Shown here: positions 1-34,512 of the stretch, in pieces | How the letters are laid out: each line of letters begins with the position of its first letter | Position numbering within the stretch: position 1 is the stretch's first letter | Source of the DNA: a virus | DNA length: 34,512 bases | IMG/VR virus record: IMGVR_UViG_3300000956_000009 | Location: 1 to 34,512 of that record | Reading direction: 5' to 3' (one strand) | The notes under the pieces: generated by a model | Told to the model about the DNA's origin: nothing | What the model saw: only the letters and a program-made list of their open reading frames with translations | The model's database searches: none | Program-made: the position numbers and the translations under genes

Positions 1-50
1 CGTAATCAAGCAGGACCTGACAATTGCCGAGATTCCGCGAGAACAGATCA
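1..50. repeat. Terminal direct repeat, copy 1 (identical to 34463..34512)
   Basis: cgtaatcaagcaggacctgacaattgccgagattccgcgagaacagatca occurs at both window ends. This is typical of the assembly overlap of a circular or terminally redundant genome. Confidence 0.95.
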
Positions 51-163
51 CCAAACAGTATCTGAAAGACCACGATATCCGCGGAGTGTTCGAAACTAAG
101 CAAGAAGTCGAAGAATGGTTCAAACTGAAGCGCAAAGCGGACAAGGCGTCCGGTAGGGCGTAA
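2..163 (+). CDS. Hypothetical small protein; 3' part of an ORF that crosses the window junction (start GTG at 34455)
   Basis: The frame is open from base 2 to TAA at 161..163. Joined through the 50-bp repeat, the ORF is 56 aa (VSFVIKQDLTIAEIPREQITKQYLKDHDIRGVFETKQEVEEWFKLKRKADKASGRA). GGCGGAG lies upstream of the GTG. Confidence 0.5.
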   Translation, partial: VIKQDLTIAEIPREQITKQYLKDHDIRGVFETKQEVEEWFKLKRKADKASGRA

Positions 164-327
164 CTGTCTGTAGCTTCACGCTTACGTGAGCCGACCGTGA
201 AGGGCATGACCAGGTACGCAGCAGGGGACCGTGAAGGACAGGCGTGGGCGGCGGACCCCCGTGACATAGATGATCTTGGATAGATCAGGCGGACTTCGCC
301 ACCAAGATTCGACCGAAAGGCCAGGAA

Positions 328-585
328 ATGACAGGTTTTGGAGAAGGCGAATACGGAAAAGGTCCGTACGGCGGGGAAGCGAAAGCCGACCTCGATACCC
401 GACTTCAGGCAGTTCTTGATGAATATGCCGAACGTGGTTGGTCTGTCGAAGTTTGTCTGAAACGTAGCGGCTCTTCCTACGTTGAGACAACAGGACCGTA
501 TGTTTCTGATGGTGAGACAGTCGCTACCATTGCAGATGTCTGGGATGCCAACGATATGGACGTTGCCCCGAACAGTAGTTTGTAG
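328..585 (+). CDS. Hypothetical protein with N-terminal Gly/Tyr motif GFGEGEYGKGPYGG
   Basis: 85-aa ORF co-oriented with the packaging genes. The motif resembles the GYG-rich linker of the 1039-aa tail protein. Confidence 0.55.
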   Translation: MTGFGEGEYGKGPYGGEAKADLDTRLQAVLDEYAERGWSVEVCLKRSGSSYVETTGPYVSDGETVATIADVWDANDMDVAPNSSL

Positions 586-617
586 CAACACCAAATGCAG
601 GGTGAGGAATCCTGCGA

Positions 618-1247
618 ATGTCCGAGGAGGACACCATGTTGAAGAAGTTCTGCGACCAGTGTGAAGAAGAGATGCAAGTCAACACTGGCTACGAAGTTGA
701 CTGGGACGGTCGACGCGAACACATGTGTTCGTGGGGATGCGTACAGGATATCGATGCGAGTGCGGCAGGGTTTCCGGTCAAGATTTCATGGATTGGAAAG
801 CCGGAAGAACTTCGGTTTCAGTGGCGCCAAGGTCATGACACGAGTTCACTTGAGCGGATTCGTGAAGCAGACAAGTACAAGATTCCCACCTTCGCCACAC
901 TGAACGAGTACTTTGCGCAGTTCGACGAGTACGAAGGTACTGTGCGAGTCGAAATCACGAAGACCCTCAAGCGCGAACTTTCCCAAATGGTTGACAACGT
1001 TGGTCGACCGGTGCTGGTTGAAAACAAGAACTCGACCAAGCTGTTCGGTTACCCAGTGGAAATCCGGGCGTTCGTAGATTCGAATACACCGTTCTTGGGA
1101 ATGCGGACTTGGATGCGACAGACAGATTCTGCGGTACATGCCCGCATGGCAGAGAAATTCAACGCCGGAACTCTGGCACAGGGACAGAAATTTCTAGAAG
1201 AGGGGCGGAAGCTTGAAGCGGACGCGCCCGATCGTACCGGCGAGTAA
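618..1247 (+). CDS. Hypothetical protein: N-terminal 4-Cys zinc-ribbon-like motif plus a segment resembling the C-terminal part of the HK97-type capsid protein
   Basis: Cys motif: CDQC...CSWGC. LKRELSQMVDNVGRPVLVE...LFGYPV parallels the capsid segment LQDEILSLLDNDGRPIFVE...IFGYPV. ATG 636 is an alternative start, preceded by GAGGAGG. Confidence 0.65.
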   Translation: MSEEDTMLKKFCDQCEEEMQVNTGYEVDWDGRREHMCSWGCVQDIDASAAGFPVKISWIGKPEELRFQWRQGHDTSSLERIREADKYKIPTFATLNEYFAQFDEYEGTVRVEITKTLKRELSQMVDNVGRPVLVENKNSTKLFGYPVEIRAFVDSNTPFLGMRTWMRQTDSAVHARMAEKFNAGTLAQGQKFLEEGRKLEADAPDRTGE

Positions 1248-1284
1248 CATACAGAGTTGGGTTTCTAGGAAGATTTAGGACGTT

Positions 1285-2919
1285 GTGATGGCAGCCCAAA
1301 ACCTCGGATCTTATGATCCATTGATGTTGAACGGGATGACTGCGCGGGATTTCGATATTGTAGAATACCTGTCGCAGTATCCCAAGGAGGTTTTGGGCTG
1401 CTCGCAAGGTAGGATTGCCGCAACTCGGGACAATCCACTGCTGTTCGCCATCCTGTACTTGTCGCACAAGACCACCCTGTTTGACGAAAATGGCAAACCG
1501 AAGGTGTCGTTTGCTCAGGTGCACCTGGATTGGTGTCGTCTGGCATTGACGTTGATGGTCAAGAACTCGCCACTTGAGCCAGATGAGAACCATCATGCGG
1601 TAATCGCACCCCGAGAAACTGGCAAATCTACCTGGTGGTTCGGAATTATTCCGCTTTGGGCGGCCGCACACAAGCACATCAGCTTCATTGCCGCGTTTTC
1701 CGGTACTGACCAACAGGTCACCAAGCACCTGGAAGCGTTCAAACGAGAACTTGACACCAATGCTGCGTTACAACGGGACTATCCACTGTTGTGTGATGTG
1801 CGAATGTCCAAGCAAACTGGCAAACCAGTGATGGACAACGCCCACTTTACCTCACGTAATAACGGATTCTCGTTCTCTGCCCTTGGTCTGGGTTCATCGG
1901 TGGTTGGTTTGAAGGATGGCGACAACCGTCCGGACATGATTTTGCTGGACGACATTGAACCTGGCGAAAAGTTCTACTCTGCTAGCGAAGCCATGAAGAA
2001 TCTCATTACTGTCCGAGATGACATTCTGCCATTGGGGCGGACGGCCCACGTGCTTTGGGCTGGATACACCACAATGGTGGATTCACTGGTGCACCAAATG
2101 GTTCGGTCTGCGAAAAACTCCGAAGATACCGCAGACTGGATCAAGGGGATGAGTTTCCAGGTTCACTATCAGCCACCGGTCATCACTGATATGGAACTTG
2201 GAACCAGAGAAAGCTTCTGGCCGGACCGATATCCGCTAGAAAACCTGGACAAGCAGCGTGCCGAAGACCCGTACAAGTACCACAAGAATATTGAAAACGA
2301 TCCGCTGGATAACTCTGGGTCATGGTGGCGCAAAGAAGACATCGAACGGGCCAGACTGGCGGAAGGTAAACCCGCACCAGAACTCTACGATCGGCTGATT
2401 CTGGTCGTTGATGGCGCAGTAACTACAAAAACAACCTCAGACTTCACAGGCATCGCCCTGGTCGGCCTCGATGTAGCCCAACGTCGGTTCTATGTGTTGG
2501 AAGCTTTTGGAGTTAAGCAGTCTGGCGATCAACTTCGTTCCACTTGTTTGGAGCTTATTGAGCAACACGGTGTGCACTACATGCTGGTGGAAACGAACCA
2601 GGGTGGTGACATGTGGCACATTGTGTTTCACGACATGGGTGTGCCGGTCACATCAATTCACAACAAACTCAAGAAAGAGTTCCGAATCAAGCAATTGCAG
2701 TTCACGTATCAACGTGATGGCGGGCATGTCACGCACGTAAAGACATTGCCGCAACTGGAACGGCAGGAATTGGCGTATCCACACGTGGTTAATGATGATA
2801 TTGTGGATGCGGTTGCTTGTGGTGTCGAGCATCTGACACACATGTTGCTCAAGGATATTGGCGCGCGGCGGTCGAAGGCAATCGTTCGGAATGTTTCGTA
2901 CGTTGGTAGGAGGGGGTGA
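1285..2919 (+). CDS. terL: Terminase large subunit
   Basis: 544 aa. Walker A-like APRETGKST and Walker B-like MILLDDIEPGE. Acidic nuclease-domain motifs LVVDGAVT, LVETNQGGD and NDDIVDA. Lies directly upstream of the portal gene. Start is GTG 1285 or ATG 1288. Confidence 0.9.
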   Translation: MMAAQNLGSYDPLMLNGMTARDFDIVEYLSQYPKEVLGCSQGRIAATRDNPLLFAILYLSHKTTLFDENGKPKVSFAQVHLDWCRLALTLMVKNSPLEPDENHHAVIAPRETGKSTWWFGIIPLWAAAHKHISFIAAFSGTDQQVTKHLEAFKRELDTNAALQRDYPLLCDVRMSKQTGKPVMDNAHFTSRNNGFSFSALGLGSSVVGLKDGDNRPDMILLDDIEPGEKFYSASEAMKNLITVRDDILPLGRTAHVLWAGYTTMVDSLVHQMVRSAKNSEDTADWIKGMSFQVHYQPPVITDMELGTRESFWPDRYPLENLDKQRAEDPYKYHKNIENDPLDNSGSWWRKEDIERARLAEGKPAPELYDRLILVVDGAVTTKTTSDFTGIALVGLDVAQRRFYVLEAFGVKQSGDQLRSTCLELIEQHGVHYMLVETNQGGDMWHIVFHDMGVPVTSIHNKLKKEFRIKQLQFTYQRDGGHVTHVKTLPQLERQELAYPHVVNDDIVDAVACGVEHLTHMLLKDIGARRSKAIVRNVSYVGRRG

Positions 2920-4571
2920 GCATGGACCAAGATTACAAAAACCCGGATATTGAAGTGGCATTGAACGAAATTGAGATTCATGCCGACGGGTATCACGATG
3001 CGAAGAACTACGATGACATCAACATTTGGGACGTGAACTCGCTCGACCGACTTGGCGAGACATTGCGCCGGTCTGATATTGAGTACGACCCGAACTACTG
3101 TGCCATCGTGATTGACTCGGTCAACAACAAGATGAACATTTCTTCGTTGGTGGCGCTTGTCGGAAACGATGCACCAAAAGACCCAGGTGAGGTGTTTCGG
3201 CGCGGAACACGTCTTGTTCACGTGGGAAGCGGCGCACGGCCGGATGAGCCATCGAACGATGTCGATATGAATGCTGGGCAATCTGCGGACGCTACGTCAG
3301 TACTGAACAAAGTTTGGGCTGACAATGATATGGAATCGTACTATCGACAGTGGGATCGCAATGCACTGCGCGATGGTGATGGTTACGTTATGGTTTGGCC
3401 GGAAACTGAAGAATCTGCACTTGATGTAGATGACGAAGTTATCGATCGGACCCCAGATCCGACCACAGTAAACATTACTTACATCGATCCGCGCAACGGT
3501 CGGATGTTCTACGACCCACGCAACCCACGCCGTAAGCGATTTTTTGCGCAAACTTGGTTTGAGGACCGCAAAGACTTGAACGGTGAGGCGTACACCCGGC
3601 TCAACCTGATCTACCCAGATCGAATTGAGAAGTGGATTTCCACGACCTCCCGACACAACCGGAAAGTTTCGGAATTCGAACCATACTACGGCGACCCAGA
3701 ATCGGACACCTTCTCCGATGAGTGGCCGTTGCCGAATCCGTATGGGCAGATTCCGGTTTTCCACTTGCGTACCGCACACGAATACGGCCAACCAGAACAC
3801 CGCAATGCGTTCGCTCCGCAGGATGCGATTTCAAAACTGACCGCAATGTTGATGGTAACAGTGGAATTCCAGGCGTTCCCGCAGCGTTATGCGCTGATGG
3901 AAGCTGACAAATTCCTCCAGCAAACCCAGCAACATGACCCGATGTCTGAGGTTTATGCCGGTAGTTCAGACAGCGAAGCCGTCGAAATCAACATTAACAG
4001 CTTGCAAAACGGTGATTACTCGAACGAAACTGGCTCAGAATTCGAATCTAACCCCGGTGGCATGCTGGTTCTGAAGAACTTCTCTGAAGTTGGTCAGTTC
4101 GAGACTGTAGACCCGGAAGCGTACCTCAAGCCATACCAGGAATTTGTGCGGGCAATCTCTTCGACCACGGCAACGCCACTGTACAAATTCCAAACTGGCG
4201 GCCAGATTCCGTCTGGTGAAGCATTGCGGATTGTGGATCGGCCGCTGAACGACAAAGTGCGCAACCGGTGCCGGATGTTTGGCAATGCTTACGAACAAAT
4301 GTTGGAATTTGCATTGATGGTGCTGGGTTACACGGCACGGGTCAATATCACCTGGGAAACCCCAGAAGATAATGATTCGGTCGATGTGTGGAACCTGGTA
4401 GAAAAGAAGATCAAGCTCGGTGTTCCGCCACACAAGGCGTACATGGACGCCGGAATCCCAGAGCGGGAAGCTCGCGAATGGGAAGCAAGTTACCTCAAGG
4501 CGAAGGCGGAATTCCAGAATCGCTTTGAGCTAGGACGTGAAGAACAAAGGCCAGAAGGTGATGAGAAGTGA
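2916..4571 (+). CDS. Portal protein
   Basis: 551 aa, immediately after TerL (its stop overlaps this start) and before scaffold and capsid. GGAGGGGG lies upstream, so ATG 2922 is the likely true start. Confidence 0.85.
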   Translation: MSMDQDYKNPDIEVALNEIEIHADGYHDAKNYDDINIWDVNSLDRLGETLRRSDIEYDPNYCAIVIDSVNNKMNISSLVALVGNDAPKDPGEVFRRGTRLVHVGSGARPDEPSNDVDMNAGQSADATSVLNKVWADNDMESYYRQWDRNALRDGDGYVMVWPETEESALDVDDEVIDRTPDPTTVNITYIDPRNGRMFYDPRNPRRKRFFAQTWFEDRKDLNGEAYTRLNLIYPDRIEKWISTTSRHNRKVSEFEPYYGDPESDTFSDEWPLPNPYGQIPVFHLRTAHEYGQPEHRNAFAPQDAISKLTAMLMVTVEFQAFPQRYALMEADKFLQQTQQHDPMSEVYAGSSDSEAVEININSLQNGDYSNETGSEFESNPGGMLVLKNFSEVGQFETVDPEAYLKPYQEFVRAISSTTATPLYKFQTGGQIPSGEALRIVDRPLNDKVRNRCRMFGNAYEQMLEFALMVLGYTARVNITWETPEDNDSVDVWNLVEKKIKLGVPPHKAYMDAGIPEREAREWEASYLKAKAEFQNRFELGREEQRPEGDEK

Positions 4572-5239
4572 GCACATTTGATCCGGCAATGGTGGGTGGT
4601 GGCGGAACAGGTGATGTTTCGGCCTTCCCCATTGACGATTCCGCAACAGACCCAAATGCTACCACCCCCCCTGGTCGGCCAGATGATGACAATGAACTGG
4701 ACGAGACCGAGGAAGTTGAAGAAGAAACCTGGGTTCCTCCTACCAAAGAGGAATGGGAAGCCGCACAAGGCAAATTGAAGCGTGCTCGTGAGCAGGCTCG
4801 GAAAGAGCGTGAGCGGCGCCAGGCTGCCCTTGCCCCGAATGCCCAAGATCCTGCTTCGACAGCCACAAATGAAAGTTCTGCTGAAGTTGCGAAATGGCAG
4901 AACCGTGCCATCGATGGCTACGTTCGGGCAGGTTTGGCGGCACGTGGTCTTGATGAGAAGTATGTGCCGCTGCTCAAGGCACAGCTTGATTATTCGAAGG
5001 TTGACTTCGATGACGATGTGCCGGAATTGGATGACTGGTTTGACGATATGGAAGACCGGTTTCCTGGACTCTTTGTAGCGAAAACCCAGAAAACCTCAAA
5101 TCGGCGCGCCGCTGCGCCTCCGCTGGAACAGGGACGTACCACGAGTAGCAACAATGGCTCCGGTAAGCCCAGGTCCATCACAGAGCTGATGCTGGCGGCC
5201 TCCGAGCGCGAGCACGGATTCCGTACCCGCCGTCGATAG
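4568..5239 (+). CDS. Scaffolding protein
   Basis: 223 aa, highly acidic with a charged helical region (KLKRAREQARKERERRQAA). Sits between portal and major capsid. GTGA overlap with the portal stop. Confidence 0.7.
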   Translation: MSTFDPAMVGGGGTGDVSAFPIDDSATDPNATTPPGRPDDDNELDETEEVEEETWVPPTKEEWEAAQGKLKRAREQARKERERRQAALAPNAQDPASTATNESSAEVAKWQNRAIDGYVRAGLAARGLDEKYVPLLKAQLDYSKVDFDDDVPELDDWFDDMEDRFPGLFVAKTQKTSNRRAAAPPLEQGRTTSSNNGSGKPRSITELMLAASEREHGFRTRRR

Positions 5240-5376
5240 GTCGACAGTGTTTCACCTGCATCAACTCCTGAACAAGATCCGACCGACCTGTCGACGGATT
5301 GACAGTTGTTTGTACCAAGGAAAATGATGTCGAACATTCGTAGGGTCTTGCCCTAGACAGCCTTTGTAACGTATGC

Positions 5377-5406
5377 TATGGGGGAAGCCAGAGCGCTTCC
5401 CCCATA
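5377..5406 (+). other. Perfect 12-bp stem-loop in the capsid leader
   Basis: tatgggggaagc / cagagc / gcttcccccata. No clear U-tract follows. It lies in the 328-bp gap upstream of the capsid gene. Confidence 0.4.
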
Positions 5407-5567
5407 CTGCACAATAACGGTCAGAGCGCCGAGCTAATTCGATAGTTTTTCGCTATTGCGATGCCAGAGTGCCAATATAGCGATTTCGGGATAAAACCCG
5501 GAGTCCGCTTTGGTCATCCAAAACCTCCGGGAATTCGAGATTCTCATTCTTTGGAGGTGAACGGCAA

Positions 5568-6539
5568 ATGGCAGCTATTGGTATTACCAACTGGGTACCG
5601 ATTGAGAAGTCTCTCGGTGTCGAAGGGCGCGAACTTCAGCAGTCTGCAATTGCGAAGGCTGCAATGCGGCGCCGCTCATATCGCGGTGTTCAGGTTGATG
5701 TTCCACGGTTGACGAATGCAACCGTTGGCGGTGGTTCTACTCTTACCGCTGACACATCGACCACTGACGTCGTTTCGATGTACGACTACCTCTACAACGG
5801 TCTTGGCACCTTTGACGAGGCACAGGTCGAAGACTCACGCAACGACGCGATCGATGCCTGGGTGCAGGAATGGTACAACAGTAACAACATCGCGTACGAC
5901 AACGCTTCAATTGGTGTTACTGGTACTCGTTCGGCAACTGCTTCGGCATACCGGCCGTACACGTCGATTTACAAGGCGATTCGTACCGACGACAACTCGG
6001 GCGCGGTTTCGTACACCGCTGACACCAACCTGACGCAGACTGGAACTGGCGGTCTTACCTACGCCAACCTGGTTTCGTCACTTGGTAAGGTTCAGAGTAC
6101 TCAGTTCTGGCTTCCGTCAACTGGTGCACTGCTGATCCACCCGGGTCTCCAGGACGAAATCCTGAGTCTGTTGGACAACGACGGTCGTCCGATTTTCGTG
6201 GAATCTTCCAACGGTGGTGCCGGTGGTACTGCGCACGCTCCGGGACTTCCTGGCTCCAATGGTCGAGCAGGCACCATCTTCGGTTACCCGGTGTACTGGA
6301 CACATGGTGCAATCACGTCACCGGACTTCCGTACCCAGACCGGTAACAAGCTCGCCGTGTGGGTCAACCGGAACCGTCTGGTGTACGGCGTGAATGTGGA
6401 ACCTGAGTCACGATTCATTCCGGCCCGAATCAACCCATCTGCACTTGAGCACAACGTGCAGGCTCGGGCTCGGCGTGGTTTCGTACTTACTGTTCCAAAT
6501 GCAGCTTCTGTGCTGGAAGTCAACAAGGCTGGTGCATAA
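5568..6539 (+). CDS. Major capsid protein (HK97-fold type)
   Basis: 323 aa with GGAGG upstream. Position follows the scaffold gene. Carries the conserved pattern DGRPIFVE...IFGYPVYWTHGA typical of HK97-like capsids. A stem-loop follows the gene. Confidence 0.9.
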   Translation: MAAIGITNWVPIEKSLGVEGRELQQSAIAKAAMRRRSYRGVQVDVPRLTNATVGGGSTLTADTSTTDVVSMYDYLYNGLGTFDEAQVEDSRNDAIDAWVQEWYNSNNIAYDNASIGVTGTRSATASAYRPYTSIYKAIRTDDNSGAVSYTADTNLTQTGTGGLTYANLVSSLGKVQSTQFWLPSTGALLIHPGLQDEILSLLDNDGRPIFVESSNGGAGGTAHAPGLPGSNGRAGTIFGYPVYWTHGAITSPDFRTQTGNKLAVWVNRNRLVYGVNVEPESRFIPARINPSALEHNVQARARRGFVLTVPNAASVLEVNKAGA

Positions 6540-6554
6540 GCCTTAAACTGGGCA

Positions 6555-6607
6555 CCCGGACCCTGCGGACCATTTTTACTGGCCTTTGGGTTGATGTAGG
6601 GTCCGGG
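6555..6607 (+). terminator. Terminator-like stem-loop after the capsid gene
   Basis: cccggaccct (6555..6564) pairs with agggtccggg (6598..6607). A T-rich stretch follows. Confidence 0.35.
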
Positions 6608-6645
6608 CTCAGTTTGCAAGTTTATACTTTTTGAGGGAGGTCAGC

Positions 6646-7074
6646 GTGGCAATCACCATTACCGGTACTTGGGCCGATGCGGATGATGTACTCACGCTGA
6701 CCGGTAACGCAAATGCCAGTGAATCCGACGTAGTACTGGCTCAGGCCATGATTGAAATTGCAGTCAACCGATCATACCGGGCATCTGACGAAACAACTGG
6801 TGATTATTACTGGTTGTCTCGGGCAGTTGCATTTCAAGCCGACTACATTCAGCGGAATCCGGCAATTTATGCACAACAGGATTTCGTCCGAATGAGCCAA
6901 GACGGCTTCTCGGTTGACTACGGTTTGTATAACGGTAAGAAGTCGTCGATCACGTACTCGAAATTGGCAATTGCCGCATTGAACAATTTGCTCAGCAGTG
7001 GCAATGGAACCATCAAATTTAACTCAGCTTTCCAAAAGGGTTACCAATCCTTCGGATGGCAGAGGATTCGATAA
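6646..7074 (+). CDS. Head-tail connector (gp6-like) protein
   Basis: GTG start 5 nt after GAGGGAGG (the ORF track begins at TTG 6631). Pattern DDVLTLTG...SDVVLAQAMIEIAVNR and the position after the capsid gene support the call. Confidence 0.7.
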   Translation: MAITITGTWADADDVLTLTGNANASESDVVLAQAMIEIAVNRSYRASDETTGDYYWLSRAVAFQADYIQRNPAIYAQQDFVRMSQDGFSVDYGLYNGKKSSITYSKLAIAALNNLLSSGNGTIKFNSAFQKGYQSFGWQRIR

Positions 7075-7280
7075 TGGTTAAACTGACCTCGAAGAAGCGT
7101 AAGGGCCTAAAAGGGTCACAGTTCGCCATCCCATCGGAGCGCAAATACCCGATCAATGATAAGTCGCACGCTCGAAATGCACTTTCTCGGGTTTCTCAGC
7201 ACGGAACTTCTGTGGAAAAGGCACAGGTCCGCAAAGCAGTGAAGCGTAAGTATCCAAGTATCGGGAAAAAGAAGCGGTGA
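7074..7280 (+). CDS. Small basic hypothetical protein (motif KYPINDKSHARNALSRVSQHG)
   Basis: TAATG coupling to the upstream gene with GAGGA upstream. The ORF track begins at ATG 7056. Confidence 0.6.
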   Translation: MVKLTSKKRKGLKGSQFAIPSERKYPINDKSHARNALSRVSQHGTSVEKAQVRKAVKRKYPSIGKKKR

Positions 7281-7286
7281 TGGGCG

Positions 7287-7625
7287 ATGTTGGCACTGCC
7301 GACCACGACGATCACCATTCTGCGTGGTAACGAAGACGACTATGACGGCTCAATTTCCAATGAAACCACGGTTGCAACCGGCGTTTCTGCATCAATTTTA
7401 GAACAGGCTCGAAACGTCGGTGGTTTCACTGGTGGAGAACGTCGCACAGTTCGGTTGATTACTTGTCGAGTTTCGGCTGGTGTAGATCTCAGAGATGACG
7501 ATGATGTCGTGGATGAGCGTACTGGCACCCGATATGCAGCGCAAAATGTACGACTTATGCAAAACCCAGTAGTGCAAATGGACCTTACTGCTGAATTGAA
7601 GCGGACTGGTAGCAACACGCAATAG
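7287..7625 (+). CDS. Head closure / head-tail adaptor protein
   Basis: 112 aa in the connector block. N-terminal TTITILRG pattern is typical of head-closure proteins. Confidence 0.6.
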   Translation: MLALPTTTITILRGNEDDYDGSISNETTVATGVSASILEQARNVGGFTGGERRTVRLITCRVSAGVDLRDDDDVVDERTGTRYAAQNVRLMQNPVVQMDLTAELKRTGSNTQ

Positions 7626-7803
7626 TAAGAAAAATTATATTTGAGGCGGCGCACCGCTGTCGTAGCAAGATCAACTTCTATATAGCTAAAAACCATATAT
7701 TCCATAACTCCAACAACAGTCGCACATCTGGGTAGACCGGATGACTGAGTTGGACTTTCCATTGCTGTAGAGGCTGGAGAGCACAATGAGCGTAGTTGCC
7801 TCA

Positions 7804-7834
7804 GGTGCAGTCCTAGCCGGACTGTGCCTTTTTT
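7804..7834 (+). terminator. Intrinsic-terminator-like hairpin with U-tract
   Basis: ggtgcagtcc / tagcc / ggactgtgcc forms a 10-bp stem with two G-U pairs, followed by tttttt. It sits 20 nt before ATG 7854. Confidence 0.4.
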
Positions 7835-7853
7835 GTGCTCTTGGAGGTTTCTA

Positions 7854-8291
7854 ATGGCGCTTCCCGCAAACAGCGAACTTGTCGCGCTTGCTTGGCTTCG
7901 CTCCCTGGACAACATTGCCGACAACCAAGTTGGGACTGGACTTAATAGTTCAGCAAATCTCAGCGGCGGTTACATTACTGTCGGACCAGTCGTGGGTGGC
8001 GACATTGACTTGTATATGAAAACTCGGCGACCAGTACTCCAGGTTGATGCCTGGTCGGCCACAGCTAAAGGGAAAGCAGACTGGGCAACAGCCACAAATT
8101 TGGCTGAATATGTTCGGGCTGGTACCGAAGACGTGACAAAGAAGCGAGTTGCCTTAACATTGCGTACTGGTTATAACCAGGCACAGGTGACAAAAGCAAG
8201 CTTTGTCACCGAACCACAGCGAATTGAGAACGACCCGAGTGATTACGCCCGAATCCAGTTCGATCTCGAACTGTGGTGGACTGAGGTATAA
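7854..8291 (+). CDS. Tail terminator / neck protein
   Basis: ATG preceded by GGAGG (the ORF track begins at 7824). 145 aa directly upstream of the major tail gene. Pattern PVLQVDAWSA...ATNLAEYVR resembles tail-terminator family proteins. Confidence 0.65.
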   Translation: MALPANSELVALAWLRSLDNIADNQVGTGLNSSANLSGGYITVGPVVGGDIDLYMKTRRPVLQVDAWSATAKGKADWATATNLAEYVRAGTEDVTKKRVALTLRTGYNQAQVTKASFVTEPQRIENDPSDYARIQFDLELWWTEV

Positions 8292-8300
8292 GGAGGGGCA

Positions 8301-8882
8301 ATGGCACTTCAAACGCGAACTGTGACACCTACCAAGGTGCTCACTGGAACCGGCATTATGTATGTTGGTTTGTACGGTACCGCAACTGAGCCAAGTGCGG
8401 GAGATGTTAACACAACTCCCCAGCTTACCGCCGGTTGGACTGAAGTTGGGGCGACCAAGGATGGTCTCACCACAAACATTACTCAAGAATTTTACCAGTC
8501 CAAGGTTGACGCCATTCCAGATCCGCTCAACTCGCACTTGGTGAGTCGGGAAGTTCGGGTTACCACGAACATGGCGGAAGCAACGCTGGCAAACCTGGCG
8601 ATTGCGCTGAATGACTCAACAGCAACAACTGGTTCTGGGTACAGCAAGTTGTCGCTACCAACGGGTGGTTCAGGGTATTCCCCGACCTACCGGAGTCTGA
8701 TCGTGGACGGTTATGGACCTGGTACGAACAAGAAGCGTCGCTTCTTGGCTCGTCGGGTGCTTTCAGTAGAACCGATTGAATCTTCGCAGAAGGACGATGA
8801 CGACGCTGTTTGGTCGGTTACCTTCCTTGCCCACTATGTAGACGCCAGCACACCGCCGTGTGACTGGATTGACGAGACGTAA
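8301..8882 (+). CDS. Major tail protein
   Basis: 193 aa with AAGGAGGGG upstream, located just before the chaperone pair. Pattern GTGIMYVGLYGT...GWTEVGATKDG...MAEATLANLAIAL is typical of siphovirus tail tube proteins. Confidence 0.8.
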   Translation: MALQTRTVTPTKVLTGTGIMYVGLYGTATEPSAGDVNTTPQLTAGWTEVGATKDGLTTNITQEFYQSKVDAIPDPLNSHLVSREVRVTTNMAEATLANLAIALNDSTATTGSGYSKLSLPTGGSGYSPTYRSLIVDGYGPGTNKKRRFLARRVLSVEPIESSQKDDDDAVWSVTFLAHYVDASTPPCDWIDET

Positions 8883-8904
8883 GAATTGACGAAAGGCCAG
8901 TACG

Positions 8905-9255
8905 ATGACTGAATTCGTTCCAGTTAGGATCGAAAAGCGGGATAGCTCAGTTGTAGATGAGCAGGAATTGTTCTTCTCCCTGGGTGACAAGGATTTCTAT
9001 CTTCCCAAGAAGATCCGGCCAAACGTAGCATTCCAGTATCTTGAAGACCTTAATGAGTTGGGCTCCGACGCCGCAATGGCCCGAGTCTTCGACACACTTA
9101 TCGGTCCTGAGGGTGTGGAAGCGTTGGCGGACCGTGACAACGAATACGACCTCACCGAAGATCAAACTGCATATCTGATGGCACACGTGGAAAAGCGACT
9201 ATTTGCGCTGATGGAAAAAGTTTCGGGAAAATCCTCGAAAGGGCGTCGGAAGTAA
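8905..9255 (+). CDS. Tail assembly chaperone (G-like)
   Basis: 116 aa, acidic, between the major tail and tape measure genes. Contains the slip site near its 3' end. Confidence 0.8.
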   Translation: MTEFVPVRIEKRDSSVVDEQELFFSLGDKDFYLPKKIRPNVAFQYLEDLNELGSDAAMARVFDTLIGPEGVEALADRDNEYDLTEDQTAYLMAHVEKRLFALMEKVSGKSSKGRRK

Positions 9256-9608
9256 TCTGGGTACTCAACCACATGGATGATATTGATGCCGATTTTCGGG
9301 TCTTCTTTAACATTCATGGGGTGGCAGATGGAAACTTTGGCGACCTTTCTTCAGAACGGTTCTTTGCATTAGCTTGTCGAACAGCGGCCTACCAGGGCAG
9401 TATGTGTGCAGTTGCTACATTCCAGCAAATGGAAGACGAAAAGAACAAAAACAAAGCTAGCAACCTACCAACTTCACCGGATGTAAGCGGCGCCGCCACG
9501 GTAAACCAGGAAATTCCGCTAACTCAGGCATCTTCAATGTTGCATCCAGCGTTCAAGGGCGAGGCACGGGCCGGACTTCCACCAGTGTTTGGACCGAAAC
9601 CGAGGTAG
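8905..9608 (+). CDS. Tail assembly chaperone frameshift fusion (GT-like; 8905..9231 joined to 9231..9608)
   Basis: The -1 frame segment carries IDADFRVFFNIHGVADGNFGDLSSERFFALA, resembling the T-part of actinophage GT chaperones. The predicted fusion is about 234 aa. Confidence 0.7.
9225..9231 (+). promoter_or_regulatory. Programmed -1 ribosomal frameshift heptamer G GGA AAA
   Basis: The heptamer is in the X XXY YYZ phase of the 8905 frame. The -1 frame is open from 9138 to 9608. Confidence 0.75.
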
Positions 9609-9612
9609 CAAG

Positions 9613-9993
9613 ATGGCAACCCGAGTGGTCATGGTGCCGGGATGGGAGGAACGGGTTGACCAAGCCTCAATGCCCACGATTTGGCACATAACTGAAGAAG
9701 TCGAAGATGATGCGAAACGATACGCCAATGTAGATACTGGCGAAATGAAAGCATCAATTCGGCATCGGAAGTTACGTCGATCTGGACAAGTCTGGATTGG
9801 CACTGACCACTGGCACTTCATTGAATACGGCACCAGACCACACGTTATTACACCAAATAAAAAAGAAGCACTGTGGTGGGAAGGCGCAGCACATCCGGTA
9901 AAGCGGGTGAATCACCCAGGAACCAGAGCCTATCGACCAATGCGTAGAGCCCTGTACCAGCGACGGACAGTAAGGAGGACACCGAATGGCTAG
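9613..9993 (+). CDS. HK97 gp10-like neck/tail-completion family protein
   Basis: ATG after GAGG (the ORF track begins at TTG 9589). Motif IGTDHWHFIEYGTRPHVI...HPGTRAYRPMRRAL. Confidence 0.7.
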   Translation: MATRVVMVPGWEERVDQASMPTIWHITEEVEDDAKRYANVDTGEMKASIRHRKLRRSGQVWIGTDHWHFIEYGTRPHVITPNKKEALWWEGAAHPVKRVNHPGTRAYRPMRRALYQRRTVRRTPNG

Positions 9994-11596
9994 CGGATTC
10001 AAGATCGCCGATGGATACGTGGAGATTCATGGCGAGGTTGACCGCGCCTCGATCCGTCGCGCGGCTGGTGAGGCAGGCGAGGACGCCGGAAGAGAATTCT
10101 CCCGTGGTAGTGAGCGGGCCAGCCGAGGGTCGGACGCACGGCGCAGCCGGGATGGCTTTTTCCGGAACTTCTTCACGCCGGACCCTGGATTGCTCCGAGT
10201 CCTGATGTTCCCAATGGTTCGCGCATTTGCCACACCTTTGGGTCTTGCTGCTGGCATACTCGGTTTGATGTTCGTTACCTCATTGGTGGCGACCATCGTG
10301 GGCGCGCTGGCGATTGCGGCAATTCCGATTGCCTTCGCTGGTCTGGCAGCGTTCATTCTCAAAGACAATGCACTTATCAAGAAAGACTTCGAAAAGCTCA
10401 CTACCCAAATTAAGACAGGTTTGGCAACGGCCGCTGCGCCGATGATTCCGGCGTTCCGCAATGCAATCGCCATTGTGGGTCAGCTGTTCACTGAGCAACT
10501 CCAACCCAAAATTGCCAACATTTTCAAGAACATTGCCCCAACCATTGGTCCGCTGACTGCTGCACTTACTGAAACCATCAATCGATTCCTCGCCGAAATT
10601 TCCAAGGCTGTGGAATCTTCTGGCTTCAAGCAATTCATGAATGACCTGACCCTGAATTTGCCTCGACTTGGAGAGGCAATTGGTGGCTTCTTCCGCATCC
10701 TGGCCGAGAATGGGGACAGTATTGGCAAGGCTTTCGGCATTGCGGTGTCAATTCTGTCGAATTTGATTACTGTACTGGCATGGGCCATCGTCATTGCATC
10801 ATCCTGGCTCATTGGCTTTGCCGCATTGTGGCATGGAATTCAGGCAGTTACTACTGGTGCTTGGAACTTCATCGTTGCTGTTGTTATGGGTGCGGTGAAT
10901 TTCATTCGTGGATTGCTCGATGGACTCATTCGGTGGGGAATCAATACCTTTACTACCGGCTGGGCAACTATGGTGGCGATTACTCGTGGCGCAATTAGCA
11001 TGGTTTTGGGGGCTATCAACGGACTTGCTGCACTTCCTGGTCGAATCGGTGCCTATTTCCAGGGTGCGGTGTCCGCTGCTGGTGGAGCAATTGGTAACCT
11101 GGTGAGTTTGGCGGCTTCTATCCCCGGACGAATTCAAGGTGCAATTGGAAACTTGGGTGGTCTGTTGGTGAATGCCGGTCGACAGGTTGTTCAGGGTCTT
11201 ATCAACGGCATCATGGCAATGATTCCAAACGTGGCTTCGGTGGCACGGACAGTTGCGAACACCATTGCTGGCTTCCTGCCGGGTTCCCCGGTGGAAACCG
11301 GACCGCTAACCGTACTGAACCGGGGTTATGCCGGAAAGCAAATCGTCAAAATGGTAACTGACGGAATGCGCATGCAGCCAGTAGCACCAACAGTTCAGCA
11401 AGTTGTCACCCCCATTGCTCGCTCCGTGGTTGGCCAAGGTTCTGGTGGCGGCATCACTCGGGACGACATGATGGAATTTGCTCGGATTCTGCGCAACACC
11501 CCAGTGAAAACGTTCATTGGTACTCGGGAAGTTGCAACAAGTGTTTTTGAATTTGCTGCTGGTGAAGTTTCAACTCCAGGCTTGGCGGTGACGTGA
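9986..11596 (+). CDS. Tape measure protein
   Basis: 536 aa with AGGAGG upstream. Long hydrophobic Gly/Ala-rich helical segments (GAIGNLGGLLVNAGRQVVQGLINGI). Position precedes the distal tail genes. Confidence 0.85.
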   Translation: MASGFKIADGYVEIHGEVDRASIRRAAGEAGEDAGREFSRGSERASRGSDARRSRDGFFRNFFTPDPGLLRVLMFPMVRAFATPLGLAAGILGLMFVTSLVATIVGALAIAAIPIAFAGLAAFILKDNALIKKDFEKLTTQIKTGLATAAAPMIPAFRNAIAIVGQLFTEQLQPKIANIFKNIAPTIGPLTAALTETINRFLAEISKAVESSGFKQFMNDLTLNLPRLGEAIGGFFRILAENGDSIGKAFGIAVSILSNLITVLAWAIVIASSWLIGFAALWHGIQAVTTGAWNFIVAVVMGAVNFIRGLLDGLIRWGINTFTTGWATMVAITRGAISMVLGAINGLAALPGRIGAYFQGAVSAAGGAIGNLVSLAASIPGRIQGAIGNLGGLLVNAGRQVVQGLINGIMAMIPNVASVARTVANTIAGFLPGSPVETGPLTVLNRGYAGKQIVKMVTDGMRMQPVAPTVQQVVTPIARSVVGQGSGGGITRDDMMEFARILRNTPVKTFIGTREVATSVFEFAAGEVSTPGLAVT

Positions 11597-12519
11597 TGGC
11601 GACATCGATGCGTCTGGTGGATGGAAGTTTTGAAGTCGTTCTGCGTGCCACAAATCCAAGTCCGTCGGACGCTTTCCTGCGTAGTGAATATATCGTCGAA
11701 GGTCCAGCAGTTCGAGAGGTAGTACAAAACCGAGTTGGAATTAGCGGTACTGTCGATCAGACCAACTTCGGCGGCAGTGGAAAAATTATCGTAAACGGTG
11801 TTGTTCAAAGTACAGCAACTGGCACATGGCAAAAATGGTTTAAACAGCTCCAACACTTTACCTATCCCGACCTCAGATTCTACATTTATATTCAAGAAGA
11901 TGGTGTTGTCGAGGAAACACGATACTACTGTCGAGCAATTCCAACTTCACTCACCAAAGGCCAAGCGAACGTAACATTCTGTGAATTCTCGTTCGAAGCT
12001 ATTACTATCGATGGCTTTGCCGAAAGCACTACGCTATATGAATCGGAAATTCGGGCACCATCAGCAAGTTCTGGCGGTATTCTGGTAACACCAGACACCG
12101 GCATTGGACAAGACAACTACGATGACAGCGGTATTGAAGTCACCGAATTCGGAATTCTGGTCACCGGTAGCAACGTAGCAACGTCAACCACGATAACCAT
12201 TTCTGGTGGTACATCAGCCTGGCCGATATTCTACATTTATGGGCAGTGTACCGACCCAGTTATTCGAAATCTTGACACCGGCCAAGTGTATGCATTCTAC
12301 GGTTTGTCTATTCCGGCTGGTAGCTATGTGGAAATTAACACCAAGCTTCGGACAGTATACCTAAACTCAGACGTAAACCAGAACTATTACCAGTTTATGT
12401 CATTCGCTGAATCTGCTTGGTGGCCGCTGCTACGCGGCACAAACTACATTTCTTTTGGTACATCGAGCCAATCAGCAACCTGCAAGCTTCTCATCCGGTA
12501 CCGCGAGCTGTTCATCTAA
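11593..12519 (+). CDS. Distal tail protein (Dit-like)
   Basis: 308 aa. GTGATG overlap with the tape measure stop. Called from its canonical position. Confidence 0.6.
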   Translation: MMATSMRLVDGSFEVVLRATNPSPSDAFLRSEYIVEGPAVREVVQNRVGISGTVDQTNFGGSGKIIVNGVVQSTATGTWQKWFKQLQHFTYPDLRFYIYIQEDGVVEETRYYCRAIPTSLTKGQANVTFCEFSFEAITIDGFAESTTLYESEIRAPSASSGGILVTPDTGIGQDNYDDSGIEVTEFGILVTGSNVATSTTITISGGTSAWPIFYIYGQCTDPVIRNLDTGQVYAFYGLSIPAGSYVEINTKLRTVYLNSDVNQNYYQFMSFAESAWWPLLRGTNYISFGTSSQSATCKLLIRYRELFI

Positions 12520-12531
12520 GGAGGGTTGGTC

Positions 12532-13518
12532 ATGGCGGATTTGGATTCAAGCTCAAACGTTACTGGTATGGATAGGTACGCATATTTCTTGCAACCTACC
12601 ACCGGTGACGCAGATATTTATTACACCGGCCCGATGATGCGGCAGCCGATTTCTGCGTTTATCTTGGCTGAGGGCGTCACAGATATCACGACACACTGGA
12701 AGTGTACTCAGCGTGCACTTGGTGCGAACAACACCATCGATATTGCTATCGGCTCCGGCTTCATCAAGGGAGACACAAACTTCGCCCAGCAGGGTTACTA
12801 CAGCTATCGCACCACTGCGGTGCTGAACCTGGAGATTCCGGCAGCTCCCGTGTCGGGTTCTCGGACCCACCGAGTTGTGTTGCAAGTTGTCGACAAGCAG
12901 GTTCAGTCTGGTACGAGTCGGGTTTTGGCTCGGTGTCTAGAAGACACGGGTTCTGGAACTCCAGCAGTTCCAGATACTGCACTCACACTGTGCTTGATTA
13001 CCCGAACTGCGGGCGATTCAAGCGTTGTCAACGCAAATATCCAGGACGAACGAGTTCCGTACGCCAATGGTGCGGGTCGGGTAGTCCAACTGACCCATTA
13101 CACCGCATCTGACACATTGCTTGGAACAGCCATCAACGCAGTGTGGAACGACATGGGTATGACTAGTGGCGAATTTTCTCTTCGCGAAGGACACCTATAC
13201 CGCATTATTACCCACGCAACAGTAAATACCTCATACGTTGACCACGAATTTGGACTATTCCGAATCCATTTGGGAACAAACACTGCCACCCTGGTTGGCG
13301 AATATTCCCAGTTCCTTTCAGATACTGACACCAATACCGTCATTTTCACCGCAGATTATCTTGCTGCATCATCAACTCGAAACCAGTTCCGTCTTTGGGG
13401 AAAAAACACTATTGCAAACTGGTTCCAGACTAAGGCAAAAACTATTGCTGCTGCTGGAACCCCACCGTACATCTGCGTGGTTGATCTAGGTCCGGTCAAC
13501 CGTATTGCTGGAATCTAA
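12532..13518 (+). CDS. Minor tail / receptor-binding fibre-like protein
   Basis: ATG 6 nt after AAGGAGGG (the ORF track begins at TTG 12526). Fibre-like motif ITRTAGDSSVVNANIQDERV. Confidence 0.6.
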   Translation: MADLDSSSNVTGMDRYAYFLQPTTGDADIYYTGPMMRQPISAFILAEGVTDITTHWKCTQRALGANNTIDIAIGSGFIKGDTNFAQQGYYSYRTTAVLNLEIPAAPVSGSRTHRVVLQVVDKQVQSGTSRVLARCLEDTGSGTPAVPDTALTLCLITRTAGDSSVVNANIQDERVPYANGAGRVVQLTHYTASDTLLGTAINAVWNDMGMTSGEFSLREGHLYRIITHATVNTSYVDHEFGLFRIHLGTNTATLVGEYSQFLSDTDTNTVIFTADYLAASSTRNQFRLWGKNTIANWFQTKAKTIAAAGTPPYICVVDLGPVNRIAGI

Positions 13519-13529
13519 GGAGGTTTGTC

Positions 13530-14111
13530 ATGCAAGAAGAAATTCGTCGCAAGACGAACCTCACGATTGTTCAGTACAACGAAGACACTGTATCTCGGGT
13601 CGCGGCGATTGTTGGTGGAGAGCCAACCAGCGAGCAACTTGAGCAACATACCAAGCCAGATCGCACCGTTGTCTACATTGACACGAACCTCATCACCAAT
13701 GCTGGTAAGGCTCGATTCAACAATCACTGTCTAGGAATTACTGGATTCCCGACTTTTGGACTAACAACTACAACAAGATTCTGTGTTGGTAACTCTTCAA
13801 CGGCTGTTTCAGGTTCTGACACGAACTTGAATGCATCGGCGAGCTTGACCGCGCGTTACTGCAAGCCGATTGATTCACAAGCAACGCTGACCACTACGAA
13901 CGTTTCCCAAGACACAATGCACTTTGAGACCACGATGGGCACGAGCGAAGCAAACTTTGCTTGGGAAGAATTTGGTCTCGACGTGGGATCTCCCACGGTA
14001 ACCGCTGGAATCTCGGTAAACACACTACTTACGCACGGTCTGCCATCACCGTCAGTTGGAACAAAGGGGTCCGGAGCAATTTGGATCGCTAAGGTTGACA
14101 TCGTTTCTTAG
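13530..14111 (+). CDS. Minor tail protein
   Basis: 193 aa with AAGGAGG upstream, located in the tail-tip block. Specific function unknown. Confidence 0.55.
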   Translation: MQEEIRRKTNLTIVQYNEDTVSRVAAIVGGEPTSEQLEQHTKPDRTVVYIDTNLITNAGKARFNNHCLGITGFPTFGLTTTTRFCVGNSSTAVSGSDTNLNASASLTARYCKPIDSQATLTTTNVSQDTMHFETTMGTSEANFAWEEFGLDVGSPTVTAGISVNTLLTHGLPSPSVGTKGSGAIWIAKVDIVS

Positions 14112-14137
14112 TACGGATTTCAAGGGAGGTGGAGTAG

Positions 14138-17100
14138 ATGGCACGGCTGTTTACTAACGGTTTCGAAATTAACAGCGTCACCAATGGCGTTGATTGGTCG
14201 ACTCACAGCGGCACACCGACAAACCAAACATCTGTTGTCCGCTCTGGCTCCCGTGCTGGACAAATCAATGGTCTTGGTAGTGGTGCGGCAAAAGGCTGGG
14301 GTCACCAGTTTGTAGCCACTGCTACCGGTGGTCCGTACTATGCCCGTGCATATTTTCAATACACTACGCTGCCATCGGTTACCACGGTTATCATGGCATT
14401 GTCTAATGCCATTACCTTCCCAGGGCTAAACTCTGGCGATGCCTGTCTGAAACTGACTACCGGTGGCAATGTTCAGCTGTTCATTGCTGGATCTCAAGTT
14501 GGCTCAAACTCAACAGCATTGACTAATGGTCAATGGTACATGTTGGAACTGTACGTCGATGGCACACCTGCATCTGGGTCACGAATCTGTCGAGCCCGTA
14601 TTGATGGTGTGGAGTTTGCTGGAACTGCGACCGCAACGACCTTCAACAACCCACGGACGTTGTTTGTCGGTGGGAACGTCTTCTTCGACGCATCTACCAC
14701 AGGTGTGTTCTACTGGGACGACGTTGCAGTTAATGACTCAACTGGATCAGCACAAAACTCGTACCCCGGTTCGGGTAAGGTTATTACCCTTTTCCCGGAT
14801 GCCGCAGGCGACTCCAACGCTTGGCTGAACACCGCTGCTGGTGCTGGGGCAAGCACAAACTACCAACTTGTTGATGAGAACCCACCAAACGACGCAACTG
14901 ACCTTGTTCAGTCAGTCACCGCAAACGCCCAAGACTTGTACAACTTTGGCGCATCTGGCCTGGGTGCCTCGGATACCATCAATGTGGTCCAGGTTTACTC
15001 TCGACACCGAAATAACACCGCTGACGCCACCACGTCGTTTGCTCTGGTTATTGAAAAAACTGCTGCTGGGACCAAAACTCAGGGCAGCACAATATTGCCC
15101 AACACAACCACCTGGCGGACCGGCTCCGGAAACGGTACGGCGGCTGCTGAGTGGCCGAGCCTGACGGCGTACCTCGACCCTGATGGCGCAGCATGGACAT
15201 CGACGACGATCGATTCAATGCAGGCCGGGCCGAAGCTGGTCGCGGCCGGAACCAACCGAGTCCAGGTTTCTGCTGTTTGGGTCACAATCGAATATGTTCA
15301 AGTTCCAGTTAACAAAAACCTAACTGAAACTCTTACCCGAACCGATTCACTGTCAGTCTCCGCAACAATGGAGTTGGAGGAAAGCCTTTCCCGGACCGAG
15401 TACCTTACGGTCGAGAAGTTTGGTGGATCTGAAACTGCACCAGCAAAACTTCATACTCTGACCGATTCCTTCGGTGGCGGCATACTTGACTCAAACAAGT
15501 GGACCGTGCCACCTGGGTCGGATTCTCCTACCTTCGGCACGAATCTGCTCGTGCTGCCCTGTACCGCTGCCTACACCAAGATCGACTCTTTCAAGCGGTA
15601 CGACGCCCGTAGCTCGTACATCTTCATCAAGGGCACGCCACCGGCTGTCGGCGACGGCACCCGTGAATACGCTCTGAAGCTGCGCGGTAACGGAGGGTAT
15701 GACGCCAACAGTTTTCAGTTCATCGTCACGGGGTACTCCCTACTAGCCCGAATTCGTCGCGGAGGCGTAGCGAGCGACGTATACGGAGAATTTAGCAGTT
15801 CCAATCACAAATGGCTTCGACTCCGCGAGTCGTCGGGCTTCATTTACTTTGAAACTTCCGCAGATGGCAATGTTTGGAACGTTTTCCACCAGGAAGCACA
15901 CCTGTTGGAGTCATACGTCTCAAGCATGGTCGTCACCATCGAGTGTGGGTTTTACGGAACTGAAGAAGCCTCAACAGGAACGCTAGAACTTGTCAATCTG
16001 CTCACTGCTATCACTCCTGCACCAGGACCAGGTACTTCGGTTGGTTCCGGATATGGGGACGGTGGTTACGGTGAGGGCGGTTACGGTGGCTCATCTGGTG
16101 GTGGAATTGTTATTCCTCCGCCAGCGCCAGATATTCCGGGAGACATTACCGGATCACTGCGTGCCCCGAAACTTCCAGATTGGCGGATCGCGGCTGGAGA
16201 ATGGCGGATTGGTCGTCAAATCGAGCTGACTCAGGCTTACGATATGACGGCTACCTTCCGGTTGCAAAACCCACACGAGTTGCGACTCAAGATTTTCGGC
16301 GGCGACGACCTACAGACCAACGCCATTGAAGATCTTATTACCGACATTTGGATCGACCGGGATGGGTACCCGGTCGGACTCTTCCGGGTTTTCGAAACGA
16401 AGGACCTGATCGAGCCAGACAAGTATGGTCTGGAACTTCGTGCCGTCGACTACAAGGGCATTCTGTCTCGCTACATCCTTGAAAATGAAACAACATACAA
16501 CGATACCCAGGAGAACATTGCTTGGGATCTGATTAACGACGCCCAGTCTCGGTACGGCGGGGATTTGGGTATCGTTCAAGGTATTTGGCCTGCAACAGGA
16601 GTTGTTCGGACAATTACCATGAAGGATGGCGAGCAGATTTATGGTAATATTCGTAACATGTCAATCCTAGCCAATGGCTTCGACTTCGACATTGATGCGC
16701 AAAAACGGGCGAACTTGTACTGGCGGGAACGTGGCCTAGATCGCGGTGTTGTGCTCGATTATGGCGGGACGGTAGTTGAGGTGGACCGCCATTCCGAGTC
16801 CAACAACTATGCCAATGCAATCCGGCAGAACGGCAATACCGATTTGGTCCTTTACCTTACGGCTGGTGATATTCCAAGTCGTCGGGAAGGTAGATGGGAA
16901 GCAGCTTATTCAGACGTGAATTTGAACGATTCAGCCAGCATTTCAGGAGCTGGACTTGCAAATCTGGATCGTTCATCAAAGCTGCAACCCTCCTACTCCA
17001 TGACCCTACGTCCAGGGTTTTGGAAAGGTCCAGACCACATTTGGCTAGGTGATCGTGTCACTGTTGTGCTCAAGGTTGGTCGCCTCGAAGAGGTTGTAGA

Positions 17101-17257
17101 AACACGTGTCTACGAAATCCAAATCGATCGCGACGAAAACTTGAACGAACGAGTGATTATCACCGCAGCTCGGGAGAAAGTCGACCTACGAAAGGTCCTT
17201 CGGGACCAAGGACGCCGTATTTCAGACTTGTCTCGTCGGTTCCGAGCGGATGTGTGA
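14138..17257 (+). CDS. Tail tip protein: lectin-like jelly-roll modules, Gly/Tyr linker and a C-terminal Tal/hub-like domain
   Basis: 1039 aa with GGGAGG upstream. Linker GSGYGDGGYGEGGYGG at 16043..16093. The segment from about aa 680 on (RIAAGEWRIGRQIELT...AVDYKGIL...NIAWDLINDAQ) resembles siphovirus tail-tip N-terminal hub domains. Confidence 0.75.
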   Translation: MARLFTNGFEINSVTNGVDWSTHSGTPTNQTSVVRSGSRAGQINGLGSGAAKGWGHQFVATATGGPYYARAYFQYTTLPSVTTVIMALSNAITFPGLNSGDACLKLTTGGNVQLFIAGSQVGSNSTALTNGQWYMLELYVDGTPASGSRICRARIDGVEFAGTATATTFNNPRTLFVGGNVFFDASTTGVFYWDDVAVNDSTGSAQNSYPGSGKVITLFPDAAGDSNAWLNTAAGAGASTNYQLVDENPPNDATDLVQSVTANAQDLYNFGASGLGASDTINVVQVYSRHRNNTADATTSFALVIEKTAAGTKTQGSTILPNTTTWRTGSGNGTAAAEWPSLTAYLDPDGAAWTSTTIDSMQAGPKLVAAGTNRVQVSAVWVTIEYVQVPVNKNLTETLTRTDSLSVSATMELEESLSRTEYLTVEKFGGSETAPAKLHTLTDSFGGGILDSNKWTVPPGSDSPTFGTNLLVLPCTAAYTKIDSFKRYDARSSYIFIKGTPPAVGDGTREYALKLRGNGGYDANSFQFIVTGYSLLARIRRGGVASDVYGEFSSSNHKWLRLRESSGFIYFETSADGNVWNVFHQEAHLLESYVSSMVVTIECGFYGTEEASTGTLELVNLLTAITPAPGPGTSVGSGYGDGGYGEGGYGGSSGGGIVIPPPAPDIPGDITGSLRAPKLPDWRIAAGEWRIGRQIELTQAYDMTATFRLQNPHELRLKIFGGDDLQTNAIEDLITDIWIDRDGYPVGLFRVFETKDLIEPDKYGLELRAVDYKGILSRYILENETTYNDTQENIAWDLINDAQSRYGGDLGIVQGIWPATGVVRTITMKDGEQIYGNIRNMSILANGFDFDIDAQKRANLYWRERGLDRGVVLDYGGTVVEVDRHSESNNYANAIRQNGNTDLVLYLTAGDIPSRREGRWEAAYSDVNLNDSASISGAGLANLDRSSKLQPSYSMTLRPGFWKGPDHIWLGDRVTVVLKVGRLEEVVETRVYEIQIDRDENLNERVIITAAREKVDLRKVLRDQGRRISDLSRRFRADV

Positions 17258-17287
17258 GGTAACACTACAGACTTTGAAAGGGCCGCC

Positions 17288-17662
17288 ATGACAACTAAAG
17301 AAAAGCTTATGCTCCTGGTCGGCGGTGTGGTTTCGTTGGTTTGGGCAGCATCTCTGGTGAATGGATTTTTCAACAAGGAGTACCAGACGCCAGATATCCT
17401 GAACACAGCCATGATGGCAATTGTAGCGTTTTTGTTCACTGCGGCAATTGCCAGTCGCGGCCAGGGCGGAGGGGATCAAAATGACAATAACAGTACTGGA
17501 GACAGTTCTCCTAGGACTAATAATAGGTCTTGGGGGCTTCCTCCTGGCGATGATGCTCCGCAATCGGGAGAGGATGAAGGAAATCTCTCTTTCCAAGAAA
17601 GTCCTCACCGCTATCGTACTTTTGTTCTTCTGCGTCCAAGTTGTCTACAATTTTCGTTCTGA
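17288..17662 (+). CDS. Two-TM holin-like membrane protein with a low-complexity tail
   Basis: GAAAGG upstream. TM segments LMLLVGGVVSLVWAASLV and AMMAIVAFLFTAAIA. The 3' 182 nt overlap the next gene out of frame. Confidence 0.5.
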   Translation: MTTKEKLMLLVGGVVSLVWAASLVNGFFNKEYQTPDILNTAMMAIVAFLFTAAIASRGQGGGDQNDNNSTGDSSPRTNNRSWGLPPGDDAPQSGEDEGNLSFQESPHRYRTFVLLRPSCLQFSF

Positions 17663-17915
17663 CGCAGATCGACAGGAAGCACTCGATTGTCAGTATCGGG
17701 TGAATGCGGCGATCATTACTGTTCTCAATGATCGTTCAGTCTCTACCACTACATCTGATATTGCTATGCGAGACATGGCACAAGCCATCCTGGATGCAAA
17801 ATCTACGGATGAAACTCGTGCTGCTATTCGTACCTTTATCGATGCAGTGAATGCAAAGGTTAAAGTTCGGGAAGACAATCCACTTCCGAGCATTCCAAAT
17901 GATTGCAAGCCGTAA
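17481..17915 (+). CDS. Two-TM membrane protein (holin or lysis accessory candidate)
   Basis: ATG after GGCGGAGGGG. TM segments VLLGLIIGLGGFLLAMML and VLTAIVLLFFCVQVV, then a soluble C-terminal region of about 85 aa. Confidence 0.6.
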   Translation: MTITVLETVLLGLIIGLGGFLLAMMLRNRERMKEISLSKKVLTAIVLLFFCVQVVYNFRSDADRQEALDCQYRVNAAIITVLNDRSVSTTTSDIAMRDMAQAILDAKSTDETRAAIRTFIDAVNAKVKVREDNPLPSIPNDCKP

Positions 17916-17927
17916 AGGAGGGTTGCA

Positions 17928-19832
17928 ATGACATCTCCGTACATCCCAGACTTGCCAGATTATAAGCAAGAACGTTGGGATATCCAGAATAACGAGCTGT
18001 GGACAGAGGCGTTCACAAACCTCGATACTCTGAATAAGTCGGTGGCGACCCTCCAAGGTACCATCGGCCAACCAACCGTGGGTCCACCACAGAACTTGCT
18101 GGTGAACGCTCCGACGGCGACTAGCATTCGGGTGTCGATTTCGGCGCCCAACGGGGCGACCCCAGACAGCTACATCATTCGGTTTTATTCACTGCCGGAT
18201 GGCACCGTCACAGTCATCAACGACATTACGAACATTTCAGCATTCCCGTACACGATTTCCTCTGGTGTTTCGGCAAACACCACGTATCGGGTTTCGGTAA
18301 CGGCTGTTCGTAGTGGCGTCGAGAGCACGTCAGTGTCCCAGGATGTGTTGACACCACCGTCTTCACCACCTGCTTCTGGAATGCCTGTGCCGAACATTGG
18401 TGTGTGGTATCCCGGATGGGGCGAAGGCCCGGACCTTGGTGACGTTGACCCTCGGGCAACCGAGATTTCAATCTTCGCCATGGTTCCGGATGGTGGTCCG
18501 CCGGGCTCAACTGGGGCAGTTCACCTTGCATATTCTCGGCAAAGTGGCTTCAACAAGCTTTTGCAGGACGTTGCATACAAACGTTCGCTTGGCGTGAAGG
18601 TTACCTTGACGCTGGGCGGCGCTGGGTCGTTCACTCGGCTGGACACCGCTGGTCGAGTAACAGCATGTTTCAACTCCATTGTGAACATCATCGATAACGA
18701 CTTCGGTGGTGCCATTGATGGGTTCTGCTGGAACATGGAGTACAACGGCACAACCCAGCTCATCTACGAAACGTATGCTGTATCTCTGATGCAGCAGCTC
18801 AAGGACTACTACGGCGAGAACTTCTTCATCACCTTCCCACCAGCGCCGTGGAAGTATGGGGCTTTCCCGTACTACGACGACGGTGACCTGGCGGAAGACA
18901 TGTTCGCCGCAGGTGTCATCGACGGCATTTACCCGCAATTCTATGACCAAACAGACTTGACTACTCAGCAAGCCAGAATTAATAATGCACTAACCGAAAT
19001 GCCGGTGTGGGCCGGATTCGTTGACGATGACTGGTCAAAGGTCGGTCCAGCATTCCAGGTGAATGCTACCGGACAGGCTAATGGTAGCCAGGCAGCGCCC
19101 ATGAGCTATGCCAGTGCGAAAACTGTCTGGGATACGCTTAAAGCAGCACACAGCGATATCGCTGGGTTCTTTGTCTGGAACTCTGGACAAAACCTCAGTG
19201 CGTTCCTGGATGTTATCTACGGTTCAGTCATCGACGATGGCGGTGCTGCACCAGCATTGTCAACGTTGACCGACGACTTCGGTTCCGAAGACACCGCAAA
19301 ATGGAGTGGATACACCTCAGGAGCTTCGGTTTCCGGTGGTGAGTTGAAGCTTCCGGCAACTTCATACTCTGCCACTGCAAATGCAATCCTGAGCGTTAAT
19401 GCTTACGATGCTCGTGCGGCGTCCGTTACCGTCCGAGTCAATGGTCTTATCACTGCTGGTACGGAATGCTACTTCACATTTGGTTTGCAAAGTGCAACAG
19501 ATCCAAGCAAATTCGTGCAGTGGCGTATCTATCAGATCCCTGGTAGCAACACCATTGAGACAAACATGGTCAACGGAACGGCGTTTTACCAGGGTATTGA
19601 CACATACAACTCGACAAACGACAAATACTTCCGGATGCGGGTCGATGGTGGAAACTGGCTGTGGGAAACCGCACCAGACTCCGCTGGTGTACCTGGATCG
19701 TGGACTACCCGTCGCACGCTCGCGCTGACAAACTTCTTCGATCTGTCCAATGTGCGTGTCTCACTTCGGGCAGAAGGGGAGGAAGCGGGCAACGGCGACT
19801 ACGACGTTGACAAGTTCAACATCGTGAGCTAG
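17928..19832 (+). CDS. FN3 + GH18-like (class III chitinase/lysozyme-like) + lectin-like module protein; candidate lysin or glycan depolymerase
   Basis: AAAGGAGGG upstream. FN3-like region at aa 52-142. GH18-like strands IGVWYPGWG, VKVTLTLGGAGS, IDGFCWNMEY, IYPQFYD and AGFFVWNSGQN. The C-terminal module is homologous to aa 437-622 of the tail tip protein. Confidence 0.7.
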   Translation: MTSPYIPDLPDYKQERWDIQNNELWTEAFTNLDTLNKSVATLQGTIGQPTVGPPQNLLVNAPTATSIRVSISAPNGATPDSYIIRFYSLPDGTVTVINDITNISAFPYTISSGVSANTTYRVSVTAVRSGVESTSVSQDVLTPPSSPPASGMPVPNIGVWYPGWGEGPDLGDVDPRATEISIFAMVPDGGPPGSTGAVHLAYSRQSGFNKLLQDVAYKRSLGVKVTLTLGGAGSFTRLDTAGRVTACFNSIVNIIDNDFGGAIDGFCWNMEYNGTTQLIYETYAVSLMQQLKDYYGENFFITFPPAPWKYGAFPYYDDGDLAEDMFAAGVIDGIYPQFYDQTDLTTQQARINNALTEMPVWAGFVDDDWSKVGPAFQVNATGQANGSQAAPMSYASAKTVWDTLKAAHSDIAGFFVWNSGQNLSAFLDVIYGSVIDDGGAAPALSTLTDDFGSEDTAKWSGYTSGASVSGGELKLPATSYSATANAILSVNAYDARAASVTVRVNGLITAGTECYFTFGLQSATDPSKFVQWRIYQIPGSNTIETNMVNGTAFYQGIDTYNSTNDKYFRMRVDGGNWLWETAPDSAGVPGSWTTRRTLALTNFFDLSNVRVSLRAEGEEAGNGDYDVDKFNIVS

Positions 19833-19862
19833 CATAGTGAGTAAGAATGTGGTTTGCCTAAT

Positions 19863-19907
19863 ACAGAAGCCCCAAGTTCCCTAAAACAGGGTTCCTGGGG
19901 CTTCTGT
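19863..19907. terminator. Convergence terminator between the two genome arms
   Basis: Perfect 12-bp stem acagaagcccca / tggggcttctgt with an inner ccct..aggg hairpin. gtttt follows on the plus strand. It abuts the stop of the last minus-strand gene. Confidence 0.6.
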
Positions 19908-19910
19908 GTT

Positions 19911-20480
19911 TTACCACGCCTTACCAAGGCCCGAAGTGTGCCATGGGTGCTGGGAATAATGCCAGGTCAGCTCGGCGGTGCCAGCAAACTTGATGTTCCG
20001 ATCCCGGCAGTCCAGAATGAACCGCCAATCTTCTTGCGGAAGTGTCCATCCCTCTGGGTGATCGGTGCGGAATCTGATTTCTTTGGCGATTTTAGCAGTT
20101 ACGCATACAGTCATTGTGGTGTGGTGCGGTTCGGTTGGATCGAAAACCCGACCCCTGTGTTGTGGAAATGGGTTATTCCCATCGAACCAGGAGTAGGTGA
20201 AGTCTGCGTTGTGCGCTACCCGAAGCTTGTGGTGAACTTCCAAGTGATTCGGGTAGAAGTAGTCGTCGTCATCGAGAAATGCTACGAAGTCGATGTCGTC
20301 GGATACCTTGGCGAGAAGTCGGTTTCTTGTTTCGGCCGCCCCATGGTGCTTGTCATCGATCTCAATGAGCACTTCGTGGGGCGGAAGTGTCTGAGTTAGT
20401 GCAGATTTTACCGCTCGTTCCAGGAACTTGGCTCGTGGTGGAATCGACGGAATCAAAACCGCAATCTTTGGTTTGTCCAT
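19911..20480 (-). CDS. Glycosyltransferase family 2 (GT-A), paralog 2
   Basis: IAVLIPSIPPRAKFLERAVKSALTQT...GAAETRNR...AFLDDDD (DxD). TAAATG junction with the upstream paralog. Confidence 0.8.
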   Translation of the reverse strand: MDKPKIAVLIPSIPPRAKFLERAVKSALTQTLPPHEVLIEIDDKHHGAAETRNRLLAKVSDDIDFVAFLDDDDYFYPNHLEVHHKLRVAHNADFTYSWFDGNNPFPQHRGRVFDPTEPHHTTMTVCVTAKIAKEIRFRTDHPEGWTLPQEDWRFILDCRDRNIKFAGTAELTWHYSQHPWHTSGLGKAW

Positions 20481-21125
20481 TTAGATCACCAGGGGCTTTC
20501 CACCTGTGTTGGAATCGTGGAAATTGTAGAGCCAAGTACGCTGTGGTACGTGATGGAACTTTGCTCCAGCATCGAGCATCTTGAGCAGCAACCCGTAGTC
20601 CTCGCAATCGCCAGAATTGTTTCCTGGCGGCAATGCGAATGAGCCCTGTTCTGGAAAGCCACCGACTTCCTTGACTAACGATGTCCGACACACGTGAGTT
20701 ACTGGGATAAAGTTACCCTTGTTGCGAAACCACCATTCCTGTTCCGGACCAAACGGCACGCCGAATGGAATCACCACCTGACCGTTTTGCAACGTTGCCA
20801 GTGGATCTTTGCCGTTGGAGAACAACGGGTACGGATAGACTAGATCAGCACCAGTTTCTTCCAGTGCTTGAATGCAAATCTGTAGGTGATCTGGTTTCAG
20901 TAGGTCATCGTCGTCCAGAAATGCGGTCCATGTAGTGTCAATGGACTGGATAATTCGGTTGCGTGTTTTTGCTGCACCTTCTCGTTCGTTGTCAACTGCA
21001 ACCAGAATCGCTTCCGGCATGTGCTCCTGGTTGGCTGCGCTGAACACTGCCTTGCTCAGGAAATGTGCTCGCTCGGGAATTGTTGGAATTGCAACAGTAA
21101 CATCGGAGAGAAAGTTAGTCATCAT
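20481..21125 (-). CDS. Glycosyltransferase family 2 (GT-A), paralog 1
   Basis: VTVAIPTIPERAHFLSKAVFSAANQE...GAAKTRNR...AFLDDDD. Its start overlaps the methyltransferase stop by 11 nt. Confidence 0.8.
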   Translation of the reverse strand: MMTNFLSDVTVAIPTIPERAHFLSKAVFSAANQEHMPEAILVAVDNEREGAAKTRNRIIQSIDTTWTAFLDDDDLLKPDHLQICIQALEETGADLVYPYPLFSNGKDPLATLQNGQVVIPFGVPFGPEQEWWFRNKGNFIPVTHVCRTSLVKEVGGFPEQGSFALPPGNNSGDCEDYGLLLKMLDAGAKFHHVPQRTWLYNFHDSNTGGKPLVI

Positions 21126-22299
21126 AACCTACAATTTCGACCTTTGGAATCGGGAAGATCATCTTACCGCCATTTTTAAGGTATTCTTGTTCACGAGCAA
21201 CGAACTGGTCCTTGAACCACCAGGGGCCAACCAGGAGGCAGTCCGGTGGGTTTGCGCGCATGTCGTCTTCGGAAATGATCTCAGCGTTGATCGCGGACAT
21301 CTTCTTACCGACTTTTTCTGGATTGCGATCTACGACATAGTCAAATTCGAGGTTTGCCGCTTGCCAAATGGTACCGCCCCGAGTTGATGCACCGTAGACG
21401 TAGATGGTCTTGCCATGTTCGCGGAGGAAGTTTACTTTGTAGGTCAGGTCAGCGAGCAGCTTTTTGGTGTTTGTCCGAAACCATTGCAGCTTTCCGGACT
21501 TGAAGAACTCTTCCTCGCGTTGCAATAGCTTGTCCACATTTGGCGAAACGAAGCGCGTCTGAGCGTGGGAAATAACCACCCGGAACACTCCACCGTTGAC
21601 CGGTCCCAGGGTCACGTCGTTGACCTCAAGGCCGTGCGCGTGCAGCAGGTTGACCAGCGTGGTGAGGCAGAAATAGGTGACGTGCTCGTGGCTGATGTTA
21701 TCGAAGGAGTTCGATTCGATCATCGTCAATAGGTAGTTTTGCTGGACAATCCAGATGCCGTCATCGGCAAGGACTTTTTTCACTCCAGCGACAAACGCGT
21801 TTGGATCATCGAGATCGTAGAACATTGAGATTGAGGTAATGATGTCAAACTTGGTGGCGAAGTAGTGTGGTGCGAAGAAGTCCGAGATGATTTGGTTTGC
21901 GTGTTGTGCAGCTTCCGGCGCAAACTGACGGAGTGGATCAATACCGATTCGATAAATGTGCTTTGGAACAAACGATAGTAGTGTGCCATCATTCGAGGCG
22001 ATGTCCAGCCAGTTTTTGGCATTCCAATGAATTGCCAACGCATCGTGGACAATGGATTCTAGGTCGTCCTTGATGGCCGGATTGACCCCAGACTTGAAGC
22101 TGTAGTTCTCGTGGTACATTTCTGATGGCGGTGCTGATTCGGAAAGCTGAGCAAGCGCACACTGCTTGCAAAACAGCAGATGTAGCGGATACTTCGCAGG
22201 CTTTGCATCGTCGTCGCGGAAATCGGACAGGTATTGGTCACCTAGATCGAGCACCGATTCCAGCTCGTCCCAGCCACAATTGCGGCAATACTCGATCAC
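21115..22299 (-). CDS. SAM-dependent C-methyltransferase-type enzyme with N-terminal zinc ribbon (NDP-hexose C-methyltransferase-like family)
   Basis: GTG start. CRNCGWDELESVLDLGDQYLSDF...CKQCALAQL zinc-ribbon pattern. SAM motif WLDIASNDGTLL. Length of 394 aa is consistent with the three-domain architecture. Confidence 0.75.
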   Translation of the reverse strand: MIEYCRNCGWDELESVLDLGDQYLSDFRDDDAKPAKYPLHLLFCKQCALAQLSESAPPSEMYHENYSFKSGVNPAIKDDLESIVHDALAIHWNAKNWLDIASNDGTLLSFVPKHIYRIGIDPLRQFAPEAAQHANQIISDFFAPHYFATKFDIITSISMFYDLDDPNAFVAGVKKVLADDGIWIVQQNYLLTMIESNSFDNISHEHVTYFCLTTLVNLLHAHGLEVNDVTLGPVNGGVFRVVISHAQTRFVSPNVDKLLQREEEFFKSGKLQWFRTNTKKLLADLTYKVNFLREHGKTIYVYGASTRGGTIWQAANLEFDYVVDRNPEKVGKKMSAINAEIISEDDMRANPPDCLLVGPWWFKDQFVAREQEYLKNGGKMIFPIPKVEIVGYDD

Positions 22300-23261
22300 T
22301 TCTTTACCTTCCGCTTATCTGCGCGATTCGGCTGGAGGTACTCACGCTTTGCCGGTGGTTTGAGTTCCTTCCGCCAGTAGTCCAGTGTGTCTACCAGGGT
22401 TTGCTCAAGTGGAATTTCTGGCTTCCAACCGGTAATGGTGTGGAACTTCTCACAACTTGGCTCAGGCAGCCGTTCTGGACCAGTCTGATAGCCGAGTCGG
22501 TACAGCCCAGGATCAGACTTCACCTTAATCTCGGCGGTTGCCTTGCTAATGAGCAGATCTAGAACCTCTTGCATTCGTACTGAGTTTGGCGAGCAGAGGT
22601 TATAGATGCCAGATTCCAGATAAATCGCACGCTCATAGGCCCGAACGATGTCTCGCACATCAGTATAATTTCGCATTGCTCGAAGATCTCCGTGCTCGAC
22701 ATACTCTCGCTCACCGAGTTCGCATTCCACGATCTTCTTGGCAAATGACGGAATGGCATACACTGAGGCATGACCGGGTCCTGTGTGGTTGAATGCCCGA
22801 GTTACCACAACATTGATCTTGTGCAGTTTCGCGTAGACAAGACCAAGCTGACCGGCAGCCAGCTTGGAAACACCGTACGGCGTATCTGGTGTAGGAACGG
22901 TTTCTTCGGTAATGAGATCAGACGTTGCATAGCCGTACTCTGCTGATGTTCCAGCAAGCATGACGCGAGCCCGATTACCGGTGTTCTTTACCGATTCCAG
23001 CACGTTGAAGGTACCGATGGTGTTGACTTCCAGTGCCCGACGCGGGTCGGTCGTACCTTCCGGGACAAATGCTTGGGCAGCTAGGTGGAAAATAAGATCT
23101 GGGTTGACCTGCTCGACATAGCTACGAATCTGCTCGTAGTCGCGAATGTCCGCACGCTGCTGGATGTCGAAACCATGCACTCGATATCCACAACGGTACA
23201 GGTACGGGACAAGATGCTTACCGACAAAGCCTAGATGTCCGGTAACCAGTACATCTTTCAT
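22296..23261 (-). CDS. Extended short-chain dehydrogenase/reductase: NDP-sugar epimerase/dehydratase/reductase
   Basis: Rossmann motif VTGHLGFVG, catalytic GTSAEYG...YGVSKLA (YxxxK) and RAFNHTGPG. GTGA overlap with the next gene. Confidence 0.8.
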   Translation of the reverse strand: MKDVLVTGHLGFVGKHLVPYLYRCGYRVHGFDIQQRADIRDYEQIRSYVEQVNPDLIFHLAAQAFVPEGTTDPRRALEVNTIGTFNVLESVKNTGNRARVMLAGTSAEYGYATSDLITEETVPTPDTPYGVSKLAAGQLGLVYAKLHKINVVVTRAFNHTGPGHASVYAIPSFAKKIVECELGEREYVEHGDLRAMRNYTDVRDIVRAYERAIYLESGIYNLCSPNSVRMQEVLDLLISKATAEIKVKSDPGLYRLGYQTGPERLPEPSCEKFHTITGWKPEIPLEQTLVDTLDYWRKELKPPAKREYLQPNRADKRKVKK

Positions 23262-23980
23262 GCCTTTGCCTTTCCGAGCTGGTACTCCGCAATCTTACGG
23301 ATGAGTTTCTTCGCATCCGCCTCACGTTCGTGCGCTGTCTCAAGGAACTTTTGTCCGGGGTTTTGTGTTGCTTGCAGCGCAAAACGTTCCTCGTAGGTGG
23401 AATCCCACACAGCCTTTGCCGCTGCTGGGTGCATGTGCTCAGTGTAAAGTTCTGGAATGAAGTGGAATCGACCGATTCGCCGAGCTACATCGACCAACCA
23501 GGTGTCTGCGTAGTCACCAGCAAAGTACTCTGGAACAAAGTAGTTGGTGGTTTCCATCCAGGTACGGTGAATAAACGGGTGCGTCGCGTGGTTGGCATCG
23601 TGTAGTCCGTCTCGGCCATACACCAGGACGATATTGTCTGGGTATTGGGCGAAAGCATCCGCAACGAGGTCGTTCCAGCCAGAAGTTCGGTACACCACAT
23701 CGTCATCGGAAAGTCCTAGCACGTCGCCAGAAGCTTTCTTTGCACAGAAATTGTGCATCATCGCGATGTTCCGGTTGCGGTCACCACGGACGCCGGTCAC
23801 CTGAGCACCGAAAGCACGGCGCAAATCAGTAACGGTGTTCAGCGTCTCCTCGTCGTCATTGTCTACGAAGAAGACGATTTCGGTCTCGTGGTTTGACGAA
23901 GCGTTGTGCAGGACCGATTCGGTCATCCGGACAACGTTCCGTGGCCGACCACGAGTGGGGCAAAGCAGGCTAATCTTCAT
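23258..23980 (-). CDS. GT-A fold glycosyltransferase
   Basis: ISLLCPTRGRP...IVFFVDNDD...GLSDDD (DxD). ATGA overlap downstream and TAATG overlap upstream. Confidence 0.65.
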   Translation of the reverse strand: MKISLLCPTRGRPRNVVRMTESVLHNASSNHETEIVFFVDNDDEETLNTVTDLRRAFGAQVTGVRGDRNRNIAMMHNFCAKKASGDVLGLSDDDVVYRTSGWNDLVADAFAQYPDNIVLVYGRDGLHDANHATHPFIHRTWMETTNYFVPEYFAGDYADTWLVDVARRIGRFHFIPELYTEHMHPAAAKAVWDSTYEERFALQATQNPGQKFLETAHEREADAKKLIRKIAEYQLGKAKA

Positions 23981-25026
23981 TACTTATCCAACCCATAGGC
24001 GTCGATGTACTTGGTGTAGTGCTCCTGAATGGTGAACTTCTTGGCGTATTCCTTCGCCTTCGCACCCATCTCCTTCCGCATATCCGCATCGTTGATGAGA
24101 TCACGCATATACTTGGTGAATTGGTATGGTTGGTTGAAGAGGAAGCCGGTCTCACCGTGCTGCACAAAGTCTCGATATGGTCCAACGTTCGAAGCTACAC
24201 ATGGGATACCGAATGCGGCGTATTCCAGTGCTTTGATGTAAGATTTCGATTGGTTGAACTTGGTGTCTAGTAGTGGCGCAATACCAATATCGAAGCCAAA
24301 GGTCTTGAAGTAGTCACCTTCGATGATGTTCTGGAATGGAAGGTGCACACTCTTGACGAAATTGTTCTCATACAAGTGACCCATAAACAGGAACCAGGCC
24401 GGATCATTTTGGACGAGTAGTTGGGCCATTTCGTTTTGGATGGTGTTAAAGTCTGCTCGGTGGGTCAGCGAACCGGTGTAACCGATAATGATGGACTTTT
24501 CCCGATCGATGTCCGAGCCAAAATCGATTTCTGCTGGCGTGTCCATCACGGTTGCGTCAATGTAGTTCGGAATTACCACAATGTTGTCATTGTAAGGCCG
24601 AAGCACTTCGGCTAGCGGGTCAGTTGAAACGGTAACGAGGTCAGCAGCCTTGACGTTTTCGATGATGTTGTTTTGGATTTCCGGGTGGGTGAAATAGTGG
24701 TAGACGTTTTGATCGTCCTTGTCCCGGTCAATGCTGAGGAAATCGTCATCGATTTCGTAGACAAGGAGCTTGTTGTGCTTCTTCTGCCGCTTGAGCCAAG
24801 CAAGTCGTTGCCATCCAGTAGATGGGTCTAGCTTGCATGTACGTTGTGCCACCACAACATCCGCTGAATCGACGTAGCCAGACCAGTTCACGTCGCCAGC
24901 AACTTGGTATCCATGATTGGATAGTTCCGCATATGGGTTGACAATGCGGTAATAACCACAACCCATCATGTCAGCCATCCAGCCGAAAACCCGCTTGGGC
25001 ATATATCCTCCAATGCAAACACGCAT
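23980..25026 (-). CDS. Glycosyltransferase group 1 (GT4, GT-B fold)
   Basis: C-terminal signature KALEYAAFGIPCVASNVGPYRDFVQHGETGFLF. 348 aa. Confidence 0.8.
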   Translation of the reverse strand: MRVCIGGYMPKRVFGWMADMMGCGYYRIVNPYAELSNHGYQVAGDVNWSGYVDSADVVVAQRTCKLDPSTGWQRLAWLKRQKKHNKLLVYEIDDDFLSIDRDKDDQNVYHYFTHPEIQNNIIENVKAADLVTVSTDPLAEVLRPYNDNIVVIPNYIDATVMDTPAEIDFGSDIDREKSIIIGYTGSLTHRADFNTIQNEMAQLLVQNDPAWFLFMGHLYENNFVKSVHLPFQNIIEGDYFKTFGFDIGIAPLLDTKFNQSKSYIKALEYAAFGIPCVASNVGPYRDFVQHGETGFLFNQPYQFTKYMRDLINDADMRKEMGAKAKEYAKKFTIQEHYTKYIDAYGLDK

Positions 25027-25047
25027 AGCCCCTCCGGAGAGGGGCTA
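25026..25047 (-). promoter_or_regulatory. 9-bp stem-loop enclosing the Shine-Dalgarno sequence and start codon of the GT4 gene
   Basis: On the minus strand, tagcccctc / tccg / gaggggcta runs straight into tg of the ATG, and GGAGGGG is base-paired in the stem. Confidence 0.45.
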
Positions 25048-25053
25048 CACAAA

Positions 25054-25245
25054 TTACTCTTCGCCAAGTAGTGCGCGTGGACTCTTCAAGTCAATGAAGA
25101 TCTTCTCATAACCACGCTTTGTCGGGTGTCCGATAAGCTTGGCTACTGGTTGTCCGATTCCCACAATCTCGAATTCGTATCCATTTCCAGACAGGAAGTT
25201 GAACGACTCGATGAGTGTGGTTACGACTTTGTCAACCTCAGACAT
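25054..25245 (-). CDS. Hypothetical small protein (63 aa)
   Basis: GAAAGG lies 6 nt upstream of the ATG. The ORF is co-oriented inside the glycan operon. Confidence 0.55.
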   Translation of the reverse strand: MSEVDKVVTTLIESFNFLSGNGYEFEIVGIGQPVAKLIGHPTKRGYEKIFIDLKSPRALLGEE

Positions 25246-25297
25246 GCTGGCCTTTCAGTTACAGATAACTTTAGTCACACAGATGTGACCGAGTCGG

Positions 25298-25471
25298 TTA
25301 CAGATTTTCGTCATGTTTGAGGATTTCGTCTTCTGTTGTGAAGACTCTACGTGTTCCTTCAACTTCGTTTCCATATTCATCTAAATCCCAAGATGTCGCT
25401 ACTACTTCTACTTGCTCAGTAATTTCAGATTTGAATGACACAAACTCTGCATGACGAACTCCTGTGTTCAT
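25298..25471 (-). CDS. Hypothetical small acidic protein (57 aa; below the ORF-track cutoff)
   Basis: ATGA start/stop overlap with the synthase gene. Hand translation: MNTGVRHAEFVSFKSEITEQVEVVATSWDLDEYGNEVEGTRRVFTTEDEILKHDENL. Confidence 0.45.
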   Translation of the reverse strand: MNTGVRHAEFVSFKSEITEQVEVVATSWDLDEYGNEVEGTRRVFTTEDEILKHDENL

Positions 25472-26841
25472 GCCCCTACCTCAACTACTTTCCTGGTAGA
25501 CCAGCCGGTTTTGAGACAGGTGAACATTCCCACATATCGTAGGAACCAACCGATATAGAGGTTCAATGTTGACGATAGTGGAGCTAGCAGGTAAATAACG
25601 AAACGCTGTCGTGCACTGGTTGTCGGCAGTACTGCGGTCAGGTATGGCAAGGACACCACATAGGAAAGTCCAACAATCCATACCCAGAACATCCAGGGGA
25701 CTGACAGGTTGGTAATAGGGCCGACCAGGAGAGCAAGCGGGATTACTGCGGTGTAGAACACGAAACTCAGGAACTGCCAGAAGGTCAGCCACCAAATTGG
25801 GCTACGGATAGAAAATGTTCGCATCAGCCATAGGTTTCCCCAAAACCAGGAACGGTGCCACCGAACTCGTTGCTTTCGTAGGTGGCTCATGTTCTCCGGG
25901 TGTAGGGTGTACCCGTGTGCAGAGCGTTGGAAAAGTGTCTTTCCTTCTAGCAGGCAATATCGAGTCATCATTGCATCGTCGCCATAGCTCATCCGGCGAC
26001 CGAAAATCTTATGTGTCATGTAGTGGTGTCGGTATTTGCGCCAAACAAACGCTCGATAGAATGCGAGTCCACCGGTGTTCACGCCAACTGAGTTGAGCAT
26101 GGCGTACGATGCTCGACCGTTCAGGAACGAACAGATGAAGGAAATCTCAATCAGTCTGGTCAGCAAGTTTTTGCTGTGGTTTTTGCCTGTCAGGAAACCG
26201 CAGACTGACATAACTTTGCGATCTGCAAATGGTTTTAGCCCATTTTCGTAGCAGTGTTCGTCTGCAAGCTCCACGTCAGAATCGACCGTGGCAATGTAGT
26301 CAGCACCCGGGCAAGCGTCCACAGCGAGCATCTGGGCGGCTCGTTTGTCGCCCTGTGGGTTGAAGGAGTACGCGATGTTCGGGGTGATGGTCCGGTACCG
26401 ACCAACGTATCGATGATCTTGGATGGTAACGGTGCGCTCTGCATACTCCTGAACAATTTCAGCCAGTTTCGGAACGTAGCCTGGGTTTCCATTTTCTACC
26501 ACATGAATTTTGTTTGATTGCCGAGTCTGTCTGATGATGGAATCCAGACATGCTCGGAACATCGTTTCGTCTTCATTGTGTGCTGGAATCACGGTAAGCA
26601 GATACCGTGAATCGTTAATGAGCGACTTTTGGAGTGGTGTGATGTTGCTTTTGTCTCGGTGGAAATGTGGGGCAATTGCGGTAAGCACTAATGCCAGGAA
26701 GGATAGTAGCATTACCACGCGGAGATTGTGGAAGTGATTTTCTAAAATTTCGTTATAGTGGTAATATGCAAGGGCACATGCTGCGCCTATCGCCAGAGTG
26801 GTGACAAGCGCAGCAAGCCTTGACCGATTTTGGTAATTCAC
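25468..26841 (-). CDS. Integral-membrane processive GT2 polysaccharide synthase (NodC / hyaluronan synthase / chitin synthase-like)
   Basis: GTG start. Motifs in family order: VIPAHNED, GDKRAAQ, VDSDV (26275..26286), NTGGLAFYR, GDDAMMT and QRVRW (25858..25872). Two N-terminal and several C-terminal TM segments. Confidence 0.85.
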   Translation of the reverse strand: MNYQNRSRLAALVTTLAIGAACALAYYHYNEILENHFHNLRVVMLLSFLALVLTAIAPHFHRDKSNITPLQKSLINDSRYLLTVIPAHNEDETMFRACLDSIIRQTRQSNKIHVVENGNPGYVPKLAEIVQEYAERTVTIQDHRYVGRYRTITPNIAYSFNPQGDKRAAQMLAVDACPGADYIATVDSDVELADEHCYENGLKPFADRKVMSVCGFLTGKNHSKNLLTRLIEISFICSFLNGRASYAMLNSVGVNTGGLAFYRAFVWRKYRHHYMTHKIFGRRMSYGDDAMMTRYCLLEGKTLFQRSAHGYTLHPENMSHLRKQRVRWHRSWFWGNLWLMRTFSIRSPIWWLTFWQFLSFVFYTAVIPLALLVGPITNLSVPWMFWVWIVGLSYVVSLPYLTAVLPTTSARQRFVIYLLAPLSSTLNLYIGWFLRYVGMFTCLKTGWSTRKVVEVGA

Positions 26842-27002
26842 TGCGCTGCAATCTTCTTCCGTCGCCCTGAGATCCGCAGAACGATGCCGATTGCCAGAAG
26901 TCCAAGTCCCACACTGAGGACCAGCACAGGAGCGGCAATCACAGCCCCACCAATACCGATGGTAGCGAATGCACTCGTAACTGGAAGACCGTAGTTACCC
27001 AT
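26838..27002 (-). CDS. Small membrane protein (54 aa) translationally coupled to the synthase
   Basis: MGNYGLPVTSAFATIGIGGAVIAAPVLVLSVGLGLLAIGIVLRISGRRKKIAAQ. TAATG overlap upstream and GTGA overlap with the synthase start. The ORF track extends to 27062. Confidence 0.55.
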   Translation of the reverse strand: MGNYGLPVTSAFATIGIGGAVIAAPVLVLSVGLGLLAIGIVLRISGRRKKIAAQ

Positions 27003-27499
27003 TACTTCTTTTTCCTCCGATGCGATTTTACGAAGCAGTGTTCTTTGTGCGCAAATGCCCAATCAACCGACATCATGATGGTGCTGTTTGGATCTGCCCA
27101 GTCAGGTTGAACCTGAACGAGTTCTTCACAAACTAGACACTTTACGTCGATGGTTTTTGCTGCCATCGAGCCAACATCTGCTTCAAACTGGCCTTTGATG
27201 TGCTTATTCTGTTTGAAGAACTTATCGATCATCTCGGTCAGACACCACTTTGCGAAGCGGAATGCCTGGTCGACTTGTAGGTAGAGGGTAATTTCATCCT
27301 CGGTTGCGACACCTGACTTGACGATGGTCTCCCAAGGAGTACCTTCGGGGATTTTTAGGTTTTCGAATTTCCCGTAGATTTCCGAAACCTCAGGAATCTT
27401 TTCCCGAATTTCTTCCATGACTTCGACAAAATTCTCGAAGACCCGAGCGTAGTATGTCTCATCATCGACGGAGTCAGATCTCCTCCAAGGCTTCCACAT
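27002..27499 (-). CDS. Hypothetical protein (165 aa) with C-terminal CxxC...HxxxC motif
   Basis: ATG 27499 is preceded by AAGGAGG. The ORF track begins at 27577. Confidence 0.6.
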   Translation of the reverse strand: MWKPWRRSDSVDDETYYARVFENFVEVMEEIREKIPEVSEIYGKFENLKIPEGTPWETIVKSGVATEDEITLYLQVDQAFRFAKWCLTEMIDKFFKQNKHIKGQFEADVGSMAAKTIDVKCLVCEELVQVQPDWADPNSTIMMSVDWAFAHKEHCFVKSHRRKKK

Positions 27500-28073
27500 C
27501 CTGTGCCTCCTTAAATCTTTTGTATCGCTCGGCGGCAGCAATGTGGAATGCCCGCATGAAGTTTTCGATAAACTCATGATCGTGGCAGTCGCTGGCTTTT
27601 ACGTCAGGCAGGATATACGGTTGTGTTCCAGACTGCGCAATGTATTCGAGGAATTCCGGGTCTGTAATTTCAGTTGTTACTAAATCAGCAAGCTCAATAA
27701 ATTTGTGTGCGGCTTCTCTGTGTTCTGGCGTTTGCCAAGTTTTATCTGGATCGTCTGGATGTTCAACACCAGGAACAAATGCAACATGCACAACATCAAC
27801 GATGATAACTGGTCCAGGTGTATCTTTGTTGAGTTCACGTAGGCTTGTGAACCATTTTACAATATTTGGATTCATGGGGAGAGTAACGATCCACAAATTT
27901 GCAGCAAAGCCCTCGGCATCGGCAAGTTTGTACGAGGATCTTATCTCCGCGAGTCCTCCACCTTGACTGAATATGTCCACAAGAGTGTTAAAGCCACGAA
28001 GTTCGTTTTGCTCTTCCACGCCATTGTGGAGAATAAACACTTTGAAAAGTGTTGGAAGTCCTTCATCAACCAT
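27474..28073 (-). CDS. Hypothetical protein (199 aa)
   Basis: Long ORF co-oriented in the operon. No family recognised. Confidence 0.6.
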   Translation of the reverse strand: MVDEGLPTLFKVFILHNGVEEQNELRGFNTLVDIFSQGGGLAEIRSSYKLADAEGFAANLWIVTLPMNPNIVKWFTSLRELNKDTPGPVIIVDVVHVAFVPGVEHPDDPDKTWQTPEHREAAHKFIELADLVTTEITDPEFLEYIAQSGTQPYILPDVKASDCHDHEFIENFMRAFHIAAAERYKRFKEAQDVEALEEI

Positions 28074-28076
28074 TCG

Positions 28077-28481
28077 TTATTCCGAGTTCTCTGGGTGCAG
28101 CCAATCAGACCACTCGCCAGTACCAGACTGACGCCACCGAACAAGGGCTTCTGCAGTGTTCGCCAGGTTCTGTGCGAACTCTTCTGGATCTGCTACCCGA
28201 AGCGAAGTGGTGACTGTCTTGTTGCCGACTTCGTCTTCGGTTTCAAAGCTGTAGGTGTACGAGAACTTGTGGTTTTTTGCGGTCATATCGTCTTGATAGG
28301 TGGATGGCACCATCAGGTTAAGAATATTTTGTACGGCGGATCGAGTTGGAAAGGCACGAACCGAAGAAACCGGTGCGTCTGGATCGACACGTTGCACGTC
28401 AGCCAAGAACTGTGCTTTCTCGGCTTCCTTGTCGATCTCAGTGTCTTTACTCTGGACAACTAAGCGCGTCCACTGGGGCAT
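28077..28481 (-). CDS. Hypothetical protein (134 aa)
   Basis: ATG 28481 follows AAGAGG. The ORF track begins at 28538. Confidence 0.55.
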   Translation of the reverse strand: MPQWTRLVVQSKDTEIDKEAEKAQFLADVQRVDPDAPVSSVRAFPTRSAVQNILNLMVPSTYQDDMTAKNHKFSYTYSFETEDEVGNKTVTTSLRVADPEEFAQNLANTAEALVRWRQSGTGEWSDWLHPENSE

Positions 28482-28492
28482 GGAATTACCTC

Positions 28493-28582
28493 TTAACCAA
28501 ATGCACGCACGAGCGCGGCTACCAGAACAACAAAACACATAATTAGTGTTCCGGCGGGAACGAGAAACTTGGCAGTCAACAT
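28493..28582 (-). CDS. Candidate 29-aa hydrophobic micro-protein
   Basis: Hand translation MLTAKFLVPAGTLIMCFVVLVAALVRAFG. GAAAGG upstream. The stop lies 12 nt before the next start. Confidence 0.3.
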   Translation of the reverse strand: MLTAKFLVPAGTLIMCFVVLVAALVRAFG

Positions 28583-28633
28583 CTCACTGGCCTTTCGAGA
28601 TGGAAACAGGAATGGAGTTGTCAACCTACGGTA

Positions 28634-28738
28634 CTACGTTATTACTTGCCAAAGGTATATGATACATAAGGCTGCGATGGTGAGATCGAGTAGAATGTCG
28701 ATAATGATCGAGTTAGCGAGCTTCTGCTTGAGGTTCAT
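28634..28738 (-). CDS. Candidate 34-aa hydrophobic micro-protein
   Basis: Hand translation MNLKQKLANSIIIDILLDLTIAALCIIYLWQVIT. Overlaps the end of the upstream gene. Confidence 0.25.
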   Translation of the reverse strand: MNLKQKLANSIIIDILLDLTIAALCIIYLWQVIT

Positions 28739-28973
28739 TGAAAAACCGTTCCATGAGTTTTATTTGGTATGAAGTACGGCGCTGATCGCAGTCGGGGCAC
28801 ATGTTCCAGTCCCAGTCAGTGCGTTGTGCCCATCTAAGTTCGCTGTTGTGGTAATTGATGAACTTTGCTATTTCTTCGACTTGGTTTGGTAGCGTGATGT
28901 AAACGTCGCAGTAATCATGAACCAGGTACTTCTGTCCCATGTGTGTCCGGACGTGGTAATCTTGATCGGCCAT
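28713..28973 (-). CDS. Hypothetical protein (86 aa)
   Basis: ORF co-oriented in the operon, containing a CPDC motif. No family recognised. Confidence 0.5.
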   Translation of the reverse strand: MADQDYHVRTHMGQKYLVHDYCDVYITLPNQVEEIAKFINYHNSELRWAQRTDWDWNMCPDCDQRRTSYQIKLMERFFNEPQAEAR

Positions 28974-29142
28974 CTCTGATAATCACGAGTTCCTCTCGGT
29001 CCAAGCCGTCCGCGATATAGTTACGGACGACGTCGCTAAACGAGATATTTTTGAACTCCGCGATGGCTTCTACTCTTTTAACGGTAACCTCGTCAAACTT
29101 TATGGACTTGTTAACTCCTAGAATTTTTAGTGGCTTCGCCAT
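28915..29142 (-). CDS. Ribbon-helix-helix (CopG/Arc-like) DNA-binding protein
   Basis: ATG 29142 follows GAAGAGGGG. MAKPLKILGVNKSIKFDEVTVKRVEAIAEFKNISFSDVVRNYIADGL fits a beta-strand, helix, helix pattern. First gene after the promoter. Confidence 0.6.
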   Translation of the reverse strand: MAKPLKILGVNKSIKFDEVTVKRVEAIAEFKNISFSDVVRNYIADGLDREELVIIRDGRSRLPRPDTHGTEVPGS

Positions 29143-29167
29143 TTTCTGCCCCTCTTCGTATGACTCC

Positions 29168-29196
29168 ATCGTAGCACCTGGACGTAGCACGGTCAA
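29168..29196 (-). promoter_or_regulatory. Sigma-70-like promoter TTGACC-17-TACGAT with tandem GTGCTACG repeats
   Basis: The minus strand reads TTGACCgtgctacgtccaggtgcTACGAT. The 8-mer repeat lies at 29170..29177 and 29183..29190, covering the spacer and the -10 element. Confidence 0.5.
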
Positions 29197-29328
29197 GCAC
29201 CAGATACACATAGGTGACGGTCGATGTGATGGCCGAGCCCGGACACCGGTCGTGTCGACATCTCCACGTTTGACATCACGTTCGGTGGGGTATAGAGGAA
29301 TGAAATCTCGACTTTTTGGAGGACCGTC

Positions 29329-29520
29329 ATGGTCGGACCGCGTAACGAAGACGAGCAGGCTCGCGTTGAGCGTATTGCCCGCGAACAGGGCATGAGTGTC
29401 GAAGATGTGAAGCGTACCGAATCTGAGGCTTCTCTGCGTGAAGAGAACGCCAAGAAGAAGGACGCTGAGCAGAACAAGGAAGACAAGGGCGACACTCGGC
29501 CAAGCCAGAACCAGCGGTAA
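29329..29520 (+). CDS. Small highly charged hypothetical protein; lone plus-strand gene inside the minus arm
   Basis: GGAGG lies 6 nt upstream of the ATG and TTGACA lies at 29270..29275. A strong terminator follows the gene. Confidence 0.55.
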   Translation: MVGPRNEDEQARVERIAREQGMSVEDVKRTESEASLREENAKKKDAEQNKEDKGDTRPSQNQR

Positions 29521-29534
29521 CTGGAAGAATTGCG

Positions 29535-29565
29535 AAAGGGTACACACAATGTGTGTACCCTTTTT
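29535..29565. terminator. Bidirectional intrinsic terminator
   Basis: aaagggtacacac / aat / gtgtgtacccttt forms a 13-bp stem flanked by A and T runs. It lies between convergent genes ending at 29520 (+) and 29578 (-). Confidence 0.75.
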
Positions 29566-29577
29566 CGCGTTATAGCA

Positions 29578-29955
29578 CTAATATGTGGCGAAACCGACAA
29601 ACATACCTAAAACTGGGATCAGGAACACCAGCAATGTGAGGAAAATTGCGACATCGTATGCGGTTGTGTACGGTGATCCTGGCGGATCTGCTTCATCAGG
29701 GCCGACCAGGAGAGGGTGACCTTTTCGGTATACGATGCGGTAATCGTATGGAACTTCTACGGTTTGGTATCTTCGTGGGTTTCGGCCCTGGTTGAGTAGA
29801 TAGTGCACCAAGTACACGACTGCCCAGGGAAAAAACAAAATTGACAATGTAATGTGGTAGAAGTGCCAAGGTCCCAGTCCACCAACTGGGACCTCAACAT
29901 ACTGGATTTCGCGTTCTTCATCGATGGCGTAAGGCTGGAGATAGCCGGACATCAT
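29578..29955 (-). CDS. Membrane protein (two TM segments)
   Basis: TM segments HITLSILFFPWAVVYLVHYLL and VAIFLTLLVFLIPVLGMFVGF. ATGA overlap with the helicase stop. Confidence 0.6.
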   Translation of the reverse strand: MMSGYLQPYAIDEEREIQYVEVPVGGLGPWHFYHITLSILFFPWAVVYLVHYLLNQGRNPRRYQTVEVPYDYRIVYRKGHPLLVGPDEADPPGSPYTTAYDVAIFLTLLVFLIPVLGMFVGFATY

Positions 29956-31370
29956 GGGGATTCGTCTTCTTCCTTTTTCTTGAGTTTGATCGTTATTGAT
30001 AGCCGGTAGTACAAGTCAGGGTCGTTCTTATTCGGGCCAGTAACTTTTCGGAGACTCGCCCGTTGTACCATAGTTTCCAGCTTACGCCGGACTTTGTTCC
30101 GCTGGTTGGCATCTGGTGTTTCGGTGTTGAACATTTGCTCGGCAACTTCCCGAACGCTGACGCCGGAGTCCTTACTCTCGATATAGCTGAGAATGTTGAA
30201 ATCTCCAACGATTACGGATTGACCAATAGCGTGGTTGTGCTGGATCTTCCAGCCATCACCAACAACTTCGGCCGGTTGCTTGCGGTGGTAGAATTCGATG
30301 AGTTCATCACCAGGGTTGCCCCAAAGCAGAATGCACGAACCGGAGCCGTTCACGATGTGAATTGAACCATAGAAGTCGTTTACGCCAGGGGCAGTTTTGT
30401 TTTCCGCATTAGTCTTACGCAAGTGGTGCAGTGAGCAGACCTGTACTCCCTCGGCAATGGCAATCTGAATGGCCTTGTTGAGGCTTGCGCCGACTTTGTC
30501 ATCGGCCAAACCAATTGCAGCATCCTTGAGTGAGTCAATGTAAACGGCTCCACACCGCATTTCCCGACCATGCTTGGCACTCATCGCTGCTTCCGCTGCC
30601 CGAACCATCTTGATGAGTACGTGTGGATCAGCGGCAAAGTCAGCCATCGGTGGACCCTTGCGAATCATGAAGTGCTTTGCCAGCTTTTCTTTGTCTTCCT
30701 CGTTGAAGTGTCGGCGTAGTGAACGCAGAATTTGGTCCGGTCGGTCCATGGCGAGCCAAAAATCGAATTGGTCCTCTTCGAGCTTCCGAATGGGAAGTCC
30801 GAACAGTTCTTCTTCAATGCCAAGCCGTCCCCGCAGGATTTGTCCAGATACTGTAGTTTTTCCGACGCCAGTCGGTCCGGTGATGAGTAGTGGTTCGCCT
30901 TCTGCCCAGAGTACTTCGGTTCCTTTGCCCCAAATTGCGGGAATTTCTTCGGGTAAGTCGAAAAGTCCTTCGCCGGAAATCAGTCGATCTTGTTCAAGTA
31001 CGTTGAGGGTGTCGTCCTGGGCGTCCCATTGCTGTGCTTTTCTTATTCCCTGCAACCGAGCAAAATGCTCGGTTGCGTTGTTGTGAACTTTAGCTTGAAA
31101 TTCAAGATTAGCTTTTAGCTCATCTAGGCTGAAATCAGCAATTGCCTTGCGCAGTAGTTCGAGTTTTTCGGTTTCCGCGAGGGGCTTGTTGGTGTCTTGA
31201 AGCTCATCCGCCTCGGTAAAATCTTCGTCAAGGTCCTCTGGGTTGAAGAAGTACGGCTCGTCGGAGCTTTTTTCGACTTCCTGACCTTCTTCCACTACAC
31301 ACCCCACTTCTGCGGGTATGTTCGGAAGCGGACGGTACGAGCGCAATTCTTCTGTTCGGCACCAAGCCAT
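29952..31370 (-). CDS. RecA-fold replicative helicase/ATPase (AAA_25 / RepA-like) with a C-terminal winged-helix-like region
   Basis: Walker A ITGPTGVGKTT, Walker B AVYIDSL and the family motif VCSLHHLRK. The start is uncertain: ATG 31370 overlaps the upstream gene by 76 nt, while GTG 31295 would share one base with its TAG stop. Confidence 0.8.
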   Translation of the reverse strand: MAWCRTEELRSYRPLPNIPAEVGCVVEEGQEVEKSSDEPYFFNPEDLDEDFTEADELQDTNKPLAETEKLELLRKAIADFSLDELKANLEFQAKVHNNATEHFARLQGIRKAQQWDAQDDTLNVLEQDRLISGEGLFDLPEEIPAIWGKGTEVLWAEGEPLLITGPTGVGKTTVSGQILRGRLGIEEELFGLPIRKLEEDQFDFWLAMDRPDQILRSLRRHFNEEDKEKLAKHFMIRKGPPMADFAADPHVLIKMVRAAEAAMSAKHGREMRCGAVYIDSLKDAAIGLADDKVGASLNKAIQIAIAEGVQVCSLHHLRKTNAENKTAPGVNDFYGSIHIVNGSGSCILLWGNPGDELIEFYHRKQPAEVVGDGWKIQHNHAIGQSVIVGDFNILSYIESKDSGVSVREVAEQMFNTETPDANQRNKVRRKLETMVQRASLRKVTGPNKNDPDLYYRLSITIKLKKKEEDESP

Positions 31371-32488
31371 TTATCATGATTGTCATTTTTAGTCCAATTT
31401 TGATCTGTCGGCGCATTTGTGATGAAGTCATTGTAGGCGTCTTGCAATGAGTAGGCGTTCCACGGTGCGTTTGCGATCTCAGTGAGTGCCCGAGCAACCC
31501 ACATTGCAGTCTTTTCCCAGCCGTACTGGCCGTCAGGGTTCTTTTGACCGTGGTAGGTCATCCGTTCACCCAATTTTAGCTGGGCAACAAGTTCGAGCTT
31601 TTCTAGTTCGTGGAGTATAGCGCCCTTGGTGTAGTTGTCGATGCGAGCCCGTTCGAATGGGTCCAGGTCGTTGTAGCGTGGAACGTCGGTTTTTGGGGTA
31701 AGAATTTCGGTTCGGGTTTGTGGGTTGTACGCGATGAATTTTGGTGCGGGTGGCTCCTTGTACTGTTTGAAGTCTCCTGGTCGGTACAACGATGGGGTGT
31801 GCTGGATAATTTCGACCTGAAATGGTGCGGTCTGGCCGGTATCATCTTTGGATGAGTATTTGAAATTGCCGGAAAGTGGTAGTCGAAGCAGTCGAGCTGG
31901 GTCATGTACGTGATCGAGGTTGTGGTGACAGGCAATTCGGTAGGAAATTCGCGAGGTGAGGTGCGAGGAAACGTGTTCGTCGAGAATCCAGACTGCCTGG
32001 TATTTGTTGGTTTTGTGCGCTGAGGTACGGATCAGGTAGGTAGGTGGGACGAGAAGTTTGCCGTAGTACATTTTGTCATCGAGATCGGCCCAAATGACTT
32101 TGGAGTACTCGATGTACTCGATCCGGCGACCTTCGCGGGAATTGGTCAGGTTGACGCAGAAGTAGATATTTTCCCGAGGGAAATAGTTGTCGTAGATCCG
32201 GTTGAGCGCCGATTTCAATTGGTTTGGGTATTTGATTGGGAATTGTTGACAACGACCAGCATTCTTGTGGTTACTTGGACTAATTGCGGCCAACCAGGAG
32301 AAGAACTGAGGTTGTTGAGATGAGGGAGAATCGTTGCCATTGAGGGCGTCAGGTGCTAGAATAAGGTTACGAGGTGAACCCCAGACATCGGTGAGGAACT
32401 TGAGGTGGACTTCGAGGAGTTCAGCTTTTTCCTCTGGTGTGTAGAACGTGGTAGGGCTTTCGGTGTCTGGAAGGCTCGCTTCGCTCAT
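31295..32488 (-). CDS. Archaeo-eukaryotic-primase-superfamily primase-polymerase-like replication protein
   Basis: Motifs in AEP order: NIYFCVN, VIWADLDD, RTSAHKTNKYQAVWIL and LLRLPLSGNFKYS. Confidence 0.7.
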   Translation of the reverse strand: MSEASLPDTESPTTFYTPEEKAELLEVHLKFLTDVWGSPRNLILAPDALNGNDSPSSQQPQFFSWLAAISPSNHKNAGRCQQFPIKYPNQLKSALNRIYDNYFPRENIYFCVNLTNSREGRRIEYIEYSKVIWADLDDKMYYGKLLVPPTYLIRTSAHKTNKYQAVWILDEHVSSHLTSRISYRIACHHNLDHVHDPARLLRLPLSGNFKYSSKDDTGQTAPFQVEIIQHTPSLYRPGDFKQYKEPPAPKFIAYNPQTRTEILTPKTDVPRYNDLDPFERARIDNYTKGAILHELEKLELVAQLKLGERMTYHGQKNPDGQYGWEKTAMWVARALTEIANAPWNAYSLQDAYNDFITNAPTDQNWTKNDNHDKWLGAEQKNCARTVRFRTYPQKWGV

Positions 32489-32600
32489 ATGAACCCCCTA
32501 AATCTTGTCATCCTGCAAAGCTGGTAAAGCTGAGATCAACGGAAACGTAGTGGCGGTCCGGCAAAAAATGTGGATCTTGGGGATCGCCAGCGGGCCGCCG

Positions 32601-32801
32601 CTACGAAGACAAATCGTCTTTTGGTACCTCAACTTTCGGTAGTCCATTCCGAGTGACAAATTCTCTGGCTTCTAGCGCCATTTCGAGACAGTCTCGGACT
32701 ACTTGACCTTTGCTGACCTTGTCTCGTTCAGCAACCTTGGTCACGACATCGAACATTTCCTTGTCAAGGACTACTGAGACATTGTACTTGTACTTCGCCA
32801 T
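32601..32801 (-). CDS. Ribbon-helix-helix DNA-binding protein
   Basis: ATG 32801 follows GGGAG. MAKYKYNVSVVLDKEMFDVVTKVAERDKVSKGQVVRDCLEMAL. The ORF track extends to 32903. Confidence 0.6.
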   Translation of the reverse strand: MAKYKYNVSVVLDKEMFDVVTKVAERDKVSKGQVVRDCLEMALEAREFVTRNGLPKVEVPKDDLSS

Positions 32802-32803
32802 TC

Positions 32804-33382
32804 TTAGGCTCCCTGCTTCTTGAGCAAACTGTAGGTCGCGTTGATCGACCCGTTCGTGCTCATGAGCACCGCATCGAAATTGTTTTTTGGTGTGTTCATC
32901 CAAGATGGCATGATTCCGGTGTTTTGTTCAGTTTTGTTGGACAGAACCTTGTACCGGCCTGCGCACGAACCAGAAGTAATGAGTACTTCTTTGTTCTGTG
33001 GCAGTGAACCTAGGTTCTGCCATCCTTTGTTTGCGTGGCCGACCAGGAGACAAGTGGGCTGGTTGAGGTATGTGACGACTTTGCCCTTGTCAATGGTTTC
33101 CTGACCGTAGAAGTCATCTACTGGGTGCAGTAGGATGACTGGGTCTTTTGCGGTTGTGCCCTTCTTTGCCGCAGACTGTGCGGTTCCGTCGCCACCACCA
33201 ACTGGGAATGGGTCTGGCAGATCCTGGAAGTTTGTGCGTGAGTTGTATGGTTCTGGAGTTTGCACTGAAACGGCAGAAGTTGAGGAAACCGTTGTAGAAG
33301 GTGCCATAACCGTGTTTCCCAGGTAACTCATGACTCCGAGTCCGGCCACTGCCAGGACTGCGGTGATCGCTGCTCGCCTCAT
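32804..33382 (-). CDS. Secreted or membrane-anchored protein with sortase-like motif order
   Basis: ATG 33382 gives the signal/anchor sequence MRRAAITAVLAVAGLGVMS. LLVGHANKGW...VLITSGS..GRYKV...AVLMSTNG resembles a sortase layout but lacks the TLxTC cysteine. The ORF track begins at TTG 33418. Confidence 0.55.
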   Translation of the reverse strand: MRRAAITAVLAVAGLGVMSYLGNTVMAPSTTVSSTSAVSVQTPEPYNSRTNFQDLPDPFPVGGGDGTAQSAAKKGTTAKDPVILLHPVDDFYGQETIDKGKVVTYLNQPTCLLVGHANKGWQNLGSLPQNKEVLITSGSCAGRYKVLSNKTEQNTGIMPSWMNTPKNNFDAVLMSTNGSINATYSLLKKQGA

Positions 33383-33389
33383 GCCAGGA

Positions 33390-33418
33390 ACTCTACAGGA
33401 GTTGCTGAGACTTGGCAA
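33390..33418 (-). promoter_or_regulatory. Sigma-70-like promoter TTGCCA-17-TAGAGT, probably producing a leaderless mRNA
   Basis: The minus strand reads TTGCCAagtctcagcaactcctgTAGAGTtcctggcATG. The -10 element ends 7 nt before the ATG and there is no SD sequence. Confidence 0.5.
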
Positions 33419-33478
33419 CTACTTCTTCAAGATCAAATTCATGGGTGTGCGCTCGCCGGTGTGCGGCCGGGCCGAGGT

Positions 33479-33665
33479 GTACGCCCCTCTAAAGAGGGGG
33501 GCGAACGTACACCCTGCGGCCACCAGGCGGCGAACACCCGTGTACACGTTGGCGTACACCCTCTGAGCAGGGAAAATGAGAAAGCCGTACACCCCCGAAC
33601 ACCCAGCCGTACTCATCCATCGAAGTTCATCAGCGCACACCCTGGCGTACACCTTGATACACCCA
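33479..33665 (+). repeat. Iteron-like array of about 9-11 same-orientation copies of G(T/A)ACACCC
   Basis: Core copies start at 33507, 33532, 33554, 33587, 33597, 33635, 33648 and 33658. Variants start at 33479, 33542 and 33609. A CCCCTCTaaAGAGGGG palindrome lies at the left edge. Confidence 0.7.
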
Positions 33666-33733
33666 AAGATCATCGATGAAGGAGATCAACTTCGGGTCCA
33701 GGTTCGTACACGTGTTCGCCTGGTCGGCTATGC

Positions 33734-33762
33734 TTGCCAAGAGTTGCCAGGTGTGCTACAAT
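33734..33762 (+). promoter_or_regulatory. Sigma-70-like promoter TTGCCA-17-TACAAT for the packaging/structural arm
   Basis: TTGCCAagagttgccaggtgtgcTACAAT. Flanked by the palindromes TCATCGATGA (33670..33679) and AAGATgATCTT (33770..33780). Confidence 0.55.
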
Positions 33763-33824
33763 GTAAGACAAGATGATCTTGGCGGAGATCATGAAATCTA
33801 TTATTTCCGATTGGAAAATAGACT

Positions 33825-34394
33825 TTGTCCAATAAGGCGAAACTTCCTGAACCACAACGTGCGGCACGAGACGCCAAAGTTGTGGAACTTCGCCTGCACG
33901 GATACGGATTCCGCGAGATCGGTGAGATTGTTGGCATCTCAACACAGCGTGCTCAGCAGATTCTGGCCGAATTTCACGCAAAAATCACTGATGAAGACAC
34001 TGGAACTCGTCGTCGCCAGGAAATCTTCGAGATTGATGCCGAAGAAGAGCGTGTGCGAGAGATTCTTCGCAAGCCCCACTTCAAGGTTTCCGCCAGTGGC
34101 AAGATAATTTACGACCCAGAGACGAAACAGCCCCTCGTAGACGCCTCGGCGTATTATCAGGGTGTAGCGACCCTGGTCAGGCTCAAAGAATTGCGAGCGA
34201 AGCTCATGGGCCTGGCAATGCCCACCCAGGTGGAGATGAAGGTGACCGCCGACGTGCTCAACCCGCAGGTGGCGGACTGGATTGAGGCGGCTCGTGCGCG
34301 GCGTGAAGGCGACGTTGTGGACGGTGAGGTGGTCGAGGACGGCCCGAATAATAAGGGTGGTCCGGATACCAGGGCGGCCGAGATCGAGCCGTAG
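33825..34394 (+). CDS. terS: Terminase small subunit
   Basis: N-terminal HTH LRLHGYGFREIGEIVGISTQRAQQIL, a central helical region and an acidic tail. It is the first gene of the arm that contains TerL. The TTG start is uncertain. Confidence 0.65.
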   Translation: MSNKAKLPEPQRAARDAKVVELRLHGYGFREIGEIVGISTQRAQQILAEFHAKITDEDTGTRRRQEIFEIDAEEERVREILRKPHFKVSASGKIIYDPETKQPLVDASAYYQGVATLVRLKELRAKLMGLAMPTQVEMKVTADVLNPQVADWIEAARARREGDVVDGEVVEDGPNNKGGPDTRAAEIEP

Positions 34395-34454
34395 CGTCGA
34401 TCCGTATGGCGCTTTTTCGGAACCTTAGTTTGAAGTTGTCGGAAGGCGGAGAAC

Positions 34455-34512
34455 GTGAGTTTCGTAATCAAGCAGGACCTGACAATTGCCGAGATTCCGC
34501 GAGAACAGATCA
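34455..34512 (+). CDS. 5' part of the junction-spanning small ORF (continues at base 51, ends 163)
   Basis: GTG start after GGCGGAG. The frame is continuous through the 50-bp terminal repeat. Confidence 0.5.
   Translation, partial: MSFVIKQDLTIAEIPREQI
34463..34512. repeat. Terminal direct repeat, copy 2 (identical to 1..50)
   Basis: Exact 50-bp match to the window start. Confidence 0.95.

Follow-up and report, generated by a model that had tools for sequence, protein, structure and literature searches.

A siphovirus sugar cassette that may combine two separate glycan modules, a hyaluronan synthase-like pair and a soluble deoxy-sugar block

Synthases for hyaluronan (HAS), cellulose, chitin and PNAG pass linear chains through their own channels, and no product of this type is known to be branched by cytoplasmic transferases. 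Streptococcal HasA, similar in size to the synthase described here, makes long chains; NodC makes short oligomers rather than polymers. Host wall polymers at the inner leaflet are as possible a target for soluble phage transferases as virions are; TarP is an example. It is established for mycobacteriophages that phage-encoded transferases glycosylate virions (Freeman et al. 2023, as summarised in PMC11256854). According to that summary, putative glycosyltransferase genes lie near the genome 3′ end in cluster F1 mycobacteriophages, which are closely related to Che8 and Rita, phages with glycosylated virions (PMC11256854).

The window, the whole 34,512-nt stretch analysed here, is the viral record IMGVR_UViG_3300000956_000009. 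Its first 50 nt recur at its end, and it is therefore taken as a complete, circularly assembled genome of ~34,462 bp. The phage is of siphovirus type, encoding terminase, portal, scaffold, major tail protein and Dit, and neither an integrase nor a recognisable lysogeny module was found in the genome. Ten co-oriented minus-strand genes at 19911–27002 (~7 kb, 20.6% of the genome) form a sugar cassette at the distal end of the leftward, replication-side operon, with a G+C content of 0.48–0.54 that equals the remaining genome. This train had been proposed from the letters alone, and the ORF calls and junctions bear it out: with spacings, in cassette order, of -4, -4, +52, +27, -1, -4, -4, -11 and 0 nt, the genes are tightly coupled except at two short gaps around two small ORFs. 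An RHH-controlled promoter had also been proposed upstream of the train; promoter-like matches are no commoner than in shuffled sequence. In a hydropathy scan of the cassette products, only the synthase and the first small protein contain transmembrane (TM) segments. The features, with their predicted products, are as follows.

26838–27002, minus strand: 54-aa single-pass membrane miniprotein, MGNYGLPVTSAFATIGIGG...LRISGRRKKIAAQ, ATG at 27002; module A, gene 1
25468–26841, minus strand: 457-aa membrane-integrated GT2 synthase, HAS/NodC/chitin-synthase clade; module A, gene 2
25298–25471, minus strand: 57-aa acidic soluble ORF, 4-nt overlap with the synthase stop
25054–25245, minus strand: 63-aa soluble ORF, flanked by the train's only two intergenic gaps (52 and 27 nt)
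25022–25051, minus strand: stable G+C-rich RNA hairpin at the module A/B boundary
23980–25026, minus strand: 348-aa soluble GT-B (GT4) glycosyltransferase; Pfam Glycos_transf_1, PHROG 7162
23258–23980, minus strand: 240-aa soluble GT-A glycosyltransferase, 'PTRGR' type; Pfam Glycos_transf_2, PHROG 14945
22296–23261, minus strand: 321-aa extended SDR, TGxxGxxG and YxxxK motifs; Pfam GDP_Man_Dehyd 171 bits, Epimerase 150 bits
21115–22299, minus strand: 394-aa NDP-hexose 3-C-methyltransferase; Methyltransf_13, Methyltransf_23 and Methyltransf_14, all above cut-offs
20481–21125, minus strand: 214-aa soluble GT2 (GT-A), paralogue 1; Pfam GT2 (Glycos_transf_2), PHROG 14775
19911–20480, minus strand: 189-aa soluble GT2 (GT-A), paralogue 2, last gene of the leftward operon; Pfam GT2 (Glycos_transf_2), PHROG 14775
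17928–19832, plus strand: 634-aa protein, convergent and outside the cassette; FN3 domain, divergent GH18 (chitinase-like) domain and C-terminal domain

Profile HMMs bear out all the enzyme families that the sequence-only reading had named, with matches to GT2, Glycos_transf_1, Glycos_transf_2, GDP_Man_Dehyd/Epimerase and Methyltransf_13/23/14. The synthase is a membrane GT2 of the HAS/NodC type, the SDR and the C-methyltransferase form an apparent methylated deoxy-sugar branch, and the two terminal GT2 genes are indeed paralogous (31% identity, E 4e-24). The combination of a membrane synthase with such a branch had been considered new, and neither a megablast search of the window nor the literature searched turned up a case. 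On balance we lean towards a composite of two functionally separate glyco-modules: module A, comprising the miniprotein and the HAS/NodC-like synthase, and module B, comprising the GT4, the GT-A, an Rmd-like reductase, the 3-C-methyltransferase and the two GT2 paralogues.

The module A synthase contains the motifs D187-S-D189, G-D288-D289, Q324-R-V-R327-W328 and, at the C-terminus, TGW447STR450, with motif residues that are invariant across 20 homologues. It matches Pfam GT2 families in an HMM search, and its sole curated family match is NodC (TIGR04242, residues 81–450), with 88 bits, under the cut-off of 550. The best sequence matches in the PDB are the Chlorella virus and Xenopus hyaluronan synthases (E 2e-12). 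A Foldseek search with the AF2 model (pLDDT 85.6, pTM 0.87) places Cv-HAS and XlHAS1 at the top (E about 1e-19), followed by chitin and cellulose synthases (about 1e-11). In sequence, motifs and modelled fold the protein is HAS-like; its C-terminal architecture is closer to that of NodC in placing a WGTR-type motif at the very end.

The miniprotein, the stop of which overlaps the synthase start by 4 nt, has a short YG-containing N-peptide, the pentapeptide LPVTS, a hydrophobic span and a basic tail, and lacks an N-terminal signal peptide. In most loci, among them L004, L005 and phage Kromp (gp78), the gene immediately upstream of the synthase encodes a homologous miniprotein, and the family has the TM helix in common. 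Relatives give weak NCBIfam matches to NF058583 ('LAXTG motif-containing small protein'), and one exceeds the TIGR01167 LPXTG_anchor cut-off. Among the 122 assessable loci (synthase identity at least 28%), 59 show a canonical L[PA]xTG with hydrophobic span and basic tail, 50 have a TM-only miniprotein and 10 have none; the tail motif R[LF]x[FW]RRG[KR] is common to pentapeptide-bearing and TM-only forms. The LPXTG/LAXTG present in about half of the assessable relatives would constitute a bare sortase sorting signal. The window peptide resembles one, with LPVTS, which is no recognised sortase motif, at the equivalent site. The core function may not involve sortase at all, given that the pentapeptide is missing from half of the related miniproteins.

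The miniprotein–synthase pair is self-contained, occurring at 168 non-redundant loci in Actinomycetota genomes, prophages and viral contigs, and also on its own in chromosomal settings that are not prophages; in Kromp, L004 and L005 no other cassette gene accompanies it. Of 288 neighbouring proteins at 75 loci, 199 are singletons, and the commonest family reaches no more than 6 loci. A UDP-glucose dehydrogenase (UGDH) gene adjoins the pair in about a dozen loci, mostly within 0.5 kb, and the order UGDH, miniprotein, synthase is observed in L007, L111 and L141. Such a module with a sorting-signal partner seems undescribed in the literature searched. We propose that module A is a self-contained, horizontally mobile two-gene unit, in which the synthase would take UDP-sugars at the cytoplasmic face and extrude a beta-linked GlcNAc-type chain, possibly containing uronic acid, through its own TM channel. 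The miniprotein would be its dedicated single-pass partner, probably contacting the synthase through the TM helix and the conserved cytoplasmic RRG[KR]-type tail, while the exposed LPXTG/LAXTG of many relatives could serve as a handle for a host sortase. The likely outcome would be an altered surface of the infected cell.

All six products of module B are predicted to be soluble, without TM segments, and the module holds no flippase, polymerase, initiating phosphoglycosyltransferase or exporter. The GT4 is 34–36% identical to gp5/gp6 of Streptomyces phages Zuko and KimJongPhill, 41% to a protein of Rhizomonospora prophage L128 and 34–38% to two copies in L127. Relatives of the GT-A are found in 63 Streptomyces phage records, in Arthrobacter, Actinoplanes and Pelagibacter phages, and just upstream of the SDR gene in L127 (39%). 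The SDR is closest to GDP-4-keto-6-deoxy-D-mannose reductase (Rmd; solved structures 2pk3, E 7e-52, and 6x3b, E 5e-48), shares 50–55% identity with the product of the gene directly upstream of the C-methyltransferase gene in L126, L127 and L128, and is inferred to be the 4-ketoreductase of the sugar branch. The C-methyltransferase comprises a zinc domain (CxxC...CxxC), a SAM domain and a C-terminal domain. Full-length alignments link it to D-mycarose 3-C-methyltransferase (4rv9, E 2e-43), TcaB9 (3ndi) and the sugar 3-C-methyltransferase 5t64. Its relatives appear in only 7 GenBank phage records, and at 48–56% identity in metagenomic phage contigs and actinomycete genomes. The 214-aa GT2 is 35–37% identical to Zuko gp106, KimJongPhill gp107 and Atuin gp169, and 35% to one GT2 of L127.

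The possibility that the cassette is a common phage module is borne out in part, for this soluble-enzyme block, which is of an already known kind: it recurs, partly in the same order, in the Rhizomonospora prophage and in metagenomic phage contigs, and the annotated genomes of Streptomyces phages Zuko and KimJongPhill and of Arthrobacter phage Atuin contain parts of it. The order GT4, GT-A, SDR, C-methyltransferase is identical in L128, which also has window-related terminase (41%), portal and capsid genes. Elsewhere the block usually lies beside or inside the head genes; in related viral contigs it is located either immediately upstream of the terminase gene or between capsid and tail genes, as in L124 and L127, where it has the capsid gene on one side and tail-side genes on the other.

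Between the modules, the 57-aa ORF has no match in Pfam, PHROG, NCBIfam or PADLOC and no relative among all fetched loci; the 63-aa ORF likewise has no family match in these four collections. The GGAGG Shine-Dalgarno sequence and the AUG of the GT4 gene lie inside the hairpin, which is the strongest terminator-like match of the minus strand (13 pairs), the total count of such matches not being above chance. Its minimum free energy is -27.2 kcal/mol over 61 nt (z = -3.9; equally stable shuffles, 0 of 200), and it may serve in attenuation, in RNA processing or stability, or in gating translation.

The sequence-only reading had assigned all ten genes to one pathway for a single branched or primed envelope polysaccharide, in which the soluble transferases would prime the synthase product or furnish it with side chains. 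Co-orientation and mostly translational coupling in one train are consistent with this, as is viral contig L084, where the synthase and GT4/GT-A relatives lie within about 8 kb. However, L084 is the only one of the 168 synthase loci with such relatives (fetched flanks up to 10 kb), none of the 168 has the SDR or C-methyltransferase within these flanks, and the synthase is absent from L124–L128, which hold module B genes, all with SDR and C-methyltransferase and, except in L124/L125, with detectable transferase relatives. The two gene sets thus distribute independently, both gaps and the hairpin are located exactly between them, and synthase-type channels pass linear chains, so that a single pathway appears highly improbable. 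It is also improbable, if less markedly so, that module A makes short oligosaccharides like the chito-oligomers of NodC, as a signal, primer or metabolic sink, instead of an exported polymer. NodC is the only curated match, across residues 81–450, and no TM helices follow the WGTR-type motif at the extreme C-terminus; nevertheless, the score is far under the cut-off, the fold search favours hyaluronan synthases over the next synthase class by about seven orders of magnitude in E-value, some relatives carry UGDH next to the pair, a linkage that has operons also show, and HasA makes long chains at a similar size.

For module B, glycosylation of the virion with a 6-deoxy-3-C-methyl-hexose is considered most likely, as favoured by the proximity of the block to head genes elsewhere. 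The methyltransferase and reductase would convert a host NDP-4-keto-6-deoxyhexose, most likely GDP-4-keto-6-deoxy-mannose, into NDP-6-deoxy-3-C-methyl-hexose, and the four transferases would assemble a short glycan on an acceptor in the cytoplasm, for which virion proteins are the likeliest candidates. Against this reading, the capsid and tail-tube proteins here have no obvious Ser/Thr-rich C-terminal tail, and the window glycosyltransferases have no relatives in Mycobacterium phages at E ≤ 1e-3. A somewhat unlikely alternative is that module B remodels the host envelope, adding the C-methyl sugar at the cytoplasmic face to a lipid-linked wall glycopolymer (teichoic-acid-like, rhamnan or arabinogalactan-type), thereby changing receptors and blocking superinfection as do prophage TarP and seroconverting Gtr systems. 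In its favour, the enzymes are all soluble and require nucleotide sugars alone, PHROG classes these families as 'moron, auxiliary metabolic gene and host takeover', and the related transferases of Atuin lie among nucleic-acid-metabolism genes. The block here is in the leftward non-structural operon, on the strand opposite to the structural genes, from which action on the infected cell had been deduced; this argument is weakened by the related contigs with the block near capsid, tail and terminase genes, and by the cluster F1 mycobacteriophages with their putative glycosyltransferase genes near the genome 3′ end. The position of the block within or abutting the head-gene cluster in L124, L127 and L128 would be unusual for an exclusion moron, and, with no integrase or lysogeny module found, long-term receptor masking is less obviously valuable than it would otherwise be.

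The gene of the convergent 634-aa protein comes after that of a holin-like membrane protein, and its C-terminal domain is also present in a 1039-aa tail protein. The middle domain has 174 relatives (HMMER); Pfam Glyco_hydro_18 is matched by 18 of 30 aligned family members, and the family profile matches solved chitinases with E 3e-34. The window domain has D-G-F-C-W-N-M-E at the site of the GH18 motif DGxDxDxE, and the protein is a candidate for a lysin, or for a glycan-binding/depolymerase protein, directed at a polymer that contains GlcNAc.

The contig ends in a 50-nt exact direct repeat (positions 1-50 and 34463-34512), and the genome is thus complete, in a circularly closed assembly of ~34,462 bp (~34.46 kb). 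The plus strand (~0.3-19.8 kb) encodes the large terminase, portal, scaffold, capsid, major tail protein, tape measure, Dit and large tail proteins, as well as a holin-like membrane protein and a 634-aa FN3-containing protein. The minus strand, running from 33.4 to 19.9 kb, encodes two ribbon-helix-helix-like (RHH-like) proteins, a primase-like protein, a helicase and several unknown proteins, followed by the glycan cassette; searches of the genome for an integrase, tRNAs and Rfam elements were negative. The head genes are 27-38% identical to those of the Streptomyces phage Zuko and 27-41% to those of a Rhizomonospora bruguierae prophage (L128), and the phage groups with the actinobacteriophages, despite a G+C content (51%) that is low for those hosts. 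Neither the cassette nor the structural arm gave a megablast match among 50,697 GenBank phages, and a scan of the JGI metagenomes with the helicase, intended to recover sister phages that carry the cassette nearby, gave nothing. The features relevant to the following analysis are:

17928-19832, plus strand: gene for the 634-aa protein, with FN3, a divergent chitinase-like (GH18) domain and a C-terminal domain that also occurs in the 1039-aa tail protein
19911-25026, minus strand: module B, comprising genes for a GT4, a GT-A, an Rmd-like SDR, a 3-C-methyltransferase (C-MT) and two GT2 enzymes
25022-25051, minus strand: hairpin at the boundary of modules A and B, the strongest on its strand (dG -27 kcal/mol, z -3.9)
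25468-26841, minus strand: module A, gene for the 457-aa membrane synthase
26838-27002, minus strand: module A, gene for the 54-aa membrane miniprotein
28915-29250 and 32601-32903, minus strand: genes for RHH-like small proteins, with weak RHH_1, DUF6364 and PHROG 876 matches
32804-33418, minus strand: gene for a 204-aa protein anchored in the membrane at its N-terminus, with a His...(24 aa)...Cys pair in its extracytoplasmic domain

The sequence-only reading had described positions 19911-27002 as a single glycan biosynthesis operon of ten co-oriented minus-strand genes. The ten ORFs are indeed present, with successive junctions of -4, -4, +52, +27, -1, -4, -4, -11 and 0 nt, profile searches support every enzyme family that had been named, and the two terminal GT2 genes are paralogues as proposed. 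According to a hydropathy scan, transmembrane (TM) segments are confined to the first small protein and the 457-aa synthase. The G+C content of the cassette equals that of the rest of the genome, which argues against a recent, unameliorated insert. Further upstream on the same strand, a sigma-70-like promoter match (29196-29168) lies just upstream of the RHH-like gene at 28915-29250, in a genome where the overall count of promoter-like matches is not above the shuffled expectation.

Comparison with related loci indicates that the cassette consists of two modules, the miniprotein/synthase pair (module A) and the set of soluble glycosyltransferases and sugar-tailoring enzymes (module B). When GTDB genomes, IMG/VR and JGI metagenomes were scanned, 168 non-redundant synthase loci emerged. 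Within fetched flanks of up to 10 kb, relatives of the GT4 and GT-A genes accompany the synthase in one of these (L084) and an SDR or C-MT in none, where the counts take in related sequences and do not represent independent events. The combination of both modules in a single 34-kb genome is therefore rare, as even part of the second set recurs at one locus only. The closest relatives of the C-MT (48-56% identity) are found on phage contigs and in one prophage. These loci hold an Rmd-like SDR and, with the exception of L124 and L125, also relatives of the GT-A, GT4 and small GT2 genes, and the synthase is absent from them. In the Streptomyces phage Kromp, in a contig with an integrase (L004) and in a 58-kb siphovirus contig (L005), a membrane ORF of ~50 aa is followed by the synthase and by no further cassette gene. 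The only two intergenic gaps of the cassette fall exactly at the boundary between the two modules, where the hairpin at 25022-25051 encloses the Shine-Dalgarno sequence and AUG start of the GT4 gene.

The synthase of module A contains a GT2 domain of the GT-A fold (Pfam PF00535, PF13632 and PF13641). Its D187-S-D189 sequence, corresponding to the DxD nucleotide-sugar/metal site, is invariant in 20 homologues, as are the W(S/G)TR motif, D288-D289 (GDD) and Q324/R327/W328, which align with the GDDRxLT and QQTRW sequences of the Chlorella virus hyaluronan synthase (Cv-HAS). Hydropathy predicts two N-terminal and two C-terminal membrane segments, to which the AlphaFold (AF2) model (pLDDT 85.6, pTM 0.87) adds further C-terminal helices; in this model the TM and interface helices appear packed on the GT domain, as in the channel-forming class. 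The only solved sequence relatives are the Chlorella virus and Xenopus hyaluronan synthases, and the model superposes on both Cv-HAS and XlHAS1 with TM-scores of 0.6-0.7 (E ~1e-19), chitin and cellulose synthases ranking behind them (E ~1e-11). Class I hyaluronan synthases (Cv-HAS, Xenopus HAS1 and streptococcal HasA), NodC and chitin synthases all have a TM-flanked GT2 domain of this type and share the DxD, GDD, QxxRW and W(G/S)TR motifs, and they provide the best sequence and fold matches. However, the synthase is only ~18% identical to the solved HAS structures and is shorter at the C-terminus, and its gene, unlike those of HAS and NodC, has a dedicated miniprotein gene in front of it in nearly all cases. 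It passes the threshold of no curated family, reaching 88 bits for NodC against a cut-off of 550. These family scores, together with the sequence and fold matches, justify the term 'HAS/NodC-like membrane synthase' and not 'hyaluronan synthase', a label which stands for an alternating GlcA/GlcNAc product and which on some relatives originates from automatic annotation.

Relatives of the synthase are 50-55% identical on metagenomic phage contigs and 45-50% in Micromonosporaceae, and range from ~43% down to 32% in Streptomyces; gp79 of the Streptomyces phage Kromp is 32% identical. No record of the exact window protein was present in the contig index, and the IMG/VR close-relative scan with the synthase alone returned one marginal match (L003), unconfirmed by tblastn. 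Homologues with 33-39% identity occur in Lactobacillales, i.e. Companilactobacillus, Lactobacillus, Enterococcus, Isobaculum and Vagococcus (L013-L017). The upstream miniprotein is absent from the four assessable loci among these (L013-L016; the end of the contig truncates L017), and in the Enterococcus locus (L015) a UDP-glucose dehydrogenase-like ORF takes its place.

The ORF upstream of the synthase was classified at 122 assessable non-redundant loci with a synthase identity of at least 28%. A canonical L[PA]xTG pentapeptide followed by a hydrophobic span of ~30 residues and a basic tail is found at 59 of these loci, and at three more with a synthase identity below 28% (62 in total). The same span and tail without the pentapeptide occur at 50 of the 122, a variant pentapeptide at three, including the window copy, and no such ORF at the other 10; the motifs were detected by regular expressions on six-frame ORFs, and the 'TM-only' and 'none' classes may hold mis-called starts. 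Pentapeptide-bearing and TM-only members have a juxtamembrane R[LF]x[FW]RRG[KR] motif in common. Ahead of the pentapeptide the relatives have 3-15 residues, often with Y-G, and the window copy has five (MGNYG); miniproteins contain neither an N-terminal signal peptide nor a passenger domain. The homologous pentapeptide reads LPKTG in L004, LAKTG in L005 and LASTG in Kromp. In the window it is LPVTS, which aligns with the canonical members but is no recognised sortase motif, these being LPXTG, LAXTG, LPXTA, NPXTG, SPXTG or PPXTG (PMC13251363). Published searches for sortase substrates look for a pentapeptide, then a hydrophobic span, then consecutive basic residues (PMC13251363), and the 62 related miniproteins display all three. 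The window miniprotein displays the last two, a hydrophobic span (residues 26-58 of the window ORF) followed by RRKK. The TIGR01167 cut-off is exceeded by one relative, which reaches 23 bits on NCBIfam NF058583 ('LAXTG motif-containing small protein'), a family to which several members show weak matches, with all tested members far below its 65-bit cut-off. The existence of NF058583 shows that curators have evidently noticed small LAXTG proteins; no paper on them was found in the literature searched.

The miniprotein gene adjoins the synthase gene, is translationally coupled to it and is conserved with it across very different contexts. Small membrane partner subunits of GT2 synthases are known in IcaD, the partner of IcaA, and PgaD, that of PgaC, and in these systems, as here, a short membrane protein is coupled to a processive GT2 synthase. 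In contrast to IcaD and PgaD, to which it shows no sequence relationship, the miniprotein has a single predicted TM helix, is encoded upstream instead of downstream of the synthase, and in about half of its members carries a sortase pentapeptide. In our reading, the miniprotein is a membrane partner dedicated to the synthase, with a role like that of IcaD or PgaD, and in many lineages it would also present a sortase handle. A bolder proposal is that it serves as a peptide anchor, tethering the capsule made by the synthase to the wall via sortase. A few extracytoplasmic residues of the miniprotein would be joined covalently to the glycan chain as it grows, after which the host sortase would cut L[PA]xTG between T and G and transfer those residues to peptidoglycan, and actinobacteria, along with the phages that borrow the pair, would gain sortase-dependent tethering of their capsule. 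The canonical miniproteins do resemble sortase sorting signals, including NF058583 and the actinomycete class E sortase substrates, in their succession of pentapeptide, hydrophobic span and basic residues. They differ from sortase substrates in having no passenger or signal peptide, and roughly half of the family is without the motif. The anchoring proposal is considered improbable; if true, it would constitute a new principle of glycan anchoring, deployed by a phage during infection. As variants, the miniprotein could tie synthase activity to the availability of sortase or lipid II, or could act as a sortase decoy.

In chromosomes, the pair of partner and synthase stands alone in unrelated contexts, and clustering of 288 flanking proteins from 75 loci revealed no recurrent third partner (sortase, LCP enzyme or exporter). 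A UDP-glucose dehydrogenase (UGDH) gene adjoins the pair in about a dozen loci, mostly within 0.5 kb, but not in the window phage. The order UGDH, LPXTG miniprotein, synthase occurs in Paractinoplanes rishiriensis (L007/L122, 8485-11620), in an IMG/VR contig (L111) and in a metagenome contig (L141). As hasB-like UGDH genes also neighbour the synthase in HAS systems, this order resembles the has operon. It provides a hint of UDP-GlcA use by some members of the family, and of a uronic-acid polymer as the product of part of it. Prophages and viral contigs commonly carry module A; among GenBank phages the module is essentially restricted to Kromp, where the two genes are annotated as 'hypothetical protein' and 'glycosyltransferase'. 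The literature searched yielded nothing relevant on a phage synthase/sortase-signal pair, and the combination of such a synthase and a miniprotein of the sorting-signal type seems not to have been described. Module A appears to be an undescribed and very widespread two-gene system of Actinomycetota and their phages, in which an HAS-like synthase has a partner that in many lineages is a bare sortase sorting signal. It opens a concrete, testable approach to the question of how Gram-positive walls retain the surface glycans that synthases make, and points to what phages gain from a polymer made on the infected cell.

Module B includes the SDR/C-MT pair. The C-MT has the complete three-domain architecture of an N-terminal four-Cys zinc domain, a SAM-binding domain and a C-terminal domain (PF08421, 55.5 bits; PF13489, 45.5; PF08484, 102; all above cut-offs), with the zinc-domain cysteines C5/C8/C44/C47 visible in the translation, and aligns over its full length with the mycarose enzyme (4rv9), TcaB9 (3ndi) and a sugar 3-C-methyltransferase (5t64). 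The SDR shows the TGxxGxxG motif and the Ser/Thr-Tyr-Lys triad, and its best solved relatives are the GDP-4-keto-6-deoxy-D-mannose reductase Rmd (2pk3, E 7e-52) and 6x3b; it passes no NCBIfam equivalog, and 4,6-dehydratase models match as well, with lower scores. The best solved relatives of the pair thus belong to the Rmd family and to the NDP-hexose 3-C-methyltransferases (TylC3, i.e. the mycarose enzyme, TcaB9 and KijD1), but the known C-methyltransferases are cellular enzymes of antibiotic or LPS sugar biosynthesis, whereas the module B pair is phage-borne. The pair is conserved in five other loci, directly adjacent and with the SDR first in L124, L125, L127 and L128, and separated by two small ORFs in L126. 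Judging from family membership, the simplest chemistry would be a three-step route that begins with an NDP-4-keto-6-deoxyhexose, probably GDP-linked, from a 4,6-dehydratase of the host; the phage C-MT would methylate C-3, and the reductase would then yield an NDP-6-deoxy-3-C-methyl-hexose. The pair may be likened to the GDP-based virenose route proposed for Coxiella. The four soluble transferases would use the C-methyl sugar together with other host sugars. Since no flippase, Wzy polymerase, initiating phosphoglycosyltransferase or exporter is recognisable in the genome, the acceptor must be cytoplasmic or located at the inner leaflet.

Two kinds of evidence bear on the nature of this acceptor. 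In related phages the block lies close to virion genes: between the capsid gene and tail-side genes in L124, between the capsid gene and a homologue of the window 193-aa ORF (13530-14111, among the tail genes) in L127, ~3 kb upstream of the capsid gene in L126, and just upstream of the terminase gene in L128. Furthermore, mycobacteriophage virions are known to be glycosylated by phage transferases, the genes of which can be situated outside, and away from, the structural operon (PMC11256854). Taken together, the placement of the block elsewhere and the mycobacteriophage precedent make virion glycosylation the best supported role of module B, with a likelihood close to, if slightly short of, an even chance. 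The main rival, that module B modifies a host wall polymer in analogy to TarP, would be equally served by an acceptor at the inner leaflet and is considered rather unlikely. Glycosylation of DNA was set aside, as no base-hydroxymethylase or hypermodification gene was recognised among the ORFs scanned. If module B does act on the virion, it would extend particle glycosylation beyond mycobacteriophages to a broad group of mostly uncultured actinophage-like viruses, and would bring in a branched-chain (C-methyl) deoxysugar of the phage's own making, of relevance to the immunogenicity, stability and host range of phages.

Virion glycosylation in the mycobacteriophages Che8, Corndog and Myrna, reportedly the subject of work by Freeman et al. 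in 2023 and in some phages said to involve methyltransferases, depends on soluble phage-encoded glycosyltransferases, as would be the case for the four soluble transferases of module B. Module B would add to this a nucleotide-sugar branch of 3-C-methyltransferase and Rmd-like reductase, which to our knowledge is not described in virion-glycosylating mycobacteriophages. With tblastn (E <= 1e-3) no Mycobacterium phage relatives of the GT-A and GT2 proteins were found, and for the GT4 no Mycobacterium phage was among the matches listed. Homologous GT4, GT-A and small GT2 genes (26-41% identity) are present in the Streptomyces phages Zuko and KimJongPhill, the Arthrobacter phage Atuin, large (131-134 kb) Streptomyces phages such as Tribute and Peebs, and the L128 prophage. 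Zuko and KimJongPhill have an annotated cassette of epimerase, GT4, GT, methyltransferase and GT, and L128 shares the order GT4, GT-A, SDR, C-MT with module B, but the 3-C-methyltransferase is absent from Zuko, KimJongPhill, Atuin, Tribute and Peebs, and these phages also have no synthase of the module A type. No functional study of these phages or of the L128 prophage was found. Partial versions of module B are therefore already annotated in phages, and its addition is the C-methyl sugar branch, relatives of which occur in only 7 GenBank phage records. An IMG/VR scan with the GT4 alone gave nothing, and its marginal match to PADLOC PDC-M48B (E 6.5e-4, 17 bits), the sole PADLOC match, was disregarded. 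A larger version of module B is located between the capsid gene and the tail-side genes of L127, a 49-kb forest-soil phage contig (11167-17150), where the genes after the SDR/C-MT pair encode a second methyltransferase, a UDP-glucose dehydrogenase, a GT2, a GT4 and a GT4-methyltransferase fusion.

The gene for the 634-aa protein lies behind the holin-like gene and is convergent with the cassette, whose end it faces. With the profile of its relatives, solved chitinases are matched (E 3e-34), and Pfam Glyco_hydro_18 is found in 18 of 30 aligned members; the 634-aa protein itself has DGFCWNME at the position of the GH18 catalytic motif DGxDxDxE, and a word-index homologue search returned only the self-match. 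GH18 enzymes act on GlcNAc-containing glycans, the type of chain expected from an enzyme of the HAS/NodC/chitin-synthase type. Given its position after the holin-like gene, the protein may simply be an endolysin. It may also be a binder or depolymerase of a GlcNAc polymer, and a functional link to module A may exist. In Dactylosporangium fulvum (L121) a CBM2-FN3-GH18 gene is located ~2 kb from the synthase pair.

The 204-aa protein encoded at 32804-33418 was considered as a phage sortase on account of its His...Cys spacing, a possibility that was rejected on the basis of its His-Cys distance of 24 residues, which is unlike that of sortases. No Pfam (E <= 0.5) or PDB sequence match was obtained for this protein; it does match PHROG 17228 'peptidase' and the 'cysteine protease' genes of the Streptomyces phages Zuko, KimJongPhill and Samy.

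Follow-up and report, generated by a model that had tools for sequence, protein, structure and literature searches.

Does this phage genome encode an enzyme that builds a glycan and exports it from the infected cell, and what would a phage gain from it? The question is raised by an open reading frame on the minus strand (25468..26841, GTG start, 457 aa) of the window, the whole stretch of 34,512 nucleotides analyzed here. The window encodes a terminase, a portal protein, a tape measure protein and Dit, which identify it as a phage. A 50-bp terminal repeat is found at its ends and indicates that the genome is closed; the window represents a complete 34.5-kb phage of actinobacteria. No tRNAs were detected in it. 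The synthase gene and its small upstream partner, described below, are located in the leftward replication-and-accessory arm and not among the late virion genes. A megablast search with positions 23000-29000 of the window against 50,697 phage records gave zero matches, and neither the synthase nor its small neighbours belong to a PHROGs family. In the literature searched, neither a bacteriophage synthase of the hyaluronan synthase (HAS) or NodC kind nor a GT2 glycosyltransferase with an LPXTG mini-protein as its partner was found, an absence which is not proof. PMC5122149 and PMC13118837 concern other genes.

Motifs, fold and family of the synthase

The first-pass annotation had reported that all signature motifs of such a synthase occur in order between an N-terminal and a C-terminal transmembrane bundle, and this was confirmed by the ORF, its hydropathy and the structural model. 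The motifs are VIPAHNED at residue 84, GDKRAAQ at 164, VDSDV at 186, GGLAFYR at 257, GDDAMMT at 287 and QRVRW at 324. The DxD is thus located at residues 187-189, the GDD at 287-289 and QRVRW at 324-328. A further motif which had not been listed, the gating-loop-like GWSTRK, is present at the C-terminus (446-451). Among 49 homologues of the synthase, K166, D187, S188, D189, D288, D289, Q324, R327, W328, W447 and R450 are invariant.

Hydropathy indicated two N-terminal segments (7-28 and 36-62) and a hydrophobic C-terminal block (349-407). In the AlphaFold model (pLDDT 89.6, pTM 0.90), these regions are resolved into two N-terminal (6-33, 39-60) and three C-terminal membrane helices (348-378, 383-402, 420-440), with the motifs in between. 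The model shows the architecture of a class I HAS, that is, a GT2 enzyme in which the GT-A domain is cytoplasmic and is accompanied by interface helices and by membrane helices at both termini. A misplaced QRVRW had been named as an observation which would speak against a processive enzyme. In the model, QRVRW opens the long interface helix 318-342, as it does in HAS.

The Pfam search assigned the synthase to GT2 (E 3e-13), and the NCBIfam NodC model TIGR04242 was matched with 88.2 bits over model positions 50-394 of 395. The HAS of Chlorella virus (CvHAS) was found with the single sequence (E 2e-12) and, over the full length (chain residues 35-458), with a profile of the homologue family (E 2.6e-39). 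The same profile matched chitin synthases with E 3.5e-7 and BcsA with E 1e-4 in the PDB search. In a Foldseek search with the model, the 13 best PDB matches were CvHAS and Xenopus HAS1, both class I HAS (TM 0.59-0.69, 429-495 alignment columns), and full-length matches in the viral structure library BFVD were giant-virus proteins only. A single-sequence scan of viral contigs returned just a 33-residue fragment. Among the 50,697 phage records, one clear relative was identified, gp79 of Streptomyces phage Kromp (32% identity). From the profile match to CvHAS and the HAS structures as best PDB matches it can be concluded that the synthase is a membrane-integrated, channel-type GT2. The phage protein is predicted, from sequence and model, to be a membrane-integrated GT2 enzyme of the HAS/NodC/chitin-synthase kind, and the profile, the model and the phage genes together bear out the assignment made at first sight.

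Comparison with HAS, NodC and chitin synthases

Judged by its defining residues, the synthase seems to be neither a canonical HAS or NodC nor a typical chitin synthase. Its assignment to any single one of these classes is not supported, as the clade lacks several of the motifs which define HAS and NodC. Class I HAS are characterized by DxDT, GDDR, a gating loop WGTSGRK/R or WGTRG, and GLYG (PMC11750622). QRVRW (324-328) aligns with Q338-W342 of CvHAS and stands at the start of interface helix 2, as expected of the HAS motif QxxRW. The DxDT motif is replaced by DSDV; the DxD itself is invariant and is followed by V or I in the target clade, but by T in a sister clade. GDDR is replaced by GDDA; of 21 close homologues, 20 have A, and R is restricted to the clade which also has DSDT. 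In the gating-loop-like GWSTRK, Trp447 is followed by Ser, as in 26 of the 49 homologues (G in 15 of 49), while in CvHAS the mutation G455A leads to an inactive enzyme (PMC11750622). GLYG is absent from the synthase sequence. Arg348 of CvHAS is kept in bacterial and eukaryotic HAS (PMC12987647) and aligns with Trp334 of the synthase, a position occupied by W in 40 of the 49 homologues. No UDP-glucose dehydrogenase was found among the window ORFs scanned. Because of the changes from GDDR to GDDA, from WGTRG to GWSTR and from Arg348 to Trp, the donor, the acceptor or even the processivity may differ from those of HAS.

The closest viral counterpart for comparison is CvHAS (PBCV-1 A98R; PDB 7SP6 and related). 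Both enzymes are encoded in virus genomes and share the full-length membrane GT2 fold, DxD, GDD and QxxRW. In contrast to CvHAS, which has 570 aa, carries DSDT, GDDR and WGTRG and belongs to viruses of an alga, the phage synthase has 457 aa with DSDV, GDDA and GWSTR, shows about 17% identity to CvHAS and belongs to a virus of a bacterium. In addition, the phage lacks a virus-encoded UDP-GlcA or GlcN-6-P pathway, and its synthase has a mini-protein partner. For chitin synthases, neither PF01644 (Chitin_synth_1) nor PF03142 (Chitin_synth_2) matched the synthase at E <= 0.01. PF03142 appears in the precomputed Pfam lists of some distant relatives and gave a faint match for one of them (P0085).

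Rhizobial NodC, the best-scoring curated bacterial family, is similar in size and shares the catalytic D, DD and QxxRW as well as the GKRxAQ motif with the phage synthase. The synthase could be a NodC-like enzyme which makes short chito-oligosaccharides of defined length, serving as signals or primers rather than as an exported polymer. The NodC model is the best NCBIfam family not only for the synthase (88 bits) but also for its relatives (up to 138 bits), in each case over nearly the whole model, and the size of 457 aa and the W..TR at the extreme C-terminus fit small bacterial enzymes. However, these scores are far below the TIGR04242 cut-off of 550 bits. NodC has an (E/D)DR motif with the essential Arg242, three membrane helices and a closed product pocket, and is held to be unable to form a channel because further helices are missing (PMC4132801). 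The synthase reads GDDA and lacks this Arg, and its model has five membrane helices, to which the helix of the partner protein is added. Its full-length structural matches are polymer-forming HAS, no nod genes are found in its context, and its family is distributed among actinobacteria and phages. A NodC-like oligosaccharide synthase is therefore rather unlikely. On sequence grounds, the synthase family seems to be a distinct clade of the HAS/NodC/chitin-synthase group.

A mini-protein partner and the two-gene cassette

Directly upstream of the synthase, a mini-protein of 54 aa is encoded on the minus strand (26838..27002, MGNYGLPVTS...RRKK). It had been missed in the first-pass annotation. 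Its ATG overlaps the upstream stop codon (TAATG) and its TGA overlaps the GTG of the synthase (GTGA), so the two genes appear to be translationally coupled. This overlap of 4 nt is also found in the phage contig L001, the integrase-bearing element L002 and phage Kromp, and amounts to 11 nt in L006. A small membrane ORF precedes the synthase in 28 of 30 evaluable related loci, and matches of the small-protein profile sit on the same contigs as the synthases. In tblastn comparisons of the window with the other loci, only the mini-protein and the synthase were common. The cassette was identified in the cultured Streptomyces phage Kromp (gp78-gp79), in the phage contigs L001 and L036, in L002 and in chromosomes of Dactylosporangium and Streptomyces. 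By sequence comparison, the phages, prophage-like elements and actinomycete chromosomes thus seem to be unrelated apart from these two genes. The pairing of mini-protein and synthase is unnamed in the databases used. In L001, L002, L036 and Kromp, the cassette occurs without sugar-nucleotide genes and without any other glycosyltransferase; the lack of sugar-nucleotide genes implies that the donor is supplied by the host.

In the mini-protein, a short N-terminus containing Y-G leads into an LPxT[G/S] motif, which is followed by a hydrophobic stretch of about 30 residues and the basic tail RISGRRKK. In sortase signals, LPXTG (or LAXTG, for class E in actinobacteria) precedes a hydrophobic segment and a basic cluster (PMC5148588). 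The mini-protein has the hydrophobic segment followed by the basic cluster and resembles such a cell-wall sorting signal, but is nearly free of a passenger. Only 5 residues precede the motif in the window and 3 to 23 in the relatives, with neither a signal peptide nor a passenger domain. In 39 of 52 distinct relatives, L[P/A]xTG stands ahead of a membrane helix and a basic tail, whereas shuffled sequences gave an expectation of 0.7 of 52 and a maximum of 5 in 2000 shuffles. LAxTG variants occur in Streptomyces-type copies (L003, L006, L007, L015, L016 and L019), LPxTG variants in copies from Actinoplanes, Paractinoplanes and Dactylosporangium. The mini-protein of the window itself reads LPVTS and not LPVTG, with Ser at P1', and the motif is absent from 13 of the 52 relatives, among them the "MYDKDVCKAG" phage group. 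A role of sortase in all copies can therefore be excluded.

The NCBIfam family NF058583 (LAXTG motif-containing small protein) was a recurrent weak top match, found for 7 of 13 small proteins tested, with scores of 9.5 to 16.8 bits, far below its cut-off of 65; the mini-protein of the window was not matched. Membership of the mini-proteins in an NCBIfam LPXTG/LAXTG family was rejected, since every match lies far below the cut-off. Two distant synthase relatives (P0089 and P0091) carry an extra N-terminal helix and basic stretch of about the size of the mini-protein. The mini-protein HMM gave no match to this region, and its architecture can be taken as no more than a hint at a fused mini-protein.

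Small membrane subunits are familiar from synthase-dependent exopolysaccharide systems, like IcaD with IcaA or PgaD with PgaC. As in these systems, a tiny membrane protein adjoins a membrane GT2 synthase and is inherited together with it. In contrast to IcaD and PgaD, the phage partner is encoded upstream, has a single membrane pass and carries a sortase-type motif; the comparison is one of architecture, not of sequence. A more far-reaching reading is that the mini-protein is a true sortase substrate which links a glycan synthase, encoded by a phage or by the host, to the cell wall. Sortase would then cut L[P/A]xT|G at the external side of the membrane, which would tether the nascent glycan or its short peptide handle to peptidoglycan, or would activate the synthase at the sites of lipid II and sortase activity. 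We regard this as unlikely.

The GH18-like protein and the duplicated modules

The first-pass annotation had also proposed that the phage makes, binds and cuts one and the same glycan: the synthase would coat the cell, duplicated lectin-like modules would bind the product and a GH18-like enzyme would cut it. Concerning the latter, the ORF at 17928..19832 (plus strand) indeed has a GH18 (beta/alpha)8 fold. The protein itself gave no Pfam match, PF00704 was matched by 25 of 41 aligned homologues, and the 50 best PDB matches listed for its AlphaFold model (pLDDT 88) are GH18 chitinases or GH18-like proteins (TM 0.55-0.70). Many homologues of this domain carry LysM, CBM5/12 or chitin-binding modules, and a GH18 chitinase, recognized by a faint Pfam match, is encoded 2 kb from the cassette copy of Dactylosporangium. 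Its catalytic motif DxxDxDxE is degenerate: the window protein reads DGFCWNME in place of DGxDxDxE, and its homologues mostly have DGLDWNxFE and in a few cases DGIDFDIE. The duplication was recovered in weak form, as a C-terminal module common to two tail-region proteins (28% identity, E 0.009; both copies match phrog_14065), and no lectin family was matched.

The GH18-like gene also fails to accompany the cassette. Searched by tblastn against all cassette-bearing loci compared, the protein gave no match, and a word-indexed search returned no close relative but itself, its homologues having come from an exhaustive search. The gene follows that of a membrane protein with two helices and closes the tail module, a position in which one would expect a lysin or a depolymerase for the host wall. 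GH18-like folds among the PDB matches include the peptidoglycan hydrolases Cwp19 and SleL as well as hevamine, and the protein may equally well be a lysin or a tail enzyme. With a degenerate catalytic motif and no co-occurrence with the cassette, the make-bind-cut circuit is unsupported and very unlikely.

Neighbouring genes

Upstream of the mini-protein, an ORF of up to 191 aa (27002..27577, minus strand) ends in the stop codon which overlaps the mini-protein start. On the other side, an ORF of 63 aa (25054..25245, minus strand) is located between the synthase and a terminator-like hairpin. Neither ORF has a family match or is conserved in the other loci, and for these reasons it is uncertain whether the 63-aa ORF belongs to the synthase unit. 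The hairpin (25022..25051, minus strand) has 13 pairs, 7 of them G-C, followed by a T-rich tail, and separates the synthase unit from a downstream cassette of soluble glycosyltransferases. This adjoining cassette is encoded on the same strand and comprises 4-5 further glycosyltransferase ORFs (one GT4 and 3-4 GT2, of which one may be a fragment), together with genes for a C-methyltransferase and an NDP-sugar 4,6-dehydratase. The GT4 protein (23980..25026) shows 34-36% identity to cassette enzymes of actinobacteriophages, gp6 of Streptomyces phage KimJongPhill and gp5 of phage Zuko, which are soluble enzymes, unlike the membrane synthase. Membership of the synthase in the soluble cassette was rejected, because only the two-gene module is common to other loci and the hairpin intervenes.

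A further reading is that the synthase is non-processive, a membrane GT2 like GtrB or the polyprenyl-phosphate-sugar synthases, and feeds the soluble cassette for glycosylation of the virion or cell wall. The shared strand, the adjoining genes and the polyprenyl-phosphate transferases among the weak PDB matches would fit, but this reading is highly improbable and was rejected because of the fold and the motifs. Channel-forming synthases are characterized by QxxRW, the interface helices and the W..TR loop. The polyprenyl- and dolichol-phosphate transferases of the PDB search (ArnC, the sll0501 GT2 and Dpm) match the synthase profile only in the N-terminal GT-A part (E 1.8e-4 to 6e-3), the hairpin precedes the soluble cassette, and four loci carry the two-gene cassette with no other glycosyltransferase.

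Proposed mechanism and meaning

On balance, we favour the reading in which the synthase makes an exported beta-linked glycan, with the mini-protein as its subunit and tie to sortase, and in which the phage benefits from the masking of receptors. The synthase would use a UDP-sugar of the host, with UDP-GlcNAc as the most plausible donor, either by itself or together with another sugar, and would build a beta-linked glycan and push it through its own membrane channel. The product may coat or remodel the surface of the infected actinobacterial cell. The mini-protein would be a membrane subunit of the synthase with its N-terminus outside and its basic tail inside, and the external L[P/A]xTG may tie the complex or its product to the sortase and cell-wall machinery of the host. 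By masking receptors, the phage could exclude other phages or spare its progeny adsorption to infected cells and debris. In chloroviruses, HAS and chitin synthase (CHS) are expressed early and the host cell becomes covered with fibres (PMC9614988). We infer, purely by analogy, that early remodelling of the surface of the infected cell is also the most likely role here.

Viral synthases which polymerize and export glycans have been a curiosity of the giant viruses of algae, where their purpose has yet to be explained (PMC9614988). With a compact version from a bacteriophage, it would become tractable to ask what a lytic virus gains by coating a cell that it is about to kill. The cassette is available in the cultured Streptomyces phage Kromp and recurs in metagenomic actinophages. 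Since two residues near the catalytic aspartates of DxD and GDD change together, from T/R to V/A, the clade may make a different polymer, and this co-change may help to explain sugar specificity. No known link between sortase biology and synthase-dependent polysaccharide secretion was found in the literature searched. If functional, a mini-protein with a bare sortase signal would join these two fields. If it were indeed a sortase substrate, a new and mobile way to anchor or license polysaccharide in Gram-positive walls would be at hand, which phages would be exploiting to re-coat their hosts.

A closed phage genome of an actinobacterial siphovirus

The first 50 bases of the window recur exactly at its end (1-50 = 34463-34512), so the sequence is a closed phage genome, circular or circularly permuted, of ~34,462 bp (~34.46 kb). 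The plus arm encodes the large terminase, portal, scaffold, adaptor, tail terminator, major tail protein, tape measure and Dit, and the minus arm a primase-like protein and an AAA_25 (RecA/DnaB-type) ATPase. The terminase shares 38-40% identity with terminases of Streptomyces and Microbacterium phages, and no near-identical phage was found among 50,697 phage records. The phage is a new siphovirus with an actinobacterial host. Its G+C content of ~51% is unusually low beside such actinobacterial phages.

A hyaluronan synthase-like membrane glycosyltransferase

The ORF at 25468..26841 (minus strand, GTG start) encodes a GT2 membrane protein of 457 aa. The first-pass annotation had described it as a processive enzyme resembling NodC, hyaluronan synthase (HAS) and chitin synthase. 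All six motifs quoted there are present in order (VIPAHNED at residue 84, GDKRAAQ at 164, VDSDV at 186, GGLAFYR at 257, GDDAMMT at 287 and QRVRW at 324), and a seventh, GWSTRK, was found at 446, seven residues before the C-terminus. Judged by sequence, this pattern is not a product of chance, since the synthase is matched by Pfam GT2 (E 3e-13), by the NCBIfam NodC model (88 bits, nearly the entire model covered) and by the Chlorella virus hyaluronan synthase CvHAS, which by sequence is the closest of its solved relatives (E 2e-12) and whose GKR, DSD, GDD and QxxRW motifs align with it residue for residue.

Hydropathy analysis revealed two membrane segments near the N-terminus and a hydrophobic block towards the C-terminus. 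In an AlphaFold model with 49 homologues as input (pLDDT 89.6, pTM 0.90), helices 6-33 and 39-60 are followed by the GT-A domain, QRVRW opens a long helix (318-342), and the C-terminal helices span residues 348-378, 383-402 and 420-440. A profile built from 49 synthase homologues was searched against solved structures and matched CvHAS best (E 2.6e-39, covering chain residues 35-458 with the membrane helices), followed by Xenopus HAS1 (E 6e-31), chitin synthases (E 3.5e-7) and BcsA (E 1e-4). With Foldseek, the best 13 PDB matches of the model were CvHAS and XlHAS1 (TM 0.59-0.69 over 429-495 alignment columns), the next tier being BcsA and chitin synthases. Because both searches rank HAS proteins first, the protein does not group with non-processive GT2 enzymes and QRVRW is not misplaced; the assigned class is right by profile and fold. 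It is a GT2 of the channel type, and its catalytic residues are intact. D187, S188, D189, D288, D289, Q324, R327, W328, K166, W447 and R450 do not vary within the family, which argues for an active synthase.

A putative derived active site and its possible product

The specific names NodC, HAS and chitin synthase are supported neither by the motifs nor by the NodC score (88 bits; cut-off 550) or Pfam, as no chitin-synthase Pfam model matches. The synthase has DSDV where HAS has DxDT, and GDDA where HAS has GDDR; NodC cannot do without the Arg of its corresponding EDR motif (PMC4132801). Trp stands in place of CvHAS Arg348, which is likewise conserved across bacterial and eukaryotic HAS (PMC12987647). 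The HAS gating-loop motif is replaced by GWSTRK, and CvHAS is inactivated by the gating-loop mutation G455A (PMC11750622). GLYG is absent from the sequence. The name 'hyaluronan synthase', given to many family proteins by the JGI pipeline, is not earned.

In the family alignment, the residues after DxD and after GDD, at 190 and 290 in the window synthase, covary. The clade of the window synthase has V or I after DxD paired with A after GDD, the sister clade keeps the canonical motifs with T and R, and in distant members both positions are predominantly S or T. We read the V/A pairing as a putative derived active-site variant, and the two positions may be a specificity-determining pair.

In phages the cassette formed by the synthase and a small upstream gene usually stands alone, so the donor must be a common host UDP-sugar. 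This holds for the phage contigs L001 and L036, the integrase-bearing element L002 and the cultured Streptomyces phage Kromp, where it occurs without sugar-nucleotide genes. UDP-GlcNAc would be the most plausible donor. In a rough split, a GlcNAc-containing beta-glycan is a somewhat less than even possibility as the product, hyaluronan is improbable, and some other product is about as likely as not.

The two-gene cassette and its distribution

Directly upstream of the synthase, a mini-protein of 54 aa is encoded at 26838..27002 on the minus strand (MGNYGLPVTSAFATIGIGGAVIAAPVLVLSVGLGLLAIGIVLRISGRRKKIAAQ). Its ATG is preceded by GGAGG and overlaps the stop of the previous ORF (TAATG), and the GTG of the synthase in turn overlaps its TGA (GTGA). 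It is a single-pass membrane protein whose translation is coupled to that of the synthase; of 30 loci in which the upstream sequence is long enough, 28 have a comparable small membrane ORF upstream of the synthase. The two genes overlap by 4 nt in L001, L002 and Kromp (gp78-gp79), and by 11 nt in the chromosomal locus L006. A mini-protein profile search returned 33 database proteins, all unnamed; for ~15 of them the longest contig has the same size as that of a synthase match. When 35 window ORFs were compared with the other loci then collected (tblastn), only the synthase and the mini-protein were common to both, the sole exception being a weak match (25% identity) of the NDP-sugar dehydratase to locus L017. 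Because only these two genes recur, the cassette is the unit of inheritance.

The synthase family is rare. Among the 50,697 phage records, Kromp gp79 (32% identity, annotated 'glycosyltransferase') is the only clear relative. Strict pattern scans identified the synthase on 3 contigs in IMG/VR, on 15 metagenome contigs and in 9 of 185,579 species genomes, all of them actinomycetes (Dactylosporangium, Actinoplanes, Paractinoplanes, Streptomyces, Nonomuraea and Peterkaempfera). Clear phage contexts are L001 (tape measure, Dit, holins) and L036; an island similar to L002 lies in a Streptomyces chromosome (L007), and L005 and L006 are ordinary chromosomal neighbourhoods. Among the BFVD viral structures, full-length matches came from giant viruses only, and phage entries reached TM <= 0.39.

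In L005, from Dactylosporangium fulvum, the mini-protein is unannotated in the record, and a CBM2-fn3-GH18 protein (6272-7861; GH18 a faint Pfam match) lies ~2 kb upstream of the cassette. Locus L035 (8001-10529) encodes the distant homologue P0091 (31% identity), which carries an extra N-terminal helix and a basic stretch; a separate mini-protein is absent. Next in the locus come a GH26-like hydrolase and a Laminin_G_3/He_PIG surface protein, and the context looks like a cellular exopolysaccharide operon.

A sortase-type signal in the mini-protein

Sortase sorting signals consist of a pentapeptide, then a hydrophobic stretch, then clustered basic residues (PMC5148588). The mini-protein alignment shows, in order, M-(x)-Y-G, L-[P/A]-x-T-G, GG, a helix-length hydrophobic stretch, and a conserved Arg with a basic tail. 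L[PA]xTG occurs in the first 30 residues of 39 of 52 distinct mini-proteins, compared with a mean of 0.7 and a maximum of 5 in 2000 shuffles; as the mini-proteins are related, this gauges selection on the motif, not independent occurrences. The 12 pentapeptides differ chiefly at x, and the window protein has Ser at P1'. No signal peptide or passenger domain was found in the mini-proteins.

LAXTG is the class E form, found in Streptomyces and other soil actinobacteria (PMC5148588), and the functional sortase of Actinoplanes is likewise SrtE (PMC13251363). Streptomyces-type copies carry LAxTG (L003, L006, L007, L015, L016, L019), and those of Actinoplanes, Paractinoplanes and Dactylosporangium LPxTG; the variants fit the taxa. 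NF058583, the NCBIfam 'LAXTG motif-containing small protein', was a recurrent weak top match (9.5-16.8 bits; cut-off 65). By these scores the mini-proteins are not members, though this curated family means that the concept of LAXTG small proteins already exists.

The motif is missing from 13 of the 52, among them the widespread MYDKDVCKAG phage group with two conserved Cys. Its members on phage contigs (L008, L036, P0102, P0107, P0108, P0115, P0128, P0131) start with MYDKDVCKAGVGFCLVVGGTVITGWW and lack LPXTG, and their tail is acidic, not basic. P0107 by itself accounts for 23 contigs.

The GH18-like protein and the soluble glycosylation genes

The first-pass annotation had also proposed that the synthase, 'lectin-like' modules and a GH18-like enzyme make, bind and cut one glycan. 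The GH18-like protein (17928..19832, plus strand, 634 aa) contains a fibronectin type III domain. Its domain at residues 140-450 has 172 remote homologues; of the 41 that were aligned, 25 match Pfam GH18 and many bear LysM or chitin-binding modules. The best 50 structure matches of its model (pLDDT 88.4), including hevamine, SleL and Cwp19, are GH18 or GH18-like only. Homologues and model thus confirm a GH18-like fold, but the catalytic motif is a degenerate DGFCWNME. No close relative was found in the sequence search.

A module of ~145 aa, C-terminal in this protein (residues 441-584), is shared with a 1039-aa tail protein (14138-17257, plus strand, residues 434-576). The two copies are 28% identical (E 0.009), and each matches phrog_14065. 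The label 'lectin-like' is unproven, because no Pfam or lectin family matches the module. By tblastn, the GH18-like protein was not found alongside the cassette in other loci, and nothing supports a make-bind-cut circuit. The GH18-like protein is directly preceded by a two-helix membrane protein (17288..17662, plus strand, 124 aa, phrog_11800 'membrane protein'); in this position a lysin or a wall hydrolase of the tail is no less likely than any other reading. The two proteins could be a holin and its lysin and not belong to the tail. Apart from a 'peptidase' PHROG match at 32804-33418, the genome showed no further recognisable endolysin.

The minus-strand genes at 19911..25026 lie outside the synthase unit. 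Soluble GT2 enzymes are encoded by two short ORFs (19911-20480, 20481-21125) and at 23258-23980. Between them lie genes for an NDP-hexose C-methyltransferase, zinc-binding at its N-terminus (21115-22299), and for an NDP-sugar 4,6-dehydratase or epimerase (22296-23261). The remaining gene encodes a GT4 (23980-25026, phrog_7162), which is closest to gp6 of KimJongPhill and gp5 of Zuko, both Streptomyces phages. Together they look like a separate glycosylation system, which probably decorates virions or wall polymers with a C-methylated deoxy-sugar glycan. A strong terminator-like hairpin (25022-25051, minus strand) overlaps the first listed GT4 ATG (MRVCIGG...); the true start is probably the downstream MPKRVFGW.

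Proposed role of the cassette

By the positive-inside rule, the N-terminus of the mini-protein would face outwards and its basic tail inwards, which would place L[P/A]xTG where sortase acts. This topology would be compatible with packing on the synthase, whose first helix is predicted to start in the cytoplasm. In IcaA-IcaD and PgaC-PgaD, a synthase is combined with an accessory subunit, and by analogy the mini-protein may be such a subunit. The part of sortase here might be cleavage and licensing, localisation or anchoring.

The cassette lies in the replication/accessory arm, upstream of the terminator-like hairpin. Given this position and the chlorovirus analogy, the glycan would be synthesised ahead of lysis and would form a new coat on the infected cell. 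In chloroviruses, expression of HAS and CHS sets in within minutes and the cell becomes covered with fibres, whose purpose is still unknown (PMC9614988). Here we would favour, with low confidence, receptor masking or superinfection exclusion. The literature searched holds no description of a phage counterpart, of the active-site variant or of a mini-protein with a sortase signal. The synthase is a phage equivalent of the enzymes that make surface glycans in chloroviruses, and its interest lies in this, in the apparently derived active site and in the obligatory mini-protein with its bare sortase-type signal.
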